Notes under the pieces: model-generated
What the model saw: only the letters and a program-made list of their open reading frames with translations
Told to the model about the DNA's origin: nothing
Database searches by the model: none
Source: Patescibacteria group bacterium
GTDB lineage: Bacteria > Patescibacteriota > Patescibacteriia > 2-01-FULL-39-33
Direction: 5' to 3'
Assembly: GCA_041650895.1 (NCBI GenBank)
Contig: JBAZKF010000001.1
Location: forward strand, 145,685-209,684
Length of the DNA: 64,000 nt
Part shown: positions 1 through 64,000 of the stretch, one piece after another
How the letters are laid out: every line of letters begins with the position of its first letter
Position numbering within the stretch: the stretch's first letter is position 1
Translations under genes and position numbers: made by a program

Positions 1-2108
1 CGCAGTTTGACTTTGCTCCCAATCTCCGGCGGCAAGCCTTCAGCTTCTGCCGGCTCAGTGATTCTCCGAGCGACCAAACAACAGATTTCCTCAAACTCGG
101 CTTCGGTCATCTCGCCGGAGTCAACCAGCGCCTTGAGCTCGTCAAAGCTCATATACTGGCGATCGGGCAACTCAAAACGAGCATCCTCCAAAGTCAAAAC
201 CAACGAACACGAAATACTGTTAGATTCCCAACGCCAATTGTAACGTTGGATCTTCGCGCAATGCGGAGCATGGCGCACGACTATCTGCGGGTCACTGATG
301 ATCGTCGCCATAGTCAGGAGCTTCAATATCTTTGGGAGGTCGAACCGTCCTTTCACGGTGAGGTCGACCGGTTCCCCGACCACTAATTGGCCGGACGACG
401 AACTCGAGATGACCGAACGGTTGCTCAACTGCCTCTGTTCAAACCCATACATGGGATAACTTTCTCGGCCAGTGCTGACTTTGGCGCTAAGACCATCAGA
501 AACCATGTGAAGCTTGTCCAACATGCCGCTAACCACCAGCTCGGCCATTAGGTCATCGTTAATGTCGGGAGATTTGTTCTGTCCCCTGTCATCAGCCGAC
601 AGATATTGCAGTTTGCGCTCTATCTCTTGAACGCGCCGATAATGCTTCAAAGACAGTCCATGGTCAGAGAACGTCTGTGGATCCTTCCGTAAACCGTCTG
701 CGAAACAGCAATAATGATATTGCGCAACCGCGTCAGAAATCCCGACGTAAGGCGGCAACTTTATCCAGCTATCCTTGACCCGCGACTGGATTCCGCCCAC
801 CTCCCTACAAGCAACAATACGACGCATGGCCGGCAACTGGCCGACTTTCTTTGCCAACACTAATGATTTTGCTGAGTTCACAGAAACCGGCCACCGGGAT
901 ATTAATTCACCCAGCGACGACGCCGTGCCATCAGCCATTACTGCTCCCAGAATTCGCAGAGTCCGATAAGACTCGGCCATAGCAGATCTGTTCGGCTGAT
1001 GGAAGAATTCCAACTCCATCACATTAATACCATGGCAGGCCAGGCGTAGGATGAGTTGATCCAGACGAACCCGCTCAATCTCCGCCTTGGGAAAATCTTC
1101 TTGGTCCTCCCAACCGCTATAACAATTGATATATACCCCTTCCGAGTCCCTACCGGCTCGTCCCCTGCGTTGATCGACTTGAGCCTTGGAAATACGGCGT
1201 AGATAAAGCCCCTCTACGCCATCCTTGGTTTCGATGCGCTTTTCCAATTGCGTATCAAGTACCCCGTTAATTCCGGGTACTGTGACCCCGGATTCAGCTA
1301 TATTAGTGGTTACGATAATTTTCGGTTTGCCGTAATCCACAAAAACCAAATCTTGTTCCTCCGGGGGCAAGTCCCCATGGAGGGGTAGAATTACCGCATC
1401 AGTATCAACGCCCATTTGGCGCAATCGATCAATACAATCATAAACTTCCCTTTTACCGGGCTGGAACAACTTGATAGTGCGGCCCTCCTTGACTAACAGT
1501 GCCGCTTCTTCTTCAATTGACCCTGTTGTCATGGGACGATCCACTACCGGAAACAACCTGCCTTCAACGCTCAATACGGGCGCATTGTCAAAATATTCCG
1601 ACAAGCGCTCAGCTTCAAGCGTTGCTGACATAATGACCAAACGAAAATTAGCTCCTTCCTTCAGGCGCTTTTTGGCCCAGGCCACCAAGGCCTCGGTCTC
1701 CACGCCCCACTCATGGACCTCGTCAATAATCAAGACTTCCGGTTGCCAGTCAAAGACGATCTCACGAATCGACTCCGCTCCATCAGTGCTATACAGCAAT
1801 CTGGTATCTGCGGAGCAATTCCGTTCAAATCCGGTACGGTAACCAATTTCCCCGCCTAACTTGCAACCATTCTGTCGCGCCACATAACACGCGACCGAAC
1901 GAGCAAGGAAACGCCGTGGCACAGTGCATACCACTTTGAATCCGGCCCGCCAAAACATTGGCGGTATTAAGGTGGTTTTACCGGAGCCGGTCTTCGCCGT
2001 AATAATAACCACCGGGTTATCCAAAACCAACTCAGTAATCTCTGCTTCACGAGCCGCGACCGGCAGGGTTGATGGATTAACTAAAGAGATCAATATCTTA
2101 TCCTCCAT
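1..2108 (-). CDS. DEAH-box ATP-dependent helicase, HrpA/HrpB-like (C-terminal end runs off the left window edge)
   Basis: Absent from the ORF track because there is no stop in the window. Hand translation of the minus strand from ATG 2108-2106 gives MEDKILISLVNPSTLPVAAREAEITELVLDNPVVIITAKTGSGKTT (Walker A), LIIDEVHEW (DEVH motif II) and VIMSATLE (motif III). The frame was spot-checked open at 1020-1080 and 1-60. The + strand ORFs listed between 7 and 2205 are shadows of this gene. Confidence 0.85.
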   Translation of the reverse strand, partial: MEDKILISLVNPSTLPVAAREAEITELVLDNPVVIITAKTGSGKTTLIPPMFWRAGFKVVCTVPRRFLARSVACYVARQNGCKLGGEIGYRTGFERNCSADTRLLYSTDGAESIREIVFDWQPEVLIIDEVHEWGVETEALVAWAKKRLKEGANFRLVIMSATLEAERLSEYFDNAPVLSVEGRLFPVVDRPMTTGSIEEEAALLVKEGRTIKLFQPGKREVYDCIDRLRQMGVDTDAVILPLHGDLPPEEQDLVFVDYGKPKIIVTTNIAESGVTVPGINGVLDTQLEKRIETKDGVEGLYLRRISKAQVDQRRGRAGRDSEGVYINCYSGWEDQEDFPKAEIERVRLDQLILRLACHGINVMELEFFHQPNRSAMAESYRTLRILGAVMADGTASSLGELISRWPVSVNSAKSLVLAKKVGQLPAMRRIVACREVGGIQSRVKDSWIKLPPYVGISDAVAQYHYCCFADGLRKDPQTFSDHGLSLKHYRRVQEIERKLQYLSADDRGQNKSPDINDDLMAELVVSGMLDKLHMVSDGLSAKVSTGRESYPMYGFEQRQLSNRSVISSSSSGQLVVGEPVDLTVKGRFDLPKILKLLTMATIISDPQIVVRHAPHCAKIQRYNWRWESNSISCSLVLTLEDARFELPDRQYMSFDELKALVDSGEMTEAEFEEICCLVARRITEPAEAEGLPPEIGSKVKL

Positions 2109-2313
2109 TAATCATGAGAGAAATTTGAGTTCTCTCCGACAATGGAGAGAACGACCGTTGGGCCGTCAAATTTTATCTCCCTACTTTAAAGTATTCAATT
2201 TTTAGGTACGCCGCTAACTTTTAAGTTGAGCGGTTAACTCTGACTTTAACCGTCTATACATCCGATTAAAAACAGGCAAAAACCGTTCAAATTAGACATA
2301 AATTCAATATGTA

Positions 2314-2342
2314 ATTATATCACACATTAATTATTTTGTCAA
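2314..2342 (-). promoter_or_regulatory. Consensus sigma70-type promoter driving the helicase gene
   Basis: On the minus strand: TTGACA (2342-2337), a 17-nt spacer, then the extended -10 TGaTATAAT (2322-2314). It lies about 200 nt upstream of the helicase ATG. Confidence 0.6.
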
Positions 2343-2390
2343 GATAGTTATCCACAATATAAAACATGACTTCTGGTGTATGGTTTATAA

Positions 2391-2406
2391 TATCTAAATT
2401 TAGATA
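2391..2406. promoter_or_regulatory. Perfect 16-bp palindrome TATCTAAATTTAGATA (operator-like) upstream of murA
   Basis: Read directly from the sequence. It abuts a TATAAT hexamer (2386-2391) and lies 82 nt upstream of the murA ATG. Confidence 0.35.
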
Positions 2407-2487
2407 AAAAAATATGATAATTTAGCCAATATATTTGCTTTAAATGCTCAATAATGTTATTATTAAACTAATAAATACTTATTTTAT

Positions 2488-3741
2488 ATGGAAAAATACA
2501 TCATCGAAGGCGGGCATAGATTGTCCGGCGAAATTAGCGTCCCCGGCGCCAAGAATCAAGTAGGCAAAATGCTGGCCGCCAGCATCCTCTCCTCCGAACC
2601 ATGCGAGCTGACTAATGTACCGGCGATTGAAGACGTAACGCACATGCTGGAGCTTTTGGAAGATATCGGCGCCAAAATTGAACGGAGCGAAGGCCGCCTA
2701 ATAATTGATCCGTCAGGCGTCAATAAATCAGAACCGTCGGCCGAGCTGGTCAAACGTCTCAGATCTTCGGTTATGCTGGCCGGGCCGCTTCTGGCGCGCT
2801 TCGGCAAAGTGACCATGGCGCATCCCGGAGGCTGCGTCATTGGCAAACGTCCGATTGATATGTTTCTTGCCGGCTTCAAAGCTTTAGGAGCCAAAATTGA
2901 AGAAAACGAAAACCACTACACCCTACACGCCAAAAAATTAATCGGTGCTAAAATCGTCATGCCTTGGATAGCTGTTACCGCCACTGAGTCACTGATGATG
3001 ACTGCAACTTTAGCTGAAGGCGTCACGCAAATCATTAACGCGGCCATGGAACCGGAAATCCCGGCTTTGGCTGATTACCTTAATTCCTGCGGCGCCAAAA
3101 TCACCGGCGCCGGCACGCCAGTTATCACAATTGAAGGTGTAAAAAAAATCAGCGGCGGCAAATGCCAACTAATCCCCGACCGCATTGAAGCGGGAACTTT
3201 CGTCATCATGGGACTTCTGACTGGCAGTGAAATTACAATCACTAATTGCGAGCCCAAGCACTTGGACGTGGTTCTAGCCACACTGGAAAAAGCCGGAGCC
3301 AAATTGGATGTGGGAGAAAATTACATCAAAACCAAACGCAGCAAAGTAAAAGCGGTGGAATTACGCACCCATGAGTATCCGGGTTTTCCTACCGACCTGC
3401 AAGCGCCTTTTACCGTGCTTATGACTCAAGGCGAAGGATTATCTTTGATCCATGAAGTAATTTATGAAGGCCGGCTGTTTTATACCGACAAGCTTAATGC
3501 CATGGGAGCTAACATTATTATGTGCGACCCTCATCGAGTAATTGTCTCCGGGCCGACAACTTTACACGGCAAAAAACTGGAATCGCCTGACCTGCGCGCC
3601 GGTATGGCCTTAGTCTTAGCCGGCCTTGCCGCCCAAGGGAAAACTACGATTGACAATATTTATCAAGTTGAACGAGGCTATCAGGATCCGATCGGCCGCC
3701 TGCGGGCATTAGGCGCCAAAATTGAAAAAATCAAGGAGTAA
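2488..3741 (+). CDS. murA: UDP-N-acetylglucosamine 1-carboxyvinyltransferase
   Basis: 417 aa. The N-terminus MEKYIIEGGHRLSGEISVPGAKNQ and the active-site loop HPGGCVIGKRPID (catalytic Cys) are typical of MurA over its full length. Confidence 0.95.
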   Translation: MEKYIIEGGHRLSGEISVPGAKNQVGKMLAASILSSEPCELTNVPAIEDVTHMLELLEDIGAKIERSEGRLIIDPSGVNKSEPSAELVKRLRSSVMLAGPLLARFGKVTMAHPGGCVIGKRPIDMFLAGFKALGAKIEENENHYTLHAKKLIGAKIVMPWIAVTATESLMMTATLAEGVTQIINAAMEPEIPALADYLNSCGAKITGAGTPVITIEGVKKISGGKCQLIPDRIEAGTFVIMGLLTGSEITITNCEPKHLDVVLATLEKAGAKLDVGENYIKTKRSKVKAVELRTHEYPGFPTDLQAPFTVLMTQGEGLSLIHEVIYEGRLFYTDKLNAMGANIIMCDPHRVIVSGPTTLHGKKLESPDLRAGMALVLAGLAAQGKTTIDNIYQVERGYQDPIGRLRALGAKIEKIKE

Positions 3742-3742
3742 T

Positions 3743-5071
3743 ATGACCTTATTATATCGTCGTATAACTTACATTTCCTTCATTATAATTTTCCTGATTA
3801 TTACGCCTCTTATCATCGCCTATACGGCCGGTTATCGTTATAATTTCAGCAAAGGCCGGGTGCAAAAAACCGGCATCCTGCGCATTACTTCTATTCCTCG
3901 TGGCGCCAACATCTACCTGAATAGCCAAATACAAAACACACAGACTCCGGCCAAAATCCAATATCTGATGCCGGGTGATTACGAGATTAAACTAACCAAA
4001 GAGGGATATTTTGATTGGCAAAAAAAACTGCCGATTACAGAAAATAATACCACCTTCGCTGAAAAAATAATCCTCTGGAAAAAACCAGCGGCAAAAAAAT
4101 TAAACGCCACCACCAGCGTCTCCTCTTGGCTTATTTCACCCGATAAAAACATTATCGCCTTCAGCCAGCTGGACGGATCTATTGGTATTATTGACGTCAA
4201 TTCCGGCTTATTCGGCGAGCTATCAGGCGGTTCACTGGAAATAATCACTAAAATTTCTGATTACGGCGAAGTTAAGTTAATCAGCTACTCCCCAACCGGC
4301 CGTTATCTGATCGCTGAAAGTGGTAAAAGCAACGCTAAAACCTATTTCCTCATCGACGCTTTTTTAAAAAAATACGATAAATTGCCGATAAAAAACTATT
4401 CTGCCATTAAATGGGACAGAAACTCCGACACGCTTTATGCCAACGATAAAACAAGTTTGTGGCAAATTAATGTTTCCAACTCAACAGCCAAACAATTATT
4501 AAAAAGCTTTACCGGCGATTTTTATTTTGATAATCAAAACTTTTACATCTTTAAAAATTCCATTTTAAGCCGAGGCACTCTGACTAATGCTAATATCAGC
4601 GATATAGCAGCTATCACCTGCGATGCTTGCCGAATTGAAACGATTAAAGGCAACCGCCTGTATCTTTTTAACCGGCTCAGCGGCGACTTGCGTATTATTG
4701 ATTTATCCGGCAAAACCAAATCCGCCAGCCTGAAAGCCAAGTCTTTTGATTTTCTAGCTAATAATTCAGCTTTGATTTATAATGATTTTGAACTATCAAT
4801 TTATAACAGCGCCAAAGATGAACCAGAACTTATCACCCGGCTGGGCCAGCCTATTTCCGCCGCCGCCTGGCACCCAACCGGACGCTATATTTTCTTTGTT
4901 ACTGAAGGACAATTAAAAGTCATTGAATTGGATAACCGCGAATTGCGCAATATCATTACTATAATTGACGCCCCTGCTGATTTCATCCAATTGGATCGTG
5001 CCGGCAATAATGTTTATTTCAGCGGGTTAATAGACAAACAGGAAGGCATTTACAAACTGGACATCCAATAA
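3743..5071 (+). CDS. Membrane-anchored PEGA-domain protein with a beta-rich (TolB/WD40-like) C-terminal region
   Basis: The ORF track start (3722) is a TTG inside murA. ATG 3743 is preceded by AAGGAG (3733-3738). It has a TM helix (ITYISFIIIFLIITPLIIAY) and a PEGA-like segment (LRITSIPRGANIYLNS...PGDYEIKLTKEGYFDW). The rest is repetitive and beta-strand rich. Confidence 0.6.
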   Translation: MTLLYRRITYISFIIIFLIITPLIIAYTAGYRYNFSKGRVQKTGILRITSIPRGANIYLNSQIQNTQTPAKIQYLMPGDYEIKLTKEGYFDWQKKLPITENNTTFAEKIILWKKPAAKKLNATTSVSSWLISPDKNIIAFSQLDGSIGIIDVNSGLFGELSGGSLEIITKISDYGEVKLISYSPTGRYLIAESGKSNAKTYFLIDAFLKKYDKLPIKNYSAIKWDRNSDTLYANDKTSLWQINVSNSTAKQLLKSFTGDFYFDNQNFYIFKNSILSRGTLTNANISDIAAITCDACRIETIKGNRLYLFNRLSGDLRIIDLSGKTKSASLKAKSFDFLANNSALIYNDFELSIYNSAKDEPELITRLGQPISAAAWHPTGRYIFFVTEGQLKVIELDNRELRNIITIIDAPADFIQLDRAGNNVYFSGLIDKQEGIYKLDIQ

Positions 5072-5102
5072 TCCCTAAAATCATAAGGCAAATTAATAAT
5101 AA

Positions 5103-5131
5103 ACCGCCACTATTGACAAATGGCGGTTTTT
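5103..5131 (+). terminator. Rho-independent terminator after the PEGA-domain gene
   Basis: Stem ACCGCCA (5103-5109) pairs with TGGCGGT (5121-5127) and is followed by a T run (5127-5131). Confidence 0.6.
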
Positions 5132-5141
5132 GAGTTATCAT
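5113..5141 (+). promoter_or_regulatory. Putative promoter for the deaminase gene, embedded in the terminator loop
   Basis: TTGACA (5113-5118), a 17-nt spacer, then TATCAT (5136-5141). A tandem direct repeat ATCATAGAAC x2 (5137-5146, 5148-5157) follows immediately. Confidence 0.45.
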
Positions 5142-5218
5142 AGAACAATCATAGAACTTTAAAAACAATAAAAAATTGTCTCGGTCAGTGCCTCGACCAA
5201 ACAAGAAGGAGAACCCAG

Positions 5219-5806
5219 ATGGATTCATCGCCAGAATTAGTGGAAGAAATAAAAAGATTCAGAGTGGGATTTGCTTATCTAATGGATGTTATGTATTCAT
5301 GTGCGGCGAAGAGCAATGATCCGGACACGCATATCGGAGCAGTTATAGTTCGACCCGAGTTTAATAAAACTGTTTTAACGGCCGATTTGCGTAGAAGCAT
5401 AGTTTCCACCGGCTGTAATCATTTTCCTCGCAACATAAAAATTACTCCGGCAATGCTGGAGCGCCCGGAAAAACACCTTTGGACTGTTCATGCCGAAACT
5501 GATGCTATTTGTTGCGCCGCCCGTTACGGCGGATCTTTACAGGGTTGCCACCTTTTTACCAATGGCCTGCCCTGCTCCGAATGCGCCAAAGTGATTGTTG
5601 AGAGTGGCATCGCTTCAATTTATATTGACCGAGGCTGGGAATCATTCGGTGATCCCGGTTTCCAGAAGACCTGGGCGGAAAAATTTAGGGTCAGTAGAAT
5701 CATGCTTGATGCGGCCAATATTCCGGTTATTCCTATCCCTTACCTCCATAACATCTGCAGTGAAGTACGAAGAGTGCCACGCTTCAAGCGCGGCCAATGG
5801 TTTTAA
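5219..5806 (+). CDS. dCMP/CMP deaminase family zinc enzyme (ComEB-like)
   Basis: 195 aa with HAETDAI and PCSECAK zinc-binding motifs (HAE...PCxxC). AAGGAG lies upstream of the ATG. Confidence 0.8.
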   Translation: MDSSPELVEEIKRFRVGFAYLMDVMYSCAAKSNDPDTHIGAVIVRPEFNKTVLTADLRRSIVSTGCNHFPRNIKITPAMLERPEKHLWTVHAETDAICCAARYGGSLQGCHLFTNGLPCSECAKVIVESGIASIYIDRGWESFGDPGFQKTWAEKFRVSRIMLDAANIPVIPIPYLHNICSEVRRVPRFKRGQWF

Positions 5807-5843
5807 AAGGATCAATGATCTTAAACCGATAAAGGAAAATACC

Positions 5844-6269
5844 ATGAGAAAATTACTCTTGATAGAATTTGACAAAGAAGCCAGATCGGCGCTAGGACGA
5901 ACACTTGGCGATGCCGGCTACATCGTACACGCCAGCGATATGTCGCGAGCTGAGCTGGGAACAGCCAGGGAAGCGTTACTCGGAGATAAGTTTGACGCCA
6001 TCGTTATTGAGCCGGAAATGCCCTTGGATGAATTGGCTAAGGGCCCGGAAGCGTTGAGCGGGATAAAACTCTTAGCAAAATGGCGAGAACAAGGTCTGAC
6101 CCTGCCACCGATAGTCGCCTTGACCTGGCGCAATTACAGTTATTTTTTTGGCGACGAGAAACTATACCAACACGGCATTGGTTGCGTGGTGGATAAGATT
6201 GGCGGTTCAGATTCATTGCTTAATGCGCTTGAATGCCTGTGGGAGAAAGAAGAAGAGGAATTTGATTGA
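5844..6269 (+). CDS. Stand-alone receiver-like (CheY-fold) domain protein, atypical
   Basis: The ORF track extends it to 5595, overlapping the deaminase. ATG 5844 follows AAAGGA. The sequence is MRKLLLIEFDKEAR...FDAIVIEPEMP...IVALTW...VVDK. The Thr and Lys positions are kept, but the acidic pocket is EFD and Glu replaces the phospho-acceptor Asp. Confidence 0.55.
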   Translation: MRKLLLIEFDKEARSALGRTLGDAGYIVHASDMSRAELGTAREALLGDKFDAIVIEPEMPLDELAKGPEALSGIKLLAKWREQGLTLPPIVALTWRNYSYFFGDEKLYQHGIGCVVDKIGGSDSLLNALECLWEKEEEEFD

Positions 6270-6276
6270 ACAAAAC

Positions 6277-6308
6277 AACGCCCCCTATTAAGGGAGCGTT
6301 TTAATTTT
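6277..6308. terminator. Bidirectional hairpin terminator between convergent genes
   Basis: AACGCCCCC (6277-6285) pairs with GGGAGCGTT (6292-6300), giving a 9-bp stem with one mismatch. It is flanked by an A-rich stretch on the left and a T-rich stretch on the right. Confidence 0.55.
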
Positions 6309-6312
6309 GCCT

Positions 6313-6720
6313 TTAAGTTATTTGCGTTTTAATTTTCTCCGCTAATTCCTGTTGCCGGCCTGGTTCATATTCTTTACCCGGCCAGAGCTTGAGGCCATCA
6401 CCCTCAGACCGGGGCACAATATGAAAATGCACATGGCCGACAACCTGACCTGATGCCCCGCCATTATTAAGCATCAAATTGAAAGCATTGGTTCCGGTGG
6501 CGGATAGAACCGCCGGCGCAATCTTCTGCGCCAAACCCAAAAGCTGGCAAGCGTCATCAGCCGGCAAATCCAGCAAAGTTTCATAATGGGCCTTAGGAAT
6601 GATCAAGGTGTGACCCGGGTTGACCGGCGCAATATCCAAAAAAGCCAAAAACTTATCATCCTCATAAACTTTGGCTGAGGGGATTTCTCCGGCAATGATT
6701 TTACAAAAGATACAGTCCAT
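6313..6720 (-). CDS. HIT family (histidine triad) nucleotide hydrolase
   Basis: 135 aa. MDCIFCKIIAGEIPS at the N-terminus and the histidine triad HVHFHIVPR. Confidence 0.9.
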   Translation of the reverse strand: MDCIFCKIIAGEIPSAKVYEDDKFLAFLDIAPVNPGHTLIIPKAHYETLLDLPADDACQLLGLAQKIAPAVLSATGTNAFNLMLNNGGASGQVVGHVHFHIVPRSEGDGLKLWPGKEYEPGRQQELAEKIKTQIT

Positions 6721-6757
6721 ATGGTTTGATTATAAATTAAAAATAACAAGTTAATGA

Positions 6758-8620
6758 TTATTTGCTGCAAATAATATTATTAGTTGTCTCCTGAAACTCC
6801 TTGGCAGAGACAGCTTCCAAAGACAAAATTATCGGCAAAGACTCTTTGATGCATGGCCTTTCGGGCAAGTCCTTTATTTCTTGCCAGACAACTTGCGCTT
6901 TCTGCCAATCGGCATCGGTTATCACCAAGTCCATGACCGGCCCGGAATAGTAGTTGGCCACAATCAACAAGGAAAGAATAACCACGGCTAATTCCGCCTG
7001 ATGGCGCCTTTTAATAGCCGAGATGATCAACTGGCAAAACAATAAAAGCAAAGGCAGAATGGCAAAAAGCGTCAAACGACGCGCCAAGGAGTGCTCGCCC
7101 GATAAAAATCCCCAGCTAATAAAGTAAGCGCCGAGAGTGATCAGAGAAAAATAAGAGACTAAGCGCCACGCCGCGTCATTGCGTTGCCAGGCGACAATCA
7201 AGGAAACCAAATAAACTAAGATAAAAATTGTAGCCACGGCTAAATCAAAGATTTTGGGCATCAAACCCCACTGCGGCCATAACTTCAAACCGGAATTAAA
7301 ATACCATAAATTGCCGGCGGTCCAGGCCTGATATAAACCGCCTAAATGAAAACTGACTTGCCGGCTGGAAACAAAATCCAGAGCTACCAATCCTATTATC
7401 GCCAACAAAGCCACGATTGCCGACCAATCGCGTTTTCTGGCAGTCAATGTTAATAAACCAAAAATTATCAGCAAAATAAAGGCCAACGAATAATTAAAAT
7501 AATTAAGTGCCGTAAAAGCCAAGGCCAATAAGGCCATTTTATTATTCGGGCGCCTCAAATAGGCCAGCCAAAGCATGACGCCGAAAGCAAAATTGAGCAA
7601 CCCCCAACTTGCCGGCAAACCCTGTCCGCCATAATACTGCCATAAATAAAAACCGGAACTTAAAACGGCTGCCAGCAGGGCAAACTGCCGATTAGGGTAT
7701 AATAACGAAGCAATAACAAAAATAATTAACGGCAAAAATAAAGACCAAAGAAACGGTAAAAGAAAACGATTGAGCTGAAACACATCAATTGAAGTTATCT
7801 TGGAAACAACAGCCTCCAGCGACCATTGGGCGCCATAAGACAACTTGGCCGGATCCGCTAAGGCTTGCGGAACTTTTATTCCACTAACAGCAACGTACCA
7901 GACATCACCGGCCAATAATGTCGGCTGATATTCCAAACCCGATAATAAGCGGTATTCCGATCCAAGATGACGGAAACGATCACCACCAAAACCATTCGGA
8001 TAAACCAATAAATAAGAATGGATTAATAAAGAAAAAATAATAACGGAAAATAATGCCACCGCCAAAGATATGCGACTCTGCGACAAATATAGGGCAGCCA
8101 AAGAGCAGACAAAAACGATTACTAAAAACAACGGACTGAGAGTTTGCCAGGGACTGACTAATCCACTGCTATTTATACCAGCAAAAACAAAATAACCGCC
8201 GATAACAGCCAAGACCAATAGGATAGCGGCATAACCGAAATAAGCGGGCAAAAACGGCTCGCTCGAGTAACTTCCGGCGCCGCAGGCAGGCAATTTAGCA
8301 TAATAAAAATACAAAACAACAATAAAGACTAAAGAGATGATGAAAGCGGCAATAATGAAAATGTTAGAAAAAGACAACCAAGCCGTGAAAATATTAGTTA
8401 CCAACGACAAAATAGCCAAACTAAAAAAAATCCCCAACGCCATGGCCAATTGCCTATTGACGGGCAGGATTCTCAAAAGGACTCTACCTGCGAAGTAAGT
8501 TGAGATAAATAACCAGACAAAGGATAAAATAAGATAGAGAATCATAAATAACAAATCATAAATATCAAATACCGAATAATTCTTTGGCATTTTTGGTTGT
8601 GGCTTCGGCCACTTCGCCAT
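6758..8620 (-). CDS. Large polytopic membrane protein, function unknown (possibly GT-C-like)
   Basis: 620 aa, almost entirely hydrophobic helices (15 or more predicted by eye). AAAGGA lies 8 nt upstream of ATG 8620. It overlaps the tatD 3' end by 56 nt, so the start is uncertain (alternatives 8590 and 8545). Confidence 0.5.
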   Translation of the reverse strand: MAKWPKPQPKMPKNYSVFDIYDLLFMILYLILSFVWLFISTYFAGRVLLRILPVNRQLAMALGIFFSLAILSLVTNIFTAWLSFSNIFIIAAFIISLVFIVVLYFYYAKLPACGAGSYSSEPFLPAYFGYAAILLVLAVIGGYFVFAGINSSGLVSPWQTLSPLFLVIVFVCSLAALYLSQSRISLAVALFSVIIFSLLIHSYLLVYPNGFGGDRFRHLGSEYRLLSGLEYQPTLLAGDVWYVAVSGIKVPQALADPAKLSYGAQWSLEAVVSKITSIDVFQLNRFLLPFLWSLFLPLIIFVIASLLYPNRQFALLAAVLSSGFYLWQYYGGQGLPASWGLLNFAFGVMLWLAYLRRPNNKMALLALAFTALNYFNYSLAFILLIIFGLLTLTARKRDWSAIVALLAIIGLVALDFVSSRQVSFHLGGLYQAWTAGNLWYFNSGLKLWPQWGLMPKIFDLAVATIFILVYLVSLIVAWQRNDAAWRLVSYFSLITLGAYFISWGFLSGEHSLARRLTLFAILPLLLLFCQLIISAIKRRHQAELAVVILSLLIVANYYSGPVMDLVITDADWQKAQVVWQEIKDLPERPCIKESLPIILSLEAVSAKEFQETTNNIICSK

Positions 8621-9440
8621 AAGTCAGATCCTTTAGTTGTGCAACTTTTTTAGCCACAAATTCCACGTATTGCGGAACATTCCTGGCTCCGCGGTGCGGC
8701 TCCGGAGACAGGAAGGGCGCATCGGTTTCAATCAAAATCCTATCAAGCGGCGTCTCCCGAACTATCTGTTGGAGTTCTTCGGATTTTTTCTTGAATGTTA
8801 TAATGCCGGTAAAACCCAAATATAAACCGAGTCGCAAAAATTGCTTGGCTTGTTCGGCATTACCGCCAAAGCAATGCACTACTCCTTTGACTTTCCTATC
8901 GGAGCCAATCTTGTCTTGTAAAATGCGCAAAATATCATCATAGGCATCAGTCGGGTTAGCAACAGAGCCTCGGCTGTGGATAACCAAGGGCAGATTAAGT
9001 TCTTCAGCCAAAGCGATAAAACCACGGAAGGCCTGCTCTTGTTTAATCTTCAATTGCGCGATCTCCGCAACAGAAAATTTACCGAAATAAAAATAATCCA
9101 ATCCGGTTTCGCCGACAGCCACGACTTTCTTGGATGATCGGGCTAACTGGCGGTATTTATTAGCATCAAAATCCTCTTGCGCGGTCTTAAAAGTCTGCGG
9201 TTTGCCTTCAATAATAATAGTTTCTTCCCCCGCTTCAATTAAATGAAGCGGGTGCAATCCGACTACGGCATAAACCCCGCGCGGAAATTTTTCCGCCAAA
9301 TTAATCGCCCGTTCGGAAGTGGAATATTGCGCGCCCACATTCAATAAGGCGTAATTAGACGATAAAAAATCAGCCGCCACTTTAGTGGCGTCATCTCTAA
9401 AGGAAATGAAGTTTAGATGGCAATGAGAGTCTACCAACAT
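8565..9440 (-). CDS. tatD: TatD family metal-dependent hydrolase/DNase
   Basis: 291 aa. MLVDSHCHLNF (HxH), an internal GETGLDY, and ETDAPFL near the C-terminus. Confidence 0.9.
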   Translation of the reverse strand: MLVDSHCHLNFISFRDDATKVAADFLSSNYALLNVGAQYSTSERAINLAEKFPRGVYAVVGLHPLHLIEAGEETIIIEGKPQTFKTAQEDFDANKYRQLARSSKKVVAVGETGLDYFYFGKFSVAEIAQLKIKQEQAFRGFIALAEELNLPLVIHSRGSVANPTDAYDDILRILQDKIGSDRKVKGVVHCFGGNAEQAKQFLRLGLYLGFTGIITFKKKSEELQQIVRETPLDRILIETDAPFLSPEPHRGARNVPQYVEFVAKKVAQLKDLTYGEVAEATTKNAKELFGI

Positions 9441-9443
9441 ACA

Positions 9444-9968
9444 TTAAAATATTGACTGTATTCTATTAAACGCCTCGGGCAAAAGCTTAGTCAGCCAAGT
9501 GGCCGACAAAACCAGCCAATAAGCTATCTGGGAATTGCCCAAAAAATTCTTAACTAAAGAAATATCTGGAGCAATTTTGGCTAAAACGAATATTATAATG
9601 CCGGAAGTCAAAACACCTTCCACTAACCCCAATAGCGCGCCGCCCAGCCGATTCAAAGAACCCAAAAAAGGAATAATGGAAATCAACTTAAAGCCACGAT
9701 CAACCAGATAAAATAATAAAACCGTCAAACGGTTTACTGCAATAAAAACAAATAAGAAGGCAACGATTCTAGCGGCGATAGCATGGCCCATCAGCACCGG
9801 CGTCAGCCAATCGGCTACCGGCATAAAATAATGGCCGGCCACCCAAGTGCCAAAGATCATGCCGACCAAAGCGCCAATCGTGCGTATCAGTCCCATAACA
9901 AAGCCCCACATCACGAAAATTAAAACAATAATAATCAAAATGACGTCGACAAGCGTAAAAACCATCAT
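9444..9968 (-). CDS. cvpA: CvpA family membrane protein
   Basis: 174 aa with four hydrophobic helices. The N-terminus VDVILIIIVLIFVMWGFVMGLIRTIGALVG is typical of CvpA. Confidence 0.75.
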   Translation of the reverse strand: MMVFTLVDVILIIIVLIFVMWGFVMGLIRTIGALVGMIFGTWVAGHYFMPVADWLTPVLMGHAIAARIVAFLFVFIAVNRLTVLLFYLVDRGFKLISIIPFLGSLNRLGGALLGLVEGVLTSGIIIFVLAKIAPDISLVKNFLGNSQIAYWLVLSATWLTKLLPEAFNRIQSIF

Positions 9969-9993
9969 ATAGATAGCTTATGATTAATATTTA

Positions 9994-11490
9994 CTATATC
10001 CTGGGGAATAAGCCAGTGATCTTCTCTACTTTACTCTGGGGCTCCAAAAGACCCCAAACAGTCAAGGTTTTATAATCTTGGCCAAAAAAGCCTGCTTGAC
10101 CCAAGGCGGTCATAATCCTTTCTCCACTTTCCGGCATAATCGGCCAAAGCAAGACACCGACATGACGCAATAACTCCAGTAAGTTATAGATTACTTCTTC
10201 TAATCTTTTAACATCGGTCTTAGCCAGTTCCCAAGGCTTATTTTTTTCCACATAAGCGTCACCCAAAGCGACTAAGCCCTTAACCGCTTCAATGCCGTTA
10301 TCAGGCAGGAAATCACTCATAGCTTGATTATATTGCCCGATGAGCTTTTCAGTTTCCGCTTTCAATTCGTTATCGCGATTCGGCACTAAACCAGCAAAAT
10401 ATTTTTCGGCCATGGCCGTAACGCGGGAAGAAAAATTACCGATACCATTGGCCAAATCTGAATTATACTGAATAACAAACTTATCCGCCTTGATATCTCC
10501 GTCCTGTCCGAACGGAAATTGCGACAGCAACAAATACCTGATAGCGTCAACGCCAAATCCTTTAGCTAATTCTAAGGGGTCAATAATATTACCCAAAGAT
10601 TTGCCCATCTTATGCCCGTCAACCGTAAAGAAACCATGGGCAAAAATAGTCATGGGGGGTTGGATTTCCGCGGCCAATAGCATGGCCGGCCAAAAAATAC
10701 AATGAAACTTAATAATGTCCTTGCCGATAACGTGTACATCAGCCGGCCAAAACTTATCCAGCTTAGCTTCGTCGCCGGAACCATAACCCAAAGCATTAAT
10801 ATAATTACTTAGAGCATCGGCCCAAACATAAGTAACTTGTGTCGGATCCCAAGGCAAAGGTATGCCCCATTTGAGATTTTGACGAGAAATGGAAAAATCA
10901 GACAACTCCTGTTTGAATAAGCCCAGCACTTCTTTCTTTTTGCTGGCAGGCAGGATCCTAATTTTATCCGTATCAATTAATCGCTCTACTTCCGGCAAAT
11001 ACTTCTTCAAATTGAAAAAGTAATTCTTTTCTTCAATAAGCTCCGGCTTGGTTTGGTGCACCGGACATAAACCGCCGACCAAATCCTTTTCTGTCACAAA
11101 AGCCTCACAACCCTTACAATAATAACCCTCATACTTGCCCTCGTAAATCGCTTCGGCCTCTTTTAACCTTAACAGCAGTTTAGTGACGCCATCCTTGTGG
11201 CGGTCGGAAGTAGTGCGAATAAAATCATCATTAGAAATATTAAGCGCGTCCCAAGCGAATTGCCATTTAGCCGCCATAGCGTCGCAGAATTCCTGCGGCG
11301 ATGCATTAGCGGCCGCAGCCGAATCTGACATTTTCTGGCCATGCTCATCCACACCGGTTAGATAGTAAACTTCATCGCCGAGTAAACGATGATAACGTGC
11401 CAGAACATCAGCAGCGATTGTCGGATAAGCCGAGCCGATATGCGGTTCGGCGTTAGAATAATAAATTGGGGTGGTTATGTAAAACTTCAT
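9994..11490 (-). CDS. metG: Methionine--tRNA ligase (short form, no C-terminal dimerisation domain)
   Basis: 498 aa. TTPIYYSNAEPHIGSAY (HIGH region), a CxxC...C knuckle (CKGCEAF...CPVH) and KMGKSLGN (KMSKS). Confidence 0.95.
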   Translation of the reverse strand: MKFYITTPIYYSNAEPHIGSAYPTIAADVLARYHRLLGDEVYYLTGVDEHGQKMSDSAAAANASPQEFCDAMAAKWQFAWDALNISNDDFIRTTSDRHKDGVTKLLLRLKEAEAIYEGKYEGYYCKGCEAFVTEKDLVGGLCPVHQTKPELIEEKNYFFNLKKYLPEVERLIDTDKIRILPASKKKEVLGLFKQELSDFSISRQNLKWGIPLPWDPTQVTYVWADALSNYINALGYGSGDEAKLDKFWPADVHVIGKDIIKFHCIFWPAMLLAAEIQPPMTIFAHGFFTVDGHKMGKSLGNIIDPLELAKGFGVDAIRYLLLSQFPFGQDGDIKADKFVIQYNSDLANGIGNFSSRVTAMAEKYFAGLVPNRDNELKAETEKLIGQYNQAMSDFLPDNGIEAVKGLVALGDAYVEKNKPWELAKTDVKRLEEVIYNLLELLRHVGVLLWPIMPESGERIMTALGQAGFFGQDYKTLTVWGLLEPQSKVEKITGLFPRI

Positions 11491-11554
11491 AAATTAATAT
11501 TTATTTCTTCCATTTTTATAATTCGTAGTTCGTAATTATTGATTCATAATTGGC

Positions 11555-12241
11555 CTACTTTCCTTCCACTACCACAACAAACTCGCCTTTGGTAGTATCG
11601 GACTTTAATTGATCTAAAATTTGCTTGATATTGCCGCGATAAACGGTTTCAAATTTCTTCGTCAGTTCGCGACCCACAACGATTCGCCTGCCATTATCCG
11701 CCCCGGGGGGCATCATCTCGTTTAACTTTTCCAAAGATTTGATAATCCGATGAGTAGATTCATAAAACACTGTCGTCTCTCCACTGTCAATTATTCTTTT
11801 CAGTATTGTCTCCTTGCCTTTCTTATGAGGCAAAAAGCCCAAGAACAGAAAACGATCGGTCGGCAAGCCGGAAATAGACAAAAGGGCGACAATAGCTGAC
11901 GGACCGGGAATAGGGATAATCTCGCACTGACTGCCAAATCTTTTGACTGCCGCTTCCACCAACAAATTGCCCGGATCGGAAATTCCCGGAGTCCCTGCGT
12001 CAGTAATAACCGCCATCTCCCCCGTCTCGGCCAGCTTATCCAACAAAAAATCCACCTTGCCGGCTGAGCTATGCTGGTGATAGGAAACTGTTTTGGTTTT
12101 GATATCGTAAGCCGCTAAAAGCTTGCTGGAAACACGCGTGTCTTCGCAAGCAATCAAAGGCACGGACTTGAGTACCTCCAAAGCCCGGAGAGTTATATCT
12201 TTTAAATTTCCCAGCGGCGTCGCGACAATATAGAGTTTCAT
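11555..12241 (-). CDS. rsmI: 16S rRNA (cytidine1402-2'-O)-methyltransferase
   Basis: 228 aa. MKLYIVATPLGNLKDITLRALEVLKSVPLIACEDTR and the tetrapyrrole-methylase fold motif TDAGTPGISDPG. Confidence 0.9.
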   Translation of the reverse strand: MKLYIVATPLGNLKDITLRALEVLKSVPLIACEDTRVSSKLLAAYDIKTKTVSYHQHSSAGKVDFLLDKLAETGEMAVITDAGTPGISDPGNLLVEAAVKRFGSQCEIIPIPGPSAIVALLSISGLPTDRFLFLGFLPHKKGKETILKRIIDSGETTVFYESTHRIIKSLEKLNEMMPPGADNGRRIVVGRELTKKFETVYRGNIKQILDQLKSDTTKGEFVVVVEGK

Positions 12242-12286
12242 AAAAAAACTATACCATTTTTAAGCAAAAAAAGCAACTTTAATTAT

Positions 12287-12320
12287 AAAACCCGCACGAC
12301 GATATGGCGTACGGGTTTTT
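12287..12320 (-). terminator. Hairpin terminator after the thioredoxin-like gene
   Basis: ACCCGCACG (12290-12298) pairs with CGTACGGGT (12308-12316) with one mismatch. It is flanked by A4 and T5 runs and could act in both directions. Confidence 0.55.
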
Positions 12321-12346
12321 AACTTTTCAATAACTGTAATACCTGT

Positions 12347-13270
12347 TTATTTGGTGGTTGCCGTAGTCTGGGTTGTGGCCGAACCGGAAGCCTTAGTCGC
12401 ATCCGCTTTCACCTCTGTACCGGTCGTCAGATCCTTATAATCTCCCATCAGATCTAAATTAGTGAAGATATAAGTACCGTCATCAGCGACAATTCCCACA
12501 TCCGCCCAAGCCTGAGTGAACACCAGGTACTCGCTGACTTCTCCGCTGATTAATATTGTCGGCGCTTTGGTTATCTTGTACTTCTCAACCAAATCTTTGC
12601 CGGCAGGCGAAGAAATATCTACAGTTTTAGCTCGGTTAGTCGGCACGCCTAAGTTTTCCAAAGCCGTTGCATGAGTCTTGACATCATAACAAGTCTTGCA
12701 AGATTCATCAGTCAAATAAGTAACCAATATTTCTCCTTTGAGTTTATTTAAAGCCAAGTCATAATACGGCGCTAAAATTTTGGTCAAGACAAATTGATTA
12801 TCAACAGTATTACCCAAAGTGCTGGTGAAAAAAGCAGCTAAATCAGGATTTTTGCTAAAATCTGTTTCTACTACGACAGTCGGGACTTTGGTTACTTGTA
12901 ACTTCTTAGCTAACGCCTTGCCTTTACTCCAGGGCCACCAACCATCAACCTTGAGGGTTTCCACATCGGTGATTTTGATGCTTCTGCTTTTTAAAGCGTC
13001 AATAAATAAGCTAGTATCCCAGCATTTATTACCACAATGCGTAGAAGTTAAAACAATCACTTTGGCTTCAGCAATAGGATTAGCCGGTTGGGAATCGTCT
13101 TTCTTTCCGTCCCACACGCCGGATAGCCACAAGACCAACACCAAAATAACAATAATGACTAAAGCAATGGCCAAACCGATTATCAAACCGCGCTTGAAAT
13201 TGCTTTGCCCTTCGCGTTTAGCGCAAACATTCTTGCACCAGTCAGAAATTTTAGAAATAATTTTCTTCAT
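12347..13270 (-). CDS. Membrane-anchored protein with two thioredoxin/glutaredoxin-like repeats and a Thr-rich tail
   Basis: ATG 13270 is preferred over the TTG at 13312, which overlaps the upstream gene. It has a TM anchor (LIIGLAIALVIIVILVLVLWL) and two similar modules carrying CGNKC and CKTC followed by KVPTVVV / KAPTILI. The C-terminal tail is ATKASGSATTQTTATTK. Confidence 0.45.
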   Translation of the reverse strand: MKKIISKISDWCKNVCAKREGQSNFKRGLIIGLAIALVIIVILVLVLWLSGVWDGKKDDSQPANPIAEAKVIVLTSTHCGNKCWDTSLFIDALKSRSIKITDVETLKVDGWWPWSKGKALAKKLQVTKVPTVVVETDFSKNPDLAAFFTSTLGNTVDNQFVLTKILAPYYDLALNKLKGEILVTYLTDESCKTCYDVKTHATALENLGVPTNRAKTVDISSPAGKDLVEKYKITKAPTILISGEVSEYLVFTQAWADVGIVADDGTYIFTNLDLMGDYKDLTTGTEVKADATKASGSATTQTTATTK

Positions 13271-13302
13271 ATTTTTTAACGATAAATATATAATCTGATT
13301 AA

Positions 13303-14454
13303 TTAACAGCAAAATAGCTCATCTGGTGTAGCACCTTCTGGGACTTCGCCGAAAGGATTGCCGTAGTGCTTTAAGTTTTTAAGCATTTTGGCATTAACCT
13401 CGCTAATCTTGCCTTCGGCGGTAAATTTCTCGCGATAAACTCTGGTAATATTCTGCCAATCAATCTTGGCCGGACAGTTGACTGTGCAATTCTGGCACAG
13501 AGTGCAAGTAGAATTAGTTTTATTGTTTGAGACCTTGGGCATGGTCAAAGTCAGATTCCAAGCCGGGCAAAGGTTATAACAAGCTCCACAATGGATACAG
13601 TATAACATACTTTCCAACTCGGTGCCAACTTTTTTATAGGATTGCCCTTCAATCAGAATTACCGCCAAATCCTGAGCTCCTTGCACACCGGTAATTAACT
13701 CGTTTTCAATATCGGCTGTTTGCGACGGTCCGCCAATAAACGACACGTAAGACGTCCAACTCTGACCGGTCCCCCAAACCGCAGCCGCCTTGGCAATTTT
13801 AATCGCGTCGTCATACGAGGCCACGACTTTTTCCACGTTAGCCACAGCAATATGCAGCTTGGGCAAACGAGTGATCAGAGAAATATTGCCTTCGTTCTCA
13901 AGTAGCATGATTTGCCCGTCGGCGGTAACGGCGTTAACGCCGGTCAACCCCACTTCGGCGGATAAGATCTTCTCCCTGATAACAGTTTTCAATTTATTCA
14001 CTAATTCTTTAGGGTTAGCCGGCAAATCAATCCCTTTCTGTTTGAATCTCGCAACGATTTCTTCCACCCGTAAATCAATAGCCGGCAAAACCGGATGATC
14101 GCTGTCACCGCCGATTTGCGAGACAATATAAGCACCCAAATCGGTCTCTGTCAATTTATCGCCCAGGATTTCTTTTAAACTTAATTTATCCAAAGTGTTG
14201 GACTTGCTTTTGACTGCCTGGCTTGAGCCGACTAACTCTTTAATTAATGCGGTAGCGGCAATATTGTCCTTGACCACATAAACCTTAGCGCCGGCTTGCT
14301 CTAATTTGTTCTTGGCCTTTTCTACTAATTCTGCCAGCCTGGCTGCTGCATTTTTTTTCAAATCAAAAATCTGATCGCGCAGCTTCTCCTGATCTTCACG
14401 GCTTAAGGCGGTATCTCGCTTGCTAAGATAATTGTAAACAAAATCGCGATTCAT
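13303..14454 (-). CDS. LutB-like LUD-domain iron-sulfur protein
   Basis: 383 aa. An N-terminal LUD/DUF162-like region is followed by two ferredoxin-type clusters, CIHCGACYNLCP and CTLCQNCTVNCP. Confidence 0.7.
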   Translation of the reverse strand: MNRDFVYNYLSKRDTALSREDQEKLRDQIFDLKKNAAARLAELVEKAKNKLEQAGAKVYVVKDNIAATALIKELVGSSQAVKSKSNTLDKLSLKEILGDKLTETDLGAYIVSQIGGDSDHPVLPAIDLRVEEIVARFKQKGIDLPANPKELVNKLKTVIREKILSAEVGLTGVNAVTADGQIMLLENEGNISLITRLPKLHIAVANVEKVVASYDDAIKIAKAAAVWGTGQSWTSYVSFIGGPSQTADIENELITGVQGAQDLAVILIEGQSYKKVGTELESMLYCIHCGACYNLCPAWNLTLTMPKVSNNKTNSTCTLCQNCTVNCPAKIDWQNITRVYREKFTAEGKISEVNAKMLKNLKHYGNPFGEVPEGATPDELFCC

Positions 14455-14456
14455 AA

Positions 14457-15209
14457 TTATATTTTTCCTAATAGCACTTCGGAAAACTCTACGACTTTAA
14501 TTTTATCGCCCACGCCATTGCGCAAATTATAGGTACACATAGGGCAAGGCGTAACTAAATATTCGGCAGCTGTGTCCACGGCTTGACTCACTCGCTCGGT
14601 TGCGATCTTTTCCGCCAATTCCTTATGATTGGATTGCACTCCCCCGCCCGCTCCGCAACAAAAAGCATGTTCGCGGTTCAGTACCATCTCTTGCAAATCA
14701 ACGCCCAGAAGTTTAAGCAATTCCCGCGGTTCCTCATAAATCCGGCCATGCCGCCCCAAATGGCAGGGATCATGGTAAGTGGCTTTGATTTTTGCTGCCG
14801 GCAAATTCAGTTTCCCACTTTTCAATTTCTTCAGTAGATAAGTAGTCATGTGCTCAACCTCAATATCCCACAAGTCTGACAGAATTTTAGGATATTCATG
14901 GCTGAATACGCGATAGCAAGCCGGACAGCCCGTAATGATTTTTGTAATATTATACTGCTTGAACAATTGCAGATTTTTCTCGGCTAAAGATTCGGCCTCG
15001 GCCTTAAAACCGGCATTAATGGCCGGCGAACCGCAGCAAACCTCCTTATCCGGCAGAACAATGGGATCCTCTCCGCACATTTCCAATAGTTTTTTGTAAT
15101 TATCAAAAATATCCTTAGCCACGTATTTGGTCAGGCAGCCGGGATAATATAAGGTATTGCCGGAAGATTTTAAGACTTTATCTAAAAAAGACATAATTTT
15201 AACTGGCAA
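14457..15209 (-). CDS. LutA/GlpC-like (Fe-S)-binding oxidoreductase with two CCG cysteine-rich domains
   Basis: 250 aa. YYPGCL...CCGSP and YHDPCHLGRH...CCGAGGG are the hallmark CCG motifs. Confidence 0.8.
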   Translation of the reverse strand: MPVKIMSFLDKVLKSSGNTLYYPGCLTKYVAKDIFDNYKKLLEMCGEDPIVLPDKEVCCGSPAINAGFKAEAESLAEKNLQLFKQYNITKIITGCPACYRVFSHEYPKILSDLWDIEVEHMTTYLLKKLKSGKLNLPAAKIKATYHDPCHLGRHGRIYEEPRELLKLLGVDLQEMVLNREHAFCCGAGGGVQSNHKELAEKIATERVSQAVDTAAEYLVTPCPMCTYNLRNGVGDKIKVVEFSEVLLGKI

Positions 15210-15306
15210 TTATGTAAATATCTTATCAAAAATATGTTAATTTGGCAATTTGGCCCTGTAAATTATGAAGTTAAAACCATCCGGCTGGAATTAACAAATT
15301 ATCATC

Positions 15307-15344
15307 AAAATAAAAGCCGCGCGACAACATACGTCATCGCACGG
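15307..15344 (-). terminator. Rho-independent terminator of the orphan gene
   Basis: On the minus strand, CCGUGCGAUGAC / GUUGUCGCGCGG forms a 12-bp stem including G-U pairs (15317-15344), followed by CUUUUAUUUU (15307-15316). Confidence 0.5.
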
Positions 15345-15351
15345 AAAATTC

Positions 15352-15394
15352 AAGGGATTAAGGTTCAGGGATCCAGGGAGCCAAGGATCCAAGG
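15352..15394. repeat. Short imperfect 8-nt-period repeat in the orphan gene 3' UTR
   Basis: AAGGGATT AAGGTTC AGGGATCC AGGGAGCC AAGGATCC AAGG, containing two GGATCC palindromes. Confidence 0.4.
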
Positions 15395-15409
15395 TGTCAG
15401 ATTGTCTAC

Positions 15410-16099
15410 CTACCGGCAAGCAGGCTCGCGGACAACCGCAAAACACCAGTCGCTACTGAAGTTACCCCCGAGCTTATCCATATCCAAACAGCGCCCCAAA
15501 CCAATCATACGAAGACAAGCAAAACCACGGCCGAAGGTAAACTCCAAAATTGAGCCCAAAGCGGCAATGGGAAATAGCCGTTGGAGTCCGGGTTGAGCCG
15601 CGCCCAACGCCAGGAGTTCTTCAATCTGAACGAAACGATAACGATAACCCGCTCCCCGACGCAACAACAAATCATTAACTTCTTTCAATTTGTCGATAAC
15701 CTGTTCGCCATTGTCAAAATTCTGACCAAAACAAAGCAACTCAACTATAATTTTTCGTTTGCCTGGTAGTGATCCCTTAATAATGCGTAACTGCTTGATG
15801 TCCGAATCTTCCCTGTCATAATGGCCAGCATAAATCATCTGTTCAATATTCTGACTAAGATCCACAACCACCTCGTAGCTGTTGACTGTATAAAGCAATA
15901 TAGCTTGCTTTGCAACGGTCTTAGCGTCACACACTTTGGCCATAACCAATTCGGCGATTTGCCGTCGCAGGCCACTGTCCGTCTCAATGAGACGAATCGC
16001 CTCGTCATCACCACCCAAGGACAGAATTTCGTCCGTCAGAGACTTCCAAATTTGCCACATAGTACCCAAGGCGCCCAAAAACTCACTCTTCTTTTTCAT
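15410..16099 (-). CDS. Hypothetical protein (no recognisable motif), independently transcribed
   Basis: ATG 16099 is preceded by GGGAGA and gives 229 aa (MKKKSEFLGALGTMWQIWKSL...). It has its own consensus promoter and its own terminator. The ORF track start at 16177 lies inside the promoter -10 region. Confidence 0.5.
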   Translation of the reverse strand: MKKKSEFLGALGTMWQIWKSLTDEILSLGGDDEAIRLIETDSGLRRQIAELVMAKVCDAKTVAKQAILLYTVNSYEVVVDLSQNIEQMIYAGHYDREDSDIKQLRIIKGSLPGKRKIIVELLCFGQNFDNGEQVIDKLKEVNDLLLRRGAGYRYRFVQIEELLALGAAQPGLQRLFPIAALGSILEFTFGRGFACLRMIGLGRCLDMDKLGGNFSSDWCFAVVREPACR

Positions 16100-16177
16100 G
16101 GTCTTTCTCCCATGCTGCGGCTTACCTCCTACTAGAGAACTATTCTCCAGCCTAAGGCCTACCAATGTACTGCACAC

Positions 16178-16206
16178 ATTATCTCACAATATTAATATTT
16201 TGTCAA
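16178..16206 (-). promoter_or_regulatory. Consensus sigma70-type promoter of the orphan gene
   Basis: On the minus strand: TTGACA (16206-16201), a 17-nt spacer, then the extended -10 TGaGATAAT (16186-16178). It is near-identical to the helicase promoter module. Confidence 0.6.
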
Positions 16207-16256
16207 GATATTTATCCACTTCACTGAGCAAATAATATTTTTATCTAATTTTGAAC

Positions 16257-16293
16257 AAAAAAATACGTTAAATCTGGAGTTTGACGTATTTTT
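16257..16293 (-). terminator. Hairpin terminator after the CcdA-fusion gene
   Basis: AAATACGT (16261-16268) pairs with ACGTATTT (16284-16291) around a 15-nt loop. A and T runs lie on both sides. Confidence 0.55.
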
Positions 16294-16331
16294 AACTGAC
16301 AGCGATAAAAATATAAAAACAACAACTAAAT

Positions 16332-17402
16332 TTAAAACAAAAAGATCAAACTCAGGCCCAATGCCACCAACACTAATCCCATAATGAGCCGTAGCCACTT
16401 GCGTTTAGACGTACGCCAGGATTCCAGCTGTTGGGGCGATACGCCCTTATAAACAATCGCCAGAATAATAAACAAGGGCGCCACAAAAACAACGTTATAA
16501 AACAGCAAATAAACCACCCCGCTCCAATAAGTGGTTTCTTGCGCCAGTAGCGCCAGAATGGCCAAGTAGAATCCGCCAGTGCAAGGCAACTCAAACAGGG
16601 CGACCAAAAATCCTAAAACAATTGCCGCCGGCAAGGAAGCGTGTTTGATATATTTTTCTAATAATGACCTCTTGCCTTCGGGAATAGCCAGAGTGATCCC
16701 CTGGCCGTACCAAAAAAAATCTTTGATATTAATAAGTCCGGCAATAATCGCCAGCCCCGCCGCCAGCCACAAAACATATTTACTAATAACGCTAAGCCAC
16801 TGAAGGGCTGCCAAAAGACCCAGCCCCGCCGCCAAATAAACGACATAAACAGTAATAACATAAGTAATACCGACCTTAAGCATCCGCTTCTTGGCGCCAA
16901 TGGCCAGAAGTGACAGCATCAAAAAGATCATAACCGAAAAGGCGCAGGGATTAATAGAATCAGCCAAGGCCGCCACAGTTACCGCCCAGACAGTCAGCTT
17001 GTGCGGACTATTGGTTGATACGGCAACGGTTTTAGACGAATCATCGCCAATCAAACCCAATTTAACTTTAAAAAAATCAATGATCGGCTGATCCCCGGAC
17101 AAGCACTGGCCCTCAAAATGCAAATAAGGCACGCCGATATCTTCGGGCGGCACGCTCTTTGCCACGCACAAATCATAAAACTCCTTGGCATTTTTGGGAT
17201 TTTGCGATACTTCCTTCTCTATGATGTTGTATTTTTTTAATATATCATATTGATCAAAAAACTCGTGGACCTTAAGGCAATGCGGGCAAGTGGCTGAATA
17301 ATAATAAATATTCTGATCATCACCGACCGGCGAATATTGAGCCAGCGTCAAGGCCGGCCAAAACATTGACAGCAAAACAATCAGATATATGATTTTTTTC
17401 AT
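16332..17402 (-). CDS. Thiol:disulfide interchange fusion: secreted glutaredoxin/thioredoxin-like domain + CcdA/DsbD transmembrane domain
   Basis: ATG 17402 (MKKIIYLIVLLSMFWPALTLA, a signal-like sequence). It has a CPHC redox motif and the DsbD-family TM motifs NPCAFSVMIFL and ELPCTGGFYLA. Confidence 0.8.
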   Translation of the reverse strand: MKKIIYLIVLLSMFWPALTLAQYSPVGDDQNIYYYSATCPHCLKVHEFFDQYDILKKYNIIEKEVSQNPKNAKEFYDLCVAKSVPPEDIGVPYLHFEGQCLSGDQPIIDFFKVKLGLIGDDSSKTVAVSTNSPHKLTVWAVTVAALADSINPCAFSVMIFLMLSLLAIGAKKRMLKVGITYVITVYVVYLAAGLGLLAALQWLSVISKYVLWLAAGLAIIAGLINIKDFFWYGQGITLAIPEGKRSLLEKYIKHASLPAAIVLGFLVALFELPCTGGFYLAILALLAQETTYWSGVVYLLFYNVVFVAPLFIILAIVYKGVSPQQLESWRTSKRKWLRLIMGLVLVALGLSLIFLF

Positions 17403-17433
17403 AGTTTTGTTTGGTGGTATTAGGGGAAAAAGG

Positions 17434-18183
17434 TTACTCAAACAGCACTTTCATAAAGTACATAAAAATCAAAGCCAGGATGAATAGAACATAAGATAGG
17501 ACGGCGCGGGTCAGATTTTTATCCTTATGCAATTCGGGAATCAAATCCGAGGAAGCGATATAAATAAAACCACCGGCAGCAAAAGGCAAAAGCAAGGCGG
17601 AAATCAATTCGCTTTGCCGGTAAAACATCCAGCCCAATAATATGCCGATAAAAGCCATGCAGGCGGAAAGTAGATTATAGAATAAAGCGCGTTTTTTGGT
17701 GAATCCGGAATACAACAGAACGGCAAAATCACCCAGCTCTTGAGGAATCTCATGAAGGATGATTGACAGGGTTACAGGTATGCCCAGAGCCGGACCGCCC
17801 AAAAAAGAAGCGAATATCACCATACCGTCAATCATGTTATGGAAACCGTCACCGATAAGATTGAGCCAACCCAAATGGCTGTGTGTTTCGCATTCTTCAT
17901 TATGGCAATGATGCCAACGCAGAAATCTTTCCAAAACGAAAAAAAGCGAAAAGCCGACTAGGACGGCAATAAAAACATCTAACGAAGGGATAGTTTCCAA
18001 AACTTCAGGCAACAGATGGAAAAAGGCGGCGCCGATCATTGATCCGGCCGCGAAAGATACAAAATAAATCAAAATCTTGTTCAACCGCTTTTCATTAAGA
18101 AACAGACTGAGCGCGCCGGAAAATGACAATAAACTGACAACGGCTACTGCCAAGATTGACCATAAAAGATTTGATACAACCAT
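17434..18183 (-). CDS. ZIP family divalent metal transporter (ZupT-like)
   Basis: 249 aa with 8 hydrophobic segments, a His-rich loop HHCHNEECETHSH, and GDGFHNMIDGM and HEIPQELGDFAVL. Confidence 0.85.
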   Translation of the reverse strand: MVVSNLLWSILAVAVVSLLSFSGALSLFLNEKRLNKILIYFVSFAAGSMIGAAFFHLLPEVLETIPSLDVFIAVLVGFSLFFVLERFLRWHHCHNEECETHSHLGWLNLIGDGFHNMIDGMVIFASFLGGPALGIPVTLSIILHEIPQELGDFAVLLYSGFTKKRALFYNLLSACMAFIGILLGWMFYRQSELISALLLPFAAGGFIYIASSDLIPELHKDKNLTRAVLSYVLFILALIFMYFMKVLFE

Positions 18184-18201
18184 AAGGATAAAATGATAAT
18201 G

Positions 18202-18275
18202 TGGACATTACAGGATTCGAACCTGTGACCTTTCGAATGTGAATCGAACGCTCTAACCAACTGAGCTAAATGTCC
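18202..18275 (-). tRNA. tRNA-Val (anticodon CAC), 74 nt, no encoded CCA
   Basis: The reverse complement folds by hand into a cloverleaf: GGACATT-TA-GCTC-AGTTGGTTA-GAGC-G-TTCGA-TTCACAT-TCGAA-AGGTC-ACAGG-TTCGAAT-CCTGT-AATGTCC-A. Confidence 0.9.
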
Positions 18276-18280
18276 ATTAT

Positions 18281-18351
18281 TGGACCTAGGCGGAATCGAA
18301 CCGCCGCCTCTACAATGCGAATGTAGCGTCGTACCACTAGACTATAGGCCC
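18281..18351 (-). tRNA. tRNA-Ala (anticodon CGC), 71 nt, no encoded CCA
   Basis: The reverse complement is GGGCCTATAGTCTAGTGGTACGACGCTACATTCGCATTGTAGAGGCGGCGGTTCGATTCCGCCTAGGTCCA. The anticodon loop TTCGCAT and the G3:U70 wobble pair (an Ala identity element) are present. The D-arm is short. Confidence 0.85.
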
Positions 18352-18356
18352 TTAAA

Positions 18357-18379
18357 GGGGATGTTTTGGCAACATCCCC
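18357..18379 (-). terminator. Stable hairpin between the SIMPL gene and the tRNA pair (terminator or processing signal)
   Basis: GGGGATGTT (18357-18365) pairs with AACATCCCC (18371-18379), a perfect 9-bp stem with a 5-nt loop. Only a weak U tract (TTTAA) follows on the minus strand. Confidence 0.4.
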
Positions 18380-18387
18380 TGAAAAAT

Positions 18388-19164
18388 TTATTTTAATCTG
18401 TAATTTACATTCATTTCCACTACGATTTCGTAACTGCCGGTCGGAATCGTGGCACCGCCACTACTACTGCCGCCGCCCAGTCCGCCTTTATCGGCATAAT
18501 AAGAAGCGCCTTGTCCCGGACCTTGCACATAATTCTCCCACCAGCCAGTAATCTTTCCTAATTTAACTTCGGCCACAGAAGCCATTTTGATTGCTTTATT
18601 ATTGGCATCACCTAAAGCTTCCACTCTAGCCTGTTGTTTTAAATCATCCACATTGGAAACATCAAAAGAAATTCCCAAAACCTGATTGATGCCGGCCTTA
18701 CTGGCTTCGGCCAAAACCTTACTAACCTTATCCGGGCTGGCTTTGATATCCCTCACCTTAACGGTAATTTGTTGATTAGCGTTATAGCCAGATAAGCTAC
18801 TGGTGTTGTTAATATAATCGTACTGCGGATACAAAGAATAATTCTGTGTAACAATATCTTCCGGCGCTATGCCCAAAGCTTTGATGACCGCAACGATCTT
18901 GGTGATTTTATCATTCAATTGGTTTAGAGCTTCATCCGGCTTAGCTACCTTGTCAATCTGGACGCCCAAAGTGACGATAGCGATATCCGGCTGGTAAGTC
19001 ACCTTACCTTGACCGGTAACGGAAACCGAGTTCTGCGGATAATTGACGATACGATCACGCACGATAGAAACAACGGCCACGGAGGCTAGCGCCAGGATTA
19101 AAATGATGTAAACAGCGATCTTGCCGCCGCCCATTCTCTTAATCGGCTGTGTAATTTGATCCAT
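18388..19164 (-). CDS. SIMPL/DUF541 domain secreted protein
   Basis: 258 aa with an N-terminal TM/signal anchor. VSVTGQGKVTYQPDIAIVTLGV and the C-terminal GSYEIVVEMNVNYRL are typical of the SIMPL (26-kDa periplasmic immunogenic protein) family. Confidence 0.7.
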   Translation of the reverse strand: MDQITQPIKRMGGGKIAVYIILILALASVAVVSIVRDRIVNYPQNSVSVTGQGKVTYQPDIAIVTLGVQIDKVAKPDEALNQLNDKITKIVAVIKALGIAPEDIVTQNYSLYPQYDYINNTSSLSGYNANQQITVKVRDIKASPDKVSKVLAEASKAGINQVLGISFDVSNVDDLKQQARVEALGDANNKAIKMASVAEVKLGKITGWWENYVQGPGQGASYYADKGGLGGGSSSGGATIPTGSYEIVVEMNVNYRLK

Positions 19165-19223
19165 AATTTTTACCCTTCTTTATCACTGTATTATGTTTAA
19201 ATACGGTGAATTTTGTGTTTTTA

Positions 19224-19252
19224 ATTATAATGTAAAATTAAGAAAAAATCAA
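19224..19252 (-). promoter_or_regulatory. Putative promoter of the SIMPL gene (and possibly the tRNA pair)
   Basis: On the minus strand: TTGATT (19252-19247), a 17-nt spacer, then TATAAT (19229-19224). Confidence 0.5.
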
Positions 19253-19257
19253 GCCCC

Positions 19258-20310
19258 CTACCAAAAAACAACTAACCGGACTAACAAGAAATAAGCTTCC
19301 AAAAGCGGATTTGCCACCCAAGACAATAACTTATTCTCTACTTCCTGATTGGTAATCGGACCGACAAACAAACTAAGGATCTCCCGATCAGAAACTCGCC
19401 GTAAATCCTGGATTTTCCGACGCTCGCTCATAATATAACCGAAGTTTTTTATCAGCCACAACCAACCTTTGAACTTTTCCTTAGACCACTCGTTCTTGAT
19501 AGAAAAAGCCGTAATGCCCACTTCCATTATCAGTAACATGGGTGCTAACAAAACTATGGTCGCCAAACGGTAGTTCTTCAGTAAGACAATCCAACGATTG
19601 CGATCCATGTAATAAAACTTGTATCTGGCCTTGGAATAACTGTATTTATGATAAACCACGGAAAGCGGGTCAATAACCACACGATAACCCGATAGCCGTA
19701 AACGCCAACCCAAATCCACATCCTCGTGATACATGAATAATTTTTCATCAAACAAGCCGATTTCCTGAAGCGCCGACAATTTTAACAGTACGGCCGCACC
19801 CGAGGCGTAAGGCAAATCAAACAAAGCCGTATAAGCATGGCTATCCGGCTCGCGGTAATGATCGCAAAAGGCGAAGCCTAAGAATTGGAGGGAATTACCC
19901 AAGCTATTAATCAGGTTCTTCTCCGGATAAAGCAATAGTTTTGATTGCACAGCGGCGATTTTCTCATCGCCGGAAACAGCATTAACCAAGCGCGACAGCC
20001 AATACGGCTCCACAATCGTATCATCATTAAGCAAAACCAGATAATCCGCCTGGTCTTTAGCCCAGGAATAAATCTGGTTATTAGCCGCGGCAAAACCCGC
20101 GTTTCTATCATTGGCGATAACCGTTACTTGCGGCCAAACTTCGGCCAGATATTCTTTGGTTGAATCATGACTGCTGTTATCCACTACCACTACCTGAACC
20201 AACTCGCGCGGATAATTCTGCCGGTTGACGCTATCAAGACAATCAGCGATCTTATGGCGTGAGTTATAGGTAACAATGCCAATGACAACTTTTTTATGAG
20301 GATGAATCAT
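19258..20310 (-). CDS. Glycosyltransferase family 2 (WbbL/rhamnosyltransferase-like) with C-terminal TM segments
   Basis: 350 aa. VVIGIVTYNS, VVVDNSSHDST, the NAGFAAANN motif and the DDD-like LLNDDT. Confidence 0.85.
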   Translation of the reverse strand: MIHPHKKVVIGIVTYNSRHKIADCLDSVNRQNYPRELVQVVVVDNSSHDSTKEYLAEVWPQVTVIANDRNAGFAAANNQIYSWAKDQADYLVLLNDDTIVEPYWLSRLVNAVSGDEKIAAVQSKLLLYPEKNLINSLGNSLQFLGFAFCDHYREPDSHAYTALFDLPYASGAAVLLKLSALQEIGLFDEKLFMYHEDVDLGWRLRLSGYRVVIDPLSVVYHKYSYSKARYKFYYMDRNRWIVLLKNYRLATIVLLAPMLLIMEVGITAFSIKNEWSKEKFKGWLWLIKNFGYIMSERRKIQDLRRVSDREILSLFVGPITNQEVENKLLSWVANPLLEAYFLLVRLVVFW

Positions 20311-20629
20311 CTTTTTCCTTTAAGGCTTCGGCCCGAACGACTTTGGTCAGGTCTTTTTCCAATCTCTCAATGCGCCAAAACAAACGAGATAAAATATAAA
20401 ACAAAAAAACCAAAGCCAAATAAACCACCAAGTCAGAACCGCGGCCCACGCCCACGCGATTGGCGATGTCCACTGTCAACTGAGGCCAAATAACAGCCAG
20501 CCCGGCCAAAAACCACAATAACAACCAGCCGATAAATTGCTTGCCTGGCAATTCTTTGGCACGATACTTGGCTGCCAAACGCAGGACAATAACAGCAATA
20601 ATGATTAAAAGAATAATTTGTATAAGCAT
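20294..20629 (-). CDS. DUF2304 family small membrane protein
   Basis: 111 aa with three helices and ANRVGVGRGSDLVVYLALVFLFY. It sits in the usual GT2-DUF2304-GT2 arrangement. Confidence 0.65.
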   Translation of the reverse strand: MLIQIILLIIIAVIVLRLAAKYRAKELPGKQFIGWLLLWFLAGLAVIWPQLTVDIANRVGVGRGSDLVVYLALVFLFYILSRLFWRIERLEKDLTKVVRAEALKEKDDSSS

Positions 20630-20704
20630 ATTTTGTCTGATGATAATGATTAATTGTTAATTGATAGATAATCAAGGCTACCGGCAAAAACCAACTATTG
20701 ATGA

Positions 20705-21367
20705 CTACTTAATCAGCAAATCCCATAAAATACCAAACGCATTCCAAATGCTTTGGCCTTTCTTGATGGAATAATCGGTATAATGAATTGTTACCGGCAC
20801 TTCACAATATTTGAGTTTGAGACGCTTAATCTCATGCAACACCTCACTGGCATAGGCCTGCCGATCCTGTCCTAAATCCAGAAGTTTTAAAGCTGTTCCG
20901 GCCCAGGCCTGAAAGCCGTTATGCGTATCGGTCAGTTTTAAACCGGTAGTCCAGCAGGTAAAATATAAAGCCAGCTTTTTAGTGATTCTTTTCATTAACG
21001 GCATATTCAAGGCGCGACCCAGATTCCTGGAGCCCAACACCGCGTCATAACCTTCAGCCAATTTAGCGGCCAATAATTTAATCTCTTGCGACTCCATCTG
21101 CCCGTCCGCGTCAAAAAAAACAGCCGCGTCAACGTGGCGGCGAAGAGCATACTCAATTCCGGTTTTAAGCGCCGCTCCCTGGCCACGATTAATTTTGTGC
21201 CGTAAGACATCGGCGCCGGCCGAAGCGGCTAGTTCAGCCGTCGCGTCGCTTGAGCCATCGTCAATAATTACAATCAGAGATTCAGGCTGAGCGGCCTTGA
21301 CTGCCAAAACAACAGAACTGATTTTTTCCGCTTCATTGTAAGCCGGAATAATTATCGCCAATTTCAT
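20705..21367 (-). CDS. Glycosyltransferase family 2, polyprenyl-phosphate sugar synthase (Dpm1/GtrB-like)
   Basis: 220 aa. MKLAIIIPAYNEAEKI, IIDDGSSDAT, NRGQGAALKTG, FFDADGQ. Confidence 0.85.
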   Translation of the reverse strand: MKLAIIIPAYNEAEKISSVVLAVKAAQPESLIVIIDDGSSDATAELAASAGADVLRHKINRGQGAALKTGIEYALRRHVDAAVFFDADGQMESQEIKLLAAKLAEGYDAVLGSRNLGRALNMPLMKRITKKLALYFTCWTTGLKLTDTHNGFQAWAGTALKLLDLGQDRQAYASEVLHEIKRLKLKYCEVPVTIHYTDYSIKKGQSIWNAFGILWDLLIK

Positions 21368-21370
21368 AAG

Positions 21371-22411
21371 CTAAACCATCTTGACGGAACCAAGGGTTGT
21401 TTCCGGACGCCTTATTCCCTTTTGCGCGCTTAAATAATCAATGGTTTTCTGCAAGCCTTCATCCATCAGAATTATCGGGAACCAGCCCAACTTTTCTTTG
21501 ACCAAAGAGATATTGGCTAAAGGCTGAACCTCAAAATGAGCCGGGCGATTTTTAAATTCAATAATTGACTTGGAGTTAGTCAGGGTGATTATTTTTTTAG
21601 CGATTTCATTGATGCTCATTTTCCATTCCGACGCCATATTGACCGGGCCGCTCTCCCCGCTTTCCATTAACTTCATTAAACCGCGGATTAAATCTGTAAT
21701 ATAAAAATAAGAAGCAAATTCGCTTTCGCGGCCGTAGATGGTAATGGTTGTCCCGCTGTAAGCGGCAGAAATCATTTCTGGAATCATTCGACCGTCAGTT
21801 AAGCTTAGACGCGGACCGTAACAATTGAAAATCCTGGCGATTTTGGTATTAAGCTTATGAGCTAAGCGGTAATTATTAACCAAGGCTTCGCCAAAACGCT
21901 TAGCCTCGGCATAGCAGGCGCGGGGGCCAAATTGATCAACCGGGCCGACATAATCTTCTTTGATCGGCATAGGGCCAGTACCGGCACCGTAGACCGCAGG
22001 CGCCGAAGCGAATAAAATTGAAGCTTCGTATTTAACCGCTAAATCCAAAGCATAACGTAAACCAACCGAGTTTACCAACAGTGTCTCCACCGGATGAGCC
22101 ATATAAGCTTTGGGTGATGTCGGGGAAGCCAAAAAATAAATTTCTTGCACTCCCTGAAAAGCGACTTTGAACTCGGCTAATTCCGGACGACTCTCCAATT
22201 CAATAGGATTTATAATATCATGATTAATAAACTTGAAATCAGGATTGGCCAGCAAGTGGGCGATATTGGACTGATCGCCGGTAAGAAAATTATCAAGACA
22301 GATAACCTTAGCGGTTTTGACCAGCTCATCGCAAAGGTTAGAACCGACGAATCCGGCTCCTCCAATGACTAAAATATTCTTTTTATCAAATATCGCCTTT
22401 TTGACGGGCAT
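21371..22411 (-). CDS. NAD-dependent sugar-nucleotide epimerase/dehydratase (UDP-glucuronate decarboxylase/UXS-like SDR)
   Basis: 346 aa. ILVIGGAGFVGSNLCDEL (GxxGxxG), VICLDNFLTGD, and the catalytic YAEAK (YxxxK). Confidence 0.8.
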   Translation of the reverse strand: MPVKKAIFDKKNILVIGGAGFVGSNLCDELVKTAKVICLDNFLTGDQSNIAHLLANPDFKFINHDIINPIELESRPELAEFKVAFQGVQEIYFLASPTSPKAYMAHPVETLLVNSVGLRYALDLAVKYEASILFASAPAVYGAGTGPMPIKEDYVGPVDQFGPRACYAEAKRFGEALVNNYRLAHKLNTKIARIFNCYGPRLSLTDGRMIPEMISAAYSGTTITIYGRESEFASYFYITDLIRGLMKLMESGESGPVNMASEWKMSINEIAKKIITLTNSKSIIEFKNRPAHFEVQPLANISLVKEKLGWFPIILMDEGLQKTIDYLSAQKGIRRPETTLGSVKMV

Positions 22412-22524
22412 ACAGTTAAAAGTTACAAATTACTAATTACTTAATTAATTCAATCAAATACGTTACTGCCTTAATCTAATATTCACTCCCTTATATTATA
22501 CCACAAAATAATAACCCCAGACAA

Positions 22525-22968
22525 CTATCTCTTGAAAGTCCAGAAACGATTTAAACTGAAATTAAAAATAGCGACAATAAACGAAGAGACGGCTTTGGCC
22601 AACAAGTCTGGAATATGCACCAATTCGATCAATAAGCTCAAAAGGCATAAATTCAATGACAAACTTATAATATTGGCAACAAAAAATTTAGCATACTGCC
22701 ATTTCAAACCAGCGCTATGATGACGGAAGGTCCACTTGCGATTCAACTCAAAACTCCAGGTTACAGCCACAGCAAAAGAAATAATGGAAGCGACAAGATA
22801 GTGCAGACCGAATAGGCGGGTCATCAGCCAATAGACGCCCAAATCAACCAAAAAATTAGATGTGCCAACCAGGCAGAATTTGATAAACTGCCGGAACAGT
22901 GACTGTTTGAATAACGGCAACTGATAAATCCTTTCTTTTATCATTTTTAACATAAAAGTCAGAACCAT
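22525..22968 (-). CDS. GtrA family membrane protein
   Basis: FRQFIKFCLVGTSNFLVDLGVYWLM plus four TM helices. ATG 22968 was chosen because the TTG at 22992 lies upstream of the predicted -10 element. Confidence 0.75.
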   Translation of the reverse strand: MVLTFMLKMIKERIYQLPLFKQSLFRQFIKFCLVGTSNFLVDLGVYWLMTRLFGLHYLVASIISFAVAVTWSFELNRKWTFRHHSAGLKWQYAKFFVANIISLSLNLCLLSLLIELVHIPDLLAKAVSSFIVAIFNFSLNRFWTFKR

Positions 22969-22980
22969 TAACTTTATTCC

Positions 22981-23008
22981 ATTATAACACAAATCAAATT
23001 AAGTCAAA
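22981..23008 (-). promoter_or_regulatory. Putative promoter of the GtrA-like gene (divergent pair)
   Basis: On the minus strand: TTTGAC (23008-23003), a 16-nt spacer, then the extended -10 TGtTATAAT (22989-22981). The leader would be very short. Confidence 0.45.
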
Positions 23009-23010
23009 AC

Positions 23011-23039
23011 TTGTTTTTTCTCCTTAAATATGGTATAAA
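23011..23039 (+). promoter_or_regulatory. Putative promoter of the plus-strand glycan operon (23063-29251)
   Basis: TTGTTT (23011-23016), a 17-nt spacer, then the extended -10 TGgTATAAA (23031-23039). Confidence 0.45.
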
Positions 23040-23062
23040 TAGTTCTGTAATTGATTAATATT

Positions 23063-24400
23063 ATGACCAGTTTTATTATAAAAACCAAAAAATTACTTCT
23101 AATTTTAGGCGATATCGGCTGTCTTTATCTGGCGCTCTACCTGACTCTTTGGCTCCGTTACGGCTCGAGTTTCGACGCCAATTCCTGGCAAATCCACTAT
23201 CGCGCCTTGACTTTTATTTTTATTTTGTGGCTATTGGTTTTTTACATCAGTGATTTTTATGATCTAAAAACCAGCTATAATAACTTTTCCTTATTTTCCA
23301 TCTTATCCAAGGCCACAATAATCAACGGCATTATTGCGGTTTTAGCTTTTTATTTTCTAACTCCGTTTTTCCCCGCCATCAAACCGCAGAAAGTCTTGAT
23401 TATTGATTTGGTTATTACCTTCGCTATACTTTTTGCCTGGCGCAAAATTTTTTACGGCTTGATTAAATCGCCACAGATCGCCAACCATCTTTTGGTCATC
23501 GGACAAAAAAACCTAGCCGAAGAATTAATGAGAGAGCTGGCGCGCCGGCCCCAGTTAGGTTATAGAGCGACGCACCTCAACCAAGTTCCGGAAAATCTAA
23601 AAAAATACTGCCTGGACAGCAACATTGACATCGTTATTGCCGATAATAGCCTGCACACTGACGCCGTTACGGCAAAAAAAATCTTTGATTGTTTGTCTTT
23701 GGGCATTGATGTGCATCAACTGACTGACTTCTATGAAATCATTACGCAAAAAGTGCCGGTGGAATCGATTGAACTAGGATGGTTTCTGGAAAATCTAACT
23801 GAGAATTCCAAAAAATCATACGAGATACTCAAGCGTCTGATAGACATACTCCTATCCGGCATCGGCTTAATCGTAACAGCACCTTTCGTACCCCTTATCG
23901 CTCTCATCATTAAATTAGAAAGCCCCGGACCGATTCTCTTCCGACAGATTAGGGTGGGCAAAAACGGCAAAGAGTTTTTAGCCATTAAATTCCGCTCAAT
24001 GATTGAAAATGCAGAAAAAAACGGCGCTCAATGGGCGACAAAGAATGATTCCCGCGTTACCCGTTTCGGACGCCTAATGCGTAAAACCAGATTAGATGAA
24101 ATTCCCCAGTTGCTTAATATCCTCCGTGGCGAAATGTCCCTAATCGGTCCCAGACCGGAACGGCCGGAATTCATCCAGTCTCTCTCGCAGGAAATCCCCT
24201 TCTATAGCGAACGACTCTTAGTTAAGCCGGGTTTAGCCGGCTGGGCACAACTGCTGGGTCCAGCCTATGGCGGTTCCAAAGAAGAAACATTAGAAAAACT
24301 CAAATATGACCTATACTACGTCAAAAACCGCTCTCTGCTTCTTGATTTAAGTATTATTTTAAAGACAATTAGAGTTGTCTTAGGCGGTAGAGGCCAATAA
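23063..24400 (+). CDS. Polyprenyl-phosphate sugar-phosphate transferase (WbaP/EpsB-type priming phosphoglycosyltransferase)
   Basis: ATG 23063. Four or five N-terminal TM helices are followed by a C-terminal bacterial sugar transferase domain with KRLIDILLSGIGLIV...PILFRQIRVGKNGKEF...KFRSM...DEIPQLLNILRGEMSLIGPRP. Confidence 0.9.
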   Translation: MTSFIIKTKKLLLILGDIGCLYLALYLTLWLRYGSSFDANSWQIHYRALTFIFILWLLVFYISDFYDLKTSYNNFSLFSILSKATIINGIIAVLAFYFLTPFFPAIKPQKVLIIDLVITFAILFAWRKIFYGLIKSPQIANHLLVIGQKNLAEELMRELARRPQLGYRATHLNQVPENLKKYCLDSNIDIVIADNSLHTDAVTAKKIFDCLSLGIDVHQLTDFYEIITQKVPVESIELGWFLENLTENSKKSYEILKRLIDILLSGIGLIVTAPFVPLIALIIKLESPGPILFRQIRVGKNGKEFLAIKFRSMIENAEKNGAQWATKNDSRVTRFGRLMRKTRLDEIPQLLNILRGEMSLIGPRPERPEFIQSLSQEIPFYSERLLVKPGLAGWAQLLGPAYGGSKEETLEKLKYDLYYVKNRSLLLDLSIILKTIRVVLGGRGQ

Positions 24401-24413
24401 AACATTTTACTTT

Positions 24414-25292
24414 ATGAATACATTCCCGGCTTTATCAATAATCATCCCTAATTTCAATGATGGCGAAGCCCTTCCCAAAGTCATTGATTCTTTAGTTAAA
24501 GAATTAACCGAAAACCAGATAACCCACGAGATTATCATTGTTAATGACGGCTCGACCGATCAAAGTGGAGAGTTATTAAGATCAGACAATAGAGTGCGGC
24601 TGCTTAATCATCCCTATAACAAGGGCTACGGCGCCAGCTTGAAAACCGGAGCTAAAAATGCTCGCCACGAATGGCTGGCATTCTTTGACGCTGATGGACA
24701 GCATCAAGCCGAGGATATCAAAAAAATGCTTGCTTATACGGAGAACTTTGACTTGATTTCCGGTGAACGAACCGGTTACCAAGGACCCTGGATTCGCCAA
24801 CCCGGGAAAAAATTGATCCACTTATTGGCTATATATTTGTTAGACAAAAAGATAACTGACTTCAACTGCGGTTTAAGAATCATCAAAAAGAAAGATTTTT
24901 TAAGATTTGTCCATATTTTACCTAATGGTTTTTCCTGTTCAACTACAACATTATTCGCTTTTTTAAGGGAAGGATTGAATGTCAAATTCGTGCCAATTCA
25001 AATAAATAAGAGGGAAAGTGGACAAAGCATGGTCAAACCGAAGGAGTTCATAACTTACTTATTCTTAATCTTGCGGCTAATCATGCTTTTTTCACCCTTA
25101 AGGATATTTCTGCCTATCGGCCTATTATTATTTTTATTAGGCGGAAGTTTATTGGCATTTGACGTTATTAATCAGGGCCGGATTAGCGCCAGTACGGTAT
25201 TAGTCTCATTATCTTCAATATTAATATTTTTCTTCGGCCTGATAGCCGACCAGATTTCCGCCCTCCGAAGAGAGATTAATAACCGTCAATAA
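24414..25292 (+). CDS. Glycosyltransferase family 2, GtrB/ArnC-like polyprenyl-phosphate glycosyltransferase (two C-terminal TM helices)
   Basis: 292 aa. LSIIIPNFNDGE, IIVNDGSTDQS, NKGYGASLKTG, FFDADGQH. The C-terminal hydrophobic helices are typical of bactoprenol glycosyltransferases. Confidence 0.85.
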   Translation: MNTFPALSIIIPNFNDGEALPKVIDSLVKELTENQITHEIIIVNDGSTDQSGELLRSDNRVRLLNHPYNKGYGASLKTGAKNARHEWLAFFDADGQHQAEDIKKMLAYTENFDLISGERTGYQGPWIRQPGKKLIHLLAIYLLDKKITDFNCGLRIIKKKDFLRFVHILPNGFSCSTTTLFAFLREGLNVKFVPIQINKRESGQSMVKPKEFITYLFLILRLIMLFSPLRIFLPIGLLLFLLGGSLLAFDVINQGRISASTVLVSLSSILIFFFGLIADQISALRREINNRQ

Positions 25293-25306
25293 AACATCAC
25301 GCATTT

Positions 25307-26011
25307 ATGCCAACCGGAGATCTGCAAGAAAAATTCTGGAGCCAAGACAAATCAGCGCGTCGCTCTCCAGAACATCCCATTGTGAACTATATTTTCAAAG
25401 ATAAAGCGAAAAAAGTAAAAAATATATTGCCGAACGATATTGGCAGTATTCTTGATTGTGGCTGTGGCAACGGCTTTTTCCAAAAAGCCCTATCCGATAT
25501 CTTTCAGATAGAATGTGTGGGGATAGATTATTCAAAAGAAATGATTGATAACAACCCCAATCCGCAAAAAATGGTTGCTTCAGTTACGGCCATACCTTTT
25601 CCGGACAACTCCTTTGATTTAGTAACCTGCAGTGCGTTGCTTCACCATATGAACAAGCAAGAAAGGATTGAAGCCGTAAAAGAAATGTCCAGAGTGGCAA
25701 AAAAATATATTTTCTTATGCGAACCGAACGGAAAAAATCCGGCGGTAGCGGTCTTCTCTCTCCTAAATCGAGAAGAGTTGGGTGGCCTTGATTTTTCCTT
25801 GGGTTACTTAAAAGGATTAGGTAGGGCAGCCGGATTACAGCCGACAAAAGCCTTTATTGACGCCATGGTTCCACCCAATAAAACACCGTTATGGGCTTTC
25901 CCTGTCATACGGTATCTGGACCAAACAAAACTCAATTCGCTTCTAGGATTAGACGCGAATGTGTTATTTGAAAAAATATACTTAAACGATCCGCATAATG
26001 AACGACAATAA
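25307..26011 (+). CDS. Class I SAM-dependent methyltransferase
   Basis: 234 aa. SAM motif I ILDCGCGNGFF and motif post-I/II FDLVTCSALLHHM. Confidence 0.8.
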   Translation: MPTGDLQEKFWSQDKSARRSPEHPIVNYIFKDKAKKVKNILPNDIGSILDCGCGNGFFQKALSDIFQIECVGIDYSKEMIDNNPNPQKMVASVTAIPFPDNSFDLVTCSALLHHMNKQERIEAVKEMSRVAKKYIFLCEPNGKNPAVAVFSLLNREELGGLDFSLGYLKGLGRAAGLQPTKAFIDAMVPPNKTPLWAFPVIRYLDQTKLNSLLGLDANVLFEKIYLNDPHNERQ

Positions 26012-26837
26012 GCCCAAAATTATTCTTTCCTTTGATTTGGAATATTGGCATTCAAGCAAATTTTTGGAAAAATATTTAGCCGGAAAACAGGCTGACACTC
26101 CGCTACTGAACATAACTCTCTTGGAAAAAATTCTATCTCGGCTTAGCGACTATCCGAATGCCAGTGCCACTTTTTTTGTTCTGGCTGATTTAATGGATCG
26201 CTTCCCCGACTTACTGAAAAAAATCAAAGCTAGCGGCCAAGAAATCGCATTGCATGGTCTTAATCACACACCGATAGATCGCTTAAGCCCCGATGAATTC
26301 CAAAGGGATATAACCAAATCAACGGAAATCTTCCAACGTGTAATTAATGAAGCGCCAAAGGGATTCAGGGCGCCTAATTTTTCAATAAACAAAAGCAACA
26401 AATGGGCCTGGGAAACACTGGGGAAAAACGACTTTGTTTATGATTCAAGTTATTTCCCGTTCTCCTCTGATCCGACAGGGTTAACGCCGATCCAACCCTA
26501 CAAATTAATGACTGAAGCCGCACTCTTAGAATATCCCATTTCAACTTTCCGCTGGCTCGGGATCAATTGGCCAATATCGGGCGGTCTTTATTTCCGCCTG
26601 TTGCCTTATCCGATTTTCTCTTACTTGTTAAAGAAAAAAATCTCAAAAAACCAATTAGTGGTGCTTTATTTCCACTTAATGGATTTGGATGAATCAATAC
26701 CAAACATAAAAATCCCTCACTGGCGCAAAACTTTAAAATATTTCGGCGTCAAAAAAAGTTGGAATAAATTCAACCGACTGCTGAATGATTTTTCCGTTGA
26801 GAGCATTGAACAACATAGGATTAACCATGGCCATTAA
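25998..26837 (+). CDS. Polysaccharide deacetylase family protein (NodB-type, resembles the PEP-CTERM-locus subfamily)
   Basis: 279 aa. ILSFDLEYWH (DxE-type metal motif), ATFFVLADL, EIALHGLNH (HxxxH), GFRAPNFSI. Confidence 0.7.
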   Translation: MNDNKPKIILSFDLEYWHSSKFLEKYLAGKQADTPLLNITLLEKILSRLSDYPNASATFFVLADLMDRFPDLLKKIKASGQEIALHGLNHTPIDRLSPDEFQRDITKSTEIFQRVINEAPKGFRAPNFSINKSNKWAWETLGKNDFVYDSSYFPFSSDPTGLTPIQPYKLMTEAALLEYPISTFRWLGINWPISGGLYFRLLPYPIFSYLLKKKISKNQLVVLYFHLMDLDESIPNIKIPHWRKTLKYFGVKKSWNKFNRLLNDFSVESIEQHRINHGH

Positions 26838-27828
26838 AGAGCTGACAAAAGACCAAGAACAAGCTTGGGAAAATTTCTTAAACAATTGCGAAGAATCTAA
26901 CTTCTCCCATAGTCTTAGAATGCGAAAAATTATCCGCGACAATTATGGATTCGCTGATAATTACCTGGTTAGCACCAACGACCGAGGATTAATCGTCGGG
27001 ATTCTGCCGCTTTTTAAGATCAACAAGAAAAAGTCAGTCTCATTGCCCTTCACTGACTCAGCCGGCTTTATCGGCAATGAATCAGCCTTATCGGAATTTG
27101 CTGATTACCTGATGAGACAAACTGCTAAGGATAGCAAGGAATATGAATTACGCCAAGCTGAGGCGAGAAACTTTAGCCAGGCATCGCTAAGCACCGACAA
27201 TATATCTTCGATGATTGATTTAAAAGAAGATTCAGACAACTTATGGAAGAGAATTGATAAAAAAGCCAGAAACCAGGTGCGCAAAGCCGAAAAATACAAT
27301 CCGGAATATTTAAGACAAAAAGAATTATTAGCCGATTTTTACCTGCTCTATCTCAAATCAATGAAACGGCACGGCACGCCAGCCCATAAAGTGACTTTCT
27401 TTGCCAACATAATGGAACAATTTGACGGCATCATCTGCGCCGTTAAATACAATAATCAGACAGTCGCCGCCGCTTTGACTTTTATCCATAAGAATATATT
27501 GCATATTCCTTGGGCGGCCTCTGACAGAAAGTTTAAATCATTAAATTTTAATGACTACCTCTACTGGCGGATGATTTCTGAATCATGCGACAGGGGGCTT
27601 GACGGAGTAGATCTCGGCAGATCGCAAGTTGATTCCCCTGTAGCCAAATTCAAAAATCAATGGGATTGCCGCGATACCGTTCTGCAATACTATTTAATAT
27701 CATCAAAAAGAAAAAATAATAAAGCACCACAAAAATCCGGGTTACGTTATTTAGCAAAGATTTACCGTTTATTGCCATTAAATATCACTGCCCTAATCGG
27801 TCCCCGACTAAGGAAATACCTGCCCTAA
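26827..27828 (+). CDS. FemAB-like / GNAT-fold acyl(aminoacyl)transferase
   Basis: ATG 26827 (MAIKELTKDQEQAWENFL). It has the typical Fem-like layout: W..FL......F.HS, LP.F..., RNQVRKAEK, then a C-terminal FK..W. It is adjacent to the deacetylase, as in exopolysaccharide loci. Confidence 0.6.
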   Translation: MAIKELTKDQEQAWENFLNNCEESNFSHSLRMRKIIRDNYGFADNYLVSTNDRGLIVGILPLFKINKKKSVSLPFTDSAGFIGNESALSEFADYLMRQTAKDSKEYELRQAEARNFSQASLSTDNISSMIDLKEDSDNLWKRIDKKARNQVRKAEKYNPEYLRQKELLADFYLLYLKSMKRHGTPAHKVTFFANIMEQFDGIICAVKYNNQTVAAALTFIHKNILHIPWAASDRKFKSLNFNDYLYWRMISESCDRGLDGVDLGRSQVDSPVAKFKNQWDCRDTVLQYYLISSKRKNNKAPQKSGLRYLAKIYRLLPLNITALIGPRLRKYLP

Positions 27829-27832
27829 AACT

Positions 27833-29251
27833 ATGACAAAAAAAATACTGCTAATTAACCCTGCCCAGTTTCAACCGATCGCCGCCAATCAGCCAGAAAT
27901 CTACGACAAAGAAATAGATTACCTGCCGTCATTGGGAATTTTATATTTGGCTTCCTATTTGAAAAAATTCGGTAATCATGAAATCAAAATTGCGGATTGC
28001 GGCGTAGAAAATATCAGTTACGACGGAATTGGCGATATCGCCAAAGATTTTAAACCGGATATAGTCGGTATAACCGCTTTAACTTTCGTCCTATTAGACG
28101 TCATAGCCATTATTAAAGCGATCAAAACGTCATTTCCCGGGACTTTAATCGTTCTAGGCGGTCCTCATCCGAATTTATACCCCAATGAAACCATTAACCT
28201 GCCCGGAGTGGATTTCATTGTCCTGGGCGAAGGCGAAAAACCGTTTAAGGAGTTGATTGATAATATTGATGATCGCGAAAAATTAAAAACAACACCTGGA
28301 TTGATCTTTAAACTTAATGGAGAAATAATCAACACCGGCCATTGCGAATTAATCAGCAATTTGGACGAATTGCCTTTTCCAGCTCGACAACTGACAAAAT
28401 ATGACAAGTATTTTTCTATCATCGCGCAAAAATCTCCGGTTACCACTATGTTCACTTCTCGCGGCTGTCCTTACCGCTGCCTGTTTTGCGATCGGCCGTA
28501 TTTAGGGAAAATTTTCCGCGCTCGCAGCGCCAAAAACGTCGTTGATGAAATGGCAGAGATTAAAAAAATGGGGATTGAAGAAATCTTCATCTATGACGAC
28601 ACCTTCACCATTAATCGCCAGAGAACTATCGACATTTGCCACGAAGTAATTAACAGAAAATTAGAAATCAATTGGGATATCCGCGCTCGCGTCAATACGG
28701 TTGATGAAGAGGTGCTTCACTGGCTAAAAATAGCCGGCTGCCGGAGAATCCATTTCGGCGTTGAAGCGGGAACTCAAAAGATACTTGATATACTCAAAAA
28801 AGATATCACGCTGGAGATGGTGGAAAAAGTAATCGGCTGGACAAAAAAAGAGGGCATTGAAACCCTCGCCTACTTCATGATCGGCAATCCTTCGGAAACC
28901 TTGGCCGACATTGAACAAACAATAGCATTCGCCAAAAAGATTGATCCGGATTATATTAATGTTTCTATTACCACTCCTTTCCCGGGCACCCAGTTATACG
29001 ATCAGGCTCTGGAAACAGGCATCATCAAAAGCGATGTCTGGAGGGAATTCGCGGCCAACCCTTCAACGCAATTCATTCCGCCGTTATGGACGGAGAATTT
29101 CTCCCGCGACGAGCTGATCGGCTTAATGCGTCAATTCTACGGTTCTTTCTACCGACGCCCCAAATATATCATCAAAAAACTTCTGGCCGTCAAATCCTGG
29201 GGCGAGTTAGTCAGAAAAGCCAAGGCCGGCTGGCAAGTATTAAAATTCTAA
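27833..29251 (+). CDS. B12-binding-domain radical SAM enzyme (class B), paralogue rS1
   Basis: 472 aa. N-terminal VLGGPHPNLYP...VLGEGEKPF (cobalamin-domain signature), SRGCPYRCLFC (CX3CX2C), and C-terminal FYGSFYRRPKYIIKKL. Confidence 0.9.
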   Translation: MTKKILLINPAQFQPIAANQPEIYDKEIDYLPSLGILYLASYLKKFGNHEIKIADCGVENISYDGIGDIAKDFKPDIVGITALTFVLLDVIAIIKAIKTSFPGTLIVLGGPHPNLYPNETINLPGVDFIVLGEGEKPFKELIDNIDDREKLKTTPGLIFKLNGEIINTGHCELISNLDELPFPARQLTKYDKYFSIIAQKSPVTTMFTSRGCPYRCLFCDRPYLGKIFRARSAKNVVDEMAEIKKMGIEEIFIYDDTFTINRQRTIDICHEVINRKLEINWDIRARVNTVDEEVLHWLKIAGCRRIHFGVEAGTQKILDILKKDITLEMVEKVIGWTKKEGIETLAYFMIGNPSETLADIEQTIAFAKKIDPDYINVSITTPFPGTQLYDQALETGIIKSDVWREFAANPSTQFIPPLWTENFSRDELIGLMRQFYGSFYRRPKYIIKKLLAVKSWGELVRKAKAGWQVLKF

Positions 29252-29254
29252 AAC

Positions 29255-30682
29255 CTATTTAAGGACGTTTTTAAAAATGTTAAGTCCCAGCAGAATATCT
29301 TTCAAGTCTGCCAGGGACTTGATTTTTTTTAGCCGATAAATAATATATTTCGGACGTAAATAAAACTTAATAAAGGCTTTGCGTTTTAATTTCAGCAGGG
29401 TATCACTGCTTAAATCGGGCAAATCCATCGGCGGTATATGATTGGAGACTGAACAAAAATCACTCCAATCAAAATCTTTCCTGATGTATCCGCGAGCCTT
29501 TGCTTCTTCATACATGGGAGTTCCCGGATAAGGAATGGCAACAAAAAAGGCTGCTGTGTCCAGATCCAAGCTACAAGCAAAATCAATCGTCTGATTAACC
29601 GTCCAAGGATCTTCGTCAATATAACCAATAATGAATGCTCCGGAAACCAAGATGTCGTTTTTACGGCATAAGTCAACGGCTATTCTAGCTTGTTCCAGTG
29701 TGGCGCCCTTGCACATCTTATCTAAAATTCTCTGCGAGCCCGATTCAAAACCAAAACCGATCCTTTTACAGCCGGCCCGTCTCATTAACTTGAGCATTTC
29801 ATTATTTACCGAATCAACTCTGGCCATAACCACCCAAGAGATATCCAGCTTCCGCCGGATAATCTCTTCACAAAATTCCTTCACTCTATCTTTATTAGCC
29901 GTAAAGAGTTCGTCATGGAAATTAAAAGAAGTAGCCTGGTAATTTTTCATGCATTCTTCAATCTCGGCCAAAACATTACTCACACTCCTAGTACGATAGC
30001 GCCTTTTCCAAACTGATTCCGCCATGCAAAAACCGCAACGATAAGGACAGCCGCGGCCGGATATGATATTAATCGCCTGCCCCGAGTCCGTCGTTCTGGT
30101 CGGCGGCAAGTAATACTTTTCAACCGGCAATAAATCACGAGCCGGGAACGGTATGGTATCAAGATTATCAATCAGCGGGCGGGGTTCTGTTATTAATATT
30201 TCAGCATTATCGCGATAAGCGATGCCTTTAATCACCCCGAAATCGACTTGCTCGGATATTAAGGCGCGGATTAATTCCAAAAAAGTGACTTCCCCTTCGC
30301 CCAAGACGCAAAAATCTATTGCCGGCATACCCCGCATTGTTTCTTCGGCGGCAATTGTCGGATGTGGCCCGCCGACAATGATTTTTATTGCGGGATTAAT
30401 GACTTTTATCCGCCGCGTAATTTCTTTGAGTTGTTTATAGACAGGCGTGGGGAAAGTCAAAGCGATAAATTGCGGCATGATTTCCTTAATCTTTTCATCT
30501 ATCTGATCATAGGACATTTCCAATGCCTCACCGTCAAGAATTGTTATTTCTACTTCCTGTTCATATTGGCGCAAATAAGCCGCCAGATAAGCCAAATTAA
30601 GCGGAGCGGTTTTCCCACCCTGCCCTTCGATACCGTCATAATTAGTGAAAGGCGGATTAATCAATAAAAGTTTATACTTCAT
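29255..30682 (-). CDS. B12-binding-domain radical SAM enzyme (class B), paralogue rS2
   Basis: 475 aa. IVGGPHPTIAA...VLGEGEVTF, GRGCPYRCGFC, C-terminal FIKFYLRPKYIIYRL. Confidence 0.9.
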   Translation of the reverse strand: MKYKLLLINPPFTNYDGIEGQGGKTAPLNLAYLAAYLRQYEQEVEITILDGEALEMSYDQIDEKIKEIMPQFIALTFPTPVYKQLKEITRRIKVINPAIKIIVGGPHPTIAAEETMRGMPAIDFCVLGEGEVTFLELIRALISEQVDFGVIKGIAYRDNAEILITEPRPLIDNLDTIPFPARDLLPVEKYYLPPTRTTDSGQAINIISGRGCPYRCGFCMAESVWKRRYRTRSVSNVLAEIEECMKNYQATSFNFHDELFTANKDRVKEFCEEIIRRKLDISWVVMARVDSVNNEMLKLMRRAGCKRIGFGFESGSQRILDKMCKGATLEQARIAVDLCRKNDILVSGAFIIGYIDEDPWTVNQTIDFACSLDLDTAAFFVAIPYPGTPMYEEAKARGYIRKDFDWSDFCSVSNHIPPMDLPDLSSDTLLKLKRKAFIKFYLRPKYIIYRLKKIKSLADLKDILLGLNIFKNVLK

Positions 30683-31653
30683 AAGTCGGTCTTTTTAAAA
30701 AAATTCTTTACGGGTAAAAAAATAGCAATTAAAATTAATAAATAAGCGAGACTAAACAAATGTACTATGAAACCAGAAATAATAGACGCTTCCTTATTTA
30801 AGCCTAATAGTCCGAAGCTGATAGCCCAACCTGTTTCATAAGTTCCGAAGTCCCACAATCCCTGGATAGGCAAAAAACTTATTAATTGACTAAAAATCAA
30901 ACCCAGAGTTACTTTAAGCCAGTTAAAATCTATATTTAGGGCACGGAAAAAAACTACGATCATTAAAGAAGCGGACGCCAGCCACAAGAACGAAATCAAC
31001 AAATTAGTCAAGTAAACGGGCCAGGAACGAATTGTTTTGACGCTTGTTGCAACCTCTTCCAACTTAGTAGCCAGCTTAGCGCCAAATTGAAATTTAGTCA
31101 ATCTTGCCCAATGCATTAAAATAACAACCGCTTTAACCAGCCAATCAAGGTAGAATAATATGGCAATCGTGGCTAACCCAAGCATAAAACAGCTTAGATA
31201 GATTCTATTAGGCGGAATGTAGCCGGGGTTAAGCAAAATAAAACCGATCAGAAAAGAAAAAGCCACTGCCAAAAGATCAAAAAATCTGGCTACCAACAGG
31301 ACACTAAGCCCTTCTGCTATGGCTACATTCTCACGTTTTTTTATGAAATAAACAAAACTTAACTCACCGCTTCTAAACGGCATTAAATTACAAAAAAAAG
31401 TATAACCCAAAGTAATTTTCAAGGAACTCAAAAAACTTATTTTCTTAGAAAGAATCAAGACTTGCCAGCGCCAAGCCCGCAAACAAACGCCGATAAAATA
31501 AAAAATAAACGCGATTAAAGCGTAAGTCCATGATATATTTGAAATAATATCCCTGGCTTGAGTGAAATCAATCTGAGTTAAAAGCAAACACAATAAAATT
31601 ATGGTTACGGCCAAGGAGATTGTTTTTTTGCGCTTGGTTATCTTTTTCAACAT
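30679..31653 (-). CDS. UPF0104 / lysylphosphatidylglycerol-synthase-TM-region (flippase-like) family membrane protein
   Basis: 324 aa with about 8 TM helices. Includes LRAWRWQVLI and FCNLMPFRSGELSFVYF. Start and stop overlap the neighbouring genes (ATGA, TAATG). Confidence 0.65.
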   Translation of the reverse strand: MLKKITKRKKTISLAVTIILLCLLLTQIDFTQARDIISNISWTYALIAFIFYFIGVCLRAWRWQVLILSKKISFLSSLKITLGYTFFCNLMPFRSGELSFVYFIKKRENVAIAEGLSVLLVARFFDLLAVAFSFLIGFILLNPGYIPPNRIYLSCFMLGLATIAILFYLDWLVKAVVILMHWARLTKFQFGAKLATKLEEVATSVKTIRSWPVYLTNLLISFLWLASASLMIVVFFRALNIDFNWLKVTLGLIFSQLISFLPIQGLWDFGTYETGWAISFGLLGLNKEASIISGFIVHLFSLAYLLILIAIFLPVKNFFKKTDL

Positions 31654-33488
31654 TATTTTATCAAGTTAAGAAACCACATCTTGCCGGGACTGGTTTCAGC
31701 TTCTATTATTCCCGCCTGAGGCCAATCGACAATGTTTATCGCTTGGCTACTGGAGGAAATCTGCCCCGCTAATTCAGCATCATAACCAATTATATATTTT
31801 ACATTATAAACGTCAAAAGCCGACTGAAGTTTTTGCTCCTGCAATAAATGGTTGATAGTATTCGGAGAAAAATAGACAGTTGATACTCCGGTTAAATAAT
31901 TCAACAGAGGATGCAATGACCTATTGCCTACGGCCACCGCCTCTTCCGGTTTGATGGCGACACCCCAAGAACTGATTTGCTCAGCTGAATAAGCAATTTT
32001 CAAATTTATATTATTATCATATCCCCGGCCCCAATAGACATGATTAGCCTGGACTAAGCCATAAATGATTAAAAGAATAATCACCCCGCCGGCCAGCCGA
32101 CTAAATCTCTTTGCAACATAATAATCGCTGATCATCTTAGCTAAGCTCATCAAGCCCAGACTGATAAAAAGAGCAATCACCCAACCCCAATCCATTAAAT
32201 GATTGCGTGAGGCCAGAACGACGTAACTGGAAATAAAAATAGAAAACACCAGCCAACTGACAAAAAGATTGGTTAGATTCTTGTCTCGACGACTCAAGTC
32301 TTTAATACCCAATAACATTAAAATAAAAAACAGTGATCCGCCAATATACTCCAAGGCGAGAAATCGAGAAAGATGCGCCAGCAGATTATTGGATCCGACA
32401 AGAGCCCGCTCCGCCAAATTGATGGGGCGTATGCCGATATTGGCCCCCACCTTAATCAAGTCAATGCTCTTCAATAATCCTCGACCAGCTATGTCGGAAT
32501 TAAATTTGTCTAAAACCGTTTTCTGATCAAAATAAAAAGTATAGGGATCGGGGAAAAGATGGCCGTAAAAATTAAACTCAGACCAATTATTGGTTTGCGT
32601 CTCGCTGGCAAAAAACACCCTGAAATAATCATTATTACCGCTAAAACCGAATATCGCCGGCAACCAGAAAAAAGCTAATATTACAAAAAAAGGAACAAAC
32701 ACCAAACTGATGTTTCCAAGACTGCTTTTGACGGCATTGTTCCTTAAACCGGTTAAGACGGTTTTAAAACGTAACCAAATCAATCGGAAAAAAGACAAAT
32801 CCGTACGGGAATCGATAATAAGGGGTTGCTCTGAGGACTGAAAAATCAACCAAAAAAATAAAACTGGCGGAAATAAGAACATCACTTCCCGCGACAGGCA
32901 AGCTAGCGACAAAAAGACTCCGGACAAAGGCAGAAAAAAATATCTGCCCTTGACTTTACGGCCGATAAAAAACAAAACGCAAAAAACTGAAAAATACAGC
33001 ATCGCGAATTCGTAGGTGCCGATAGTTTGAACCATCTGGGAATTAAACGGCAATAAGATATAAACCAAAGAAAATATTGCGGCTATTTCCCAATCAAACA
33101 AATAAAACACGACGGCCGCAAATAAAACCAAAGCCAATGCCTGAATAATTACGGCAATGACTATTAAAGTGTTGAAATCTGGCAAGCCGATCAACTGAAA
33201 TAATGCAGCATAAGACCAGGTAGTAAACTTATTGCCCTGGGTACTGAGCTGAGCCCGCTGGCTGACTAAAGACGGCGCCAAAACGACATTGCGGCTGTCC
33301 TCCATGCCGTAAACCCCCGTTTGGACAAGATTCCTGGCCAAAATAAAATTCTCCGCTTCGGCCGGTTGGGCAGTACTGCCCTTAAAAAAAACCGGAAAAT
33401 ACCAAAAACCGGCTGCAACAAAAAAAACTACGGGCAATAAAACAAAAAGAATCGAGCTCTTAAACCTAAAATTTGGCTGTTGCGACAT
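31653..33488 (-). CDS. GT-C-like (ArnT/PMT_2-like) polytopic membrane glycosyltransferase, putative
   Basis: 611 aa with more than 12 TM helices. It has an acidic first loop, AEAENFILARNLVQTGVYG, and a C-terminal soluble segment of about 100 aa. Confidence 0.5.
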   Translation of the reverse strand: MSQQPNFRFKSSILFVLLPVVFFVAAGFWYFPVFFKGSTAQPAEAENFILARNLVQTGVYGMEDSRNVVLAPSLVSQRAQLSTQGNKFTTWSYAALFQLIGLPDFNTLIVIAVIIQALALVLFAAVVFYLFDWEIAAIFSLVYILLPFNSQMVQTIGTYEFAMLYFSVFCVLFFIGRKVKGRYFFLPLSGVFLSLACLSREVMFLFPPVLFFWLIFQSSEQPLIIDSRTDLSFFRLIWLRFKTVLTGLRNNAVKSSLGNISLVFVPFFVILAFFWLPAIFGFSGNNDYFRVFFASETQTNNWSEFNFYGHLFPDPYTFYFDQKTVLDKFNSDIAGRGLLKSIDLIKVGANIGIRPINLAERALVGSNNLLAHLSRFLALEYIGGSLFFILMLLGIKDLSRRDKNLTNLFVSWLVFSIFISSYVVLASRNHLMDWGWVIALFISLGLMSLAKMISDYYVAKRFSRLAGGVIILLIIYGLVQANHVYWGRGYDNNINLKIAYSAEQISSWGVAIKPEEAVAVGNRSLHPLLNYLTGVSTVYFSPNTINHLLQEQKLQSAFDVYNVKYIIGYDAELAGQISSSSQAINIVDWPQAGIIEAETSPGKMWFLNLIK

Positions 33489-33497
33489 AATTTAGAG

Positions 33498-34586
33498 TTA
33501 CTTTAAATGAAAATTCCCAAAAACCGCCCTAAACAAATGCCAAGGGCTCATCATAATATTAGGAAGTTGATAACAATAATGAGTACACCAACATTTCTTA
33601 TTCTTAATATCTAACCGTTGCTGTTTCGCAAGGGATGACTGCCAGGCCTTTCTAAAATCATAATCATAATCCCGCAGATTACCTATCTTGGGCAACATTT
33701 CGCAATTATACATATTACCCCAAGCGTCAATAACGGGGAAAAATAAAGCTGAGCGGCAAGGTAGGATTTGTTTTTTTTGCTTCATTATTTTTAATGCTAT
33801 CTTATGGTAATAAGCATAAAACAGCTTATTGGCCAAATCATTGGCCAATGTCTTACTCTTGAATAAAACACGGCTAAGCAATTCCTCATATTGCCCCAAA
33901 TCTACGGGTGCGATTTTTTGCGGGTCAAACGAACCGCGGATTACTTCAATCGTATGATATGTGATGCCGGGATGCTGATCAACAAAATCAATCACCGCGG
34001 CGATATTATCTTGGTTTACATTAGAAATAGTGGTATTAACACTGACCTGCAACAACTCATTAGTCTTAGCGATAGCCGTCAATTTCTCATACGTATCCAA
34101 AAAAAGCTTAAAGTTTCCAGCTATTCCTCTTACCCGATCATGCACCTCTCCGATTCCGTCCAGAGATAGGACTACTTTTAGTTTTATTGGCACGCGAACC
34201 AGTATCCTTTCGACTTGATCCGCTATCTTATCCGGCAAAAGACAATTAGTCGGTATGGCAATTTTTCTAGTGGCGCTGCAACGGTAAAAAATCTCGCAAA
34301 TTTCCGGCAAATCCGGCCGCAAAAACGGTTCACCTCCACCCAAAGTAACGCTTCTTATGTCGCCAATGGTTTGGGTAAATTTTTCTATTTCCGCTAAAGA
34401 AAGCTCCTTAGTTTCCGTGTTTATCACTTGCCAGTTAAAACACATTAGACAACGGGAGTTGCACTTGTTGGTTACTTGAAAAATTAATCCGTAAAGCGGC
34501 CATTCCCTTTTTGATAAAGAATAGAAATAGAACTTGCTTACAGGAAAATATTGTTTAATTATTTTTAATCGTTTAATAAAATCCAT
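33498..34586 (-). CDS. Radical SAM enzyme with Cys-rich SPASM/twitch-like C-terminus (no B12 domain)
   Basis: 362 aa. VTNKCNSRCLMC (CX3CX2C), GGGEPFLRPD, C-terminal LPCRS...YNCE...KKCWCTHYC. Confidence 0.8.
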   Translation of the reverse strand: MDFIKRLKIIKQYFPVSKFYFYSLSKREWPLYGLIFQVTNKCNSRCLMCFNWQVINTETKELSLAEIEKFTQTIGDIRSVTLGGGEPFLRPDLPEICEIFYRCSATRKIAIPTNCLLPDKIADQVERILVRVPIKLKVVLSLDGIGEVHDRVRGIAGNFKLFLDTYEKLTAIAKTNELLQVSVNTTISNVNQDNIAAVIDFVDQHPGITYHTIEVIRGSFDPQKIAPVDLGQYEELLSRVLFKSKTLANDLANKLFYAYYHKIALKIMKQKKQILPCRSALFFPVIDAWGNMYNCEMLPKIGNLRDYDYDFRKAWQSSLAKQQRLDIKNKKCWCTHYCYQLPNIMMSPWHLFRAVFGNFHLK

Positions 34587-34589
34587 AAA

Positions 34590-35546
34590 TTAATCTAGAT
34601 TAAATAACTGCTCTAATTGGTTATTGCTGATCTTTTTTAATCGGCTATTCCTCATTCTGGCATGAAAAATATCAAATGAATTAATAATTATGGAGACAAG
34701 GCTTTTCATAAAGGGCTGGAGATCGGCGGGTTGTCTAAGGCAATGGGCGATATTAAAACGGATATTAAGAGGCAATGATCTGATCAAAAGCAATGCCGGA
34801 TAATTCCTTAGCATAATCAATAGCCGATTACGCATCCACAGGTAGACCGTCCGCTTATTGCCTATTGTCTTATTTACGGTCACGCTCAAACCATGATAGC
34901 TAACGCTGTTTGGCTGATAAACAACTTGATATCCGGCAATATTAACCCTCAACGACAAATCAGTATCTTCATAACCATGATAATATTTTTCGCAGAAACC
35001 ACCGATTTTCTCCAAAACACTGCGCCTGATAATCATGGAAGCGCTACAGGCATAAAGAACCTGCCGACGCTGATTATATTTTGGATCGCTTGATTCTGCG
35101 CCAATACCAATATCATAGCCTTTACCGCGAAACAATATACTACCGCCGGCAGCAGCGATTTTTTCCGGCATACCAGCGAAAAGAATCTTACCTACAGCCT
35201 GGCCGACATTACCATTTGAATCCATTAATCGCACCATCTCAGCCAACCAGGTTTTAGAAAGAACGGCGTCATTATCCATAGTCACTACATATTCAGCTCG
35301 GCCGGAATCAATCCCTTTATTACGCGCCGCCGCCGGACCCAGGTTAGCCTTATTCTCAATAACGGTAATTCCAGGATAGTGCCGTCGAAAATAATCCACT
35401 GAGTCATCCGGAGAATGGTCATCAACCAAAATAATATTATAGTCAATATACGTTGAATCCAACAAAGAGTCAAGGCATTTCGCGGTCAATTCCTTGTTCT
35501 TGTAATTACAAACCACAATATCAATTTTGGGATTAATTTGATTCAT
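34590..35546 (-). CDS. Glycosyltransferase family 2
   Basis: 318 aa. IDIVVCNYKN, ILVDDHSPDDS, NLGPAAARNKG, TMDNDA. Confidence 0.85.
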   Translation of the reverse strand: MNQINPKIDIVVCNYKNKELTAKCLDSLLDSTYIDYNIILVDDHSPDDSVDYFRRHYPGITVIENKANLGPAAARNKGIDSGRAEYVVTMDNDAVLSKTWLAEMVRLMDSNGNVGQAVGKILFAGMPEKIAAAGGSILFRGKGYDIGIGAESSDPKYNQRRQVLYACSASMIIRRSVLEKIGGFCEKYYHGYEDTDLSLRVNIAGYQVVYQPNSVSYHGLSVTVNKTIGNKRTVYLWMRNRLLIMLRNYPALLLIRSLPLNIRFNIAHCLRQPADLQPFMKSLVSIIINSFDIFHARMRNSRLKKISNNQLEQLFNLD

Positions 35547-35550
35547 AAAA

Positions 35551-36975
35551 TTACGACGGTTTCCTGTGACCTTTAAATAATTTAGGAATCGCCCTTAGCA
35601 ATTTTCGCCATAAAACTTGCGGAGCGTATAACAGTAAAAAATACGCCATCTTCAATCTGAATATAGTCGGACTTTTCGGTATCTTAAAAACAGCAGAGTA
35701 TGATTCAGTGGATAAATTAGCTATTTTCCAAGCCTTCAACCGATCCTTAGCGCTAAAATCAGCGGTTTCAAAAATCGGAATAATCTTATCCCCTGTTTTG
35801 GAAAAATGGCGGCCGAGCGCAAAATCATTCAATAATTTACCATTGTTTTTAACCCAGTCCCATAACTCCGTATGAGGATAGGGAATCAAAAAATTCCACT
35901 TAATGCCGCCGTTTAATTTTAATTGATCAAAAAACTTCACTGTTTCCCTGGTATGTCTAAGATTATCACCGGGTAGGCCGACAATAAAAAATCCCGTAAC
36001 TTTGATGCCGCTTCCCATTAATATTTTAGTGGCCCTGACAATATCTTCTAGTTTCTCACCTTTTTTTATCCGATCAAACACTTCAGGCACGCCGCTTTCT
36101 ATGCCTAAGGAGACATGACGGCAACCAGACTCATACATAGCAACGGAAAGTTCTTGGGTAATCCTGTCGGCCCTGACGCCATTGGGGCAGCCCCAGACAA
36201 GCTCCAATTTTTGGCCGGCTAATGACCGGCAAAATTGCAAAGCCCGGTTGATATCCATAGTGAAATTATCATCAACCAGTTCAAAGCTATTTATCAGGTA
36301 TTTCTCCTTGGCCAGAACTAATTCTTTAATAATATTTTCTACACTTCGGGATCTCCAATTGCGCCCACTGACAAATTTAACCGAACAATAAACGCAGTTG
36401 TAAGGACAGCCGCGGCTGGTTAGAAGCGGATAAGGTCGATCTTTAAAATATTCCCGAGGATCCAATTCTGAAAAATGATCATAATCGGGAAAACTTAATT
36501 TATCCAAATCAGTAACAAAAGAATAATGATTAACCCGGCATTCGCCACCGACTCGGTAAACCAACCCGGGAACTTCGTTGATTTGCTTTTTGCCGGATAG
36601 AAAATCAAAAAAAAGCGGCAAGGACTGTTCGGCCTCAAACTGCAAGCCATAATCAATATCGGGATTCGTCTGCAAATATTCCACCCCCAATAAACTGACA
36701 TGGGGTCCGCCGACGATAATTAAACTGTCAATCTTGCCTTTTAATTCGGCAATAAAATCGCCAATTACCGCTACGTTAGTAGACTTTACGGAGAAACCCA
36801 AAACTCTGGGATTAATTGCAATAATAAAATCTTTCAAATGATCAGGCGACCAAGCCAAAAAGTTCAAATCAATAATGTTAAAAGAGAGGCGCCCGGCAAG
36901 CGAACCGCCTAAATAGGCCAAGCCATTATTGATGTATTTATTTGTCCCCCTAACTTCAATAAGCAACAAATCCAT
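35551..36975 (-). CDS. B12-binding-domain radical SAM enzyme (class B), paralogue rS3
   Basis: 474 aa. IVGGPHVSLLG (the GEGE motif is degenerate) and SRGCPYNCVYC. Confidence 0.85.
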   Translation of the reverse strand: MDLLLIEVRGTNKYINNGLAYLGGSLAGRLSFNIIDLNFLAWSPDHLKDFIIAINPRVLGFSVKSTNVAVIGDFIAELKGKIDSLIIVGGPHVSLLGVEYLQTNPDIDYGLQFEAEQSLPLFFDFLSGKKQINEVPGLVYRVGGECRVNHYSFVTDLDKLSFPDYDHFSELDPREYFKDRPYPLLTSRGCPYNCVYCSVKFVSGRNWRSRSVENIIKELVLAKEKYLINSFELVDDNFTMDINRALQFCRSLAGQKLELVWGCPNGVRADRITQELSVAMYESGCRHVSLGIESGVPEVFDRIKKGEKLEDIVRATKILMGSGIKVTGFFIVGLPGDNLRHTRETVKFFDQLKLNGGIKWNFLIPYPHTELWDWVKNNGKLLNDFALGRHFSKTGDKIIPIFETADFSAKDRLKAWKIANLSTESYSAVFKIPKSPTIFRLKMAYFLLLYAPQVLWRKLLRAIPKLFKGHRKPS

Positions 36976-36983
36976 AATAATAA

Positions 36984-38213
36984 TTATTTATCTATAAACT
37001 TATTATACCAGTCAAGAGTTTCAGCCACCTGTTTATCAAGAGAAAATTCCTTTACCACTCTTTGTCTGCCGGCTTGACCAAATTTTTTTGCCAAATCCGG
37101 ATGCTTTAACAGATCAATAATCTTGCCTGCCAGCTCCTCAGTCTTCAATGGGTTGACTATATAACCGGTCTCACCGTCAACTACGATTTCCGAAGTCCCG
37201 CCGAAGCATGTTCCCACGACCGGCTTGCCAGCTGACATGGCTTCAATATTAAACAAATTAAACGGATCAAAATAAATTGATGGCGTAACACAAACTTCCG
37301 CTGAAAAAAAAGCCAAGCCCATTTCCGAACGACTCAGCCAGCCCGTAAATAAAACCTTGTCCGTGAGCTTGGCGGCATTGCTTTTATCCATTAAGTACTC
37401 TGCGTAGCCGGTCATTTCCCCGACTATCATTAGTACCGCATTGTCAACCTCCTTTACCACCTGAATCATGGCTTCAATAATGGCGCTGCCGCCCTTGGCT
37501 TCGCTCAAACGTCCGCCGAACATAATTACTCTTTTGCCGATTAATTTGAATTTTTCCTTAAACGCTTCAATTGCCGAATCGTCCTTCTGCCAATAATCGC
37601 CGGCAATGGCGTTATGAATAGTGGCGGTGTTGGTAATGCCATTCAAAGCCAAGACATCTTTTTGTATATTAGTGATACAAAAAATCTTGTCTATATATTT
37701 GAGATAATGCCTAATCAGAACATTGCGCAAGGGGTTATATCTTTTTTTGGCGTTCCTTAAATTATCCCAGAGAGTGACTTTATAATTACAAGCGCCATTT
37801 TTTAAATTAAGTTTACCGTAATTAAAAAGCATCATATCGTGCGCCGTCAAAAAAACCGCTCGAGAATACCGACTACCGAGAAAAAACGTGTGGTAAGATA
37901 TGTGGCCGTGGACATTATGAAAATGACAAACATCGGGCTTAATCCGACTAATTATCTTTTTAAACTCAAAAATGGTTTGGGGATTGAACAAGCTAAGATA
38001 ACTAATCCAGCGATCCGGATAATGGGCGTAAATCCGATGAACTTCTATACCATCGTAAACCCCCACACCGGCCTGCTGCTTATCCTGAACGCTAGCGATA
38101 ACAAAAACACTATGGCCTAATTTTATTAAACCCTGAGCTAAATTATAAACCACTATGGACGGACCGGTATGCGTTATGGGAGGAAAATCATCAGAAACGA
38201 ATAGTATTTTCAT
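36984..38213 (-). CDS. Glycosyltransferase family 4 (GT-B, Glycos_transf_1)
   Basis: 409 aa. MKILFVSDDFPP...GPSIVVYNLAQGL, C-terminal FNIEAMSAGKPVVGT...EIVVDGETGYIV (EX7E region). Confidence 0.85.
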   Translation of the reverse strand: MKILFVSDDFPPITHTGPSIVVYNLAQGLIKLGHSVFVIASVQDKQQAGVGVYDGIEVHRIYAHYPDRWISYLSLFNPQTIFEFKKIISRIKPDVCHFHNVHGHISYHTFFLGSRYSRAVFLTAHDMMLFNYGKLNLKNGACNYKVTLWDNLRNAKKRYNPLRNVLIRHYLKYIDKIFCITNIQKDVLALNGITNTATIHNAIAGDYWQKDDSAIEAFKEKFKLIGKRVIMFGGRLSEAKGGSAIIEAMIQVVKEVDNAVLMIVGEMTGYAEYLMDKSNAAKLTDKVLFTGWLSRSEMGLAFFSAEVCVTPSIYFDPFNLFNIEAMSAGKPVVGTCFGGTSEIVVDGETGYIVNPLKTEELAGKIIDLLKHPDLAKKFGQAGRQRVVKEFSLDKQVAETLDWYNKFIDK

Positions 38214-38216
38214 AGT

Positions 38217-39551
38217 TTAGTTTAGTTTAGAAAAGTATCCTCTCAAATAAGAAAAATGGGCTACTAAACTGAAAAATGACCAATAAACTATCAATGAGAT
38301 AATGGCATTCAACGGGGAAGTCAACTTCAAAACAAAAAATATCAGAATAAACCCAGAAACAAGATTGACGAGGTTTATAGCAATAGCATAGATATTTTTA
38401 TTGATTGTCCGATAAACTGACCCCAAACCAATCGTAAAACCGGAAAAAATAATGCTTAATGACAGCGGATAAACCAGCTTAATGCTTAAATTAAATTCCG
38501 GGCCATAAACAATTCTAATAAGGTAAGGAGCGACAGCCAAAGACGCTAAGACAATGAAAAAAAATATAAACCCGGCAAAAAGCGACGATTTATAAAAATT
38601 GGCTTTTAGATCTTTAATCCCGGCAACCTTGGCTTTAGGCAACTGCACCTGCAATAAACGACTGATCGGGGTCAGAAAAACATTAGACAAAGCCAAATAA
38701 GCCAAGGCTATTTTCAGGTTAGCCACCTCCGCCGATGAAGCCAAGTAACCAAGGATTAATAAAGGCAGAATATTAAACAAACTAGCGATATTTTTATCCA
38801 CAGCCATGACAAAACCGAAATTAAAGTATTTCTTAATTTTGACCTGATAAAAATTAGATAGAATCTCACCAAACGCTGGTACTAATTCATTGCGACGAGA
38901 AAAATTACGATAGACTAAAATAGAAAAAACCATGGATCCGATAATCGTTAATAAATAACCCCAAACGATTCCGGCTAAGCCAAAACCCATAAAAACAAAA
39001 ATCACCGGTAAAAACACGGCAAAAAATTTATTAATATTCTCTGCAATAGTCAGATATTTTATCTTTCGCATGACTTGAAGCAGGTTCACTAATAAACCAA
39101 AAAATATTTGGAAGATGTAGCCGACGATTATTAATCTGGCTAATTCGCCGATCAAGCGGTTATGATAAAACCACTGGGCTAAGGCGGGAGCTAAAATAAT
39201 AGCGGCCAAGCCGAAAGTAAAGGAGATGATTAAGTTCAATTTAAAAAAATAGGTGATGATATCCTTGATATCCTGACGGCTTCTTCTGGCGTAAGCCTCA
39301 GCCAAAAGCGTCAAAGTAGCATAACCGGTGCCCCAATCCATAAATAACCCGGCAAAGCTGGCTAAAGCAAAAATCAAGGCGTAATCACCGTACGTGCCGA
39401 CGCCCAAAACCCTGGCATAAATAACAGAGGCGATCAGCGACAGACCCAAATCCCAAAAGGAGCCCCATTGCAAAACCAATAGGTCACGAAAAAATTTCAG
39501 CTTCCATAAATATTGCCAACCGGAGATGATTTTTTCTTTAATTACTTTCAT
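38217..39551 (-). CDS. Wzx-type oligosaccharide flippase (MOP/polysaccharide biosynthesis protein family)
   Basis: 444 aa with about 12-14 TM helices. N-terminal IASVIYARVLGVGTYGDYALIFA is typical of PST-family flippases. Confidence 0.7.
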   Translation of the reverse strand: MKVIKEKIISGWQYLWKLKFFRDLLVLQWGSFWDLGLSLIASVIYARVLGVGTYGDYALIFALASFAGLFMDWGTGYATLTLLAEAYARRSRQDIKDIITYFFKLNLIISFTFGLAAIILAPALAQWFYHNRLIGELARLIIVGYIFQIFFGLLVNLLQVMRKIKYLTIAENINKFFAVFLPVIFVFMGFGLAGIVWGYLLTIIGSMVFSILVYRNFSRRNELVPAFGEILSNFYQVKIKKYFNFGFVMAVDKNIASLFNILPLLILGYLASSAEVANLKIALAYLALSNVFLTPISRLLQVQLPKAKVAGIKDLKANFYKSSLFAGFIFFFIVLASLAVAPYLIRIVYGPEFNLSIKLVYPLSLSIIFSGFTIGLGSVYRTINKNIYAIAINLVNLVSGFILIFFVLKLTSPLNAIISLIVYWSFFSLVAHFSYLRGYFSKLN

Positions 39552-39561
39552 TGTTTTAATA

Positions 39562-41058
39562 TTAGAAATTAATCATCTTTTTAATGCAAATCAAAGCTTT
39601 GACTAAGGGTTTAGGAATTTTATTTTTCTTAACGAAAAATAGATGCAAAATAGAAACACCTAAACGCACAATAGGATTCCTGCGATTTTTTATCAAGAAT
39701 TCAATCTGGATCTTCTTAAGTCGGGGAATAAGATAAATAACCTTATTCAAATAGCCTTTATTCAACAAGTGGAACTGTTTCTTTAAGTATGCTTGCCCAT
39801 CGGTCAGATGACCGTCAGCGATGGCTCGACGGTATAATTCCGTGCCAGGATAAAAAGTCAAGGAGAAAAGCGATAAATGAAATGGCTTTCTAATTCGATT
39901 AAGAATGTCAATGGTTAAAAGCAAATCATCCTCGGTCTCGTAAGGATTATCCAAAATTACATCAATAATGACATTTAATCTCCCCCGATATTTATCCAAA
40001 AGCGACATGGCCGTTAAAAATTGGCTGGATTTGGCATGCCTCAGATAGATATCCTGATTTACTCGATCGCTACCGCTCTGCAGACCCATTTGGATCATAT
40101 CTAATCCAGCATCAACTAACAGTTCTAATTTAGCGGCATCAATAGTGGTGGGACTAGCCAAACAGAAAAACGGCAAATCAATCTCTGCCTTATAGCGCCG
40201 ATTAAATTCCCTGATCCAATCCAAATCATTGACAGCAAAGCTGTCATCCATGATTTTAAATGATCGAATAAAAGGGAATTTATTTTTTATCATTTTCATT
40301 TCCGTGACCAATTGATCAACGGAACGTTTTCTCAAAAAAATACCGCTATAGATGTTACGAAAAACAGAATTGCAGCAGTAGGCGCAGGCATGGGGGCAAC
40401 CGCGCGAAGATAATAAACGATGGTCGCCCCGCGCCGCCGGATAATACTGCCGAAAAACACTTTCCGTCATAGGCAGTAATTCGCCCTGATGAATAATGTA
40501 ATGGTCGAAAAAATCATAGTCTGGAAAAGGCAATTCATCAATCGCGCTGATTAGAATTGATTTTCCGCCACTAATAATTTGACTGCCATTCTTATGCCAT
40601 AAGCCGGGAATATTAACGTTCTTATAATTAAGCCAATTATCATTCTCTGTTAATTGCAAAAGGGCCGACTCGCCCTCTCCAACGCAAACCAAGTCGGCGT
40701 AAACCAAACAATTTTCCGGATCAATGGTGGGATGAATTCCGCCCCAAATTACCGGCACGCTTGGAAAATTATCTTTGATTGACTTAGTGATATTTTTTGC
40801 GCGGAAGAAATGGTTGGACATCAAACTCAAACCAATTAAATCTGGTTTATATTTATTGATCAACTCTGCAATCTGTTTTAATTCCTGTTCATTCTCCAAC
40901 TCGCCATAAGGTTTGGCCAAAAATAAAATCGCCACATCCCGGCCGAATTTTTTTAAATAAGAAGAAAGATACCTGACGCCTAAAGCGCTGATATCGGTCG
41001 GAGCCTTTTTGAATTCCTCCACATCCTGCTGATTGAGTGAAATTAACAGAATCTTCAT
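39562..41058 (-). CDS. B12-binding-domain radical SAM enzyme (class B), paralogue rS4
   Basis: 498 aa. IWGGIHPTIDP...CVGEGESAL and SRGCPHACAYC. Confidence 0.9.
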   Translation of the reverse strand: MKILLISLNQQDVEEFKKAPTDISALGVRYLSSYLKKFGRDVAILFLAKPYGELENEQELKQIAELINKYKPDLIGLSLMSNHFFRAKNITKSIKDNFPSVPVIWGGIHPTIDPENCLVYADLVCVGEGESALLQLTENDNWLNYKNVNIPGLWHKNGSQIISGGKSILISAIDELPFPDYDFFDHYIIHQGELLPMTESVFRQYYPAARGDHRLLSSRGCPHACAYCCNSVFRNIYSGIFLRKRSVDQLVTEMKMIKNKFPFIRSFKIMDDSFAVNDLDWIREFNRRYKAEIDLPFFCLASPTTIDAAKLELLVDAGLDMIQMGLQSGSDRVNQDIYLRHAKSSQFLTAMSLLDKYRGRLNVIIDVILDNPYETEDDLLLTIDILNRIRKPFHLSLFSLTFYPGTELYRRAIADGHLTDGQAYLKKQFHLLNKGYLNKVIYLIPRLKKIQIEFLIKNRRNPIVRLGVSILHLFFVKKNKIPKPLVKALICIKKMINF

Positions 41059-41096
41059 GAATATTTAAAAATTATAAAACCGATTTAATGTGTTTA

Positions 41097-41125
41097 ATTA
41101 TAACAGAAAATACACAATTAATCAA
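41097..41125 (-). promoter_or_regulatory. Candidate internal promoter in the only sizeable gap (63 nt) of the minus-strand array
   Basis: On the minus strand: TTGATT (41125-41120, overlapping the GT9 stop), a 17-nt spacer, then the extended -10 TGtTATAAT (41105-41097). A second TATAAT lies at 41076-41071. Confidence 0.4.
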
Positions 41126-42258
41126 TGGCCTATTAATTCTCGGCAAGCAACTAAAACCTGTTCTGGCTTTATAGCCGAGAAGCAAATTTCCACCTCAGCA
41201 ATATCAATGTCACCGTTATACAACATCTTGCATTGTGGCCGGCAAACCCGACGATCAGTGACTAAACGATAATTATTTTCCGGCCGCTGGTTGTTATCGT
41301 CGCAAGGGCCCAGGATATCAACTACGGGGACTGACAGAGCATCGGCGATATATAATAAACCAGTGTCAACGCCAATAAACAAACGGCATTTCTTCAGGTA
41401 GTATGGCAAGATATTCAGATTTTTACCCAAAATCAAATAACTTTCTCCGCCCGCTTCTTGCCTAATTTGCTCTAAGTATTCCTCTTCATCCTTGAGGCCA
41501 AAAATAAAAAAAATCGGTTGATACTCGGCATTTATCTTCTGTATTAATTCAATCCAATAATCTTTAGGCCAGACTTTATAGTCTTTGCCGGATGAAATAA
41601 CGGCACCGAAAATCATTTTATCGTCTAAGGAATTGATATGAAAAAAATCCTCTACTTCCGGGCAAGTCGCGAAGAAAAACAGCTGATTGCTTTTATTCTC
41701 AACGCTGAAACCAGCTTCCCGCAATAATTCAAAATAAAACTCCTTAATTGAGCGGTCAAATTTGTAATCTTTAGTTTTGTAATACGGATAAAGCAGACGT
41801 AATGATCTGCCGTCTAATCGCGTGGCAACCGAATAAGATTTGGCAGCATTTAAAGATAAACCTAAAATGCCGCCCTCAAAATTATTCACTAAATTAAAAT
41901 AAGCTGTAAGCTCAAATCGGCTTAAATATAGCCACTGCTTAAGCAGCCATTTCAGGCTACCTGCCTCCCGCTCATGGACAAAGCCAATTCTCTCATCAAT
42001 AAAGGGATTGCCTTGCCAAATATCCAAAAATTTATTCCTCGCAAAAACAATCAGTTTCGTTCCCTGGTTAGCTTTTTTTAAGGCCTCTAAAACCGGCGTT
42101 AAACAAACCATATCGCCCAATTTGCCCGTATAAAAAACCACTATCGCCCGACCGATTTTTCTCCCCCGATAAAACCGTCCCAATAAGCGTAGCAATAAAG
42201 CCAGAGGCAATAAAAATATTTTTCTGATTGAGTCAAATGAATAAACCCTCATAATCAA
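41122..42258 (-). CDS. Glycosyltransferase family 9 (heptosyltransferase-like)
   Basis: 378 aa. GKLGDMVCLTPVLEALKK and GVDTGLLYIADALSVPVV match the GT9 hallmark motifs. Confidence 0.75.
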   Translation of the reverse strand: MIMRVYSFDSIRKIFLLPLALLLRLLGRFYRGRKIGRAIVVFYTGKLGDMVCLTPVLEALKKANQGTKLIVFARNKFLDIWQGNPFIDERIGFVHEREAGSLKWLLKQWLYLSRFELTAYFNLVNNFEGGILGLSLNAAKSYSVATRLDGRSLRLLYPYYKTKDYKFDRSIKEFYFELLREAGFSVENKSNQLFFFATCPEVEDFFHINSLDDKMIFGAVISSGKDYKVWPKDYWIELIQKINAEYQPIFFIFGLKDEEEYLEQIRQEAGGESYLILGKNLNILPYYLKKCRLFIGVDTGLLYIADALSVPVVDILGPCDDNNQRPENNYRLVTDRRVCRPQCKMLYNGDIDIAEVEICFSAIKPEQVLVACRELIGH

Positions 42259-43670
42259 GAAGTTTTAGTGGTAAACCATTTTATTATATTTTTCCTATTT
42301 TTCCATAGCTTACGCGTTGAGAAAAACGGGTGCGACAAATAATATTCTATTTTGGCTCGCCGGGCGAACTGAAAAATCTTTTCATAGCTTAAATCCGGCT
42401 GCTCAAAAATCGGCACATTAGCGCAGGACACTAATGGAGGATACGATCGTTTTTCTTCATAAAATTCCGCCCAGGAAAAATCATTTGGCAGGGTGCCGAT
42501 TTTTTTGGCCTCCAGCTCAATCGCAGTATGAGGATAAATCATCGTTAGGGTTTGAGTTGTCTCATCAACGCCCAGTTTGTTCTCCAAGTACCGACTCAAA
42601 AAAACAGTCTTCTTGATATCCGCGTAAGTTTCTCCCGGCAAACCATGCATGAAAAATACTTTTAATTTTATCCCCGCCCCCTTGATTATTTTTATAGCCT
42701 CAATCACCTGGCTGACGGTAATGGCCTTCCTGATATTCTTTAAAATTTCATCACTGCCTGACTCCGCCGCCATGGCAATATGCTCGCAACCGGCTCGCTT
42801 CATCCAATCAACCAACTCGGCATCAATATTATTGGCTCGAGCCTCGCACCACCAACTGACCTTTAATTCTCTGGCGATTATCTCCTGGCAAATTTCAATG
42901 ACACGCTGTTTATTCATCGTAAAACAATCATCAAAAAATCCAACGCCATCAAGTTTGTAAGTATTTAGCAGGAACTGTATTTCATCCACGACATTTTTAG
43001 CGCTCCGATAGCGGATGTTATGGCCCCACTGCTCCGCTGTGGAACAATAAACGCAATTATACGGACAGCCGCGACTACTGATAACACTGGTACAAATCTT
43101 CGTTGATAATGGTATAGTCTGGCGATATTCATTAATCGGAAGCAAGTCTCTGGCTGGCAACGGCAAACTGTCTAAATCGGCAATTGCTTGACGGTTGGCA
43201 TTATGGATTATCTCCCCCTGATTATTGCGATAAGATAAACCATTAACGCCAGATAGATCTTCCTTATTCGCAATAGCTTTAATTAATTCTAAAAAGGTCA
43301 ACTCCCCCTCTCCCCTGACAATCATATCAATTGACTTAATATGCTTTAGAGTATCACCGGCGGTCAGTGTTGGATGAGGTCCGCCGGCCACAATCGGCAC
43401 TGCCGGCAGATTGTTTTTAATCAGTTCGGCCAACTCAAAAGCATAAAAACGATTTTGCGTGCCAAACGACAACCCGACAATATCAGCGCCTTGTTCTTCT
43501 AGGATTTCAATAATCTTTTTGTTGTCGTACCTGTTGATAACACTATCAATAATATAAACATCATTAAAACCGTTTTCCCGCAAAACCGCAACTAACCACG
43601 CCAAACCGAGTGGCGGCATGGTTTCTTTTGTTTGATAAAGGGAGGGAGGAAAAATTAAAGCTATTTTCAT
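42255..43670 (-). CDS. B12-binding-domain radical SAM enzyme (class B), paralogue rS5
   Basis: 471 aa. VAGGPHPTLTA...VRGEGELTF and SRGCPYNCVYC. Confidence 0.9.
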   Translation of the reverse strand: MKIALIFPPSLYQTKETMPPLGLAWLVAVLRENGFNDVYIIDSVINRYDNKKIIEILEEQGADIVGLSFGTQNRFYAFELAELIKNNLPAVPIVAGGPHPTLTAGDTLKHIKSIDMIVRGEGELTFLELIKAIANKEDLSGVNGLSYRNNQGEIIHNANRQAIADLDSLPLPARDLLPINEYRQTIPLSTKICTSVISSRGCPYNCVYCSTAEQWGHNIRYRSAKNVVDEIQFLLNTYKLDGVGFFDDCFTMNKQRVIEICQEIIARELKVSWWCEARANNIDAELVDWMKRAGCEHIAMAAESGSDEILKNIRKAITVSQVIEAIKIIKGAGIKLKVFFMHGLPGETYADIKKTVFLSRYLENKLGVDETTQTLTMIYPHTAIELEAKKIGTLPNDFSWAEFYEEKRSYPPLVSCANVPIFEQPDLSYEKIFQFARRAKIEYYLSHPFFSTRKLWKNRKNIIKWFTTKTS

Positions 43671-43671
43671 A

Positions 43672-45021
43672 TTATTTTTTAAAAATCACTTCCTGCCAAA
43701 AAACCGGTTTATACCAATATCCTCGGCCGTATTTAAGGCGATTCTTATAATCCCTTAAGAACAATAAACTCCAAAAAGGCTTCAATTCGGTATTAATCAA
43801 TCCCGCATATTTTTCAATATTATTCCAATGCAACCTTTTACCGGGGAATTTATTTTTTATCCGCTCGAATAAAACGGTTCCAGGATAAGGGATAACGGGC
43901 AAAAATTGTTTAACTTGCAAATTATTTTCGACAATAAAATCTATAGTTTCTTTAATGGTCTGCCGATTTTCTCCCGGTGCGTTCAATAAAACACAATACC
44001 CTCCGGCTACGCCGTTCTCTTTTAAGATATCAATCGCCGATCGTAAATCTGCCGAAGTTATTTTTTTATTAATTTCAATTAAAACCCTGTCACTGGCGGA
44101 CTCCATGCCTAAATTTACATTAATACATCCGGCTCGCTTGACTAAAGGCATAATCCCCCTACTCTTAATGATATCAGTCGCCCGGGCATTGGCGCCCCAA
44201 GAAAACCTGAGGCCTCGATCAATGATAGCTGAACAAATCCTCTCTACCCTGTCGCCATCAATAAAAAATTCCCAGTCCTGAAAAAAAACTGATTTAATTT
44301 GAAAATTATTTATCAAGTACTCAATCTCTTCTATTACTTTTTCAACACTCCTAACAATATAACGTCCGGGCATCATGGCCTTAAGGCAGAAAACACAATT
44401 GTAAGGGCAGCCGCGCGAAGTCATTATGACAGAAAAAGGCTTCTCATAATCATTGCTGGAATATTTATCCATCGGCAACAGATCATAGGCCGGCAAAGGC
44501 AAAACATCCAGATCAATGATTCTCTCACTTGGATTATTCACGATTTTGCCGCCTTGACGATAAGACAAGCCGGAAACTTTCGAAAATGCCTGCTCTGCGG
44601 CCAGGGTAACAATCAAATCAGACGCGGATAATTCTGGCTCACCCCTGATAATAAAATCAACTTGGCAATTATCAAACACCCATTCTGGCATAGTGGTGCC
44701 GTGACTGCCGATCAATATTTTGTACTTAACCTTTACCCGGTCTATAATCTTAAAAATGTTTTCAATATGGGAATTAGGGCACTCCCAGCGGTCAATCGGC
44801 GTAGAGGTAATAATGAAGGCCTCGGGACCGAAATCATTGACTGCCTGGTAAATGGATTCTAACGGCAAATTCAAAACATTGGCATCCAATAATTTGATAT
44901 CGTGGCCGGCCTGCCTTAAAATAGAGGCGATAATAGCCATCGACAACGGCTGCCTGGCCCTGACATTCATAATTGACTTCTTCTCCTGGTTAAAATTAGG
45001 AATTAATAAAAATATTTTCAT
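43672..45021 (-). CDS. B12-binding-domain radical SAM enzyme (class B), paralogue rS6
   Basis: ATG 45021 (MKIFLLIPNF) is preferred. The track start at 45207 would overlap the upstream gene by 173 nt. LIGSHGTTMPE...IRGEPELSA and SRGCPYNCVFC. Confidence 0.85.
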   Translation of the reverse strand: MKIFLLIPNFNQEKKSIMNVRARQPLSMAIIASILRQAGHDIKLLDANVLNLPLESIYQAVNDFGPEAFIITSTPIDRWECPNSHIENIFKIIDRVKVKYKILIGSHGTTMPEWVFDNCQVDFIIRGEPELSASDLIVTLAAEQAFSKVSGLSYRQGGKIVNNPSERIIDLDVLPLPAYDLLPMDKYSSNDYEKPFSVIMTSRGCPYNCVFCLKAMMPGRYIVRSVEKVIEEIEYLINNFQIKSVFFQDWEFFIDGDRVERICSAIIDRGLRFSWGANARATDIIKSRGIMPLVKRAGCINVNLGMESASDRVLIEINKKITSADLRSAIDILKENGVAGGYCVLLNAPGENRQTIKETIDFIVENNLQVKQFLPVIPYPGTVLFERIKNKFPGKRLHWNNIEKYAGLINTELKPFWSLLFLRDYKNRLKYGRGYWYKPVFWQEVIFKK

Positions 45022-45034
45022 TTTATCGATTAAG

Positions 45035-47599
45035 TTAATCATTGATATAAACCGCTTTGCAACATCTGGAACAAATCGGTAACGAATGCTTGAATAAATA
45101 TTGACGGAATTTTTGGTAATCATTGGACAGCCAAATCTCATCAGGAGTCTTATCCAATAAGCTCCCGAAAGATTTTTCAATGATATCGCACCAAACAACT
45201 TCGCCACGCTGATTAATGCGCAACTCGGGCTGCAATAATTTCAAACAAAAAGGCCGGGACGGTTTCTGACCCAAATACTGCGGTAAGTTATGATAATAAT
45301 TCAACGGAGAGAAATTAACAAAACAGCCAGTCTTAAGTCCGTACAATCTGATTTTAGCCAATTTTTTCTTCAACTCTACGGCGTCAGTATCAGGAGGAAA
45401 AATAGGATCCCTAATCTGCGTATTAAGGCGGTAATCGCGGCCCTCTTCCCAGCCAAACTCCCGATTAAAAATACTCTTGGCTTGAGCTACGTCGGCAGAT
45501 GAATAAACTTGCTCAAATAAGACATTAATTGTTGTAATGCCTAATTTTTTAGTGGTATCAATCAATTCAAAAAATTTATCTACATTATCATTAATTAACA
45601 AGGTGGCGAAAATGGTAATAGGAACTTTAGGCATTTTGGCCTGCAAAAGCTTAATGGCCCGCTCCAACCGATCAAAAGTACCCGGTACGCCCCTAATAGC
45701 GTCATGTAACTCCTTGGGACCGTCCAGCGAGGTTAGAATATCAGTCAGATGCTTATAACCCGCTAATTGATCAATATTACGCTCATTAATAAGCGTACAG
45801 TTAGTTTGAAGGATTACCCGTTTACCGAGAGAATCCCAAAAAGCAATAAGCTGCAAAATATCTTGGCGGGCGAATGGTTCGCCGCCGACTAATTTTATTT
45901 CTTCCACCTGGCTGGACATTTTTTTAAACACCTCAAGAATCTGTTCAGCTGACAATTCCTGCTGGCGTAAATTCCTATTCTCTCCTTGATAACACATCTT
46001 ACAACGCAAATTGCATCTGATGGTCGGTTCATAGCCGACTTCATAAACTAGCGGGGACTCGGTTTGAAAAGGCAGAGCCGGCGCTTGAATAAATTTTTTA
46101 ACCCTGATAATCGCCAACCTATTCCGCCGCCAATCATAAAATATTTTTGCCAGCGGAGAGATTATTGGCACGGCTTTTACCGCTTTTTTAAGCTGATGCT
46201 TATTATTTTTCAAATAAGTTAAGAATAATCCGCAATCATAAACTAAAGGCGAAAAGAAAAAGACATAAACCGGCAGGCGATAACGCGCCAAGACAAAGGG
46301 CGAGACCATCAAAGCGGTATACAGAATTATCATCACTGCAAAAATGAAAAATAGCAGTTTATCCCGATCTTTAAAATAAGAATAAATTAAGGCGATAGCC
46401 AAGGCCAGAGAACTAATACCCCATAAAGCAACACCGGCCAAATAAGTTAATAGTTTAAGATTAATCTGTTTGATGAAGTCAAAAATTCCCTGCCAGTTGC
46501 CATTCAAGATAAATCCGGTGATATCCGGTTTAGAAAACTCCCCAGTGCAAGCCGACCACATCTCGAAGTATCCGGGCTGAAAAAAGAAAGGTATTGTCCT
46601 AATCAGATGAACCTTAAGATAGCCGCCCAGATTGCCTAATATATAAGCCTTGGCCGTTTGACTGTAATAATCCAGCTCGCGATTGAATTCAGATAAGCTG
46701 ACTGACAGGCAATCGCCTTGATTGCCGATATTTTTCCCCAGAGCGCTATCGGCTTGCCGGACAATAAGATTATAAGCATCAGCGTAAGGAATTTGTCTCT
46801 GATAAGAGATCAGCGCTGGCAGATTATAAAAATAAATATTAGTATCAAATAGATTGACCAAAGCCGGCCGATTATAAACAACCTTATTCCTAATAATGAT
46901 CGGCGAAATCACCGCAAAAAATACAATCATGAAAGCAACACAACTTAACAAAATCTTGCGCCAACTCAACTTCGCCAATCCGCCGGTCGGTACGAGTTTC
47001 CGAACCAAATAAACTAAAACAAGACCGGCTGGAAATATTAAAAGCAAGGGGGAAGTATTTTGCCTAGCTAATGTTGAAATGCCGAGCCAAAAAGCGCTCA
47101 GCAACAAATCCCTGCTCTTAGCGCTGGAGAAAAATTTCAAAAAATAATATGTGCCGCCTAAAAATAACGGGATGGCCAAATTCTCGCTGACCAACAAAAA
47201 ATTATGCCAAGCCCAATAAGGTTCAATGGCAATCAAAAAAGTAACCAACAAAGAAATCTTCTCGTTAAAAAACAAGCGAACCAGCTTATAGCCGATGATT
47301 AAGGTCACGAAAGCCAAAACTACTTGCGCCAAATAAATCGTCCATTCCCCTCCCAACCAATGCAATAAGACCGAAGTCGTCAAGTAATACAATGGCGGAT
47401 GCCAATCACAGTAATCGTGAAAAATACCCAATAAAACAGAAACAGCCGGCTGAGCCTGGTTATAAAAATTCTGCCAACCGCCTTTATTTAAGCTGGCCTG
47501 CCAAAAAGTGATAAAAATTGAAATACGCACCGCCAGAAAAGCGGCGACAATGACCAGCCATGACCGATATTTAAAAACGATATTTCTTATATTTGACAT
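45035..47599 (-). CDS. Fusion protein: N-terminal GT-C/PMT_2-like polytopic membrane domain + C-terminal radical SAM/SPASM domain
   Basis: 854 aa. Residues 1 to about 480 are roughly 12 TM helices with DWHPPLYYLTTSVLL (a PMT_2-type motif). Residues from about 510 onward contain EPTIRCNLRCKMC (CX3CX2C), VGGEPFARQD, and a SPASM-like tail FCL...GEVVWCD...FGSL...EIW...PICSRCC. Confidence 0.8.
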   Translation of the reverse strand: MSNIRNIVFKYRSWLVIVAAFLAVRISIFITFWQASLNKGGWQNFYNQAQPAVSVLLGIFHDYCDWHPPLYYLTTSVLLHWLGGEWTIYLAQVVLAFVTLIIGYKLVRLFFNEKISLLVTFLIAIEPYWAWHNFLLVSENLAIPLFLGGTYYFLKFFSSAKSRDLLLSAFWLGISTLARQNTSPLLLIFPAGLVLVYLVRKLVPTGGLAKLSWRKILLSCVAFMIVFFAVISPIIIRNKVVYNRPALVNLFDTNIYFYNLPALISYQRQIPYADAYNLIVRQADSALGKNIGNQGDCLSVSLSEFNRELDYYSQTAKAYILGNLGGYLKVHLIRTIPFFFQPGYFEMWSACTGEFSKPDITGFILNGNWQGIFDFIKQINLKLLTYLAGVALWGISSLALAIALIYSYFKDRDKLLFFIFAVMIILYTALMVSPFVLARYRLPVYVFFFSPLVYDCGLFLTYLKNNKHQLKKAVKAVPIISPLAKIFYDWRRNRLAIIRVKKFIQAPALPFQTESPLVYEVGYEPTIRCNLRCKMCYQGENRNLRQQELSAEQILEVFKKMSSQVEEIKLVGGEPFARQDILQLIAFWDSLGKRVILQTNCTLINERNIDQLAGYKHLTDILTSLDGPKELHDAIRGVPGTFDRLERAIKLLQAKMPKVPITIFATLLINDNVDKFFELIDTTKKLGITTINVLFEQVYSSADVAQAKSIFNREFGWEEGRDYRLNTQIRDPIFPPDTDAVELKKKLAKIRLYGLKTGCFVNFSPLNYYHNLPQYLGQKPSRPFCLKLLQPELRINQRGEVVWCDIIEKSFGSLLDKTPDEIWLSNDYQKFRQYLFKHSLPICSRCCKAVYIND

Positions 47600-47610
47600 A
47601 GTATTTTCTG

Positions 47611-49050
47611 TTATTGCTGCTTTTTACCGCTAAGGATCCACTCGCACAGTGCTAGAAATCCTAAAAAATAAATTTTAACGTGTTTCGGGCTTCTTAGACG
47701 TTTCACATAATTAAGGATAATCCGCGGACGAAAATAAAATTTACGGAAAAACAAGCGATTAGAAGCTATAAGTTCCTCCCGCGTCAAGCCGAACGGCACG
47801 AAAACCGGCTCCCATTCGTTCATTTTTTTCCAATCCTTATCAAAAGTCCCATACTGGGAATAATTGCCGCTGATTTCCGAACCGGGCAATGGCGTCATTA
47901 GAGTGCAATGGAATTCGTCAATTTTAAGTGACAGCGCAAAATCGATCGTTTCTTTGATCGTCTCGCGGGTTTCCCCGGGATGGCCCATGATAAAAAACGC
48001 GCCCACATCAATTCCTGCCCCCTTAGTCCAGTTGATAGCGCTTCTAATCTGCTCCTTAGTGGTGTTTTTCTTAATTAATTTTAAAATGTTTTCATTGCCT
48101 GATTCCACGCCATACCAAACCTGCCAACAGCCCGCCTCCTTCATTACTTTAAACATTTCCGGCTCAACCATATCAACGCGGGCTAAGGCTGTCCAGACCA
48201 AATCCAATTTTTTTTCTTTCAGCAGTTCGCAAAATTTGTAAAGACGCGGCTTAAAAACCGTAAAATTATCATCGCGAAACTGAATCTCCCTGATGCCGTA
48301 TTTATAATAAAGCAACAAGACCAGCTCCATCATATATTCCGCAGAATGAGCCGACAGGACGTTGCCATAAACGCTTCTAGTGCAGAATGTGCACTGACCA
48401 GGACAACCTCTTGAAGTAACTAAAGTTGAAGCGGGAAATTTTTTAACCGTATGAACCGGCGGAGAATATTTGACTAAATCGGGCAATAAATCAAAAGCCG
48501 GTTGAGGTAAGGCGTCAAGATCAATAATTCTGGCACGCGGCGCTGTAATAATAAATTCATCCGACACATCAGATTTAAAAATCAATCCATTAACCTGTCT
48601 TAACTGATCCTTGCTCAAGCCGTTTTGAGATAATATCGATAATAACTCAACCAAGGTCCTCTCACCCTCGCCGATAATCCCCAAATCGAATTTGGGATAA
48701 AGCTTCAGGGTTTCTTCCGGCGCCGTGCTCAAATGATGGCCGCCGATCAAAGTGATTATGCCAGGTTTGATCTTTTTAATTTCCCGAGCAACCGCCGCCG
48801 CGTTATCAATAGAGATAGTAACTGCCGTAAAACCAACAATGGCGGGATCGGCTGCCAAGACTCGTTCTGTAGTTGCAACGGTGCCCAAATCCATAATTTC
48901 CGCATCAATAATACTAACCTCATGACCCGCCGCCCTGACGGCAGCCGCCAAATATACCAGTCCCAAAGGAATAGACTCTCCCCCGCTTTTGCTTTTTATC
49001 CCATATCTTTCTTCTAAAGTTAATGGGGGTTGGACTAAAATTATTCTCAT
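47611..49050 (-). CDS. B12-binding-domain radical SAM enzyme (class B), paralogue rS7
   Basis: 479 aa. LIGGHHLSTAP...IIGEGERTL, SRGCPGQCTFC, C-terminal FFRKFYFRPRIILNYV. Confidence 0.9.
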   Translation of the reverse strand: MRIILVQPPLTLEERYGIKSKSGGESIPLGLVYLAAAVRAAGHEVSIIDAEIMDLGTVATTERVLAADPAIVGFTAVTISIDNAAAVAREIKKIKPGIITLIGGHHLSTAPEETLKLYPKFDLGIIGEGERTLVELLSILSQNGLSKDQLRQVNGLIFKSDVSDEFIITAPRARIIDLDALPQPAFDLLPDLVKYSPPVHTVKKFPASTLVTSRGCPGQCTFCTRSVYGNVLSAHSAEYMMELVLLLYYKYGIREIQFRDDNFTVFKPRLYKFCELLKEKKLDLVWTALARVDMVEPEMFKVMKEAGCWQVWYGVESGNENILKLIKKNTTKEQIRSAINWTKGAGIDVGAFFIMGHPGETRETIKETIDFALSLKIDEFHCTLMTPLPGSEISGNYSQYGTFDKDWKKMNEWEPVFVPFGLTREELIASNRLFFRKFYFRPRIILNYVKRLRSPKHVKIYFLGFLALCEWILSGKKQQ

Positions 49051-49068
49051 AATAGAAAATACTAAAAA

Positions 49069-49764
49069 TTAAAAACGATATTTAATCAGGGTCCAAATAG
49101 CAATTAAACCGTCGCGAAGTTTTATCTTTTTACCTTCTTCTTGCGAGCGGGGAATATAGGAAATCGGCACTTCATGAATCTTAACGCCCTGCCGAGAAAT
49201 CTTGGCTGTTATTTCCGGACAGAATTCAAAACCCTTGGCTTCAATATTTATCTTATCCAAAACTTGTTTGCTGACCATTTTATAGCAAGTCGCCTCATCT
49301 GTTATGGCAGTGCCGTAAAGAAAATTAGTCAACCAAGTCAGATAGACTCCACCCAAATAATAAAACCAGCCGGCCTTAGGACTTTTCTTTCTGGTCAATC
49401 CTAAACGCCTAGAACCATAAACCGCTTGAGCGCCGCATTCTTCTGCTTCATTTATCAATCTTTTCAGATCATTGGGATTATATTCTAAATCAGCATCCTG
49501 AACGACAGCATAATCGCCGGTTGACACTTTGTAACCGGCAGCTACGGCCGCGCCCTTGCCTTGATTTTCAGGCAGATGGATAATGATATATTTATCCTGA
49601 TAGCGATCAAGCACTTCTCGGGAATTATCGGTGGAACCGTCATTGACTATAATAATTTCTTTGTTAACGCCTAAATCAGCTTCCGACAATTTTTGTAAAA
49701 TAGCCCCGATGGTTTTTGCTTCGTTGTAGGCCGGAATAACAATGGAAAGTTTATTGATTTTCAT
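49069..49764 (-). CDS. Glycosyltransferase family 2, polyprenyl-phosphate sugar synthase-like (231 aa, paralogue of 57163..57858)
   Basis: LSIVIPAYNEAKTI, IIVNDGSTDNS, NQGKGAAVAAG, VQDADLEYNP, and C-terminal EEGKKIKLRDGLIAIWTLIKY. Confidence 0.85.
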   Translation of the reverse strand: MKINKLSIVIPAYNEAKTIGAILQKLSEADLGVNKEIIIVNDGSTDNSREVLDRYQDKYIIIHLPENQGKGAAVAAGYKVSTGDYAVVQDADLEYNPNDLKRLINEAEECGAQAVYGSRRLGLTRKKSPKAGWFYYLGGVYLTWLTNFLYGTAITDEATCYKMVSKQVLDKINIEAKGFEFCPEITAKISRQGVKIHEVPISYIPRSQEEGKKIKLRDGLIAIWTLIKYRF

Positions 49765-49768
49765 AATA

Positions 49769-50425
49769 TTATTTCTTTTTGCAAACTAAATAATAACCGC
49801 TAGTTAAAATGCCATTTTCCGGCCGGGAATGCCTGATATCGCCGAACTCACTCTTTATCGGCGAAGGCAGCCAAACCAATAATTTAACTAATAAAAATAA
49901 CGGGATTTTCATTAAGCGACCGCCGAATAAATTGGCTTGAAAACCTATTCTTTGTAATAAAGCGGCCAAAGTATCCTTAGTTGACAACTCATTGCGCAAT
50001 TCGATTATTTCCCAGCCGTCACTAAATAAAAACCTTAGGCCATACTTGGTAAAACGATAGTAATCATTGGGAATATCATGAAGAGGAAAAATAAACCTGG
50101 TAGTCAAAAGCAACACTCCGCCTGATTTCAGGACTCTTTTCATCTCGGCGACGGCTAAGTGAGGCGAATGCAAATGCTCCAGCAATTCAGTACATAAAAT
50201 CAGATCGAATTTATCATCGGTAAAAGGCAACTGATGAGCGTCGCCCACCACATCAACATTAATCCCCGGCCGATGGTCAAAACCGATGCGGTTGGGAAAT
50301 AAACTTTTGTAAGAACCGTCACCACAACCCAAATCAAGCACCAATTTTTCCGTTGACTGGTACTGGGCGATGAAAGCATCGATTTTTTTTCTGGTTATTT
50401 TGGCAGTTAGAAATTCTTTAATCAT
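49769..50425 (-). CDS. Class I SAM-dependent methyltransferase
   Basis: 218 aa. VLDLGCGDGSY, FDLILCTELLEHL, LKSGGVLLLTT. Confidence 0.8.
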   Translation of the reverse strand: MIKEFLTAKITRKKIDAFIAQYQSTEKLVLDLGCGDGSYKSLFPNRIGFDHRPGINVDVVGDAHQLPFTDDKFDLILCTELLEHLHSPHLAVAEMKRVLKSGGVLLLTTRFIFPLHDIPNDYYRFTKYGLRFLFSDGWEIIELRNELSTKDTLAALLQRIGFQANLFGGRLMKIPLFLLVKLLVWLPSPIKSEFGDIRHSRPENGILTSGYYLVCKKK

Positions 50426-50434
50426 TTTTGCCGT

Positions 50435-51553
50435 TTATGAATTAATGAAAGAGACGATTTTTTCAGCGCGCTTCTTCCAAGTATATTTTTCCGCATCGCT
50501 CCGGGCGCAACGAGAGATATTCTCGGCTAATTGCCGTTGCGTCAAAGCCCGGTTAATGCCCGCCGCTAAAAGATCAGAATTATCCGGCTCAACTAAAATA
50601 GCATTATTATCATTTAAAATTTCCCTCAAAGAAGGCAAATTAGAAGCGACTATAGGTACGCCACTGGCTAAATATTCAAAAAGTTTAAGCGGTGAAGTAT
50701 AAAATTGCGATATTTTTTCCTGCCCGGAATTAGGCAAAACCAAAACATCAGCGGCCTTCAGATAGAACGGGATTTGCTTATGCGGCTGATGGCCGAGAAT
50801 TAAGACATTAGCGCTATTGACATTTTTTTTCTTAAAAGCTTCAACATCTTCCTTAGTACCGCCGATAAAAACAACCAGGGATTCATTAGACAGATACCGG
50901 GCGGCTTCAGCCAAAACCTGCGCTCCTTTCCAACCATAAAGATGGCCGGTGTAAACAATCAATTTTTTATCCAACGGCAAATTAATTTTTTTCCTGGACT
51001 CCGTGGCGGTAATATTCAGATCAAACTCAGCCAAATCAACGCCATCGGGAGCAATTAATATTTTATCAGCAGCGATTCCGTTGCTGGCCAGAGCGGATTT
51101 AATAAAATCAGTCAGAACAACAATCCGTTGAAAACACCGCCAAAAAAGACGATGATACGATTTGATTGTTGCAGGCAAGGAGTGAAGTTCCAAAAAAGAC
51201 GATTTAAAAAATAAGCCGAACTGTTCTTCGCGTGTATATATAATATCATACTCCCTGAAAGACACGTAGATTCTGCTGGCTAACAAAAAAGTTGCAGTCG
51301 CCAGCCAAAAAGCCAGATTACCAATTGTTTTATCCAAAAAAATCAAATCTAAACAGGGTAATTCGGTAATCTTAAAATTAGCCGGTAAACCGTAATAGTT
51401 GAAGGGATCGGCTTTAAGATTATTAGAACGCCGCGGTACCACCAATTCAACTTGATGACCCAAAACAGAGAAAGTCTCGCACATTTTCATGATTTGCCAG
51501 CCATGAGCCTTCTCGGTCGGTATTCTGATGTTTGCCAAATAAATTATTTTCAT
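50435..51553 (-). CDS. Glycosyltransferase family 4
   Basis: ATG 51553 (MKIIYLANIRIPTEKAHGWQI) forms an ATGA overlap with the upstream stop. C-terminal KLFEYLASGVPIVASN...EILNDNNAILVEP. Confidence 0.85.
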   Translation of the reverse strand: MKIIYLANIRIPTEKAHGWQIMKMCETFSVLGHQVELVVPRRSNNLKADPFNYYGLPANFKITELPCLDLIFLDKTIGNLAFWLATATFLLASRIYVSFREYDIIYTREEQFGLFFKSSFLELHSLPATIKSYHRLFWRCFQRIVVLTDFIKSALASNGIAADKILIAPDGVDLAEFDLNITATESRKKINLPLDKKLIVYTGHLYGWKGAQVLAEAARYLSNESLVVFIGGTKEDVEAFKKKNVNSANVLILGHQPHKQIPFYLKAADVLVLPNSGQEKISQFYTSPLKLFEYLASGVPIVASNLPSLREILNDNNAILVEPDNSDLLAAGINRALTQRQLAENISRCARSDAEKYTWKKRAEKIVSFINS

Positions 51554-53709
51554 TTTTTTGTTTTTACTAAATAACACATTTGATGGCCGAACATATTAGG
51601 CCAAATATCTTTAAGACGAAAACCATTAGACGATTTAAATCTAACAACATCTAGACCCAAATCATTCAGCCAAATCAAAAAATCCTTATGGCTCCAAAAC
51701 CGCAGGTGTTCTGACGGATGTGTCATCCATTGGGTAAAAAATCTTCCTCCAAACATTAAGCCGAAACGATAACGGTAAAAAGCGGAATTAGGAACTGAAA
51801 TTGCCAAATAGTCGGCATTATCTTTTATTTTAGAGATTAAATCCTCGGGATATTTGATGTGTTCCAAAACCTCTGAAATCACAATGTAATCATATCGGTC
51901 GTCCAAATTAAAATCAGCGCTCTCGATATCGGCTTTTACTCCGTCAATGCCGGCTTGCTTTAAGTTATTGATTACTAATCCGGAAATATCCAAACCACTG
52001 ACCCGGCAACCCTTCTTTTCTTTTAATTCATAAGGCAGACGCGAACTGCCACAGCCAAGATCCAGAATTTTAGCTCCGGGCTTAATCCAATCCATAAAAA
52101 TCACTTCCCTTTCCATTAATTTGCTACGCATCTTGAAGCCGCGCTCTGACCAATACTGATCATAATCAAGTTGTTTGGTGATATTTTTGAAATCAGGGCG
52201 ACGCGTACCCTCAAAGAAGAACGATTTCGAGACGCGAGCTATGATTTTGTCAAAATAATACTTAAGCGCGCGCTTGACTTTGAATAATATAAAATCTAAA
52301 CGCTCTTTTTTGTTACCCAACTTAAGCCAGATTTTTGCCAGCTTCAAAAAGTGGGTTAAGCCTCTCTTTTTTACGCCCTCAAATATCTCCTGACGCCAAC
52401 TCTCAAATAATTTTCCCAACTCCTGGGAATCACTGACGCCAGAACGATTGAATTTGTCCTGGCTTTGGAAAAAAGAGAAATTACAATAATCGGAGGTATT
52501 GATACGACCCTTAAAAAAATCATTAAAAAGCTTCGTCCCTGGCAGGGCGGTAAAGATACTGAAAGAATAATGATCAGCTTTGATTTTCTTGGCGAATTCA
52601 AAGGTTTGCCGCATTTCTTCTTTAGTTTCGCCGGGCAGGCCGATCATAAAGCCGGCTTCGCGACGGATGCCGTGTTTCCGGCAAAGTTCCAGGGCTTTTT
52701 CCACATCGGATAATTTTATCCTTTTATTAATGATTTCATCTAAAACGCGCTGATTACCCGATTCAACGCCAAAATCAAGCTGTAAACAGCCACTTTCGGC
52801 CATTAACTTGATGATTTCTTCATTAACCAAATCCACTCGCGATTGAGCCCCCCAATACAGACCGGCTTCCTTCATAATCTGGCAAACCTTCCTAACATGA
52901 TCGTAATTAGCCGTTAAGGTATCATCAGCAAACCAAATTCCTTCAACGCCATATTTATCCCTTAAAAGATAGATTTCTTTTTTGATGTTTTCCAAACTGC
53001 GATAACGCACCTGACGCCCAAAAACCTGATTGCAGGCGCAAAAAGTGCAGCTGTAGGGACAGCCCCGGGAAGCCATAACCATCACCGCTTTCATAGGGAT
53101 GCCTCGGATAATATCGTCCCAGATCTTAGTATAGTAGGTCATATTCACCTTATCATAAGCCGGCAAGCTTAAATCAGTCAGATCCATATACTCCCGCCGT
53201 TCATTGATGACAACTTCATTATTCTGATCCGGCCAGGCGATGCCCTTCACCTTCCTTAGATCGGGCGACTCCTGCTGTAATTCCTTAATTAATTCAAAAG
53301 TAGTTTGTTCGCCTTCGCCGATAATGGCGGCATCAAAGCCGGAATTAACTACGCCAATCGGATCGGCTGTAGCTTGAGGCCCGCCGATAATCGAAAAAAC
53401 TTTGAGTTCTTTTTTAATCCTCTGATTCATTTCCACAGCTTCGGCAATTTCCATGGTCGTGGCAGTAAAACCGATTACTTGCGGCTTAAACTCTAAAACA
53501 GCCTTAATGATCTCCTCCTTGGCTCTTTCACGATTATCGTATTGATAGCCTCTGTCCGCGAATATTTTCCCGTCGATAATCAAATTATCAAAACCATGAT
53601 CCCGCAAATATCCGGAAATATACATCAAACCCAAAGAATAACGATGCTCCTTGAGCCGTTTAGGGGGAAGAATAAAAATCAAATCTTTATCTTGGCTAAT
53701 TTTTATCAT
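51550..53709 (-). CDS. Fusion protein: B12-binding-domain radical SAM (paralogue rS8) + C-terminal class I SAM methyltransferase domain
   Basis: 719 aa. IIGGPQATADP...IIGEGEQTT and SRGCPYSCTFC are followed, from about residue 520, by KILDLGCGSSRLPYEL...YDYIVISEVLEHI (methyltransferase motifs I-III). Confidence 0.85.
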   Translation of the reverse strand: MIKISQDKDLIFILPPKRLKEHRYSLGLMYISGYLRDHGFDNLIIDGKIFADRGYQYDNRERAKEEIIKAVLEFKPQVIGFTATTMEIAEAVEMNQRIKKELKVFSIIGGPQATADPIGVVNSGFDAAIIGEGEQTTFELIKELQQESPDLRKVKGIAWPDQNNEVVINERREYMDLTDLSLPAYDKVNMTYYTKIWDDIIRGIPMKAVMVMASRGCPYSCTFCACNQVFGRQVRYRSLENIKKEIYLLRDKYGVEGIWFADDTLTANYDHVRKVCQIMKEAGLYWGAQSRVDLVNEEIIKLMAESGCLQLDFGVESGNQRVLDEIINKRIKLSDVEKALELCRKHGIRREAGFMIGLPGETKEEMRQTFEFAKKIKADHYSFSIFTALPGTKLFNDFFKGRINTSDYCNFSFFQSQDKFNRSGVSDSQELGKLFESWRQEIFEGVKKRGLTHFLKLAKIWLKLGNKKERLDFILFKVKRALKYYFDKIIARVSKSFFFEGTRRPDFKNITKQLDYDQYWSERGFKMRSKLMEREVIFMDWIKPGAKILDLGCGSSRLPYELKEKKGCRVSGLDISGLVINNLKQAGIDGVKADIESADFNLDDRYDYIVISEVLEHIKYPEDLISKIKDNADYLAISVPNSAFYRYRFGLMFGGRFFTQWMTHPSEHLRFWSHKDFLIWLNDLGLDVVRFKSSNGFRLKDIWPNMFGHQMCYLVKTKK

Positions 53710-54775
53710 ATTTGTTTTTGGGGCCTAATAACTCTTCAATAAGACCGCCATCTAACAATTGTTTGACTAAAATTTCCGGCCGGCATAATCGGCAATAAAT
53801 CTCATAACCATTATCGGCGATTTTTTCATAATTTATTCTACCCTCTTTCAGCGCTAAGATTTTAGACGCCAAATCCTGGGCATCGGCCAAACGGCAAAAA
53901 ACCGCATCTTGGCCGTCCGTAAGCAATTCCCTGATAGCCGAAGAATCACCGGTCAAAACCGGCCGCTTGGCCGCTAAGCCCTCATAAACCTTATTAGGGA
54001 TAACTCTTTTAGCTTTATCAGTATGGCCGAATATACCTAGGCAAACATCAGCCTCCGCCAAATAGCCCCTTAAATTATCAATGGACACGGGCTCTATAAA
54101 ATTAACATTACTGACTTTAAGCCGGCTCGCCAAGTCAATTATTTCCCGGTAAGTCTGACCGTGGCCGATAATATTAAATTTGATATTTTCCCCCTCTAGA
54201 ATTTTCGTCGCTTCAATAATATACTCTATGCCCTGTAAAGGAATAAAACTGCCATGAAAATGAACCAAAAAATAATCTTTTTTCTTAGGAGTAATAGGAA
54301 AAATAACCTTATCATCACAACCGACTAAAACCCGATAAAACTTTTTTCTCTCCAACTTTAATTCTTTTACAAAATAGTCAATCTGGGCATTGGTATCCAA
54401 TAAAATTTTATCCGCCAAACGGCAGGATAACCAATCCAATAACCAGTAATACCTTCCTTTAAGGCTTTGCGCTTTAACGATTTTCCTATCTTCAACCATG
54501 GAATCAAAAAAAGAGTAAAAAGCGTCAAAAACAATCGGTTTAACGGTTAAAAGCCTGGCCAAAATCATGGCCTGAAACCCCGGAAAACCAACGATCATAA
54601 TATCATATTTCTTACGGATTGACCAGTGTTTTTTAATTAAATCCCAATACTTCAACGGCCCTTTGACGCTTGTTCGGCATTCAATCACATCAACGCCGTT
54701 TAACTTAAAACCGCCAAGCAAAATCCTATTGCGGCTATAATCAGGATCATAAATTCCGAAATAACAAATAATCAT
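53696..54775 (-). CDS. Glycosyltransferase family 4-like (GT-B)
   Basis: 359 aa. MIICYFGIYDPDYSRNRILLGG at the N-terminus and C-terminal PNKVYEGLAAKRPVLTGDS...LLTDGQDAVF. Confidence 0.75.
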   Translation of the reverse strand: MIICYFGIYDPDYSRNRILLGGFKLNGVDVIECRTSVKGPLKYWDLIKKHWSIRKKYDIMIVGFPGFQAMILARLLTVKPIVFDAFYSFFDSMVEDRKIVKAQSLKGRYYWLLDWLSCRLADKILLDTNAQIDYFVKELKLERKKFYRVLVGCDDKVIFPITPKKKDYFLVHFHGSFIPLQGIEYIIEATKILEGENIKFNIIGHGQTYREIIDLASRLKVSNVNFIEPVSIDNLRGYLAEADVCLGIFGHTDKAKRVIPNKVYEGLAAKRPVLTGDSSAIRELLTDGQDAVFCRLADAQDLASKILALKEGRINYEKIADNGYEIYCRLCRPEILVKQLLDGGLIEELLGPKNKYDKN

Positions 54776-54779
54776 AATA

Positions 54780-55514
54780 TTATAGTTTGCCGAATTTAAT
54801 CATGGCTCTGAATTGAACCGGGCTGACGGCAGAATCGACGGCATTGCGTTTGAGCAACCATCGGTCGCTCTTAGGTCTGACAACGCCCTTAGCCACAGTC
54901 AAAGCCGCCTTAAAGCCGCTAGCTTTCAGTAACCCAATGATTTGCTGGTTATAGCGACCATAGGGATAGGCAAAATAAGACACCGGTTTGCAATATTCCC
55001 GTTCAATGAAGGCTTTGGACTCGATAATTTCCTGCCTAGCCTCAGTCAAACTGATTTTAGTCAGCTTGGCATGGCTGACGGTGTGGGGTTCAAAATCAAT
55101 CAAACCGGAAGCGGCCATCTCCGAAACCTGATCCTTGTCCAACAATGGCAGATCAATAGACGGCAAACCGGTCGCTAAAAAAATCGTAGCGGGAAAATTA
55201 TATTTTTTCAATAAAGGAAAAGCTATGGAATAATTGTCTGTATAACCGTCATCAAAAGTAATGGCGACTGTCCGAGGTGGAATTTTACCTGCCGTAAGAT
55301 AGTCCAATAATGCAGACAAAGAAACAATATTATATCGCTGTTGTTTCAGATAAGCCAACTGAGCTGAAAAATCCTGGGACTCAACGGTGAAAAATCTGCC
55401 ATTATCGCCTACGGAATGATACATCAAAATAACTGCGCGATTAGGCAGGGCGGGGAGAAAGGCCAGTAAGCTAGATAAAATATTTTTTAAAAAAAACTTA
55501 ATTCTCTTCGCCAT
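54780..55514 (-). CDS. Polysaccharide deacetylase (NodB homology domain)
   Basis: 244 aa. AITFDDGYTDNY (TFDD), FPATIFLATG, EPHTVSHAKL (HxxxH), YFAYPYGRYN. Confidence 0.85.
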   Translation of the reverse strand: MAKRIKFFLKNILSSLLAFLPALPNRAVILMYHSVGDNGRFFTVESQDFSAQLAYLKQQRYNIVSLSALLDYLTAGKIPPRTVAITFDDGYTDNYSIAFPLLKKYNFPATIFLATGLPSIDLPLLDKDQVSEMAASGLIDFEPHTVSHAKLTKISLTEARQEIIESKAFIEREYCKPVSYFAYPYGRYNQQIIGLLKASGFKAALTVAKGVVRPKSDRWLLKRNAVDSAVSPVQFRAMIKFGKL

Positions 55515-56589
55515 AGGCTTTTTTGATATTAACGACTAAATTTTTAATACTATAAGAAGCTACGACAATGCGACGCAACTCAACAGCCATAACCTGCTTC
55601 TCGGATGAATCCAATTCAGACAATTTCTTTATTTTGACCGCCAATTCCCGACTGTCAGCTTTTTCCAATAATAACAAATCTTGGTAGTCGCCCAGGATCA
55701 CGGAAAAAGTTTGATTATAAACTACGGCCGGCACGCCACAGGCCAACGATTCCAAAACCACTTTGTCCAATCCCCCGGTGGGGCACAAGTTAATGCTTAA
55801 ATCGGCTTGCTGATAATAATAAGGCAGGTCCTTATTGGGGATATTGCCTATCCAATCAATATAATCTTCCAGTCGGCGTTTTTTTATTTCCTCTTTCAAT
55901 AAGGCAGCGTATCTCAAACCATCAAGATTCGGCGGTGAGCCGATAAAAGACAAGGTGATATTTTTTATTCCTAATTCATGCACCAAAATATCAACAGCTT
56001 TAATCAATAATAATTGATTTTTTATTTCGCTGATCCGGCCGACGCTGACGATTTGTAATTTATCCTGTCGAGCCGTCGCCCAATCTTTAAGACAGAATTT
56101 ATCAATATCAATGCCATGGCCGACGATTTTCACTTTGGCACTAGCAAGCCGGAAACTTTCGGGCGAGGCGGTAAAAATAATATCAGCCAACAATTCAGCT
56201 AATCTTAATTTAAAATTAACCGCTTTATGCGCATACCAGAGGCCGATAATTTTGCCCTGCAAACGCCAGATCAAACCAGCCAGAATGACATAAACAACAT
56301 TCATGTGAACAAAAACAGCATCATAATCATGGCGAACCAACCATAAATATTTATAAAAACGCCACAAGTAACGCCAACGCGACGGCCTGTCTTCCTTGCC
56401 CAAAGATAAAACCCTGACATTGGCAGGCAAATCATACTTACCTTTATATAGGCAGATAACAGTCACTTGAGAAAAATTATTGGCAAACTCTTTAAGCCAA
56501 TCATGAAAAAATCCCAACAGACCGTCGGCGTCATCCACTTTCTGAGTCAAGATTAATAATTTCAATTTTTTATTTTTTGGCAATGGCAT
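55498..56589 (-). CDS. Glycosyltransferase family 4
   Basis: 363 aa. GT-B C-terminal half with GRISEIKNQ, GGLDKVVLESLACGVPAVV. Confidence 0.8.
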   Translation of the reverse strand: MPLPKNKKLKLLILTQKVDDADGLLGFFHDWLKEFANNFSQVTVICLYKGKYDLPANVRVLSLGKEDRPSRWRYLWRFYKYLWLVRHDYDAVFVHMNVVYVILAGLIWRLQGKIIGLWYAHKAVNFKLRLAELLADIIFTASPESFRLASAKVKIVGHGIDIDKFCLKDWATARQDKLQIVSVGRISEIKNQLLLIKAVDILVHELGIKNITLSFIGSPPNLDGLRYAALLKEEIKKRRLEDYIDWIGNIPNKDLPYYYQQADLSINLCPTGGLDKVVLESLACGVPAVVYNQTFSVILGDYQDLLLLEKADSRELAVKIKKLSELDSSEKQVMAVELRRIVVASYSIKNLVVNIKKAYGEEN

Positions 56590-57172
56590 ATAAATTCAAA
56601 CCTAATTCGAAGCTGCCGCCGGTGATTTTATCGGCCGCAAAGCCGGTGGCGGAAAACTGTTTAAATAATTCCTGTCGACTATAGAACTGCTGATGCTCAC
56701 CGATCTCATCCGGTGAAACTATTTTAAACGCGGCCAATAACGACAGCAGACCCTTAGTTTTTCCCCAGGGAGTCGTCACTATAAGCAACCCGCCGGGAAC
56801 AAGCGCTCGATAAGATTGAGCCAGAATATTTAAAGCCGCGGTTTCATCCAAATGTTCCAAAACTGCCAGCATGGTTACAACATTAAAACAACTGGGACTG
56901 ACCGGCAAATTATCGCCGGTTTTGAATTCGTATTTTTTTAAGCTAACTCCGTCGATCATTCCTTCGCTGACCGATTTATCCAATCCGACTTTGGCCGAAA
57001 ACTTAACCTGCGCCAAAAAATAAGGATAAGAACCGCAGCCGATATCAAGAATAGCTCCCGACCTTAAATCAGCAGGAATCAACCTGTCAACTTTATTAGC
57101 CCGACGCCGGGCCAAGTATTTCTCTAAGACGCCATACCCCCTGGTAGGAGCGGCGGAACCGGTTATTTCCAT
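56570..57172 (-). CDS. Class I SAM-dependent methyltransferase
   Basis: 200 aa. ILDIGCGSYPY, FNVVTMLAVLEHL, LVPGGLLIVTTP. Confidence 0.8.
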   Translation of the reverse strand: MEITGSAAPTRGYGVLEKYLARRRANKVDRLIPADLRSGAILDIGCGSYPYFLAQVKFSAKVGLDKSVSEGMIDGVSLKKYEFKTGDNLPVSPSCFNVVTMLAVLEHLDETAALNILAQSYRALVPGGLLIVTTPWGKTKGLLSLLAAFKIVSPDEIGEHQQFYSRQELFKQFSATGFAADKITGGSFELGLNLYAIAKK

Positions 57173-57858
57173 AAGTTAAACTTAATAATATACCAAATCG
57201 CCGCCAAACCATCTTTCCAGCTTATTTTCTTGCCCTCTTCATAAGTGCGGCCGGCATAAGAAATACCGACTTCATAAATCCGGAATTTACCCCTGGCTAT
57301 CAGGGCGGTAATCTCCGGTTCAACGCCGAATCGATTGGCAGTCAGGCGAGTTTTCAGATAATCAATAACCGGACGATTGAACGCCTTATAGCAAGTCTCC
57401 ATATCTGTTAAGGTCAAATTACTCATAATATTGGAAAAAATAGTCAAAAAAGTATTACCCAGATAATGCCAAAAAAAGAAAACACGGTGAGGTTTGCTGG
57501 TAATGAAACGAGAACCATAAACAACATCAGCCTTGCCGTCAATTATCGGCCCCAATATTTCCTGGTACTCTTGCGGATTGTATTCTAAGTCAGCGTCTTG
57601 AATAATCAATAGATCGCCGGTTGCCACATTAAGGCCACGTTTGATGGCCGAGCCTTTGCCCTCGTTCTTATCCTTTAGAATTACGACGCATTTATCCCGC
57701 GGGCTTGAAATAATATCTCTAGTGCCGTCGGTGGAACCATCATCAATAATAATAATTTCCTTCTCTACGCCGGCAAGCGGCGCTGCCTCCACCTGGCGCA
57801 GTAGTTCCAAGATAGTTTTATGTTCATTATAGACTGGTATGATAACTGACAATTTCAT
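57163..57858 (-). CDS. Glycosyltransferase family 2, polyprenyl-phosphate sugar synthase-like (231 aa, paralogue of 49069..49764)
   Basis: LSVIIPVYNEHKTI, IIIDDGSTDGT, NEGKGSAIKRG, IQDADLEYNP, and C-terminal EEGKKISWKDGLAAIWYIIKF. Confidence 0.85.
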   Translation of the reverse strand: MKLSVIIPVYNEHKTILELLRQVEAAPLAGVEKEIIIIDDGSTDGTRDIISSPRDKCVVILKDKNEGKGSAIKRGLNVATGDLLIIQDADLEYNPQEYQEILGPIIDGKADVVYGSRFITSKPHRVFFFWHYLGNTFLTIFSNIMSNLTLTDMETCYKAFNRPVIDYLKTRLTANRFGVEPEITALIARGKFRIYEVGISYAGRTYEEGKKISWKDGLAAIWYIIKFNLWK

Positions 57859-57873
57859 AAAAATAATTAATAT

Positions 57874-59346
57874 TTAATCGCGTTTAGTATTGATGTCCGG
57901 AGATTTAGGCAAGAAAAAAGAGACTAAAGCCATAAAACCATCAAACAAAATTTTTATATCGTCTAATGATCTAATGCTAAAAATCTTCTTAAGGATGAAT
58001 TTCGGACGAAAATAAAAACTGCGATACATGATTTTATATAAATTCTTTATTTCTTCCGCTGAAAGATTCTCCAATCTCATAACCGGCTTAGCCAAATTAA
58101 AATCATCCCAATTTTCGCTCAACAACAAATCACGTTCCTTGGCCCAATTAAACATGGCCGTGCCGGGAAACGGCGTAGTAATATTGACGATCAGCAAATC
58201 GGGATTTATTTTCTTAACAAAACGGATGTTCTTTTCAATCACTTGGCGACTGTCGCCGGGATTGCCGACCATGAAAGCCAGACGGCATTCTATCCCCGCC
58301 TGCTTAGTCCATTTGACGGCATTGATCACTTGCGGCAAATTGATTTTTTTATTGATATTCTTCAATACGGCCTCATCAACATTTTCCACCCCATACATGA
58401 TCTGATGACAACCGGCGTCTGACATTTTCCGCAACATGGCCTCGTCAACATAATCAACTCGGGCAAAACACGTCCAAGACAAATCCATTTTATTTTTTAT
58501 CAGCAGATCGCACAAGTCAATGACGTTCTGACGAAAAACAGTAAAAGTATCATCATAAAACATGATCTGCCTGATACCGTAATTATCGGCCAAGTATTTT
58601 ATCTCGGCAAAAATCCCGGTGGCCGACTTAAAGATCATCTGATCACCCAAGGTTTTATTGCAGAAAGTGCAACGCCCCGGACAACCTCGGCTAGTCATTA
58701 AACTCATGGCCGGCAACTTCTTATACGAGCCCTTAGCCGGCCGATATTTATCAATCGGCAATAAATCATAAGCCGGCAAAGGCAGATCATCCAAATTGGC
58801 AATCCGCCGACGCGGCGCGTTACGGATTATTTGTTTTTCGCCATTCAATTCTTTCTTATAAACCACGCCGTCAATCTCTTCAATCTTCTTGCCGGATAAT
58901 ATTTCTCCCAAAGTAATCTCCCCTTCGCCGATAACCACCGCATCAACAAATGGTTGATTAATAACCTCATCAGTAACAAAGGTTGCATGAACGCCACCGA
59001 AAATAATCAAAGCATTAGGATAATATAATCGGCAAATTTCCGCCGCCTGATAAGCCTTTTTAATTTGTCCGGTGGTGGCAGTAAAGCCGATCACTCTAAT
59101 ATCCCTGTGATGATCAACAAAATTTTCCTTTAGATAATCGCCGAAGGCCTGGACCGAGGGGCAGGAAACTTCACAATCAATTATCTCTACACTTTGATCC
59201 TGTTGACGGACATAGCCGGCAATGGAAGCCAGCCCCAAAGGAGGGAAATTTGAGTTAATCTCACGCCAAATATTATTCTCATCGCCATAATAATCAGGCG
59301 GAGCGATCAACAAACAATCCAAATTTTTTTGATTATCTTGCGACAT
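57874..59346 (-). CDS. B12-binding-domain radical SAM enzyme (class B), paralogue rS9
   Basis: 490 aa. IFGGVHATFVT...VIGEGEITL, SRGCPGRCTFC, C-terminal MYRSFYFRPKFILKKI. Confidence 0.9.
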   Translation of the reverse strand: MSQDNQKNLDCLLIAPPDYYGDENNIWREINSNFPPLGLASIAGYVRQQDQSVEIIDCEVSCPSVQAFGDYLKENFVDHHRDIRVIGFTATTGQIKKAYQAAEICRLYYPNALIIFGGVHATFVTDEVINQPFVDAVVIGEGEITLGEILSGKKIEEIDGVVYKKELNGEKQIIRNAPRRRIANLDDLPLPAYDLLPIDKYRPAKGSYKKLPAMSLMTSRGCPGRCTFCNKTLGDQMIFKSATGIFAEIKYLADNYGIRQIMFYDDTFTVFRQNVIDLCDLLIKNKMDLSWTCFARVDYVDEAMLRKMSDAGCHQIMYGVENVDEAVLKNINKKINLPQVINAVKWTKQAGIECRLAFMVGNPGDSRQVIEKNIRFVKKINPDLLIVNITTPFPGTAMFNWAKERDLLLSENWDDFNLAKPVMRLENLSAEEIKNLYKIMYRSFYFRPKFILKKIFSIRSLDDIKILFDGFMALVSFFLPKSPDINTKRD

Positions 59347-59351
59347 AGCTT

Positions 59352-61559
59352 TTAAAGGAATCGACTAAAAAACGCTCTGAATCCGTCACTGGTCAACAAC
59401 CATAAATAGTCAACCAAAACAATAACGATAACGACCGCAACCCGACTCGGCCAGCGGTAAAAATATTTTCTTAACCCGTTAACGGCCAACAAGGTTAATA
59501 GCAAAGCCAGGACAAAATACAAACGAGATGACACACCGGTCCAAAGCAAAAACATAAACGACGGCAGAATCAGGCACTTAACCAGGAACCTCTGATCGGC
59601 GGTAAACTCCCGCCATTTAATCAATCCTAACGGCACCAAAAGCCAAGCAGCCAGATAAACGCCGACGATACTCTTAACAACAAAAAACGGCTGATATTCG
59701 GAACCGCTGGGAGCGCTAATGCCCAGTTTATACCAATCCAAATATGAATAATGATAAATGAAATAAACCACGATTTGCCAAGCGATTAAGGGCAAGCCGA
59801 CCGCTAAGGTTGATAAAAATAATTTTTTGAGTTTTTCGGCTCGAGGCAGTTGCGGATGGAAACATATCACCAGATACAGGAAAGCCATACCCAAACTGCT
59901 ATATTCTTTCCATAACATGCCAACAACAACCATCAACGAAGTTAAAAATAAATTAAAGTTGTTAGGCCGTTTATAAAATCTAATGACGCCGATAGCGGCC
60001 AAAACCCAGAATAATTGGGCGCCCGACTCGGTAAACAAATCCAAGCCATACTTAAGTAACGGATAGGAAGAAATATAAATCAACGCTCCCAGAAGCGCCA
60101 TTCCTCTATTTTTAAAAAACAAATAAAATAAAACGTAAACGGCTAAAGCCAAAAAAACATAAAATATAATCGCCTCTATCTCAAAAGCTAACGATAGATT
60201 GCCACCGGTTAAAAACGACAGTCCGGCAATACCCATAGGCCCCAACGGTTTTAAAATTCTGGAAGGAAAACTCTCCGCCATTTGTCCCATAAACAGCTTA
60301 GCCGTTTCCATATACTGATAAGCATCGCCGTTAATGCTAAAACCGACAAAATTGAGCCGAATAAACACGTTCAACGCTACCGCGGTTAAGATTAAAAGAA
60401 TCGGCCAAAAATGATTATTGGTCGACTTGGTCGGCCGGCACTTTTTGTCTATGGCTGTTTGCCAGCTTTTCAGATAAAGCGCCAAATTTTCCTCTCGGCC
60501 GGGCAAAATGTTAATCGCCGATTCGGCCGACTGGCTGAGTTGCCGGCGCAAGCCAATATTCTGAATAATCTTTTTCATGGCGTCAGCTAATTTTTCTTCG
60601 TCGCCAACGGGCGTGATTAATGCGCTGACTCCGTCTTTCAACACCTCACCGGCGCAACCGACATCAGTCATCACTACCGCCAAACCGCAACTGGCGGCTT
60701 CTATTATCACCATCCCCCAACCCTCATAATCAGAACTCAAAACATAACTATCGGCTGAGTTGTAATAATCATAAATATTGTCAGTCCAACCGATCAAAAA
60801 GATTTTATCCTCCAAGCCGGATTCTTTTATTTGTTGGGCGAGTTTGTCTTTTTCCGGACCGCGACCGACTATAAGCAAAACCGCCTCCGGCAATTGCCGG
60901 GCAACCGTGGCGAAAGCTCTGATCAGCAACGGCAGATTTTTCTGTTTTACCAATCGAGCCATAGTCAAAAAAACAGTTTTGCCGACTAAGCGGCCGAAAA
61001 TCTCCGGCTTAGTTTCGCTGAATTGCTTCTCGGGCTTAACATAGACAGGAACAACAACAATTTTATCTTCGGCTATATGCAAATCATTAACCAAAGTATC
61101 CTTTATCCGCTCACTGACTGCGCGCACGCTGTCGGCTCGCTTAATCAGCCAGCGCCCCAGATAATAACGGCAAAAGTTAATAGGATTTTCATTGCGCCAA
61201 TAAGTCGCGCTAAAAAAATCGCCATGTTCCTGAATATTCAAAGCGCTCTTGAATTTCCTAGCCAGCAATAATCCCATCAGCGACAATTCAAAAGGATCTT
61301 GAACCGTTATGACATCATAATTATTCTGGCGGAACAGTTTTTTCGCTAACCGATACATATTGAATAGTGCCGCTAATCGGTTGCCGCCACCCGTGCCGTA
61401 AGCCGTTACTTTTTCTGATAATTTAATTTCTTGCGCTGGCGTAGCGGGCACGATAATATCATAAGCGTCCGTCATAACGCCATACTCAATCAAACGCCGA
61501 GTTACGGGTGATGAGGAAACGAATACGCCTTTATCGGTGCCTAAGTTTAATACTTTCAT
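59352..61559 (-). CDS. Fusion protein: N-terminal GT4 glycosyltransferase + C-terminal polytopic membrane (GT-C-like) domain
   Basis: 735 aa. Residues 1 to about 370 are GT-B (KQKNLPLLIRAF...SDYEGWGMVIIEAASCGLAVVMTDVG). Residues from about 385 onward are about 11 TM helices, starting at NHFWPILLILTAVALNVFIRL...INGDAYQYMETAKL. Confidence 0.8.
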   Translation of the reverse strand: MKVLNLGTDKGVFVSSSPVTRRLIEYGVMTDAYDIIVPATPAQEIKLSEKVTAYGTGGGNRLAALFNMYRLAKKLFRQNNYDVITVQDPFELSLMGLLLARKFKSALNIQEHGDFFSATYWRNENPINFCRYYLGRWLIKRADSVRAVSERIKDTLVNDLHIAEDKIVVVPVYVKPEKQFSETKPEIFGRLVGKTVFLTMARLVKQKNLPLLIRAFATVARQLPEAVLLIVGRGPEKDKLAQQIKESGLEDKIFLIGWTDNIYDYYNSADSYVLSSDYEGWGMVIIEAASCGLAVVMTDVGCAGEVLKDGVSALITPVGDEEKLADAMKKIIQNIGLRRQLSQSAESAINILPGREENLALYLKSWQTAIDKKCRPTKSTNNHFWPILLILTAVALNVFIRLNFVGFSINGDAYQYMETAKLFMGQMAESFPSRILKPLGPMGIAGLSFLTGGNLSLAFEIEAIIFYVFLALAVYVLFYLFFKNRGMALLGALIYISSYPLLKYGLDLFTESGAQLFWVLAAIGVIRFYKRPNNFNLFLTSLMVVVGMLWKEYSSLGMAFLYLVICFHPQLPRAEKLKKLFLSTLAVGLPLIAWQIVVYFIYHYSYLDWYKLGISAPSGSEYQPFFVVKSIVGVYLAAWLLVPLGLIKWREFTADQRFLVKCLILPSFMFLLWTGVSSRLYFVLALLLTLLAVNGLRKYFYRWPSRVAVVIVIVLVDYLWLLTSDGFRAFFSRFL

Positions 61560-61567
61560 CTCAATAA

Positions 61568-63013
61568 TTATTTAGTAATAAATTTCTTGGCCAATTTAAA
61601 TTCCACCGGCCAGAAAAAAAATTTCAATTTCCAACGCAGTTTACATAAACAAATAAAACAGAATTTGAGTAATTTATTGGAAGAGACAGTTGAATTCATC
61701 GCGCTCTTGAATGACAAGGCGCCGAATCTGACATAGGCCTCCATTGATTCCACAAAGTCCTTGTCCTTAACCCAAGGAAAATTCTCTACTGACATGTAGC
61801 TCAACTCGTTCTCTGAAACCTTTTTCCATTCCTCAAGCGACTGCGGTTCCCGCCAGCCGGCCTTGACGCATTCCTCATATAACTCTGATCCGGGGTAGGG
61901 GCGAAACGCTTGAGGGCCCAAAATCTGGACCTCGTCGCTTAAGGCGATTAAGCGATCAATCAACCTCAGGGTTTCCTGCATATCACTCCGCGACTCGCCA
62001 GGCAAACCAATCATGAATGAATACTGAGGTATGATGCCATGCTTGAGGCAGGCCTTAGCGGAAGCGACTATGTCATCGGCGGTAACGTCTTTTTTGATCA
62101 TTTTTAAGATACGGCTACTGCCGGATTCGGCGCCGAAAGACAACAAATAACAGCCGGACTGCTTTAACTTGGCTAAAAGTTCATCATCCACCATCCCCGG
62201 CTTAAGGTAATCGGCGCGAATAGTGGTTTCCCAAGGCAAAACCAGATCTTCCCTAATCATGCCGTCAATGATCGCCTTAGCGCGGCTGATATCCACAAAA
62301 AAGTTCTCGTCCCAAAAACGCAATTTCTTGCCCTGGAAATACTCCTTGGCCTTAATTATCCGTAAATCCTCAAGCACCTGCTCGGTCGTCCGAGCGCGCC
62401 AATGATTTTTCAAAATCGCATTAATGCAAAAAGTACAACGATGCGGACAACCGCGCGAAGTTAGAGAAGGAATCAAATATAGATGCTCTCTGATTTCCTG
62501 AGGCACTAAATCCCAATTAAATAACGGCATGGCTTGGGGTTGATGCAGGGGTTGCGGCTGATTGACAATAACTCTCCCGTCAGCGCAATAAGCGAGGCCT
62601 TTGATTTCTGCCAGGGATCGGCCTCGCGCCAACTGCAACATGGTTTCTTCGCCTTCGCCGATAACTACTATATCAATCAGCGGATTTTTGGCTGTCTGCT
62701 CAATAAAAAAAGTCGGATGCGATCCGCCCCAAACAATTTGGGCGGCGGGATTGATTCTTCTGGCCAACTCGGAGATTTTCAAGGCATTGGAGATCTGCAT
62801 GGTCATAACTGAAACACCGATCAAATCAAAATCCTTAATCGCTTGCTCCAATAAGCTCAAATAATCCTTCTGCCTGACGCCGTCTATCATCTTGACCTCC
62901 ACTCCTTGACTATCTAAGTAGGTGGCAATACTCAACAAACCGACAGAAATAGAGCTGTCGTAATTATCTTTAACTATATTAAATTCGGGATTGATCAGTA
63001 AAACTTTTTTCAT
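61568..63013 (-). CDS. B12-binding-domain radical SAM enzyme (class B), paralogue rS10
   Basis: 481 aa. VWGGSHPTFFI...VIGEGEETM and SRGCPHRCTFC. Confidence 0.9.
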   Translation of the reverse strand: MKKVLLINPEFNIVKDNYDSSISVGLLSIATYLDSQGVEVKMIDGVRQKDYLSLLEQAIKDFDLIGVSVMTMQISNALKISELARRINPAAQIVWGGSHPTFFIEQTAKNPLIDIVVIGEGEETMLQLARGRSLAEIKGLAYCADGRVIVNQPQPLHQPQAMPLFNWDLVPQEIREHLYLIPSLTSRGCPHRCTFCINAILKNHWRARTTEQVLEDLRIIKAKEYFQGKKLRFWDENFFVDISRAKAIIDGMIREDLVLPWETTIRADYLKPGMVDDELLAKLKQSGCYLLSFGAESGSSRILKMIKKDVTADDIVASAKACLKHGIIPQYSFMIGLPGESRSDMQETLRLIDRLIALSDEVQILGPQAFRPYPGSELYEECVKAGWREPQSLEEWKKVSENELSYMSVENFPWVKDKDFVESMEAYVRFGALSFKSAMNSTVSSNKLLKFCFICLCKLRWKLKFFFWPVEFKLAKKFITK

Positions 63014-64000
63014 TGCATTTTTTTCAATAAATCAACGGTTTGATCCACTGTCTGCCGCCAAGAAAAATCTTTCAGCTTGACTGTTGCCGCTTCGGTCAGC
63101 TTTTGAGCCAAAGGACGGTCAGTCAATAGTCGGAAAATCGCTTCAATTAATTGTTTTTGATTATTGTAGTTTACCAGCAAGCCGTTCTGGCCGTCTGTAA
63201 TAACCTCGGGATTGCCGCCGACGTCAGTGGCGATTACCGGCGCCCCGGCTTTTATGGCTTCCAATAATGTATGGGACAGGCCTTCATAATTGGTGTTTAA
63301 AACAAAAACATCGGCGTGACTGAAATATTCCAAAACTTTTTCATGCGGTACGCGATCAAGAAACTTTATTTGCTCGGCCAGTTTCAAAGACTGAGCCAGG
63401 TTCTGCAGATTCTCTAACTCCGGACCATCGCCCAAAACGATCAAATAGGCCCGACCCAAACGCTTGATGATTTCCGGCATCGCCCGGATTAATTGATCCA
63501 CGCCCTTCCATTTGGTTAACCGGCAAGCCGTCATAATTATGGAACCGTCGTTAGGCAGATTAATGGGGGCTGATTTATTAACGCTAACCTCATCGCCAAA
63601 ATCAATCGCATTATATATGACATTTATTTTGGCTAAGTCAACGCCGATCAGCTTGGCCAAATCGCCCATAAAATTGCTGACGGCAATAATCGCATCGGCT
63701 TCCAATAATATCCGGCGGCGACGCGCTTTCATTCTTTCAATTTGTTGATTATAAATATTCTTTTCAAAGTCGGTGATGTAATCGGTTGTCCAGCCGTTAG
63801 CGGTGGCTGTTTCCCAGGCGGCATCGCCGGCAAACCTGACTAAATATTTTTTCTTGGTTATTTTTTTTATCAAATTGGCAAACCAGCCGACACTGTAGAT
63901 ATCGGTTACATAAATCAGGTCGGCGTTAAAAGACAGGAAAAGCATAGCCAAAAAATAATGCAACCGACTGAAAACTTTATTTTTTGCCACTCGATAAACG
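63010..64000 (-). CDS. Glycosyltransferase family 4 (5' end probably beyond the right window edge)
   Basis: The track starts it at GTG 63990, but the frame stays open to position 64000 and the N-terminal Rossmann half looks about 70 aa short. C-terminal NYEGLSHTLLEAIKAGAPVIATDVGGNPEVITDGQNGLLV (EX7E). It has an ATGA overlap with rS10. Confidence 0.75.
   Translation of the reverse strand, partial: VYRVAKNKVFSRLHYFLAMLFLSFNADLIYVTDIYSVGWFANLIKKITKKKYLVRFAGDAAWETATANGWTTDYITDFEKNIYNQQIERMKARRRRILLEADAIIAVSNFMGDLAKLIGVDLAKINVIYNAIDFGDEVSVNKSAPINLPNDGSIIMTACRLTKWKGVDQLIRAMPEIIKRLGRAYLIVLGDGPELENLQNLAQSLKLAEQIKFLDRVPHEKVLEYFSHADVFVLNTNYEGLSHTLLEAIKAGAPVIATDVGGNPEVITDGQNGLLVNYNNQKQLIEAIFRLLTDRPLAQKLTEAATVKLKDFSWRQTVDQTVDLLKKMQ

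Follow-up and report, generated by a model that had tools for sequence, protein, structure and literature searches.

Within the window, a 64,000-nucleotide stretch of DNA from a Patescibacteria group bacterium, one gene of a glycan-assembly locus appears to join a cobalamin-type radical SAM enzyme to a class I SAM methyltransferase, which raises the questions of whether this fusion is genuine and what such a protein would do. Both kinds of enzyme are already known, and the fused form is an uncharacterised variant rather than a new kind.

Domain architecture of the fused gene

The gene occupies 51550..53709 as an uninterrupted open reading frame of 719 codons plus a TGA stop; it lies on the minus strand, which the earlier note had left unstated. 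A Pfam scan, in which the B12-binding, Radical_SAM and methyltransferase matches were all above thresholds, gave the domain order B12-binding domain, radical SAM core, helical C-terminal region and MetW-like class I methyltransferase. Public databases hold an identical protein (P0001), titled 'MAG: radical SAM protein [Patescibacteria group bacterium]' and encoded on a contig of 957,791 bp. At the 3′ end of the gene, the sequence ('...aaaaaATGAaaata') bore out the ATGA overlap previously claimed with the next GT4 gene: the TGA stop lies at 51552-51550 and the ATG of the downstream GT4 glycosyltransferase gene (50435..51553, minus strand, 372 aa from the ATG at 51553; Pfam Glycos_transf_1/Glyco_transf_4) at 51553-51551. 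The other in-frame start candidate of this downstream gene is a GTG at 51577, and the ATG is favoured because the gene call for the orthologue in L021 is 372 aa. The start of the fused gene overlaps by 14 nt the stop end of an upstream glycosyltransferase gene (53696..54775, minus strand, 359 aa; Pfam Glycos_transf_1 only).

The N-terminal half opens with a cobalamin-binding-type Rossmann domain (aa 25-137, 53299..53637, minus strand; PF02310, 57 bits versus a cut-off of 32.1), modelled by AF2 with pLDDT >90 over aa 1-200. The motifs that mark base-off cobalamin binding are GxS/TxX at the β3-α3 loop, GG on β4 and GE opening α5 (PMC9204698). By these definitions G80-F-T82-A-T84 is the 'downstream Cbl motif' GxS/TxX, and the protein also carries G109-G110 and G131-E-G-E134. 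Alignment of the radical SAM orthologues showed the GxTxT, GG and GEGE motifs to be invariant or nearly so, and IIGGP and IIGEGE of the fused protein have VVGGP and IQGEGE as their aligned counterparts in the B12-dependent enzyme QCMT (PDB 9ccb). The N-terminal Rossmann domain and the three motifs are those of a predicted class B (cobalamin-dependent) radical SAM enzyme, and it is from the conserved motifs that we would expect this half to use cobalamin.

The radical SAM core follows (aa 214-373, 52591..53070, minus strand; PF04055, 110 bits versus a cut-off of 29.5) and contains the [4Fe-4S] cluster motif C217-x3-C221-x2-C224 in the string CPYSCTFC (aa 217-224, nt 53038-53061), the three cysteines of which are invariant in orthologues, as well as the strings WFADDT, GVESG and FMIGLPGET. 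Foldseek searches with the AF2 model matched this half to AprD4, TsrM, OxsB, CysS and TokK. Cluster motif, PF04055 match and fold together place it in the radical SAM superfamily, and the 719-aa frame with a B12 domain and CPYSCTFC core that the earlier note had described is present as stated. The region that completes this half (aa 374-495, 52225..52590, minus strand), delimited by the ends of orthologues and the AF2 model, comprises the final barrel elements and then long lysine/arginine-rich helices over aa 428-494 (428-448, 450-463 and 467-494, with 414-448 at low confidence).

[quoted passage not shown] The best match was ApyD (181 bits versus a cut-off of 750), with BchE at 158/481, HpnJ at 151/578, TIGR04014 at 136/360 and AprD4 at 115/500; HpnJ and BchE were among the top matches both for the fused protein and for nine paralogues in the locus.

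The methyltransferase domain

The C-terminal domain, put at about 200 aa in the earlier note, spans 224 aa (aa 496-719, 51553..52224, minus strand; Pfam) and is a MetW-like class I SAM methyltransferase. As that note had expected, it matches methyltransferase models: Pfam MetW PF07021 covers aa 538-715 (72 bits versus a cut-off of 21; profile positions 7-193 of 193), Methyltransf_23 covers aa 531-689 (60 bits, above cut-off), and Methyltransf_11/12/25/31 also score above their cut-offs. Motif I (ILDLGCGSSR, aa 548-557), the acidic loop (GLDIS, aa 572-576) and motif II (DYIVISEVLEHI, aa 607-618) are present, together with a signature drawn from the family alignment, PNSAFYRYR...GRFFTQW..HPSEHLRFWSH (aa 640-674), in which HPSEHLRFWSH could be the source of a catalytic histidine. 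The domain was modelled with a pLDDT of ~95 and matched the fold of 3cc8 (TMt 0.70), so that motifs, Pfam models and fold all assign it to the class I (Rossmann-fold) SAM methyltransferases. Among solved structures it is best matched by 3cc8 and 2p7h, two structural-genomics entries without assigned function, and none of the structures matched is a characterised close relative.

At JGI the protein is labelled 'methionine biosynthesis protein MetW'. MetW (PF07021/TIGR02081) is the fold partner of the homoserine O-acetyltransferase MetX; the C-terminal domain spans the whole Pfam profile, but its family is a separate Patescibacteria one that has a signature of its own. Identity with the MetW equivalog was rejected (TIGR02081, 69.9 bits versus an NCBIfam cut-off of 189.5), and no metX was found near the fused gene, which has glycosyltransferases as neighbours in a context of glycan assembly. 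Fold and family make the domain MetW-like without making it a MetW, and the label is an over-annotation. Its relatives form a large family of stand-alone Patescibacteria methyltransferases of 220-235 aa: the best 120 of >380 homologues are all short (193-251 aa), lack radical SAM domains and reach up to 74% identity. Residue S496 of the fused protein aligns with Met1 of this family, which means that there is no linker at the junction.

The fusion is genuine

Most orthologues of the radical SAM half (45-67% identity) are unfused and ~493 aa long, and those of 490-497 aa stop at the column of residue 496, where the stand-alone methyltransferases start. In L021, the stand-alone methyltransferase closest to the fused domain is likewise a separate gene, and in L020 a third class I methyltransferase lies in frame downstream of the radical SAM orthologue, with the reading frame interrupted by a TAA and by a deletion in motif I. 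Such cases would fit an explanation in which the long frame is an assembly or sequencing artefact, a recent loss of a stop codon, or a decaying, non-catalytic C-terminal appendage. Against this stand five distinct fused alleles (the window, L010, L014, L022 and L023), independently assembled and 75-90% identical to one another in amino acid sequence, all of 719 codons without indels. They come from several contigs and samples, namely JGI sample Ga0172379 (four different contigs), NCBI MAGs, and ENA and Logan assemblies, and the junction is in frame in the DNA of three diverged alleles.

Synonymous divergence among the five alleles is saturated: dS is >1 in most pairs and ~0.5-0.6 between L014 and L023, the two closest alleles. 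The radical SAM half has a dN/dS of 0.03-0.06 and the methyltransferase half one of 0.05-0.10, and the latter retains an intact motif I, acidic loop and set of family signature residues. Both halves are under strong purifying selection and the fusion is genuine, not an assembly error: this comparison effectively refutes the artefact explanation, to which we give almost no credence. The earlier note had taken consistently split orthologues as a sign of error at this locus. Splitting did prove to be the rule, but because five diverged alleles hold the 719-codon frame under selection, it represents the ancestral state.

A variable tailoring slot and recurrent fusions

Both genes are normally found in a single variable 'tailoring slot', bordered on each side by a conserved glycosyltransferase gene. 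On its left border, a GT1 gene like that at 53696 lies directly upstream of the methyltransferase, stand-alone or fused, in 39/72 loci, and also upstream of the radical SAM orthologue in most of L001-L019. On its right border, the downstream GT4 gene adjoins the methyltransferase in 21/72 loci, counting only those with enough flank, and is also present in most loci centred on the radical SAM gene. The slot was seen to hold the methyltransferase alone, the radical SAM gene alone, a second methyltransferase and then the radical SAM gene, the radical SAM gene followed by DegT and methyltransferases, or either kind of fusion. Relatives carry DegT aminotransferase and RmlB/RmlC-like genes within or beside the slot, which points to nucleotide-sugar substrates.

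Fusion of these enzymes has recurred. In other genomes another MetW-like methyltransferase, with 29% identity, is fused N-terminally to the same radical SAM orthogroup (P0009; L012 and L013) and is a separate gene 3-5 nt upstream of the radical SAM gene in L001, L011 and L019. Unrelated B12-type radical SAM proteins carry class I methyltransferase domains at the C terminus (P0087 and P0244) or at the N terminus (P0299 and P0293). The in-frame third methyltransferase of L020 adds to this pattern. The five fusion proteins P0009, P0087, P0244, P0293 and P0299 share the three domain types but are independent events that involve other methyltransferase subfamilies (≤29% identity or other Pfam profiles), and all except P0009 belong to radical SAM lineages that differ from that of the fused gene. 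No published characterisation of any of the five was found in the literature.

Recurrent fusion at either end suggests that the two enzymes work together. The two activities are nevertheless not obligatorily coupled: 52/72 methyltransferase loci have no B12-type radical SAM gene in the fetched flanks (≤6 kb a side, with many contigs shorter), and radical SAM orthologue loci L004/L018 and L015-L017 have no MetW-like methyltransferase, other methyltransferases being present there. Of the sequential action on one substrate put forward in the earlier note, a functional link is thus upheld by the independent fusions elsewhere, and obligatory coupling is not.

The surrounding glycan locus

The glycan-assembly locus, delimited by Pfam scans, extends over 23051..63990 and runs off the end of the window. 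It includes a Bac_transf initiating transferase (23051-24400, plus strand), a Polysacc_synt flippase (38217-39551), a plain radical SAM gene (33498-34586), a PMT_2-radical SAM-SPASM fusion (45035-47599) and ten B12-type radical SAM genes, which start at 27833 (plus strand), 29255, 35551, 39562, 42255, 43672, 47611, 51550, 57874 and 61568. Pfam further identified ~12 GT2/GT4/GT9 genes, two polysaccharide deacetylases, three stand-alone methyltransferases, one FemAB-like gene and one LPG_synthase_TM gene. The same gene order is found in the Candidatus Buchananbacteria MAGs L010 and L014.

Ten B12-type radical SAM genes in a single locus recall heavily tailored natural products, the RiPP enzyme ApyD is among the top NCBIfam similarities, and secondary metabolism is the source of most characterised B12-dependent radical SAM methylases (PMC9204698). 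The locus might be a natural-product cluster (aminoglycoside-like, glycolipid or RiPP), with a secreted small molecule as the substrate of the fused enzyme. We regard this as very improbable given the hallmarks of a polyprenyl-phosphate-linked glycan (Bac_transf, a Polysacc_synt/MATE-like flippase, PMT_2 (GT-C), GT2/GT4/GT9 glycosyltransferases and deacetylases) and a module that is widespread and syntenic over many Patescibacteria; NRPS, PKS and RiPP-precursor features were not seen among the larger ORFs of the locus.

Comparison with known systems

GenK, GenD1, Fms7 and MoeK5 resemble the fused protein in having a B12-binding Rossmann domain at the N terminus together with a radical SAM core that carries CxxxCxxC. 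They are cobalamin-dependent C-methyltransferases of unactivated carbons in sugars, and the glycoside or phosphoglycolipid pathways to which they belong likewise include glycosyltransferases (PMC9204698). In contrast to the fused protein, they are single-function enzymes without a fused class I methyltransferase and belong to actinomycete antibiotic pathways rather than to a Patescibacteria envelope-glycan locus. The best solved relative by sequence is QCMT/MgmA (PDB 9ccb; 108 bits over aa 100-436), a B12-dependent glutamine C-methyltransferase of methyl-coenzyme M reductase (PMC12931638). Its alignment takes in the cluster motif as well as the cobalamin motifs GG and GEGE, but its substrate is a protein side chain, and it is a methanogen protein of 450 aa with no methyltransferase fusion.

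AprD4 (PDB 6fd2) ranks first among the Foldseek matches (E 2e-19) and second among those by sequence (102 bits). This enzyme has a Rossmann-like N-terminal domain and acts on a sugar; it is a radical SAM 1,2-diol dehydratase on paromamine that binds no cobalamin (PMC12931638), not a methylase. With AprD4 at 102 bits, QCMT at 108 and AprD4 the top fold match, a non-methylating radical reaction is a real possibility: the radical SAM half might carry out dehydration, deoxygenation, epimerisation or rearrangement, like AprD4, HpnJ, OxsB or BchE, and the fused class I domain would be the sole methyl-transfer activity, with the radical product, for instance, as its substrate. A fusion would make sense if that product were the methyltransferase substrate, HpnJ (sugar ring contraction) and BchE are among the best NCBIfam matches for the fused protein and its nine paralogues alike, and non-methylating members of class B are well documented (PMC9204698; PMC12931638). 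The AprD4 alignment, however, begins at aa 171 and covers the radical SAM core only, with the GG and GE motifs outside it, whereas that of QCMT includes them, and the three cobalamin-binding motifs are all invariant in the orthogroup. These points weaken the non-methylating explanation but leave it alive, since retention of cobalamin also fits OxsB- or HpnJ-type chemistry; we judge it unlikely, though deserving of serious attention.

CysS (cystobactamid) and CndI (chondrochloren) offer a precedent for two methyl transfers in series at one position, the first polar and the second radical (PMC9204698). Structures of CysS contain 3-methoxy and 3-ethoxy substrates. The methoxy group that CysS and CndI extend is installed by a separate partner class I O-methyltransferase. 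By analogy, the class I domain might O-methylate a sugar hydroxyl and the radical SAM half C-methylate the resulting methoxy group in a single or repeated reaction, with O-ethyl or O-isopropyl ethers as the outcome. Obligate channelling of a product to the enzyme that uses it is a classical rationale for gene fusion, and methyltransferase fusions recur at both ends of B12-type radical SAM proteins. In the precedents, however, the two enzymes are separate proteins and the substrates are not sugars but aromatic acids bound to a carrier; similarity of CysS to the fused protein is weak (36 bits, Foldseek rank 9); and the orthologue loci that lack a nearby MetW-like methyltransferase indicate that the radical SAM enzyme is not strictly dependent on the product of that domain. 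We know of no O-ethyl sugars in bacterial envelope glycans. Serial methylation of this kind seems to us improbable.

Proposed role of the fused enzyme

The reading that we find somewhat probable is that the gene is a selectively kept fusion of two sugar-tailoring genes in a surface-glycan locus of an uncultured bacterium related to Candidatus Buchananbacteria, with a proposed dual methylation, and its product is likely to be a bifunctional tailoring enzyme for the surface glycan. Weighing against this reading are the scores short of every curated NCBIfam cut-off, the near-equal score of AprD4, the loose coupling of the two genes and the lack of a characterised close relative of the methyltransferase. 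Its ancestors were a ~493-aa B12-type radical SAM gene and a ~225-aa MetW-like methyltransferase gene, separate in the same slot; in one clade, loss of the radical SAM stop codon and the methyltransferase start codon joined them end to start without a linker. The N-terminal half would use its [4Fe-4S] cluster and SAM to produce a 5′-deoxyadenosyl radical, which would abstract hydrogen at an unactivated carbon in a sugar that is nucleotide-activated or polyprenyl-linked. Most probably, methyl transfer from methylcobalamin would follow, as in GenK, GenD1 and MoeK5, amounting to radical C-methylation. With a second SAM, the C-terminal half would methylate the same sugar, or the same glycan intermediate, on O, N or C by a polar SN2 reaction, and the modified sugar would pass to the flanking glycosyltransferases. 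Cobalamin use, methylase chemistry, the atom on which each half would act and the sequence of the steps are what we infer from these comparisons.

Arguably, a 40-kb locus with ten B12-type radical SAM genes is more striking than the fused gene itself. It may be, although we consider this doubtful, that Patescibacteria decorate their surface glycans by radical chemistry to an extent beyond that described for any envelope polysaccharide and that the fused enzyme is a self-contained two-step module. If true, the module would either O-methylate a sugar and then radically C-methylate the methoxy group to give O-ethyl or O-isopropyl sugars, or place C- and O-methyl groups on a single residue; either version would yield sugar structures new to bacterial envelopes. 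The general view that Patescibacteria do not synthesise cobalamin counts against cobalamin-dependent chemistry here, and the host would have to scavenge it to run ten such enzymes from one locus.

Architecture of the fused protein

The ORF at 51550-53709 on the minus strand runs for 719 codons without interruption and joins a B12-binding domain (aa 25-137; Pfam, 57 bits against a cut-off of 32), a Radical_SAM core (aa 214-373; 110 bits) and a C-terminal class I methyltransferase, which is matched by Methyltransf_23 (aa 531-689; 60 bits) and by the whole MetW profile (aa 538-715; 72 bits; positions 7-193 of 193). The continuous ORF and the Pfam matches thus bear out the three-domain fusion that an earlier note had read from the sequence, and the strings quoted there all lie in the protein: CPYSCTFC at aa 217-224, ILDLGCGSSR at aa 548-557 and DYIVISEVLEHI at aa 607-618. 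The described overlap with the next gene, a GT4 glycosyltransferase (50435-51553), is also present, the TGA of the fused gene sharing ATGA with the GT4 ATG; at the other end, 14 nt are shared by the upstream glycosyltransferase (53696-54775) and the start of the fused gene. The sole correction is the strand, which the note had left unstated and which is minus. An identical protein, encoded on a 957,791-bp contig, is recorded in NCBI, JGI and ENA under the title 'MAG: radical SAM protein [Patescibacteria group bacterium]', with 'methionine biosynthesis protein MetW' as its JGI name; its closest relatives are from Candidatus Buchananbacteria MAGs.

More than 380 homologues of the C-terminal domain were found, of which the best 120 listed are all short (193-251 aa), lack radical SAM (rSAM) domains, are at most 74% identical and, where a source is named, come from Patescibacteria/CPR or unclassified 'bacterium' MAGs. 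The fused domain is therefore a member of a stand-alone methyltransferase family, here called MTc, with a strongly conserved signature (VLDxGCGNSRL, DYIIxSExLEH, PNSAFYRYRxGLxFxGRFFTQWxxHPSEHLRFWSH, SNG and NLFGHQICY); the window protein keeps its SAM-binding motifs intact. Unfused rSAM orthologues stop at the column aligned with residue 496, and in the family alignment the MTc N terminus, MF(Y/F)FxGTRKPDF, stands against S496-FFFEGTRRPDF. Because S496 occupies the position of MTc Met1, the rSAM C terminus joins the first residue of the methyltransferase directly, with a linker of 0 residues. The AF2 model has a low-confidence coil at 495-506 between well-folded parts. The end of the rSAM half (aa 430-495; window 52225-52420, minus strand) is predicted to form long helices rich in lysine and arginine (LKLAKIWLKLGNKKERLDFILFKVKRALKYYFDKI), which might act as an amphipathic membrane-association element; this would suit a lipid-linked glycan substrate.

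In the AF2 model the methyltransferase half is a well-folded class I domain (pLDDT ~95), and its closest structures, 3cc8 and 2p7h, are both without assigned function. It passes the Pfam cut-off for MetW but misses that of the NCBIfam MetW equivalog (69.9 versus 189.5), and no metX lies near the fused gene; the domain is therefore MetW-like, and the cut-off and the genomic context rule out a genuine MetW.

Selection on the fused gene

Among the best 120 database relatives, only five proteins (P0001-P0005; 77-100% identity, 719-722 aa) have the rSAM-methyltransferase order; the next ~40 orthologues (482-527 aa) carry B12 and rSAM domains only and are 45-67% identical to the N-terminal part. The earlier note held that orthologues consistently split at the domain junction would imply an error here. 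Most orthologues are indeed unfused, but an error is not indicated, as five distinct fused alleles are in frame on several contigs and assemblies (the window and the metagenome loci L010 (=L024), L014 (=L025), L022 and L023). Both halves are kept by selection while fused, because all five alleles have exactly 719 codons and no indels, the reading frame is intact although the junction DNA varies among them, and dN/dS is low, at 0.03-0.06 for the rSAM half and 0.05-0.10 for the methyltransferase half. Synonymous divergence is mostly saturated, with a pairwise dS above 1 in most pairs and of ~0.5-0.6 in the closest pair. Together with the DNA junction alignment, these in-frame alleles under purifying selection rule out an assembly or frameshift artefact.

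Two candidate precursors were also rejected. The fused gene is not a simple merger of the neighbouring genes seen in L001, where the methyltransferase is a second MetW-like type (MTn) that lies upstream of the rSAM gene and shares only 29% identity with the C-terminal domain of the fusion. Nor is L021 a direct pre-fusion state: the rSAM gene upstream of its stand-alone MTc, the closest to the fused domain, is a different paralogue, 26% identical.

A variable slot between conserved glycosyltransferases

To place the fused gene among its relatives, 80 metagenome loci around MTc and 20 around the rSAM orthologue were fetched and annotated against the labelled window proteins. They hold 72 distinct MTc genes, 5 fused and 67 stand-alone. 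In 39 of the 72, the immediate upstream neighbour is a homologue of the 359-aa glycosyltransferase at 53696-54775; the commonest downstream neighbour is a homologue of the GT4 at 50435-51553, and in most rSAM-centred loci the rSAM orthologue directly follows the same upstream glycosyltransferase. Between these genes most loci carry MTc alone. Others carry rSAM alone (L004/L018), MTn then rSAM as separate genes (L001-3, L011, L019), MTn fused to the rSAM N terminus (L012 and L013, = P0009, 727 aa), rSAM followed by DegT, a methyltransferase and MTc (L005/6, L051), another rSAM paralogue then MTc (L021, L026), MTc then rSAM (L055) or the rSAM-MTc fusion (the window, L010, L014, L022, L023, L027). 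The fused gene represents one of several states of a tailoring cassette whose content varies between conserved glycosyltransferases, much as in the serotype-type diversification of O-antigen and capsule loci.

The dominant genomic partner of MTc is a glycosyltransferase, not an aminotransferase: its neighbours among the 72 loci include GT1 in 39, DegT aminotransferases in only 5 and SDR/Rml-like genes in 4. As DegT and RmlB/RmlC-like genes do occur in or beside the slot in relatives, at least part of the chemistry is suggested to take place on nucleotide-activated sugars. In L005 (8613-11256), L008 (12154-13918), L035-L037 and L083, a stand-alone MTc comes right after a DegT/DnrJ/EryC1 sugar aminotransferase gene, overlapping it in L008, with RmlA/B/C-like genes near these pairs, a hint that the substrate of MTc in these genomes is an NDP-amino or NDP-keto sugar.

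Predicted chemistry and coupling of the two halves

The cluster cysteines and the motifs WFADDT, GVESG and FMIGLPGET are conserved in the rSAM orthologues. The base-off cobalamin motifs of OxsB, TsrM and TokK (GxS/TxX, GG and GE; PMC9204698) have counterparts in G80-F-T82-A-T84, G109-G110 and G131-E-G-E134, which are invariant or nearly so among orthologues, and the best solved sequence relative is the B12-dependent glutamine C-methyltransferase QCMT (9ccb; PMC12931638), aligned from residue 100 with its VVGGP/IQGEGE opposite IIGGP/IIGEGE. Cobalamin binding by the rSAM half is therefore, at the level of motifs, likely. AprD4, a cobalamin-free sugar dehydratase, scores nearly equal to QCMT but aligns only from residue 171; in fold comparison it comes top, followed by TsrM, OxsB, CysS and TokK. 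The fused protein scores below the cut-off of every curated NCBIfam family, and its assignment to a characterised B12-rSAM family was therefore rejected. By analogy with GenK, GenD1 and MoeK5, which perform radical sugar C-methylation (PMC9204698), the single most probable reaction would be radical C-methylation of a sugar; a non-methylating radical reaction is a serious alternative.

MTn and MTc are only ~29% identical to each other, yet the rSAM orthogroup has become joined to both, one at each end. In frame with the rSAM orthologue of L020 lies a third type of class I methyltransferase, though one TAA and a motif I deletion interrupt the reading frame. At 10080-10140 of this locus (Parcubacteria group bacterium Athens0714_12; P0041) motif I is partly missing (VLDAG*ELVAFDFD), which could mean that a third fusion is decaying, but a sequencing error or recoding would also explain it. 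Among the best 150 50%-identity cluster representatives, unrelated B12-rSAMs also carry a class I methyltransferase domain, C-terminal in P0087 and P0244 and N-terminal in P0293 and P0299. Since fusions recur whatever the orientation, there is good evidence that both activities serve one pathway. Such coupling is optional, however: a B12-rSAM lies in the fetched flanks of only 20 of the 72 MTc loci, and several rSAM-centred loci lack a MetW-like methyltransferase.

The earlier note had proposed sequential radical and polar methylation of the same substrate. Recurrent fusion and the shared slot strengthen this reasonable but hypothetical reading. In a more specific and more novel version, polar O-methylation would come first and the radical half would then extend the methoxy group, as CysS and CndI do; this is improbable but compatible with the data.

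Giant proteins with 4 or 5 tandem radical SAM modules were also seen (P0246, 2279 aa; P0247, 2331 aa; P0249; P0254; P0261), P0246 combining one SPASM-type rSAM with four B12-binding rSAM units; fusion of tailoring enzymes can thus extend far beyond the two-domain case.

A glycan locus rich in radical SAM enzymes

Pfam matches define a single glycan-assembly locus that extends from 23 kb or earlier to the end of the window, with a Bac_transf initiating transferase, a Polysacc_synt flippase, ~12 GT2/GT4/GT9 genes, two polysaccharide deacetylases, a FemAB-like gene, an LPG_synthase_TM gene, three stand-alone methyltransferases, a plain rSAM and a PMT_2-rSAM-SPASM fusion, and its gene order is conserved in Buchananbacteria MAGs. 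Ten paralogous B12-binding rSAM genes (starts at 27833 (+), 29255, 35551, 39562, 42255, 43672, 47611, 51550, 57874 and 61568) span ~35 kb (27833-63013), interspersed with glycosyltransferases and methyltransferases. None of the ten reaches any NCBIfam cut-off, the best partial similarities being to HpnJ, BchE and ApyD. Patescibacteria are generally considered unable to make cobalamin, and such a density of class B rSAM enzymes in an envelope-glycan locus of this phylum is unusual in itself.

The 854-aa fusion at 45035-47599 (minus strand) has an N-terminal PMT_2 (GT-C membrane glycosyltransferase), a radical SAM core and a C-terminal SPASM domain, with counterparts in L010 and L014 (52-81% identity, 854-855 aa). 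Its start shares 173 nt with ORF 43672-45207, probably because the start codon of one of them is miscalled. The locus also encodes, on the minus strand, a 735-aa GT4 (59352-61559) whose C-terminal ~390 aa have no Pfam match and a 611-aa ORF (31653-33488) without any. Elsewhere, window positions 1-2000 have a GC content of 51.6%, against 37-45% in the rest, and match no Rfam family, rRNA included; apart from tRNA-Val and tRNA-Ala (18201-18351), the window has no RNA genes.

Implications

No solved chain covers both halves (Foldseek query-normalised TM-scores of at most 0.43), and we found no description of the fusion or of B12-rSAM-rich Patescibacteria glycan loci in the open-access papers searched, which does not prove their absence elsewhere. 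The same domain combination already exists, uncharacterised, in public databases and in several lineages, and the fused gene is a variant of known enzyme kinds. Assigning substrates to cobalamin-dependent radical SAM enzymes is difficult. Here the fusion acts as a Rosetta stone that points to one shared pathway intermediate for this rSAM lineage and the MetW-like methyltransferases, robustly so because it recurs in both orientations. As the slot is shared between two conserved glycosyltransferases, the candidate substrate narrows to the sugar that those transferases handle, a concrete entry point for biochemistry. The value of the finding lies in this link, in the defined substrate neighbourhood and, above all, in the unusually rSAM-rich locus. 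The cell surface of episymbiotic Patescibacteria mediates host attachment, and ten B12-rSAMs, another rSAM and a PMT_2-rSAM-SPASM protein among ~12 glycosyltransferases suggest that these episymbionts invest heavily in radical tailoring of their surface glycans.

Follow-up and report, generated by a model that had tools for sequence, protein, structure and literature searches.

The gene at 59352..61559 of the window (the whole stretch of Patescibacteria DNA that was analysed, 64,000 nucleotides) probably codes for a glycosyltransferase with two functions, one on each side of the membrane, that belongs to a pathway for a cell-surface glycan of Patescibacteria (CPR); the steps by which it would work are set out below. 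On the best reading of the sequence, its membrane half would be a GT-C enzyme of the "multi-component transmembrane glycosylation" type, using a polyprenyl-phosphate sugar and joined in one chain to a cytoplasmic GT4 that serves the same pathway. Both parts are of known kinds; their fusion is rare and unstudied, and a search of the literature on fused GT-B/GT-C proteins found no description of a GT4::GT-C fusion. The protein is built from the following parts.

59352..61559, minus strand: GT4::GT-C fusion open reading frame, 735 aa plus stop, single and uninterrupted
60441..61559, minus strand: GT-B/GT4 domain of retaining type, residues 1-373, predicted to be cytoplasmic (Pfam, BshA similarity, Foldseek, DSSP)
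60699..60725, minus strand: EX7E motif of the GT4 domain, E279-x7-E287, invariant in the five fused orthologs
60411..60440, minus strand: interdomain linker, residues 374-383, short, basic, poorly conserved and of variable length
59355..60410, minus strand: minimal GT-C-fold domain, residues 384-735, with 11 predicted TM helices, N-terminus inside and no soluble extracytoplasmic domain

The N-terminal GT4 domain

By sequence and by predicted structure, residues 1-373 make up an entire GT4/GT-B enzyme, retaining by family. Both of its Pfam domains exceed their gathering thresholds, Glyco_transf_4 over residues 49-174 (52.0 bits against a cutoff of 28.5) and Glycos_transf_1 over residues 184-346 (138.9 bits against 26.4), and E279 and E287 are in place. 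The AF2 model of residues 1-373 (pLDDT about 92) has the full GT-B fold, with two Rossmann halves and cross-over helices running to about residue 373. The closest solved sequence is BshA (5.8e-23), and PimA is found among both the sequence and the fold matches. Moreover, comparison with the complete enzymes MshA and BshA by Foldseek gave target-normalised TM scores of 0.75-0.81 over about 380 columns. The complete GT4 enzyme with an EX7E motif that had been proposed in a preliminary description of this DNA is thus borne out.

Reality and conservation of the fusion

The GT4::GT-C fusion is real and conserved. Full-length fused orthologs exist at 88, 82, 50, and 44% identity (n = 4), and comparison with the 82% ortholog gives dN/dS values of 0.09 (GT4 part) and 0.08 (GT-C part). 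Both halves are under purifying selection as judged from these sequences. An identical protein is listed at NCBI under the title "MAG: glycosyltransferase [Patescibacteria group bacterium]", and the gene lies 8 nt from its upstream neighbour and 5 nt from its downstream one. The linker is fast-evolving (pN 0.37) and carries indels in the orthologs, of 3 aa in P0023 and an insertion of about 27 aa in P0035, all of them in frame. The full-length AF2 model (pTM 0.66) gives no sign of a fixed interface between the two domains. No in-frame ATG occurs between residues 340 and 416; alternative in-frame starts are TTG at 352 and 359, in the final helices of the GT4 domain, and, in TM1, TTG/GTG at 396/398. 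A separate internal start for the GT-C part would have only such TTG or GTG codons at its disposal, and it is not needed.

A unique or artefactual fusion was entertained when the first word-indexed search with the membrane half returned stand-alone proteins only, without a self-match. The idea was dropped after exhaustive profile and full-length searches recovered the exact protein and the four fused orthologs. That the fusion arose by assembly error or frameshift, or that its GT-C part is a catalytically dead scaffold comparable to PIG-U, is extremely improbable. The artefact is refuted by the five independent sequences that share the fusion and show in-frame indels in the linker; against a dead scaffold stand the dN/dS of 0.08 and the invariance of D412 and of basic residues across 23 family members.

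The C-terminal GT-C domain

From the sequence, the C-terminal half has about 10-11 hydrophobic segments. The model of this half (pLDDT about 91) resolves them into 11 TM helices, in keeping with the GT4 fused to a membrane domain of about 11 helices that had been described earlier. The modelled fold is unambiguously GT-C: all significant fold matches are GT-C-fold proteins, as structure prediction and Foldseek, suggested as a check at the outset, made plain. As in GT-C_A enzymes, the domain is polytopic, its TM core is conserved, and its first outer loop contains two juxtamembrane helices. Its topology fits the positive-inside pattern, with the conserved residues facing outward.

60198..60344, minus strand: first extracytoplasmic loop, residues 406-454, with juxtamembrane helices 411-423 and 439-448
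59523..60041, minus strand: further conserved outward-facing residues, from the family alignment

The first loop contains the invariant residues D412, Y416, R434, K437, and P438. The acidic motif INGDAYQYMETAKL, earlier likened to those in the first loop of GT-C enzymes, is real, and its D412 and Y416 are unchanged in 23 of 23 family members. D412 (codon 60324..60326) is a conserved acidic residue at the N-terminal tip of helix 411-423, the position described for the catalytic Asp of GT-C_A enzymes at the tip of JM1 (PMC12041525). In the model it is a candidate catalytic base, equated with the known Asp by loop and helix position rather than by residue-level superposition on ArnT or PimE. Elsewhere, K551/E552 (LWKEY), Y606 (YSYLDWY), W673, and S677-S678-R679 (VSSRL) are invariant or nearly so across the family, and D507 and E511 are constant only within the set of five fused orthologs. 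In the predicted structure, the loops that carry D412, Y416, R434, K437, K551/E552, and R679 are all on the face opposite the GT4 domain.

Sequence comparison places the domain less directly. Run against Pfam and NCBIfam, the membrane half gave no match reaching threshold, and PDB sequence searches with the single sequence or the family profile gave none; the fold comparison alone succeeded. Of the families proposed at the outset for comparison (Wzy_C, PMT_2, DUF2079, DUF2142, and EpsG), only PMT_2 (PF13231) was matched at E<=1, by 16 of 23 homologs (best 1.1e-10), with 0 of 23 matching any of the other four. The window domain itself has no PMT_2 match at E<=1, and its 88% ortholog P0023 reaches 20.8 bits against the gathering threshold of 26.1 bits. 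By sequence, the domain is therefore a peripheral relative of PMT_2 and no formal member; no match to a family foreign to glycan handling appeared. Additionally, the family profile did not detect the window's membrane proteins of 611, 620, and 854 aa. A literature search on PMT_2 together with Glycos_transf_2 turned up a single paper, on the human TMTC enzymes.

A GT-C family across Patescibacteria

The GT-C domain belongs to a family that counts about 1,300 representatives when grouped at 50% identity. Nearly all come from Patescibacteria, and their annotation is either "hypothetical" or a generic "glycosyltransferase"; a literature search found nothing on GT-C enzymes in Patescibacteria. The usual form is a stand-alone protein of about 360 aa. 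Since about 85% of full-length representatives stand alone and only 3 of 132 carry GT4, the latter is not an obligate partner.

Other partners, a short GT2 and GtrA, recur more often. GT2 is fused to the family GT-C in at least six representatives, with fusions including GT2::GT-C (P0101, P0121, P0138, P0128), GT2::GtrA::GT-C (P0112), and GT2::GT4::GT4::GT-C (P0027), and GtrA::GT-C fusions are found in P0018 and others. In a neighbourhood census of 16 independent loci, a GT2 homolog adjoins the GT-C gene in 15, and 10 have GtrA beside it or fused to it. Furthermore, 8 independent loci have a methyltransferase gene after the GT-C/GT2 pair.

Neighbouring genes and the glycan locus

The genes of the window that bear on the function of the fusion protein are as follows.

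56570..57172, minus strand: SAM-dependent methyltransferase, 200 aa, of the kind recurrent after the GT-C/GT2 pair
57163..57858, minus strand: partner GT2 (Pfam GT2), 231 aa, no TM segment, two genes downstream of the fusion gene
57874..59346, minus strand: B12-binding radical SAM enzyme between the fusion gene and GT2, position kept in orthologous loci
61568..63013, minus strand: B12-binding radical SAM enzyme directly upstream of the fusion gene, position kept in orthologous loci and in locus L010
63010..63990, minus strand: upstream GT4 ("GT4a"), truncated by the window end
22525..22992, minus strand: GtrA-family protein, 155 aa (tblastn; PF04138, E=1.3e-32, 112.9 bits)
23051..24400, plus strand: Bac_transf initiating phosphoglycosyl transferase, same locus
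38217..39551, minus strand: Wzx-like (Polysacc_synt) flippase, same locus, not adjacent to the fusion gene

Gene order around the fusion is conserved down to orthologs at 50% identity, and a canonical GT2 is kept beside every fused ortholog. The best NCBIfam matches of the partner GT2 are AglJ, ArnC, PgfS, PpgS, and Dol-P hexose transferase, all below cutoff. It is 38-41% identical to the GT2 domains fused to the family GT-C, and the GT2s of the window reach 38-47% identity with the GT2 domains of family fusions. It is a putative polyprenyl-phosphate sugar synthase that would make the lipid-linked donor of the GT-C, so that such a synthase appears to be encoded together with the GT-C, as in multi-component systems. 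The flippase of such systems, of GtrA or Wzx type, has counterparts of both types in the window. GtrA is not adjacent to the fusion gene: it lies 37 kb away, on the margin of the glycan locus they share, and is a candidate flippase for the polyprenyl-phosphate sugar. GT4a occurs elsewhere in tandem fusions with relatives of the present GT4 domain (P0169, P0170, P0175, P0176, P0027). A literature search joining CPR, B12 radical SAM, and glycosyltransferase found nothing.

The preliminary description had the fusion link cytoplasmic, nucleotide-sugar-dependent glycosylation to a membrane-embedded step, and the presence of GT4 and a predicted GT-C in one chain agrees with this. It had further suggested that the membrane step could be one such as translocation, polymerisation, or ligation. 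A Wzy-type polymerase, an O-antigen/WaaL-type ligase, or a translocase is now largely refuted and has very little probability left. Polymerisation is known for some GT-C enzymes, and Wzy_C is absent from the window ORFs scanned, as had been said of polymerases and ligases in the locus. However, this absence does not extend to the orthologous locus of Buchananbacteria, where the gene of a 746-aa Wzy_C protein lies upstream of the target gene, at a distance of about 6 kb and about 3.4 kb past the last cluster gene. From synteny, we infer that a Wzy_C gene would lie just past window coordinate 64000. A Wzy_C protein also adjoins some stand-alone family members. None of the 23 members matches Wzy_C or EpsG, the fold matches listed for the membrane domain include no Wzy or WaaL structure, and the window already has Wzx and GtrA flippases. 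Because the conserved partners are GtrA and a GT2 resembling polyprenyl-phosphate-sugar synthases, extracytoplasmic transfer from a lipid-phosphate sugar is proposed instead.

Proposed mechanism and alternatives

In the proposed mechanism, the 231-aa GT2 would load a sugar on polyprenyl phosphate at the cytoplasmic side, and the product would be flipped by the GtrA-type or the Wzx-type flippase. On the outer face, the GT-C domain would then transfer the sugar to an acceptor, D412 serving as catalytic base, by the logic of GtrABC, CsbB-GtcA-YfhO, GacIJKL, and ArnC/ArnT. A membrane-anchored, lipid-linked acceptor is favoured because the domain has no soluble outer part. Before flipping, the GT4, which TM1 would keep at the inner face, would add a nucleotide-sugar residue to the same glycan; this glycan is probably lipid-linked and may be initiated by the Bac_transf enzyme of the locus. 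Thus, one polypeptide would be active both before and after translocation. From the fusion and synteny only, we infer that GT4 and GT-C may act on the same substrate.

The two domains might be co-localised and yet serve different molecules, with the GT-C glycosylating an extracytoplasmic protein or wall polymer (as do PMT, YfhO, and GacL) and doubling as an anchor for a GT4 that has another substrate at the cytoplasmic face. This is unlikely, as the same GT4 clade is repeatedly and independently fused to lipid-sugar machinery: PMT_2-type GT-C domains of other subfamilies (P0177, P0180-P0182), GtrA (P0178), and GT2+GT4+GT-C. The conserved gene order also argues against it, and so does the lack of a soluble acceptor-binding domain, which sets this GT-C apart from PMT, PglB, AftD, and YfhO.

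Alternatively, the GT4 itself could make the lipid-linked donor, as an unprecedented retaining GT4 synthase of polyprenyl-phosphate (or other lipid) sugars feeding the GT-C. It occupies the same N-terminal place as GT2 in the GT2::GT-C fusions, and its relative P0178 is fused to GtrA, an architecture typical of donor synthases of the GtrB/DPMS type. However, no characterised GT4 enzyme is known to make polyprenyl-monophosphate sugars, the canonical GT2 is retained beside every fused ortholog, and P0027 has a GT2 plus two GT4s in one protein; this alternative is decidedly improbable. The statement that the protein either carries out two consecutive transfers on one lipid-linked glycan from opposite faces or, more radically, has in its GT4 a new retaining lipid-phosphate-sugar synthase feeding the fused GT-C, is regarded as rather unlikely.

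Comparison with known systems

The preferred reading, in which a GT-C using a polyprenyl-phosphate sugar shares one chain with a GT4 from its own pathway, has parallels in several systems. In the eukaryotic lipid-linked oligosaccharide pathway, ALG2 and ALG11 (GT4) act at the cytosolic face, followed by ALG3, ALG9, and ALG12 (GT-C, luminal, using Dol-P-Man), with DPM1 as the GT2. There, too, GT4 steps precede translocation in the ER and GT-C steps follow it, whereas the present protein is bacterial, fused, and only 10-13% identical in sequence. The mycobacterial PIM/LM pathway likewise has GT4 enzymes at the cytoplasmic face (PimA, PimB), then small GT-C enzymes at the outer face (PimE/MptA/MptB), and a GT2 (Ppm1) supplying polyprenyl-phosphate mannose (PMC12041525, PMC3485146). 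PimE is a minimal GT-C of 383 aa with a lipid-anchored acceptor and its catalytic Asp at the JM1 tip (PMC12041525).

Multi-component (three-component) transmembrane glycosylation is represented by GtrA/GtrB/GtrC, CsbB/GtcA/YfhO, GtlA/GtcA/GtlB, GacI/J/K/L, and ArnC/ArnT (PMC8035078, PMC11127046, PMC7389260). These systems combine a cytoplasmic GT2, a GtrA- or Wzx-type flippase, and an outward-facing GT-C, and the same parts are adjacent or fused in the present family. By comparison, the GT-C here is far smaller, at about 350 aa, and lacks a soluble outer domain; a cytoplasmic GT4 is fused in addition, of which PMC8035078 and PMC11127046 make no mention; and methyltransferase and B12-radical-SAM genes are interleaved. 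Compared with PMT_2 proteins, protein O-mannosyltransferases, and ArnT, the domain has no MIR or periplasmic domains, and it shares no detectable sequence similarity with solved GT-C enzymes.

Significance

Patescibacteria are uncultured bacteria with reduced genomes, and next to nothing is known of the chemistry of their envelopes. A CPR-wide family without functional annotation now gains a proposed role, that of a minimal GT-C partnered by a GT2 donor synthase and a GtrA flippase, on the evidence of Rosetta-stone fusions and synteny. No current concept is overturned by the fusion. Nevertheless, GT4::GT-C would be a compact natural case of glycosyltransferase sites on both sides of a membrane, usable for studies of the coupling between steps before and after flipping, and for structural work the GT-C domain, at about 350 aa, makes an attractive minimal model. 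If the two-transfer or the GT4-synthase reading holds true, this CPR-specific family would mark the smallest functional GT-C core and offer an entry point to a Patescibacteria surface glycan heavily modified by radical SAM enzymes.

Reality of the fusion

59352..61559, minus strand: fused protein, residues 1-373 GT4 and 384-735 membrane domain

This gene is a single unbroken open reading frame of 735 aa, lying 8 nt from the upstream radical SAM gene and 5 nt from the downstream one. On sequence and model, its N-terminal half is a GT4 enzyme: residues 184-346 match Pfam Glycos_transf_1 (138.9 bits) and residues 49-174 Glyco_transf_4 (52 bits), both far over cutoff, the EX7E motif reads E279...E287, and the full-length AlphaFold model (pLDDT 91.6) has a complete GT-B fold to about residue 373. 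This half superposes on MshA and BshA (target-normalised TM 0.75-0.81), and its nearest solved sequences are BshA, TarM, Gtf1, SdgB and PimA. That the fusion is real is settled. Because an initial search using just the membrane half recovered stand-alone proteins of 343-373 aa but not the query itself, an artefact was considered; it was ruled out by exhaustive profile and full-length searches. An identical protein is already in NCBI ('MAG: glycosyltransferase [Patescibacteria group bacterium]'), and the target has fused full-length orthologs that are 88%, 82% (Candidatus Buchananbacteria), 50% and 44% identical to it. Both domains are conserved in the ortholog alignment, with variation confined to a 10-residue linker, whose length changes (an indel of 3 aa, an insertion of ~27 aa) all stay in frame. 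Compared with the 82% ortholog, the GT4 has a dN/dS of 0.09 and the membrane domain one of 0.08.

The membrane domain

The C-terminal half contains 10-11 hydrophobic segments, and predicted models have 11 TM helices. The preliminary description of the open reading frame, the complete GT4 with EX7E and an ~11-TM domain is correct on every factual point according to Pfam and the models, and the GT-C resemblance that it saw is borne out. The domain has no direct match in Pfam, NCBIfam or PDB sequences; PMT_2 (PF13231) is matched by 16 of 23 homologs. In the structure search proposed there, the predicted model (pLDDT 90.9, pTM 0.88) gave GT-C-fold proteins at all Foldseek ranks from 1 to 34, and its fold is unambiguously GT-C. 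A role in translocation, Wzy polymerisation or ligation had been envisaged as well and is unsupported; among the profiles named for comparison only PMT_2 was found, with Wzy_C, EpsG, DUF2079 and DUF2142 matching 0 of the 23 homologs.

When TM1 is oriented inside to outside, the predicted inside loops have a K+R density of 27% and the outside loops one of 9%. Among 36 family residues that are invariant or nearly so, this topology puts 21 in outside loops and 0 in inside loops. The invariant D412, the Asp of the INGDAYQY motif, lies, in the model, at the N-terminal tip of juxtamembrane helix 1 (411-423), which is where the PimE study puts the catalytic Asp of PimE, ALG6, ArnT and PglB (PMC12041525). 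Invariant R434, K437, K551 and R679 are candidate donor-phosphate binders. At about 350 aa and without a soluble outer domain, this minimal GT-C is smaller than either PimE or ALG3.

Family distribution and partner genes

The family profile found 1,292 representatives at a threshold of E<=1e-3, falling to 164 at E<=1e-30. In species-representative genomes, 9 of 10 matches are from Patescibacteria (Buchananbacteria, Lloydbacteria, Kaiserbacteria, Adlerbacteria and Paceibacterota).

Table. Architectures among 132 full-length representatives of the GT-C family
Stand-alone: 112
GT2 fusion: about 9
GtrA fusion: at least 4
GT2::GtrA::GT-C: 1
Carrying GT4: 3

Across 16 independent loci, a homolog of the window's 231-aa GT2 adjoins the GT-C in 15, the 16th contig stopping soon after the gene, and GtrA is fused to or adjoins the GT-C in 10. 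The window's two 231-aa GT2s share 38-47% full-length identity with the GT2 domains fused to the family; their best NCBIfam matches, all under equivalog cutoffs, are the polyprenyl- or dolichyl-phosphate sugar synthases AglJ, ArnC, PgfS and PpgS. A bona fide GtrA is encoded in the window (22525..22992, 112.9 bits). Such GT2/GtrA partnering is the signature of multi-component transmembrane glycosylation systems (PMC8035078, PMC11127046, PMC7389260).

A third possible polyprenyl-phosphate-sugar module occupies the locus edge, divergently beside the Bac_transf initiating enzyme (23051..24400). In 8 of the 16 loci (the window, L001, L002, L011-L013, L015 and L016), the GT-C/GT2 pair is additionally followed by a SAM methyltransferase of about 200 aa. 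Conservation of this triad suggests that a sugar or lipid intermediate is methylated.

20705..22992, minus strand: GtrA (155 aa), NAD-dependent epimerase/dehydratase (346 aa) and short GT2 (220 aa)
56570..57172, minus strand: methyltransferase of the triad, weak best match UbiG-like

Proposed pathway placement of the GT4

63010..63990, minus strand: upstream GT4 (GT4a), cut by the window end

The order GT4a, radical SAM, GT4::GT-C, radical SAM, GT2, methyltransferase is kept in the 82% and 50% ortholog loci, and the same parts occur unfused in locus L010. L010 (CAZGKM010000017.1) is labelled 'uncultured Gammaproteobacteria bacterium' and runs GT2, GT-C, GtrA, GT4a, B12-radical SAM and GT4b (a target-type GT4); this CPR-type set is 45-67% identical to the window proteins, a case of either mis-binning or horizontal transfer.

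Related fusions vary. P0027 reads GT2, GT4a-like, target-GT4-like, GT-C; P0169, P0170, P0175 and P0176 are GT4a-GT4b tandems; and P0178 is target-GT4-like::GtrA. Since the target's GT4 clade is fused in P0177 and P0180 to GT-C domains unrecognised by the family profile, its fusions arose more than once. P0181/P0182 (about 1153 aa) are GT4 - GT-C - GT4 'sandwiches' whose N-terminal GT4 resembles the target's; the middle is another PMT_2 GT-C, and the C-terminal GT4 is 35-37% identical to window 55498..56589.

From this we infer that the GT4 shares a pathway with the GT-C domain. It would act at the inner face, in the simplest case on the lipid-linked glycan that the GT-C also works on, prior to its flipping. 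A Bac_transf initiating enzyme and a Wzx-like flippase are likewise encoded in the window. The proposed GT4-then-GT-C sequence resembles PimA/PimB then PimE, and ALG2/ALG11 then ALG3/9/12. Most family members are without GT4, and the full-length model (pTM 0.66) indicates no fixed GT4/GT-C interface.

Polymerase candidates

The view that the locus has no recognisable polymerase or ligase holds within the window, where Wzy_C was absent from the 53 scanned of 54 ORFs of at least 150 aa, but not for the Buchananbacteria ortholog locus, in which the gene for a 746-aa Wzy_C protein lies about 6 kb upstream of the target ortholog. By synteny, the window's counterpart would sit just past its end. Wzy_C(-TPR) genes also lie near stand-alone family members. 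The large Wzy_C proteins (about 730-746 aa) that recur near the GT-C/GT2 module probably serve these CPR glycan pathways as polymerase or ligase; TPR matches in L001 and L002 are all faint, and MurB and SecA follow the gene in two of the loci.

L001, 10439..12655: large Wzy_C protein
L002, 13450..15639: large Wzy_C protein
L003 (Buchananbacteria), 1759..3999: large Wzy_C protein

The preliminary description also named a 611-aa protein, which has no Pfam or NCBIfam match and only 'hypothetical' Patescibacteria homologs. It has an acidic motif (AEAENFILARNL) directly after TM1, adjoins an LPG_synthase_TM protein (30679..31653), and may be either a polymerase or a further divergent GT-C.

31653..33488, minus strand: 611-aa polytopic protein, ~10 hydrophobic segments and a C-terminal soluble part
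6758..8620, minus strand: unassigned 620-aa polytopic membrane protein near the glycan locus, about 13 hydrophobic segments, no Pfam match

Radical SAM genes and significance

On both strands of 27833..63013, radical SAM genes alternate singly with genes for GT4, GT2 and GT9 enzymes, deacetylases and methyltransferases; about a dozen of them are B12-binding (class B) and two lack the B12 domain. Four of the proteins were examined and are nearest, far under cutoffs, to the HpnJ, BchE, ApyD, AprD4 and P-methyltransferase families. These features suggest that sugars or a glycan undergo extensive radical chemistry; a literature search found nothing on CPR B12 radical SAM enzymes with glycosyltransferases.

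51550..53709, minus strand: 719-aa B12-radical-SAM and MetW-like SAM methyltransferase fusion, position kept in L003 (17841..20000)
45035..47599, minus strand: second GT-C fusion, 854 aa, N-terminal PMT_2 membrane domain (residues 67-218 match PF13231), C-terminal radical SAM and SPASM
47611..49050, 49069..49764 and 49769..50425: B12-radical SAM, 231-aa GT2 and methyltransferase, a second module just upstream of the 854-aa fusion

No account of such a GT-C/radical SAM fusion was found in the literature. As listed, the 854-aa ORF overlaps ORF 43672..45207 (minus strand) by 173 nt; the GTG start assigned to the latter, a 511-aa radical SAM ORF, probably lies upstream of the true one. With its interleaved B12-radical-SAM genes and second GT-C fused to radical-SAM/SPASM, the surrounding locus is arguably stranger than the target, whose domains and pathway logic are of known kinds and which is already deposited under a generic name. 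The novelty lies in the rare, conserved two-sided GT4::GT-C architecture, of which literature searches found no description, and in a CPR-wide family of minimal GT-C enzymes that, by fusions and synteny, would belong to a GT2/GtrA-coupled system.
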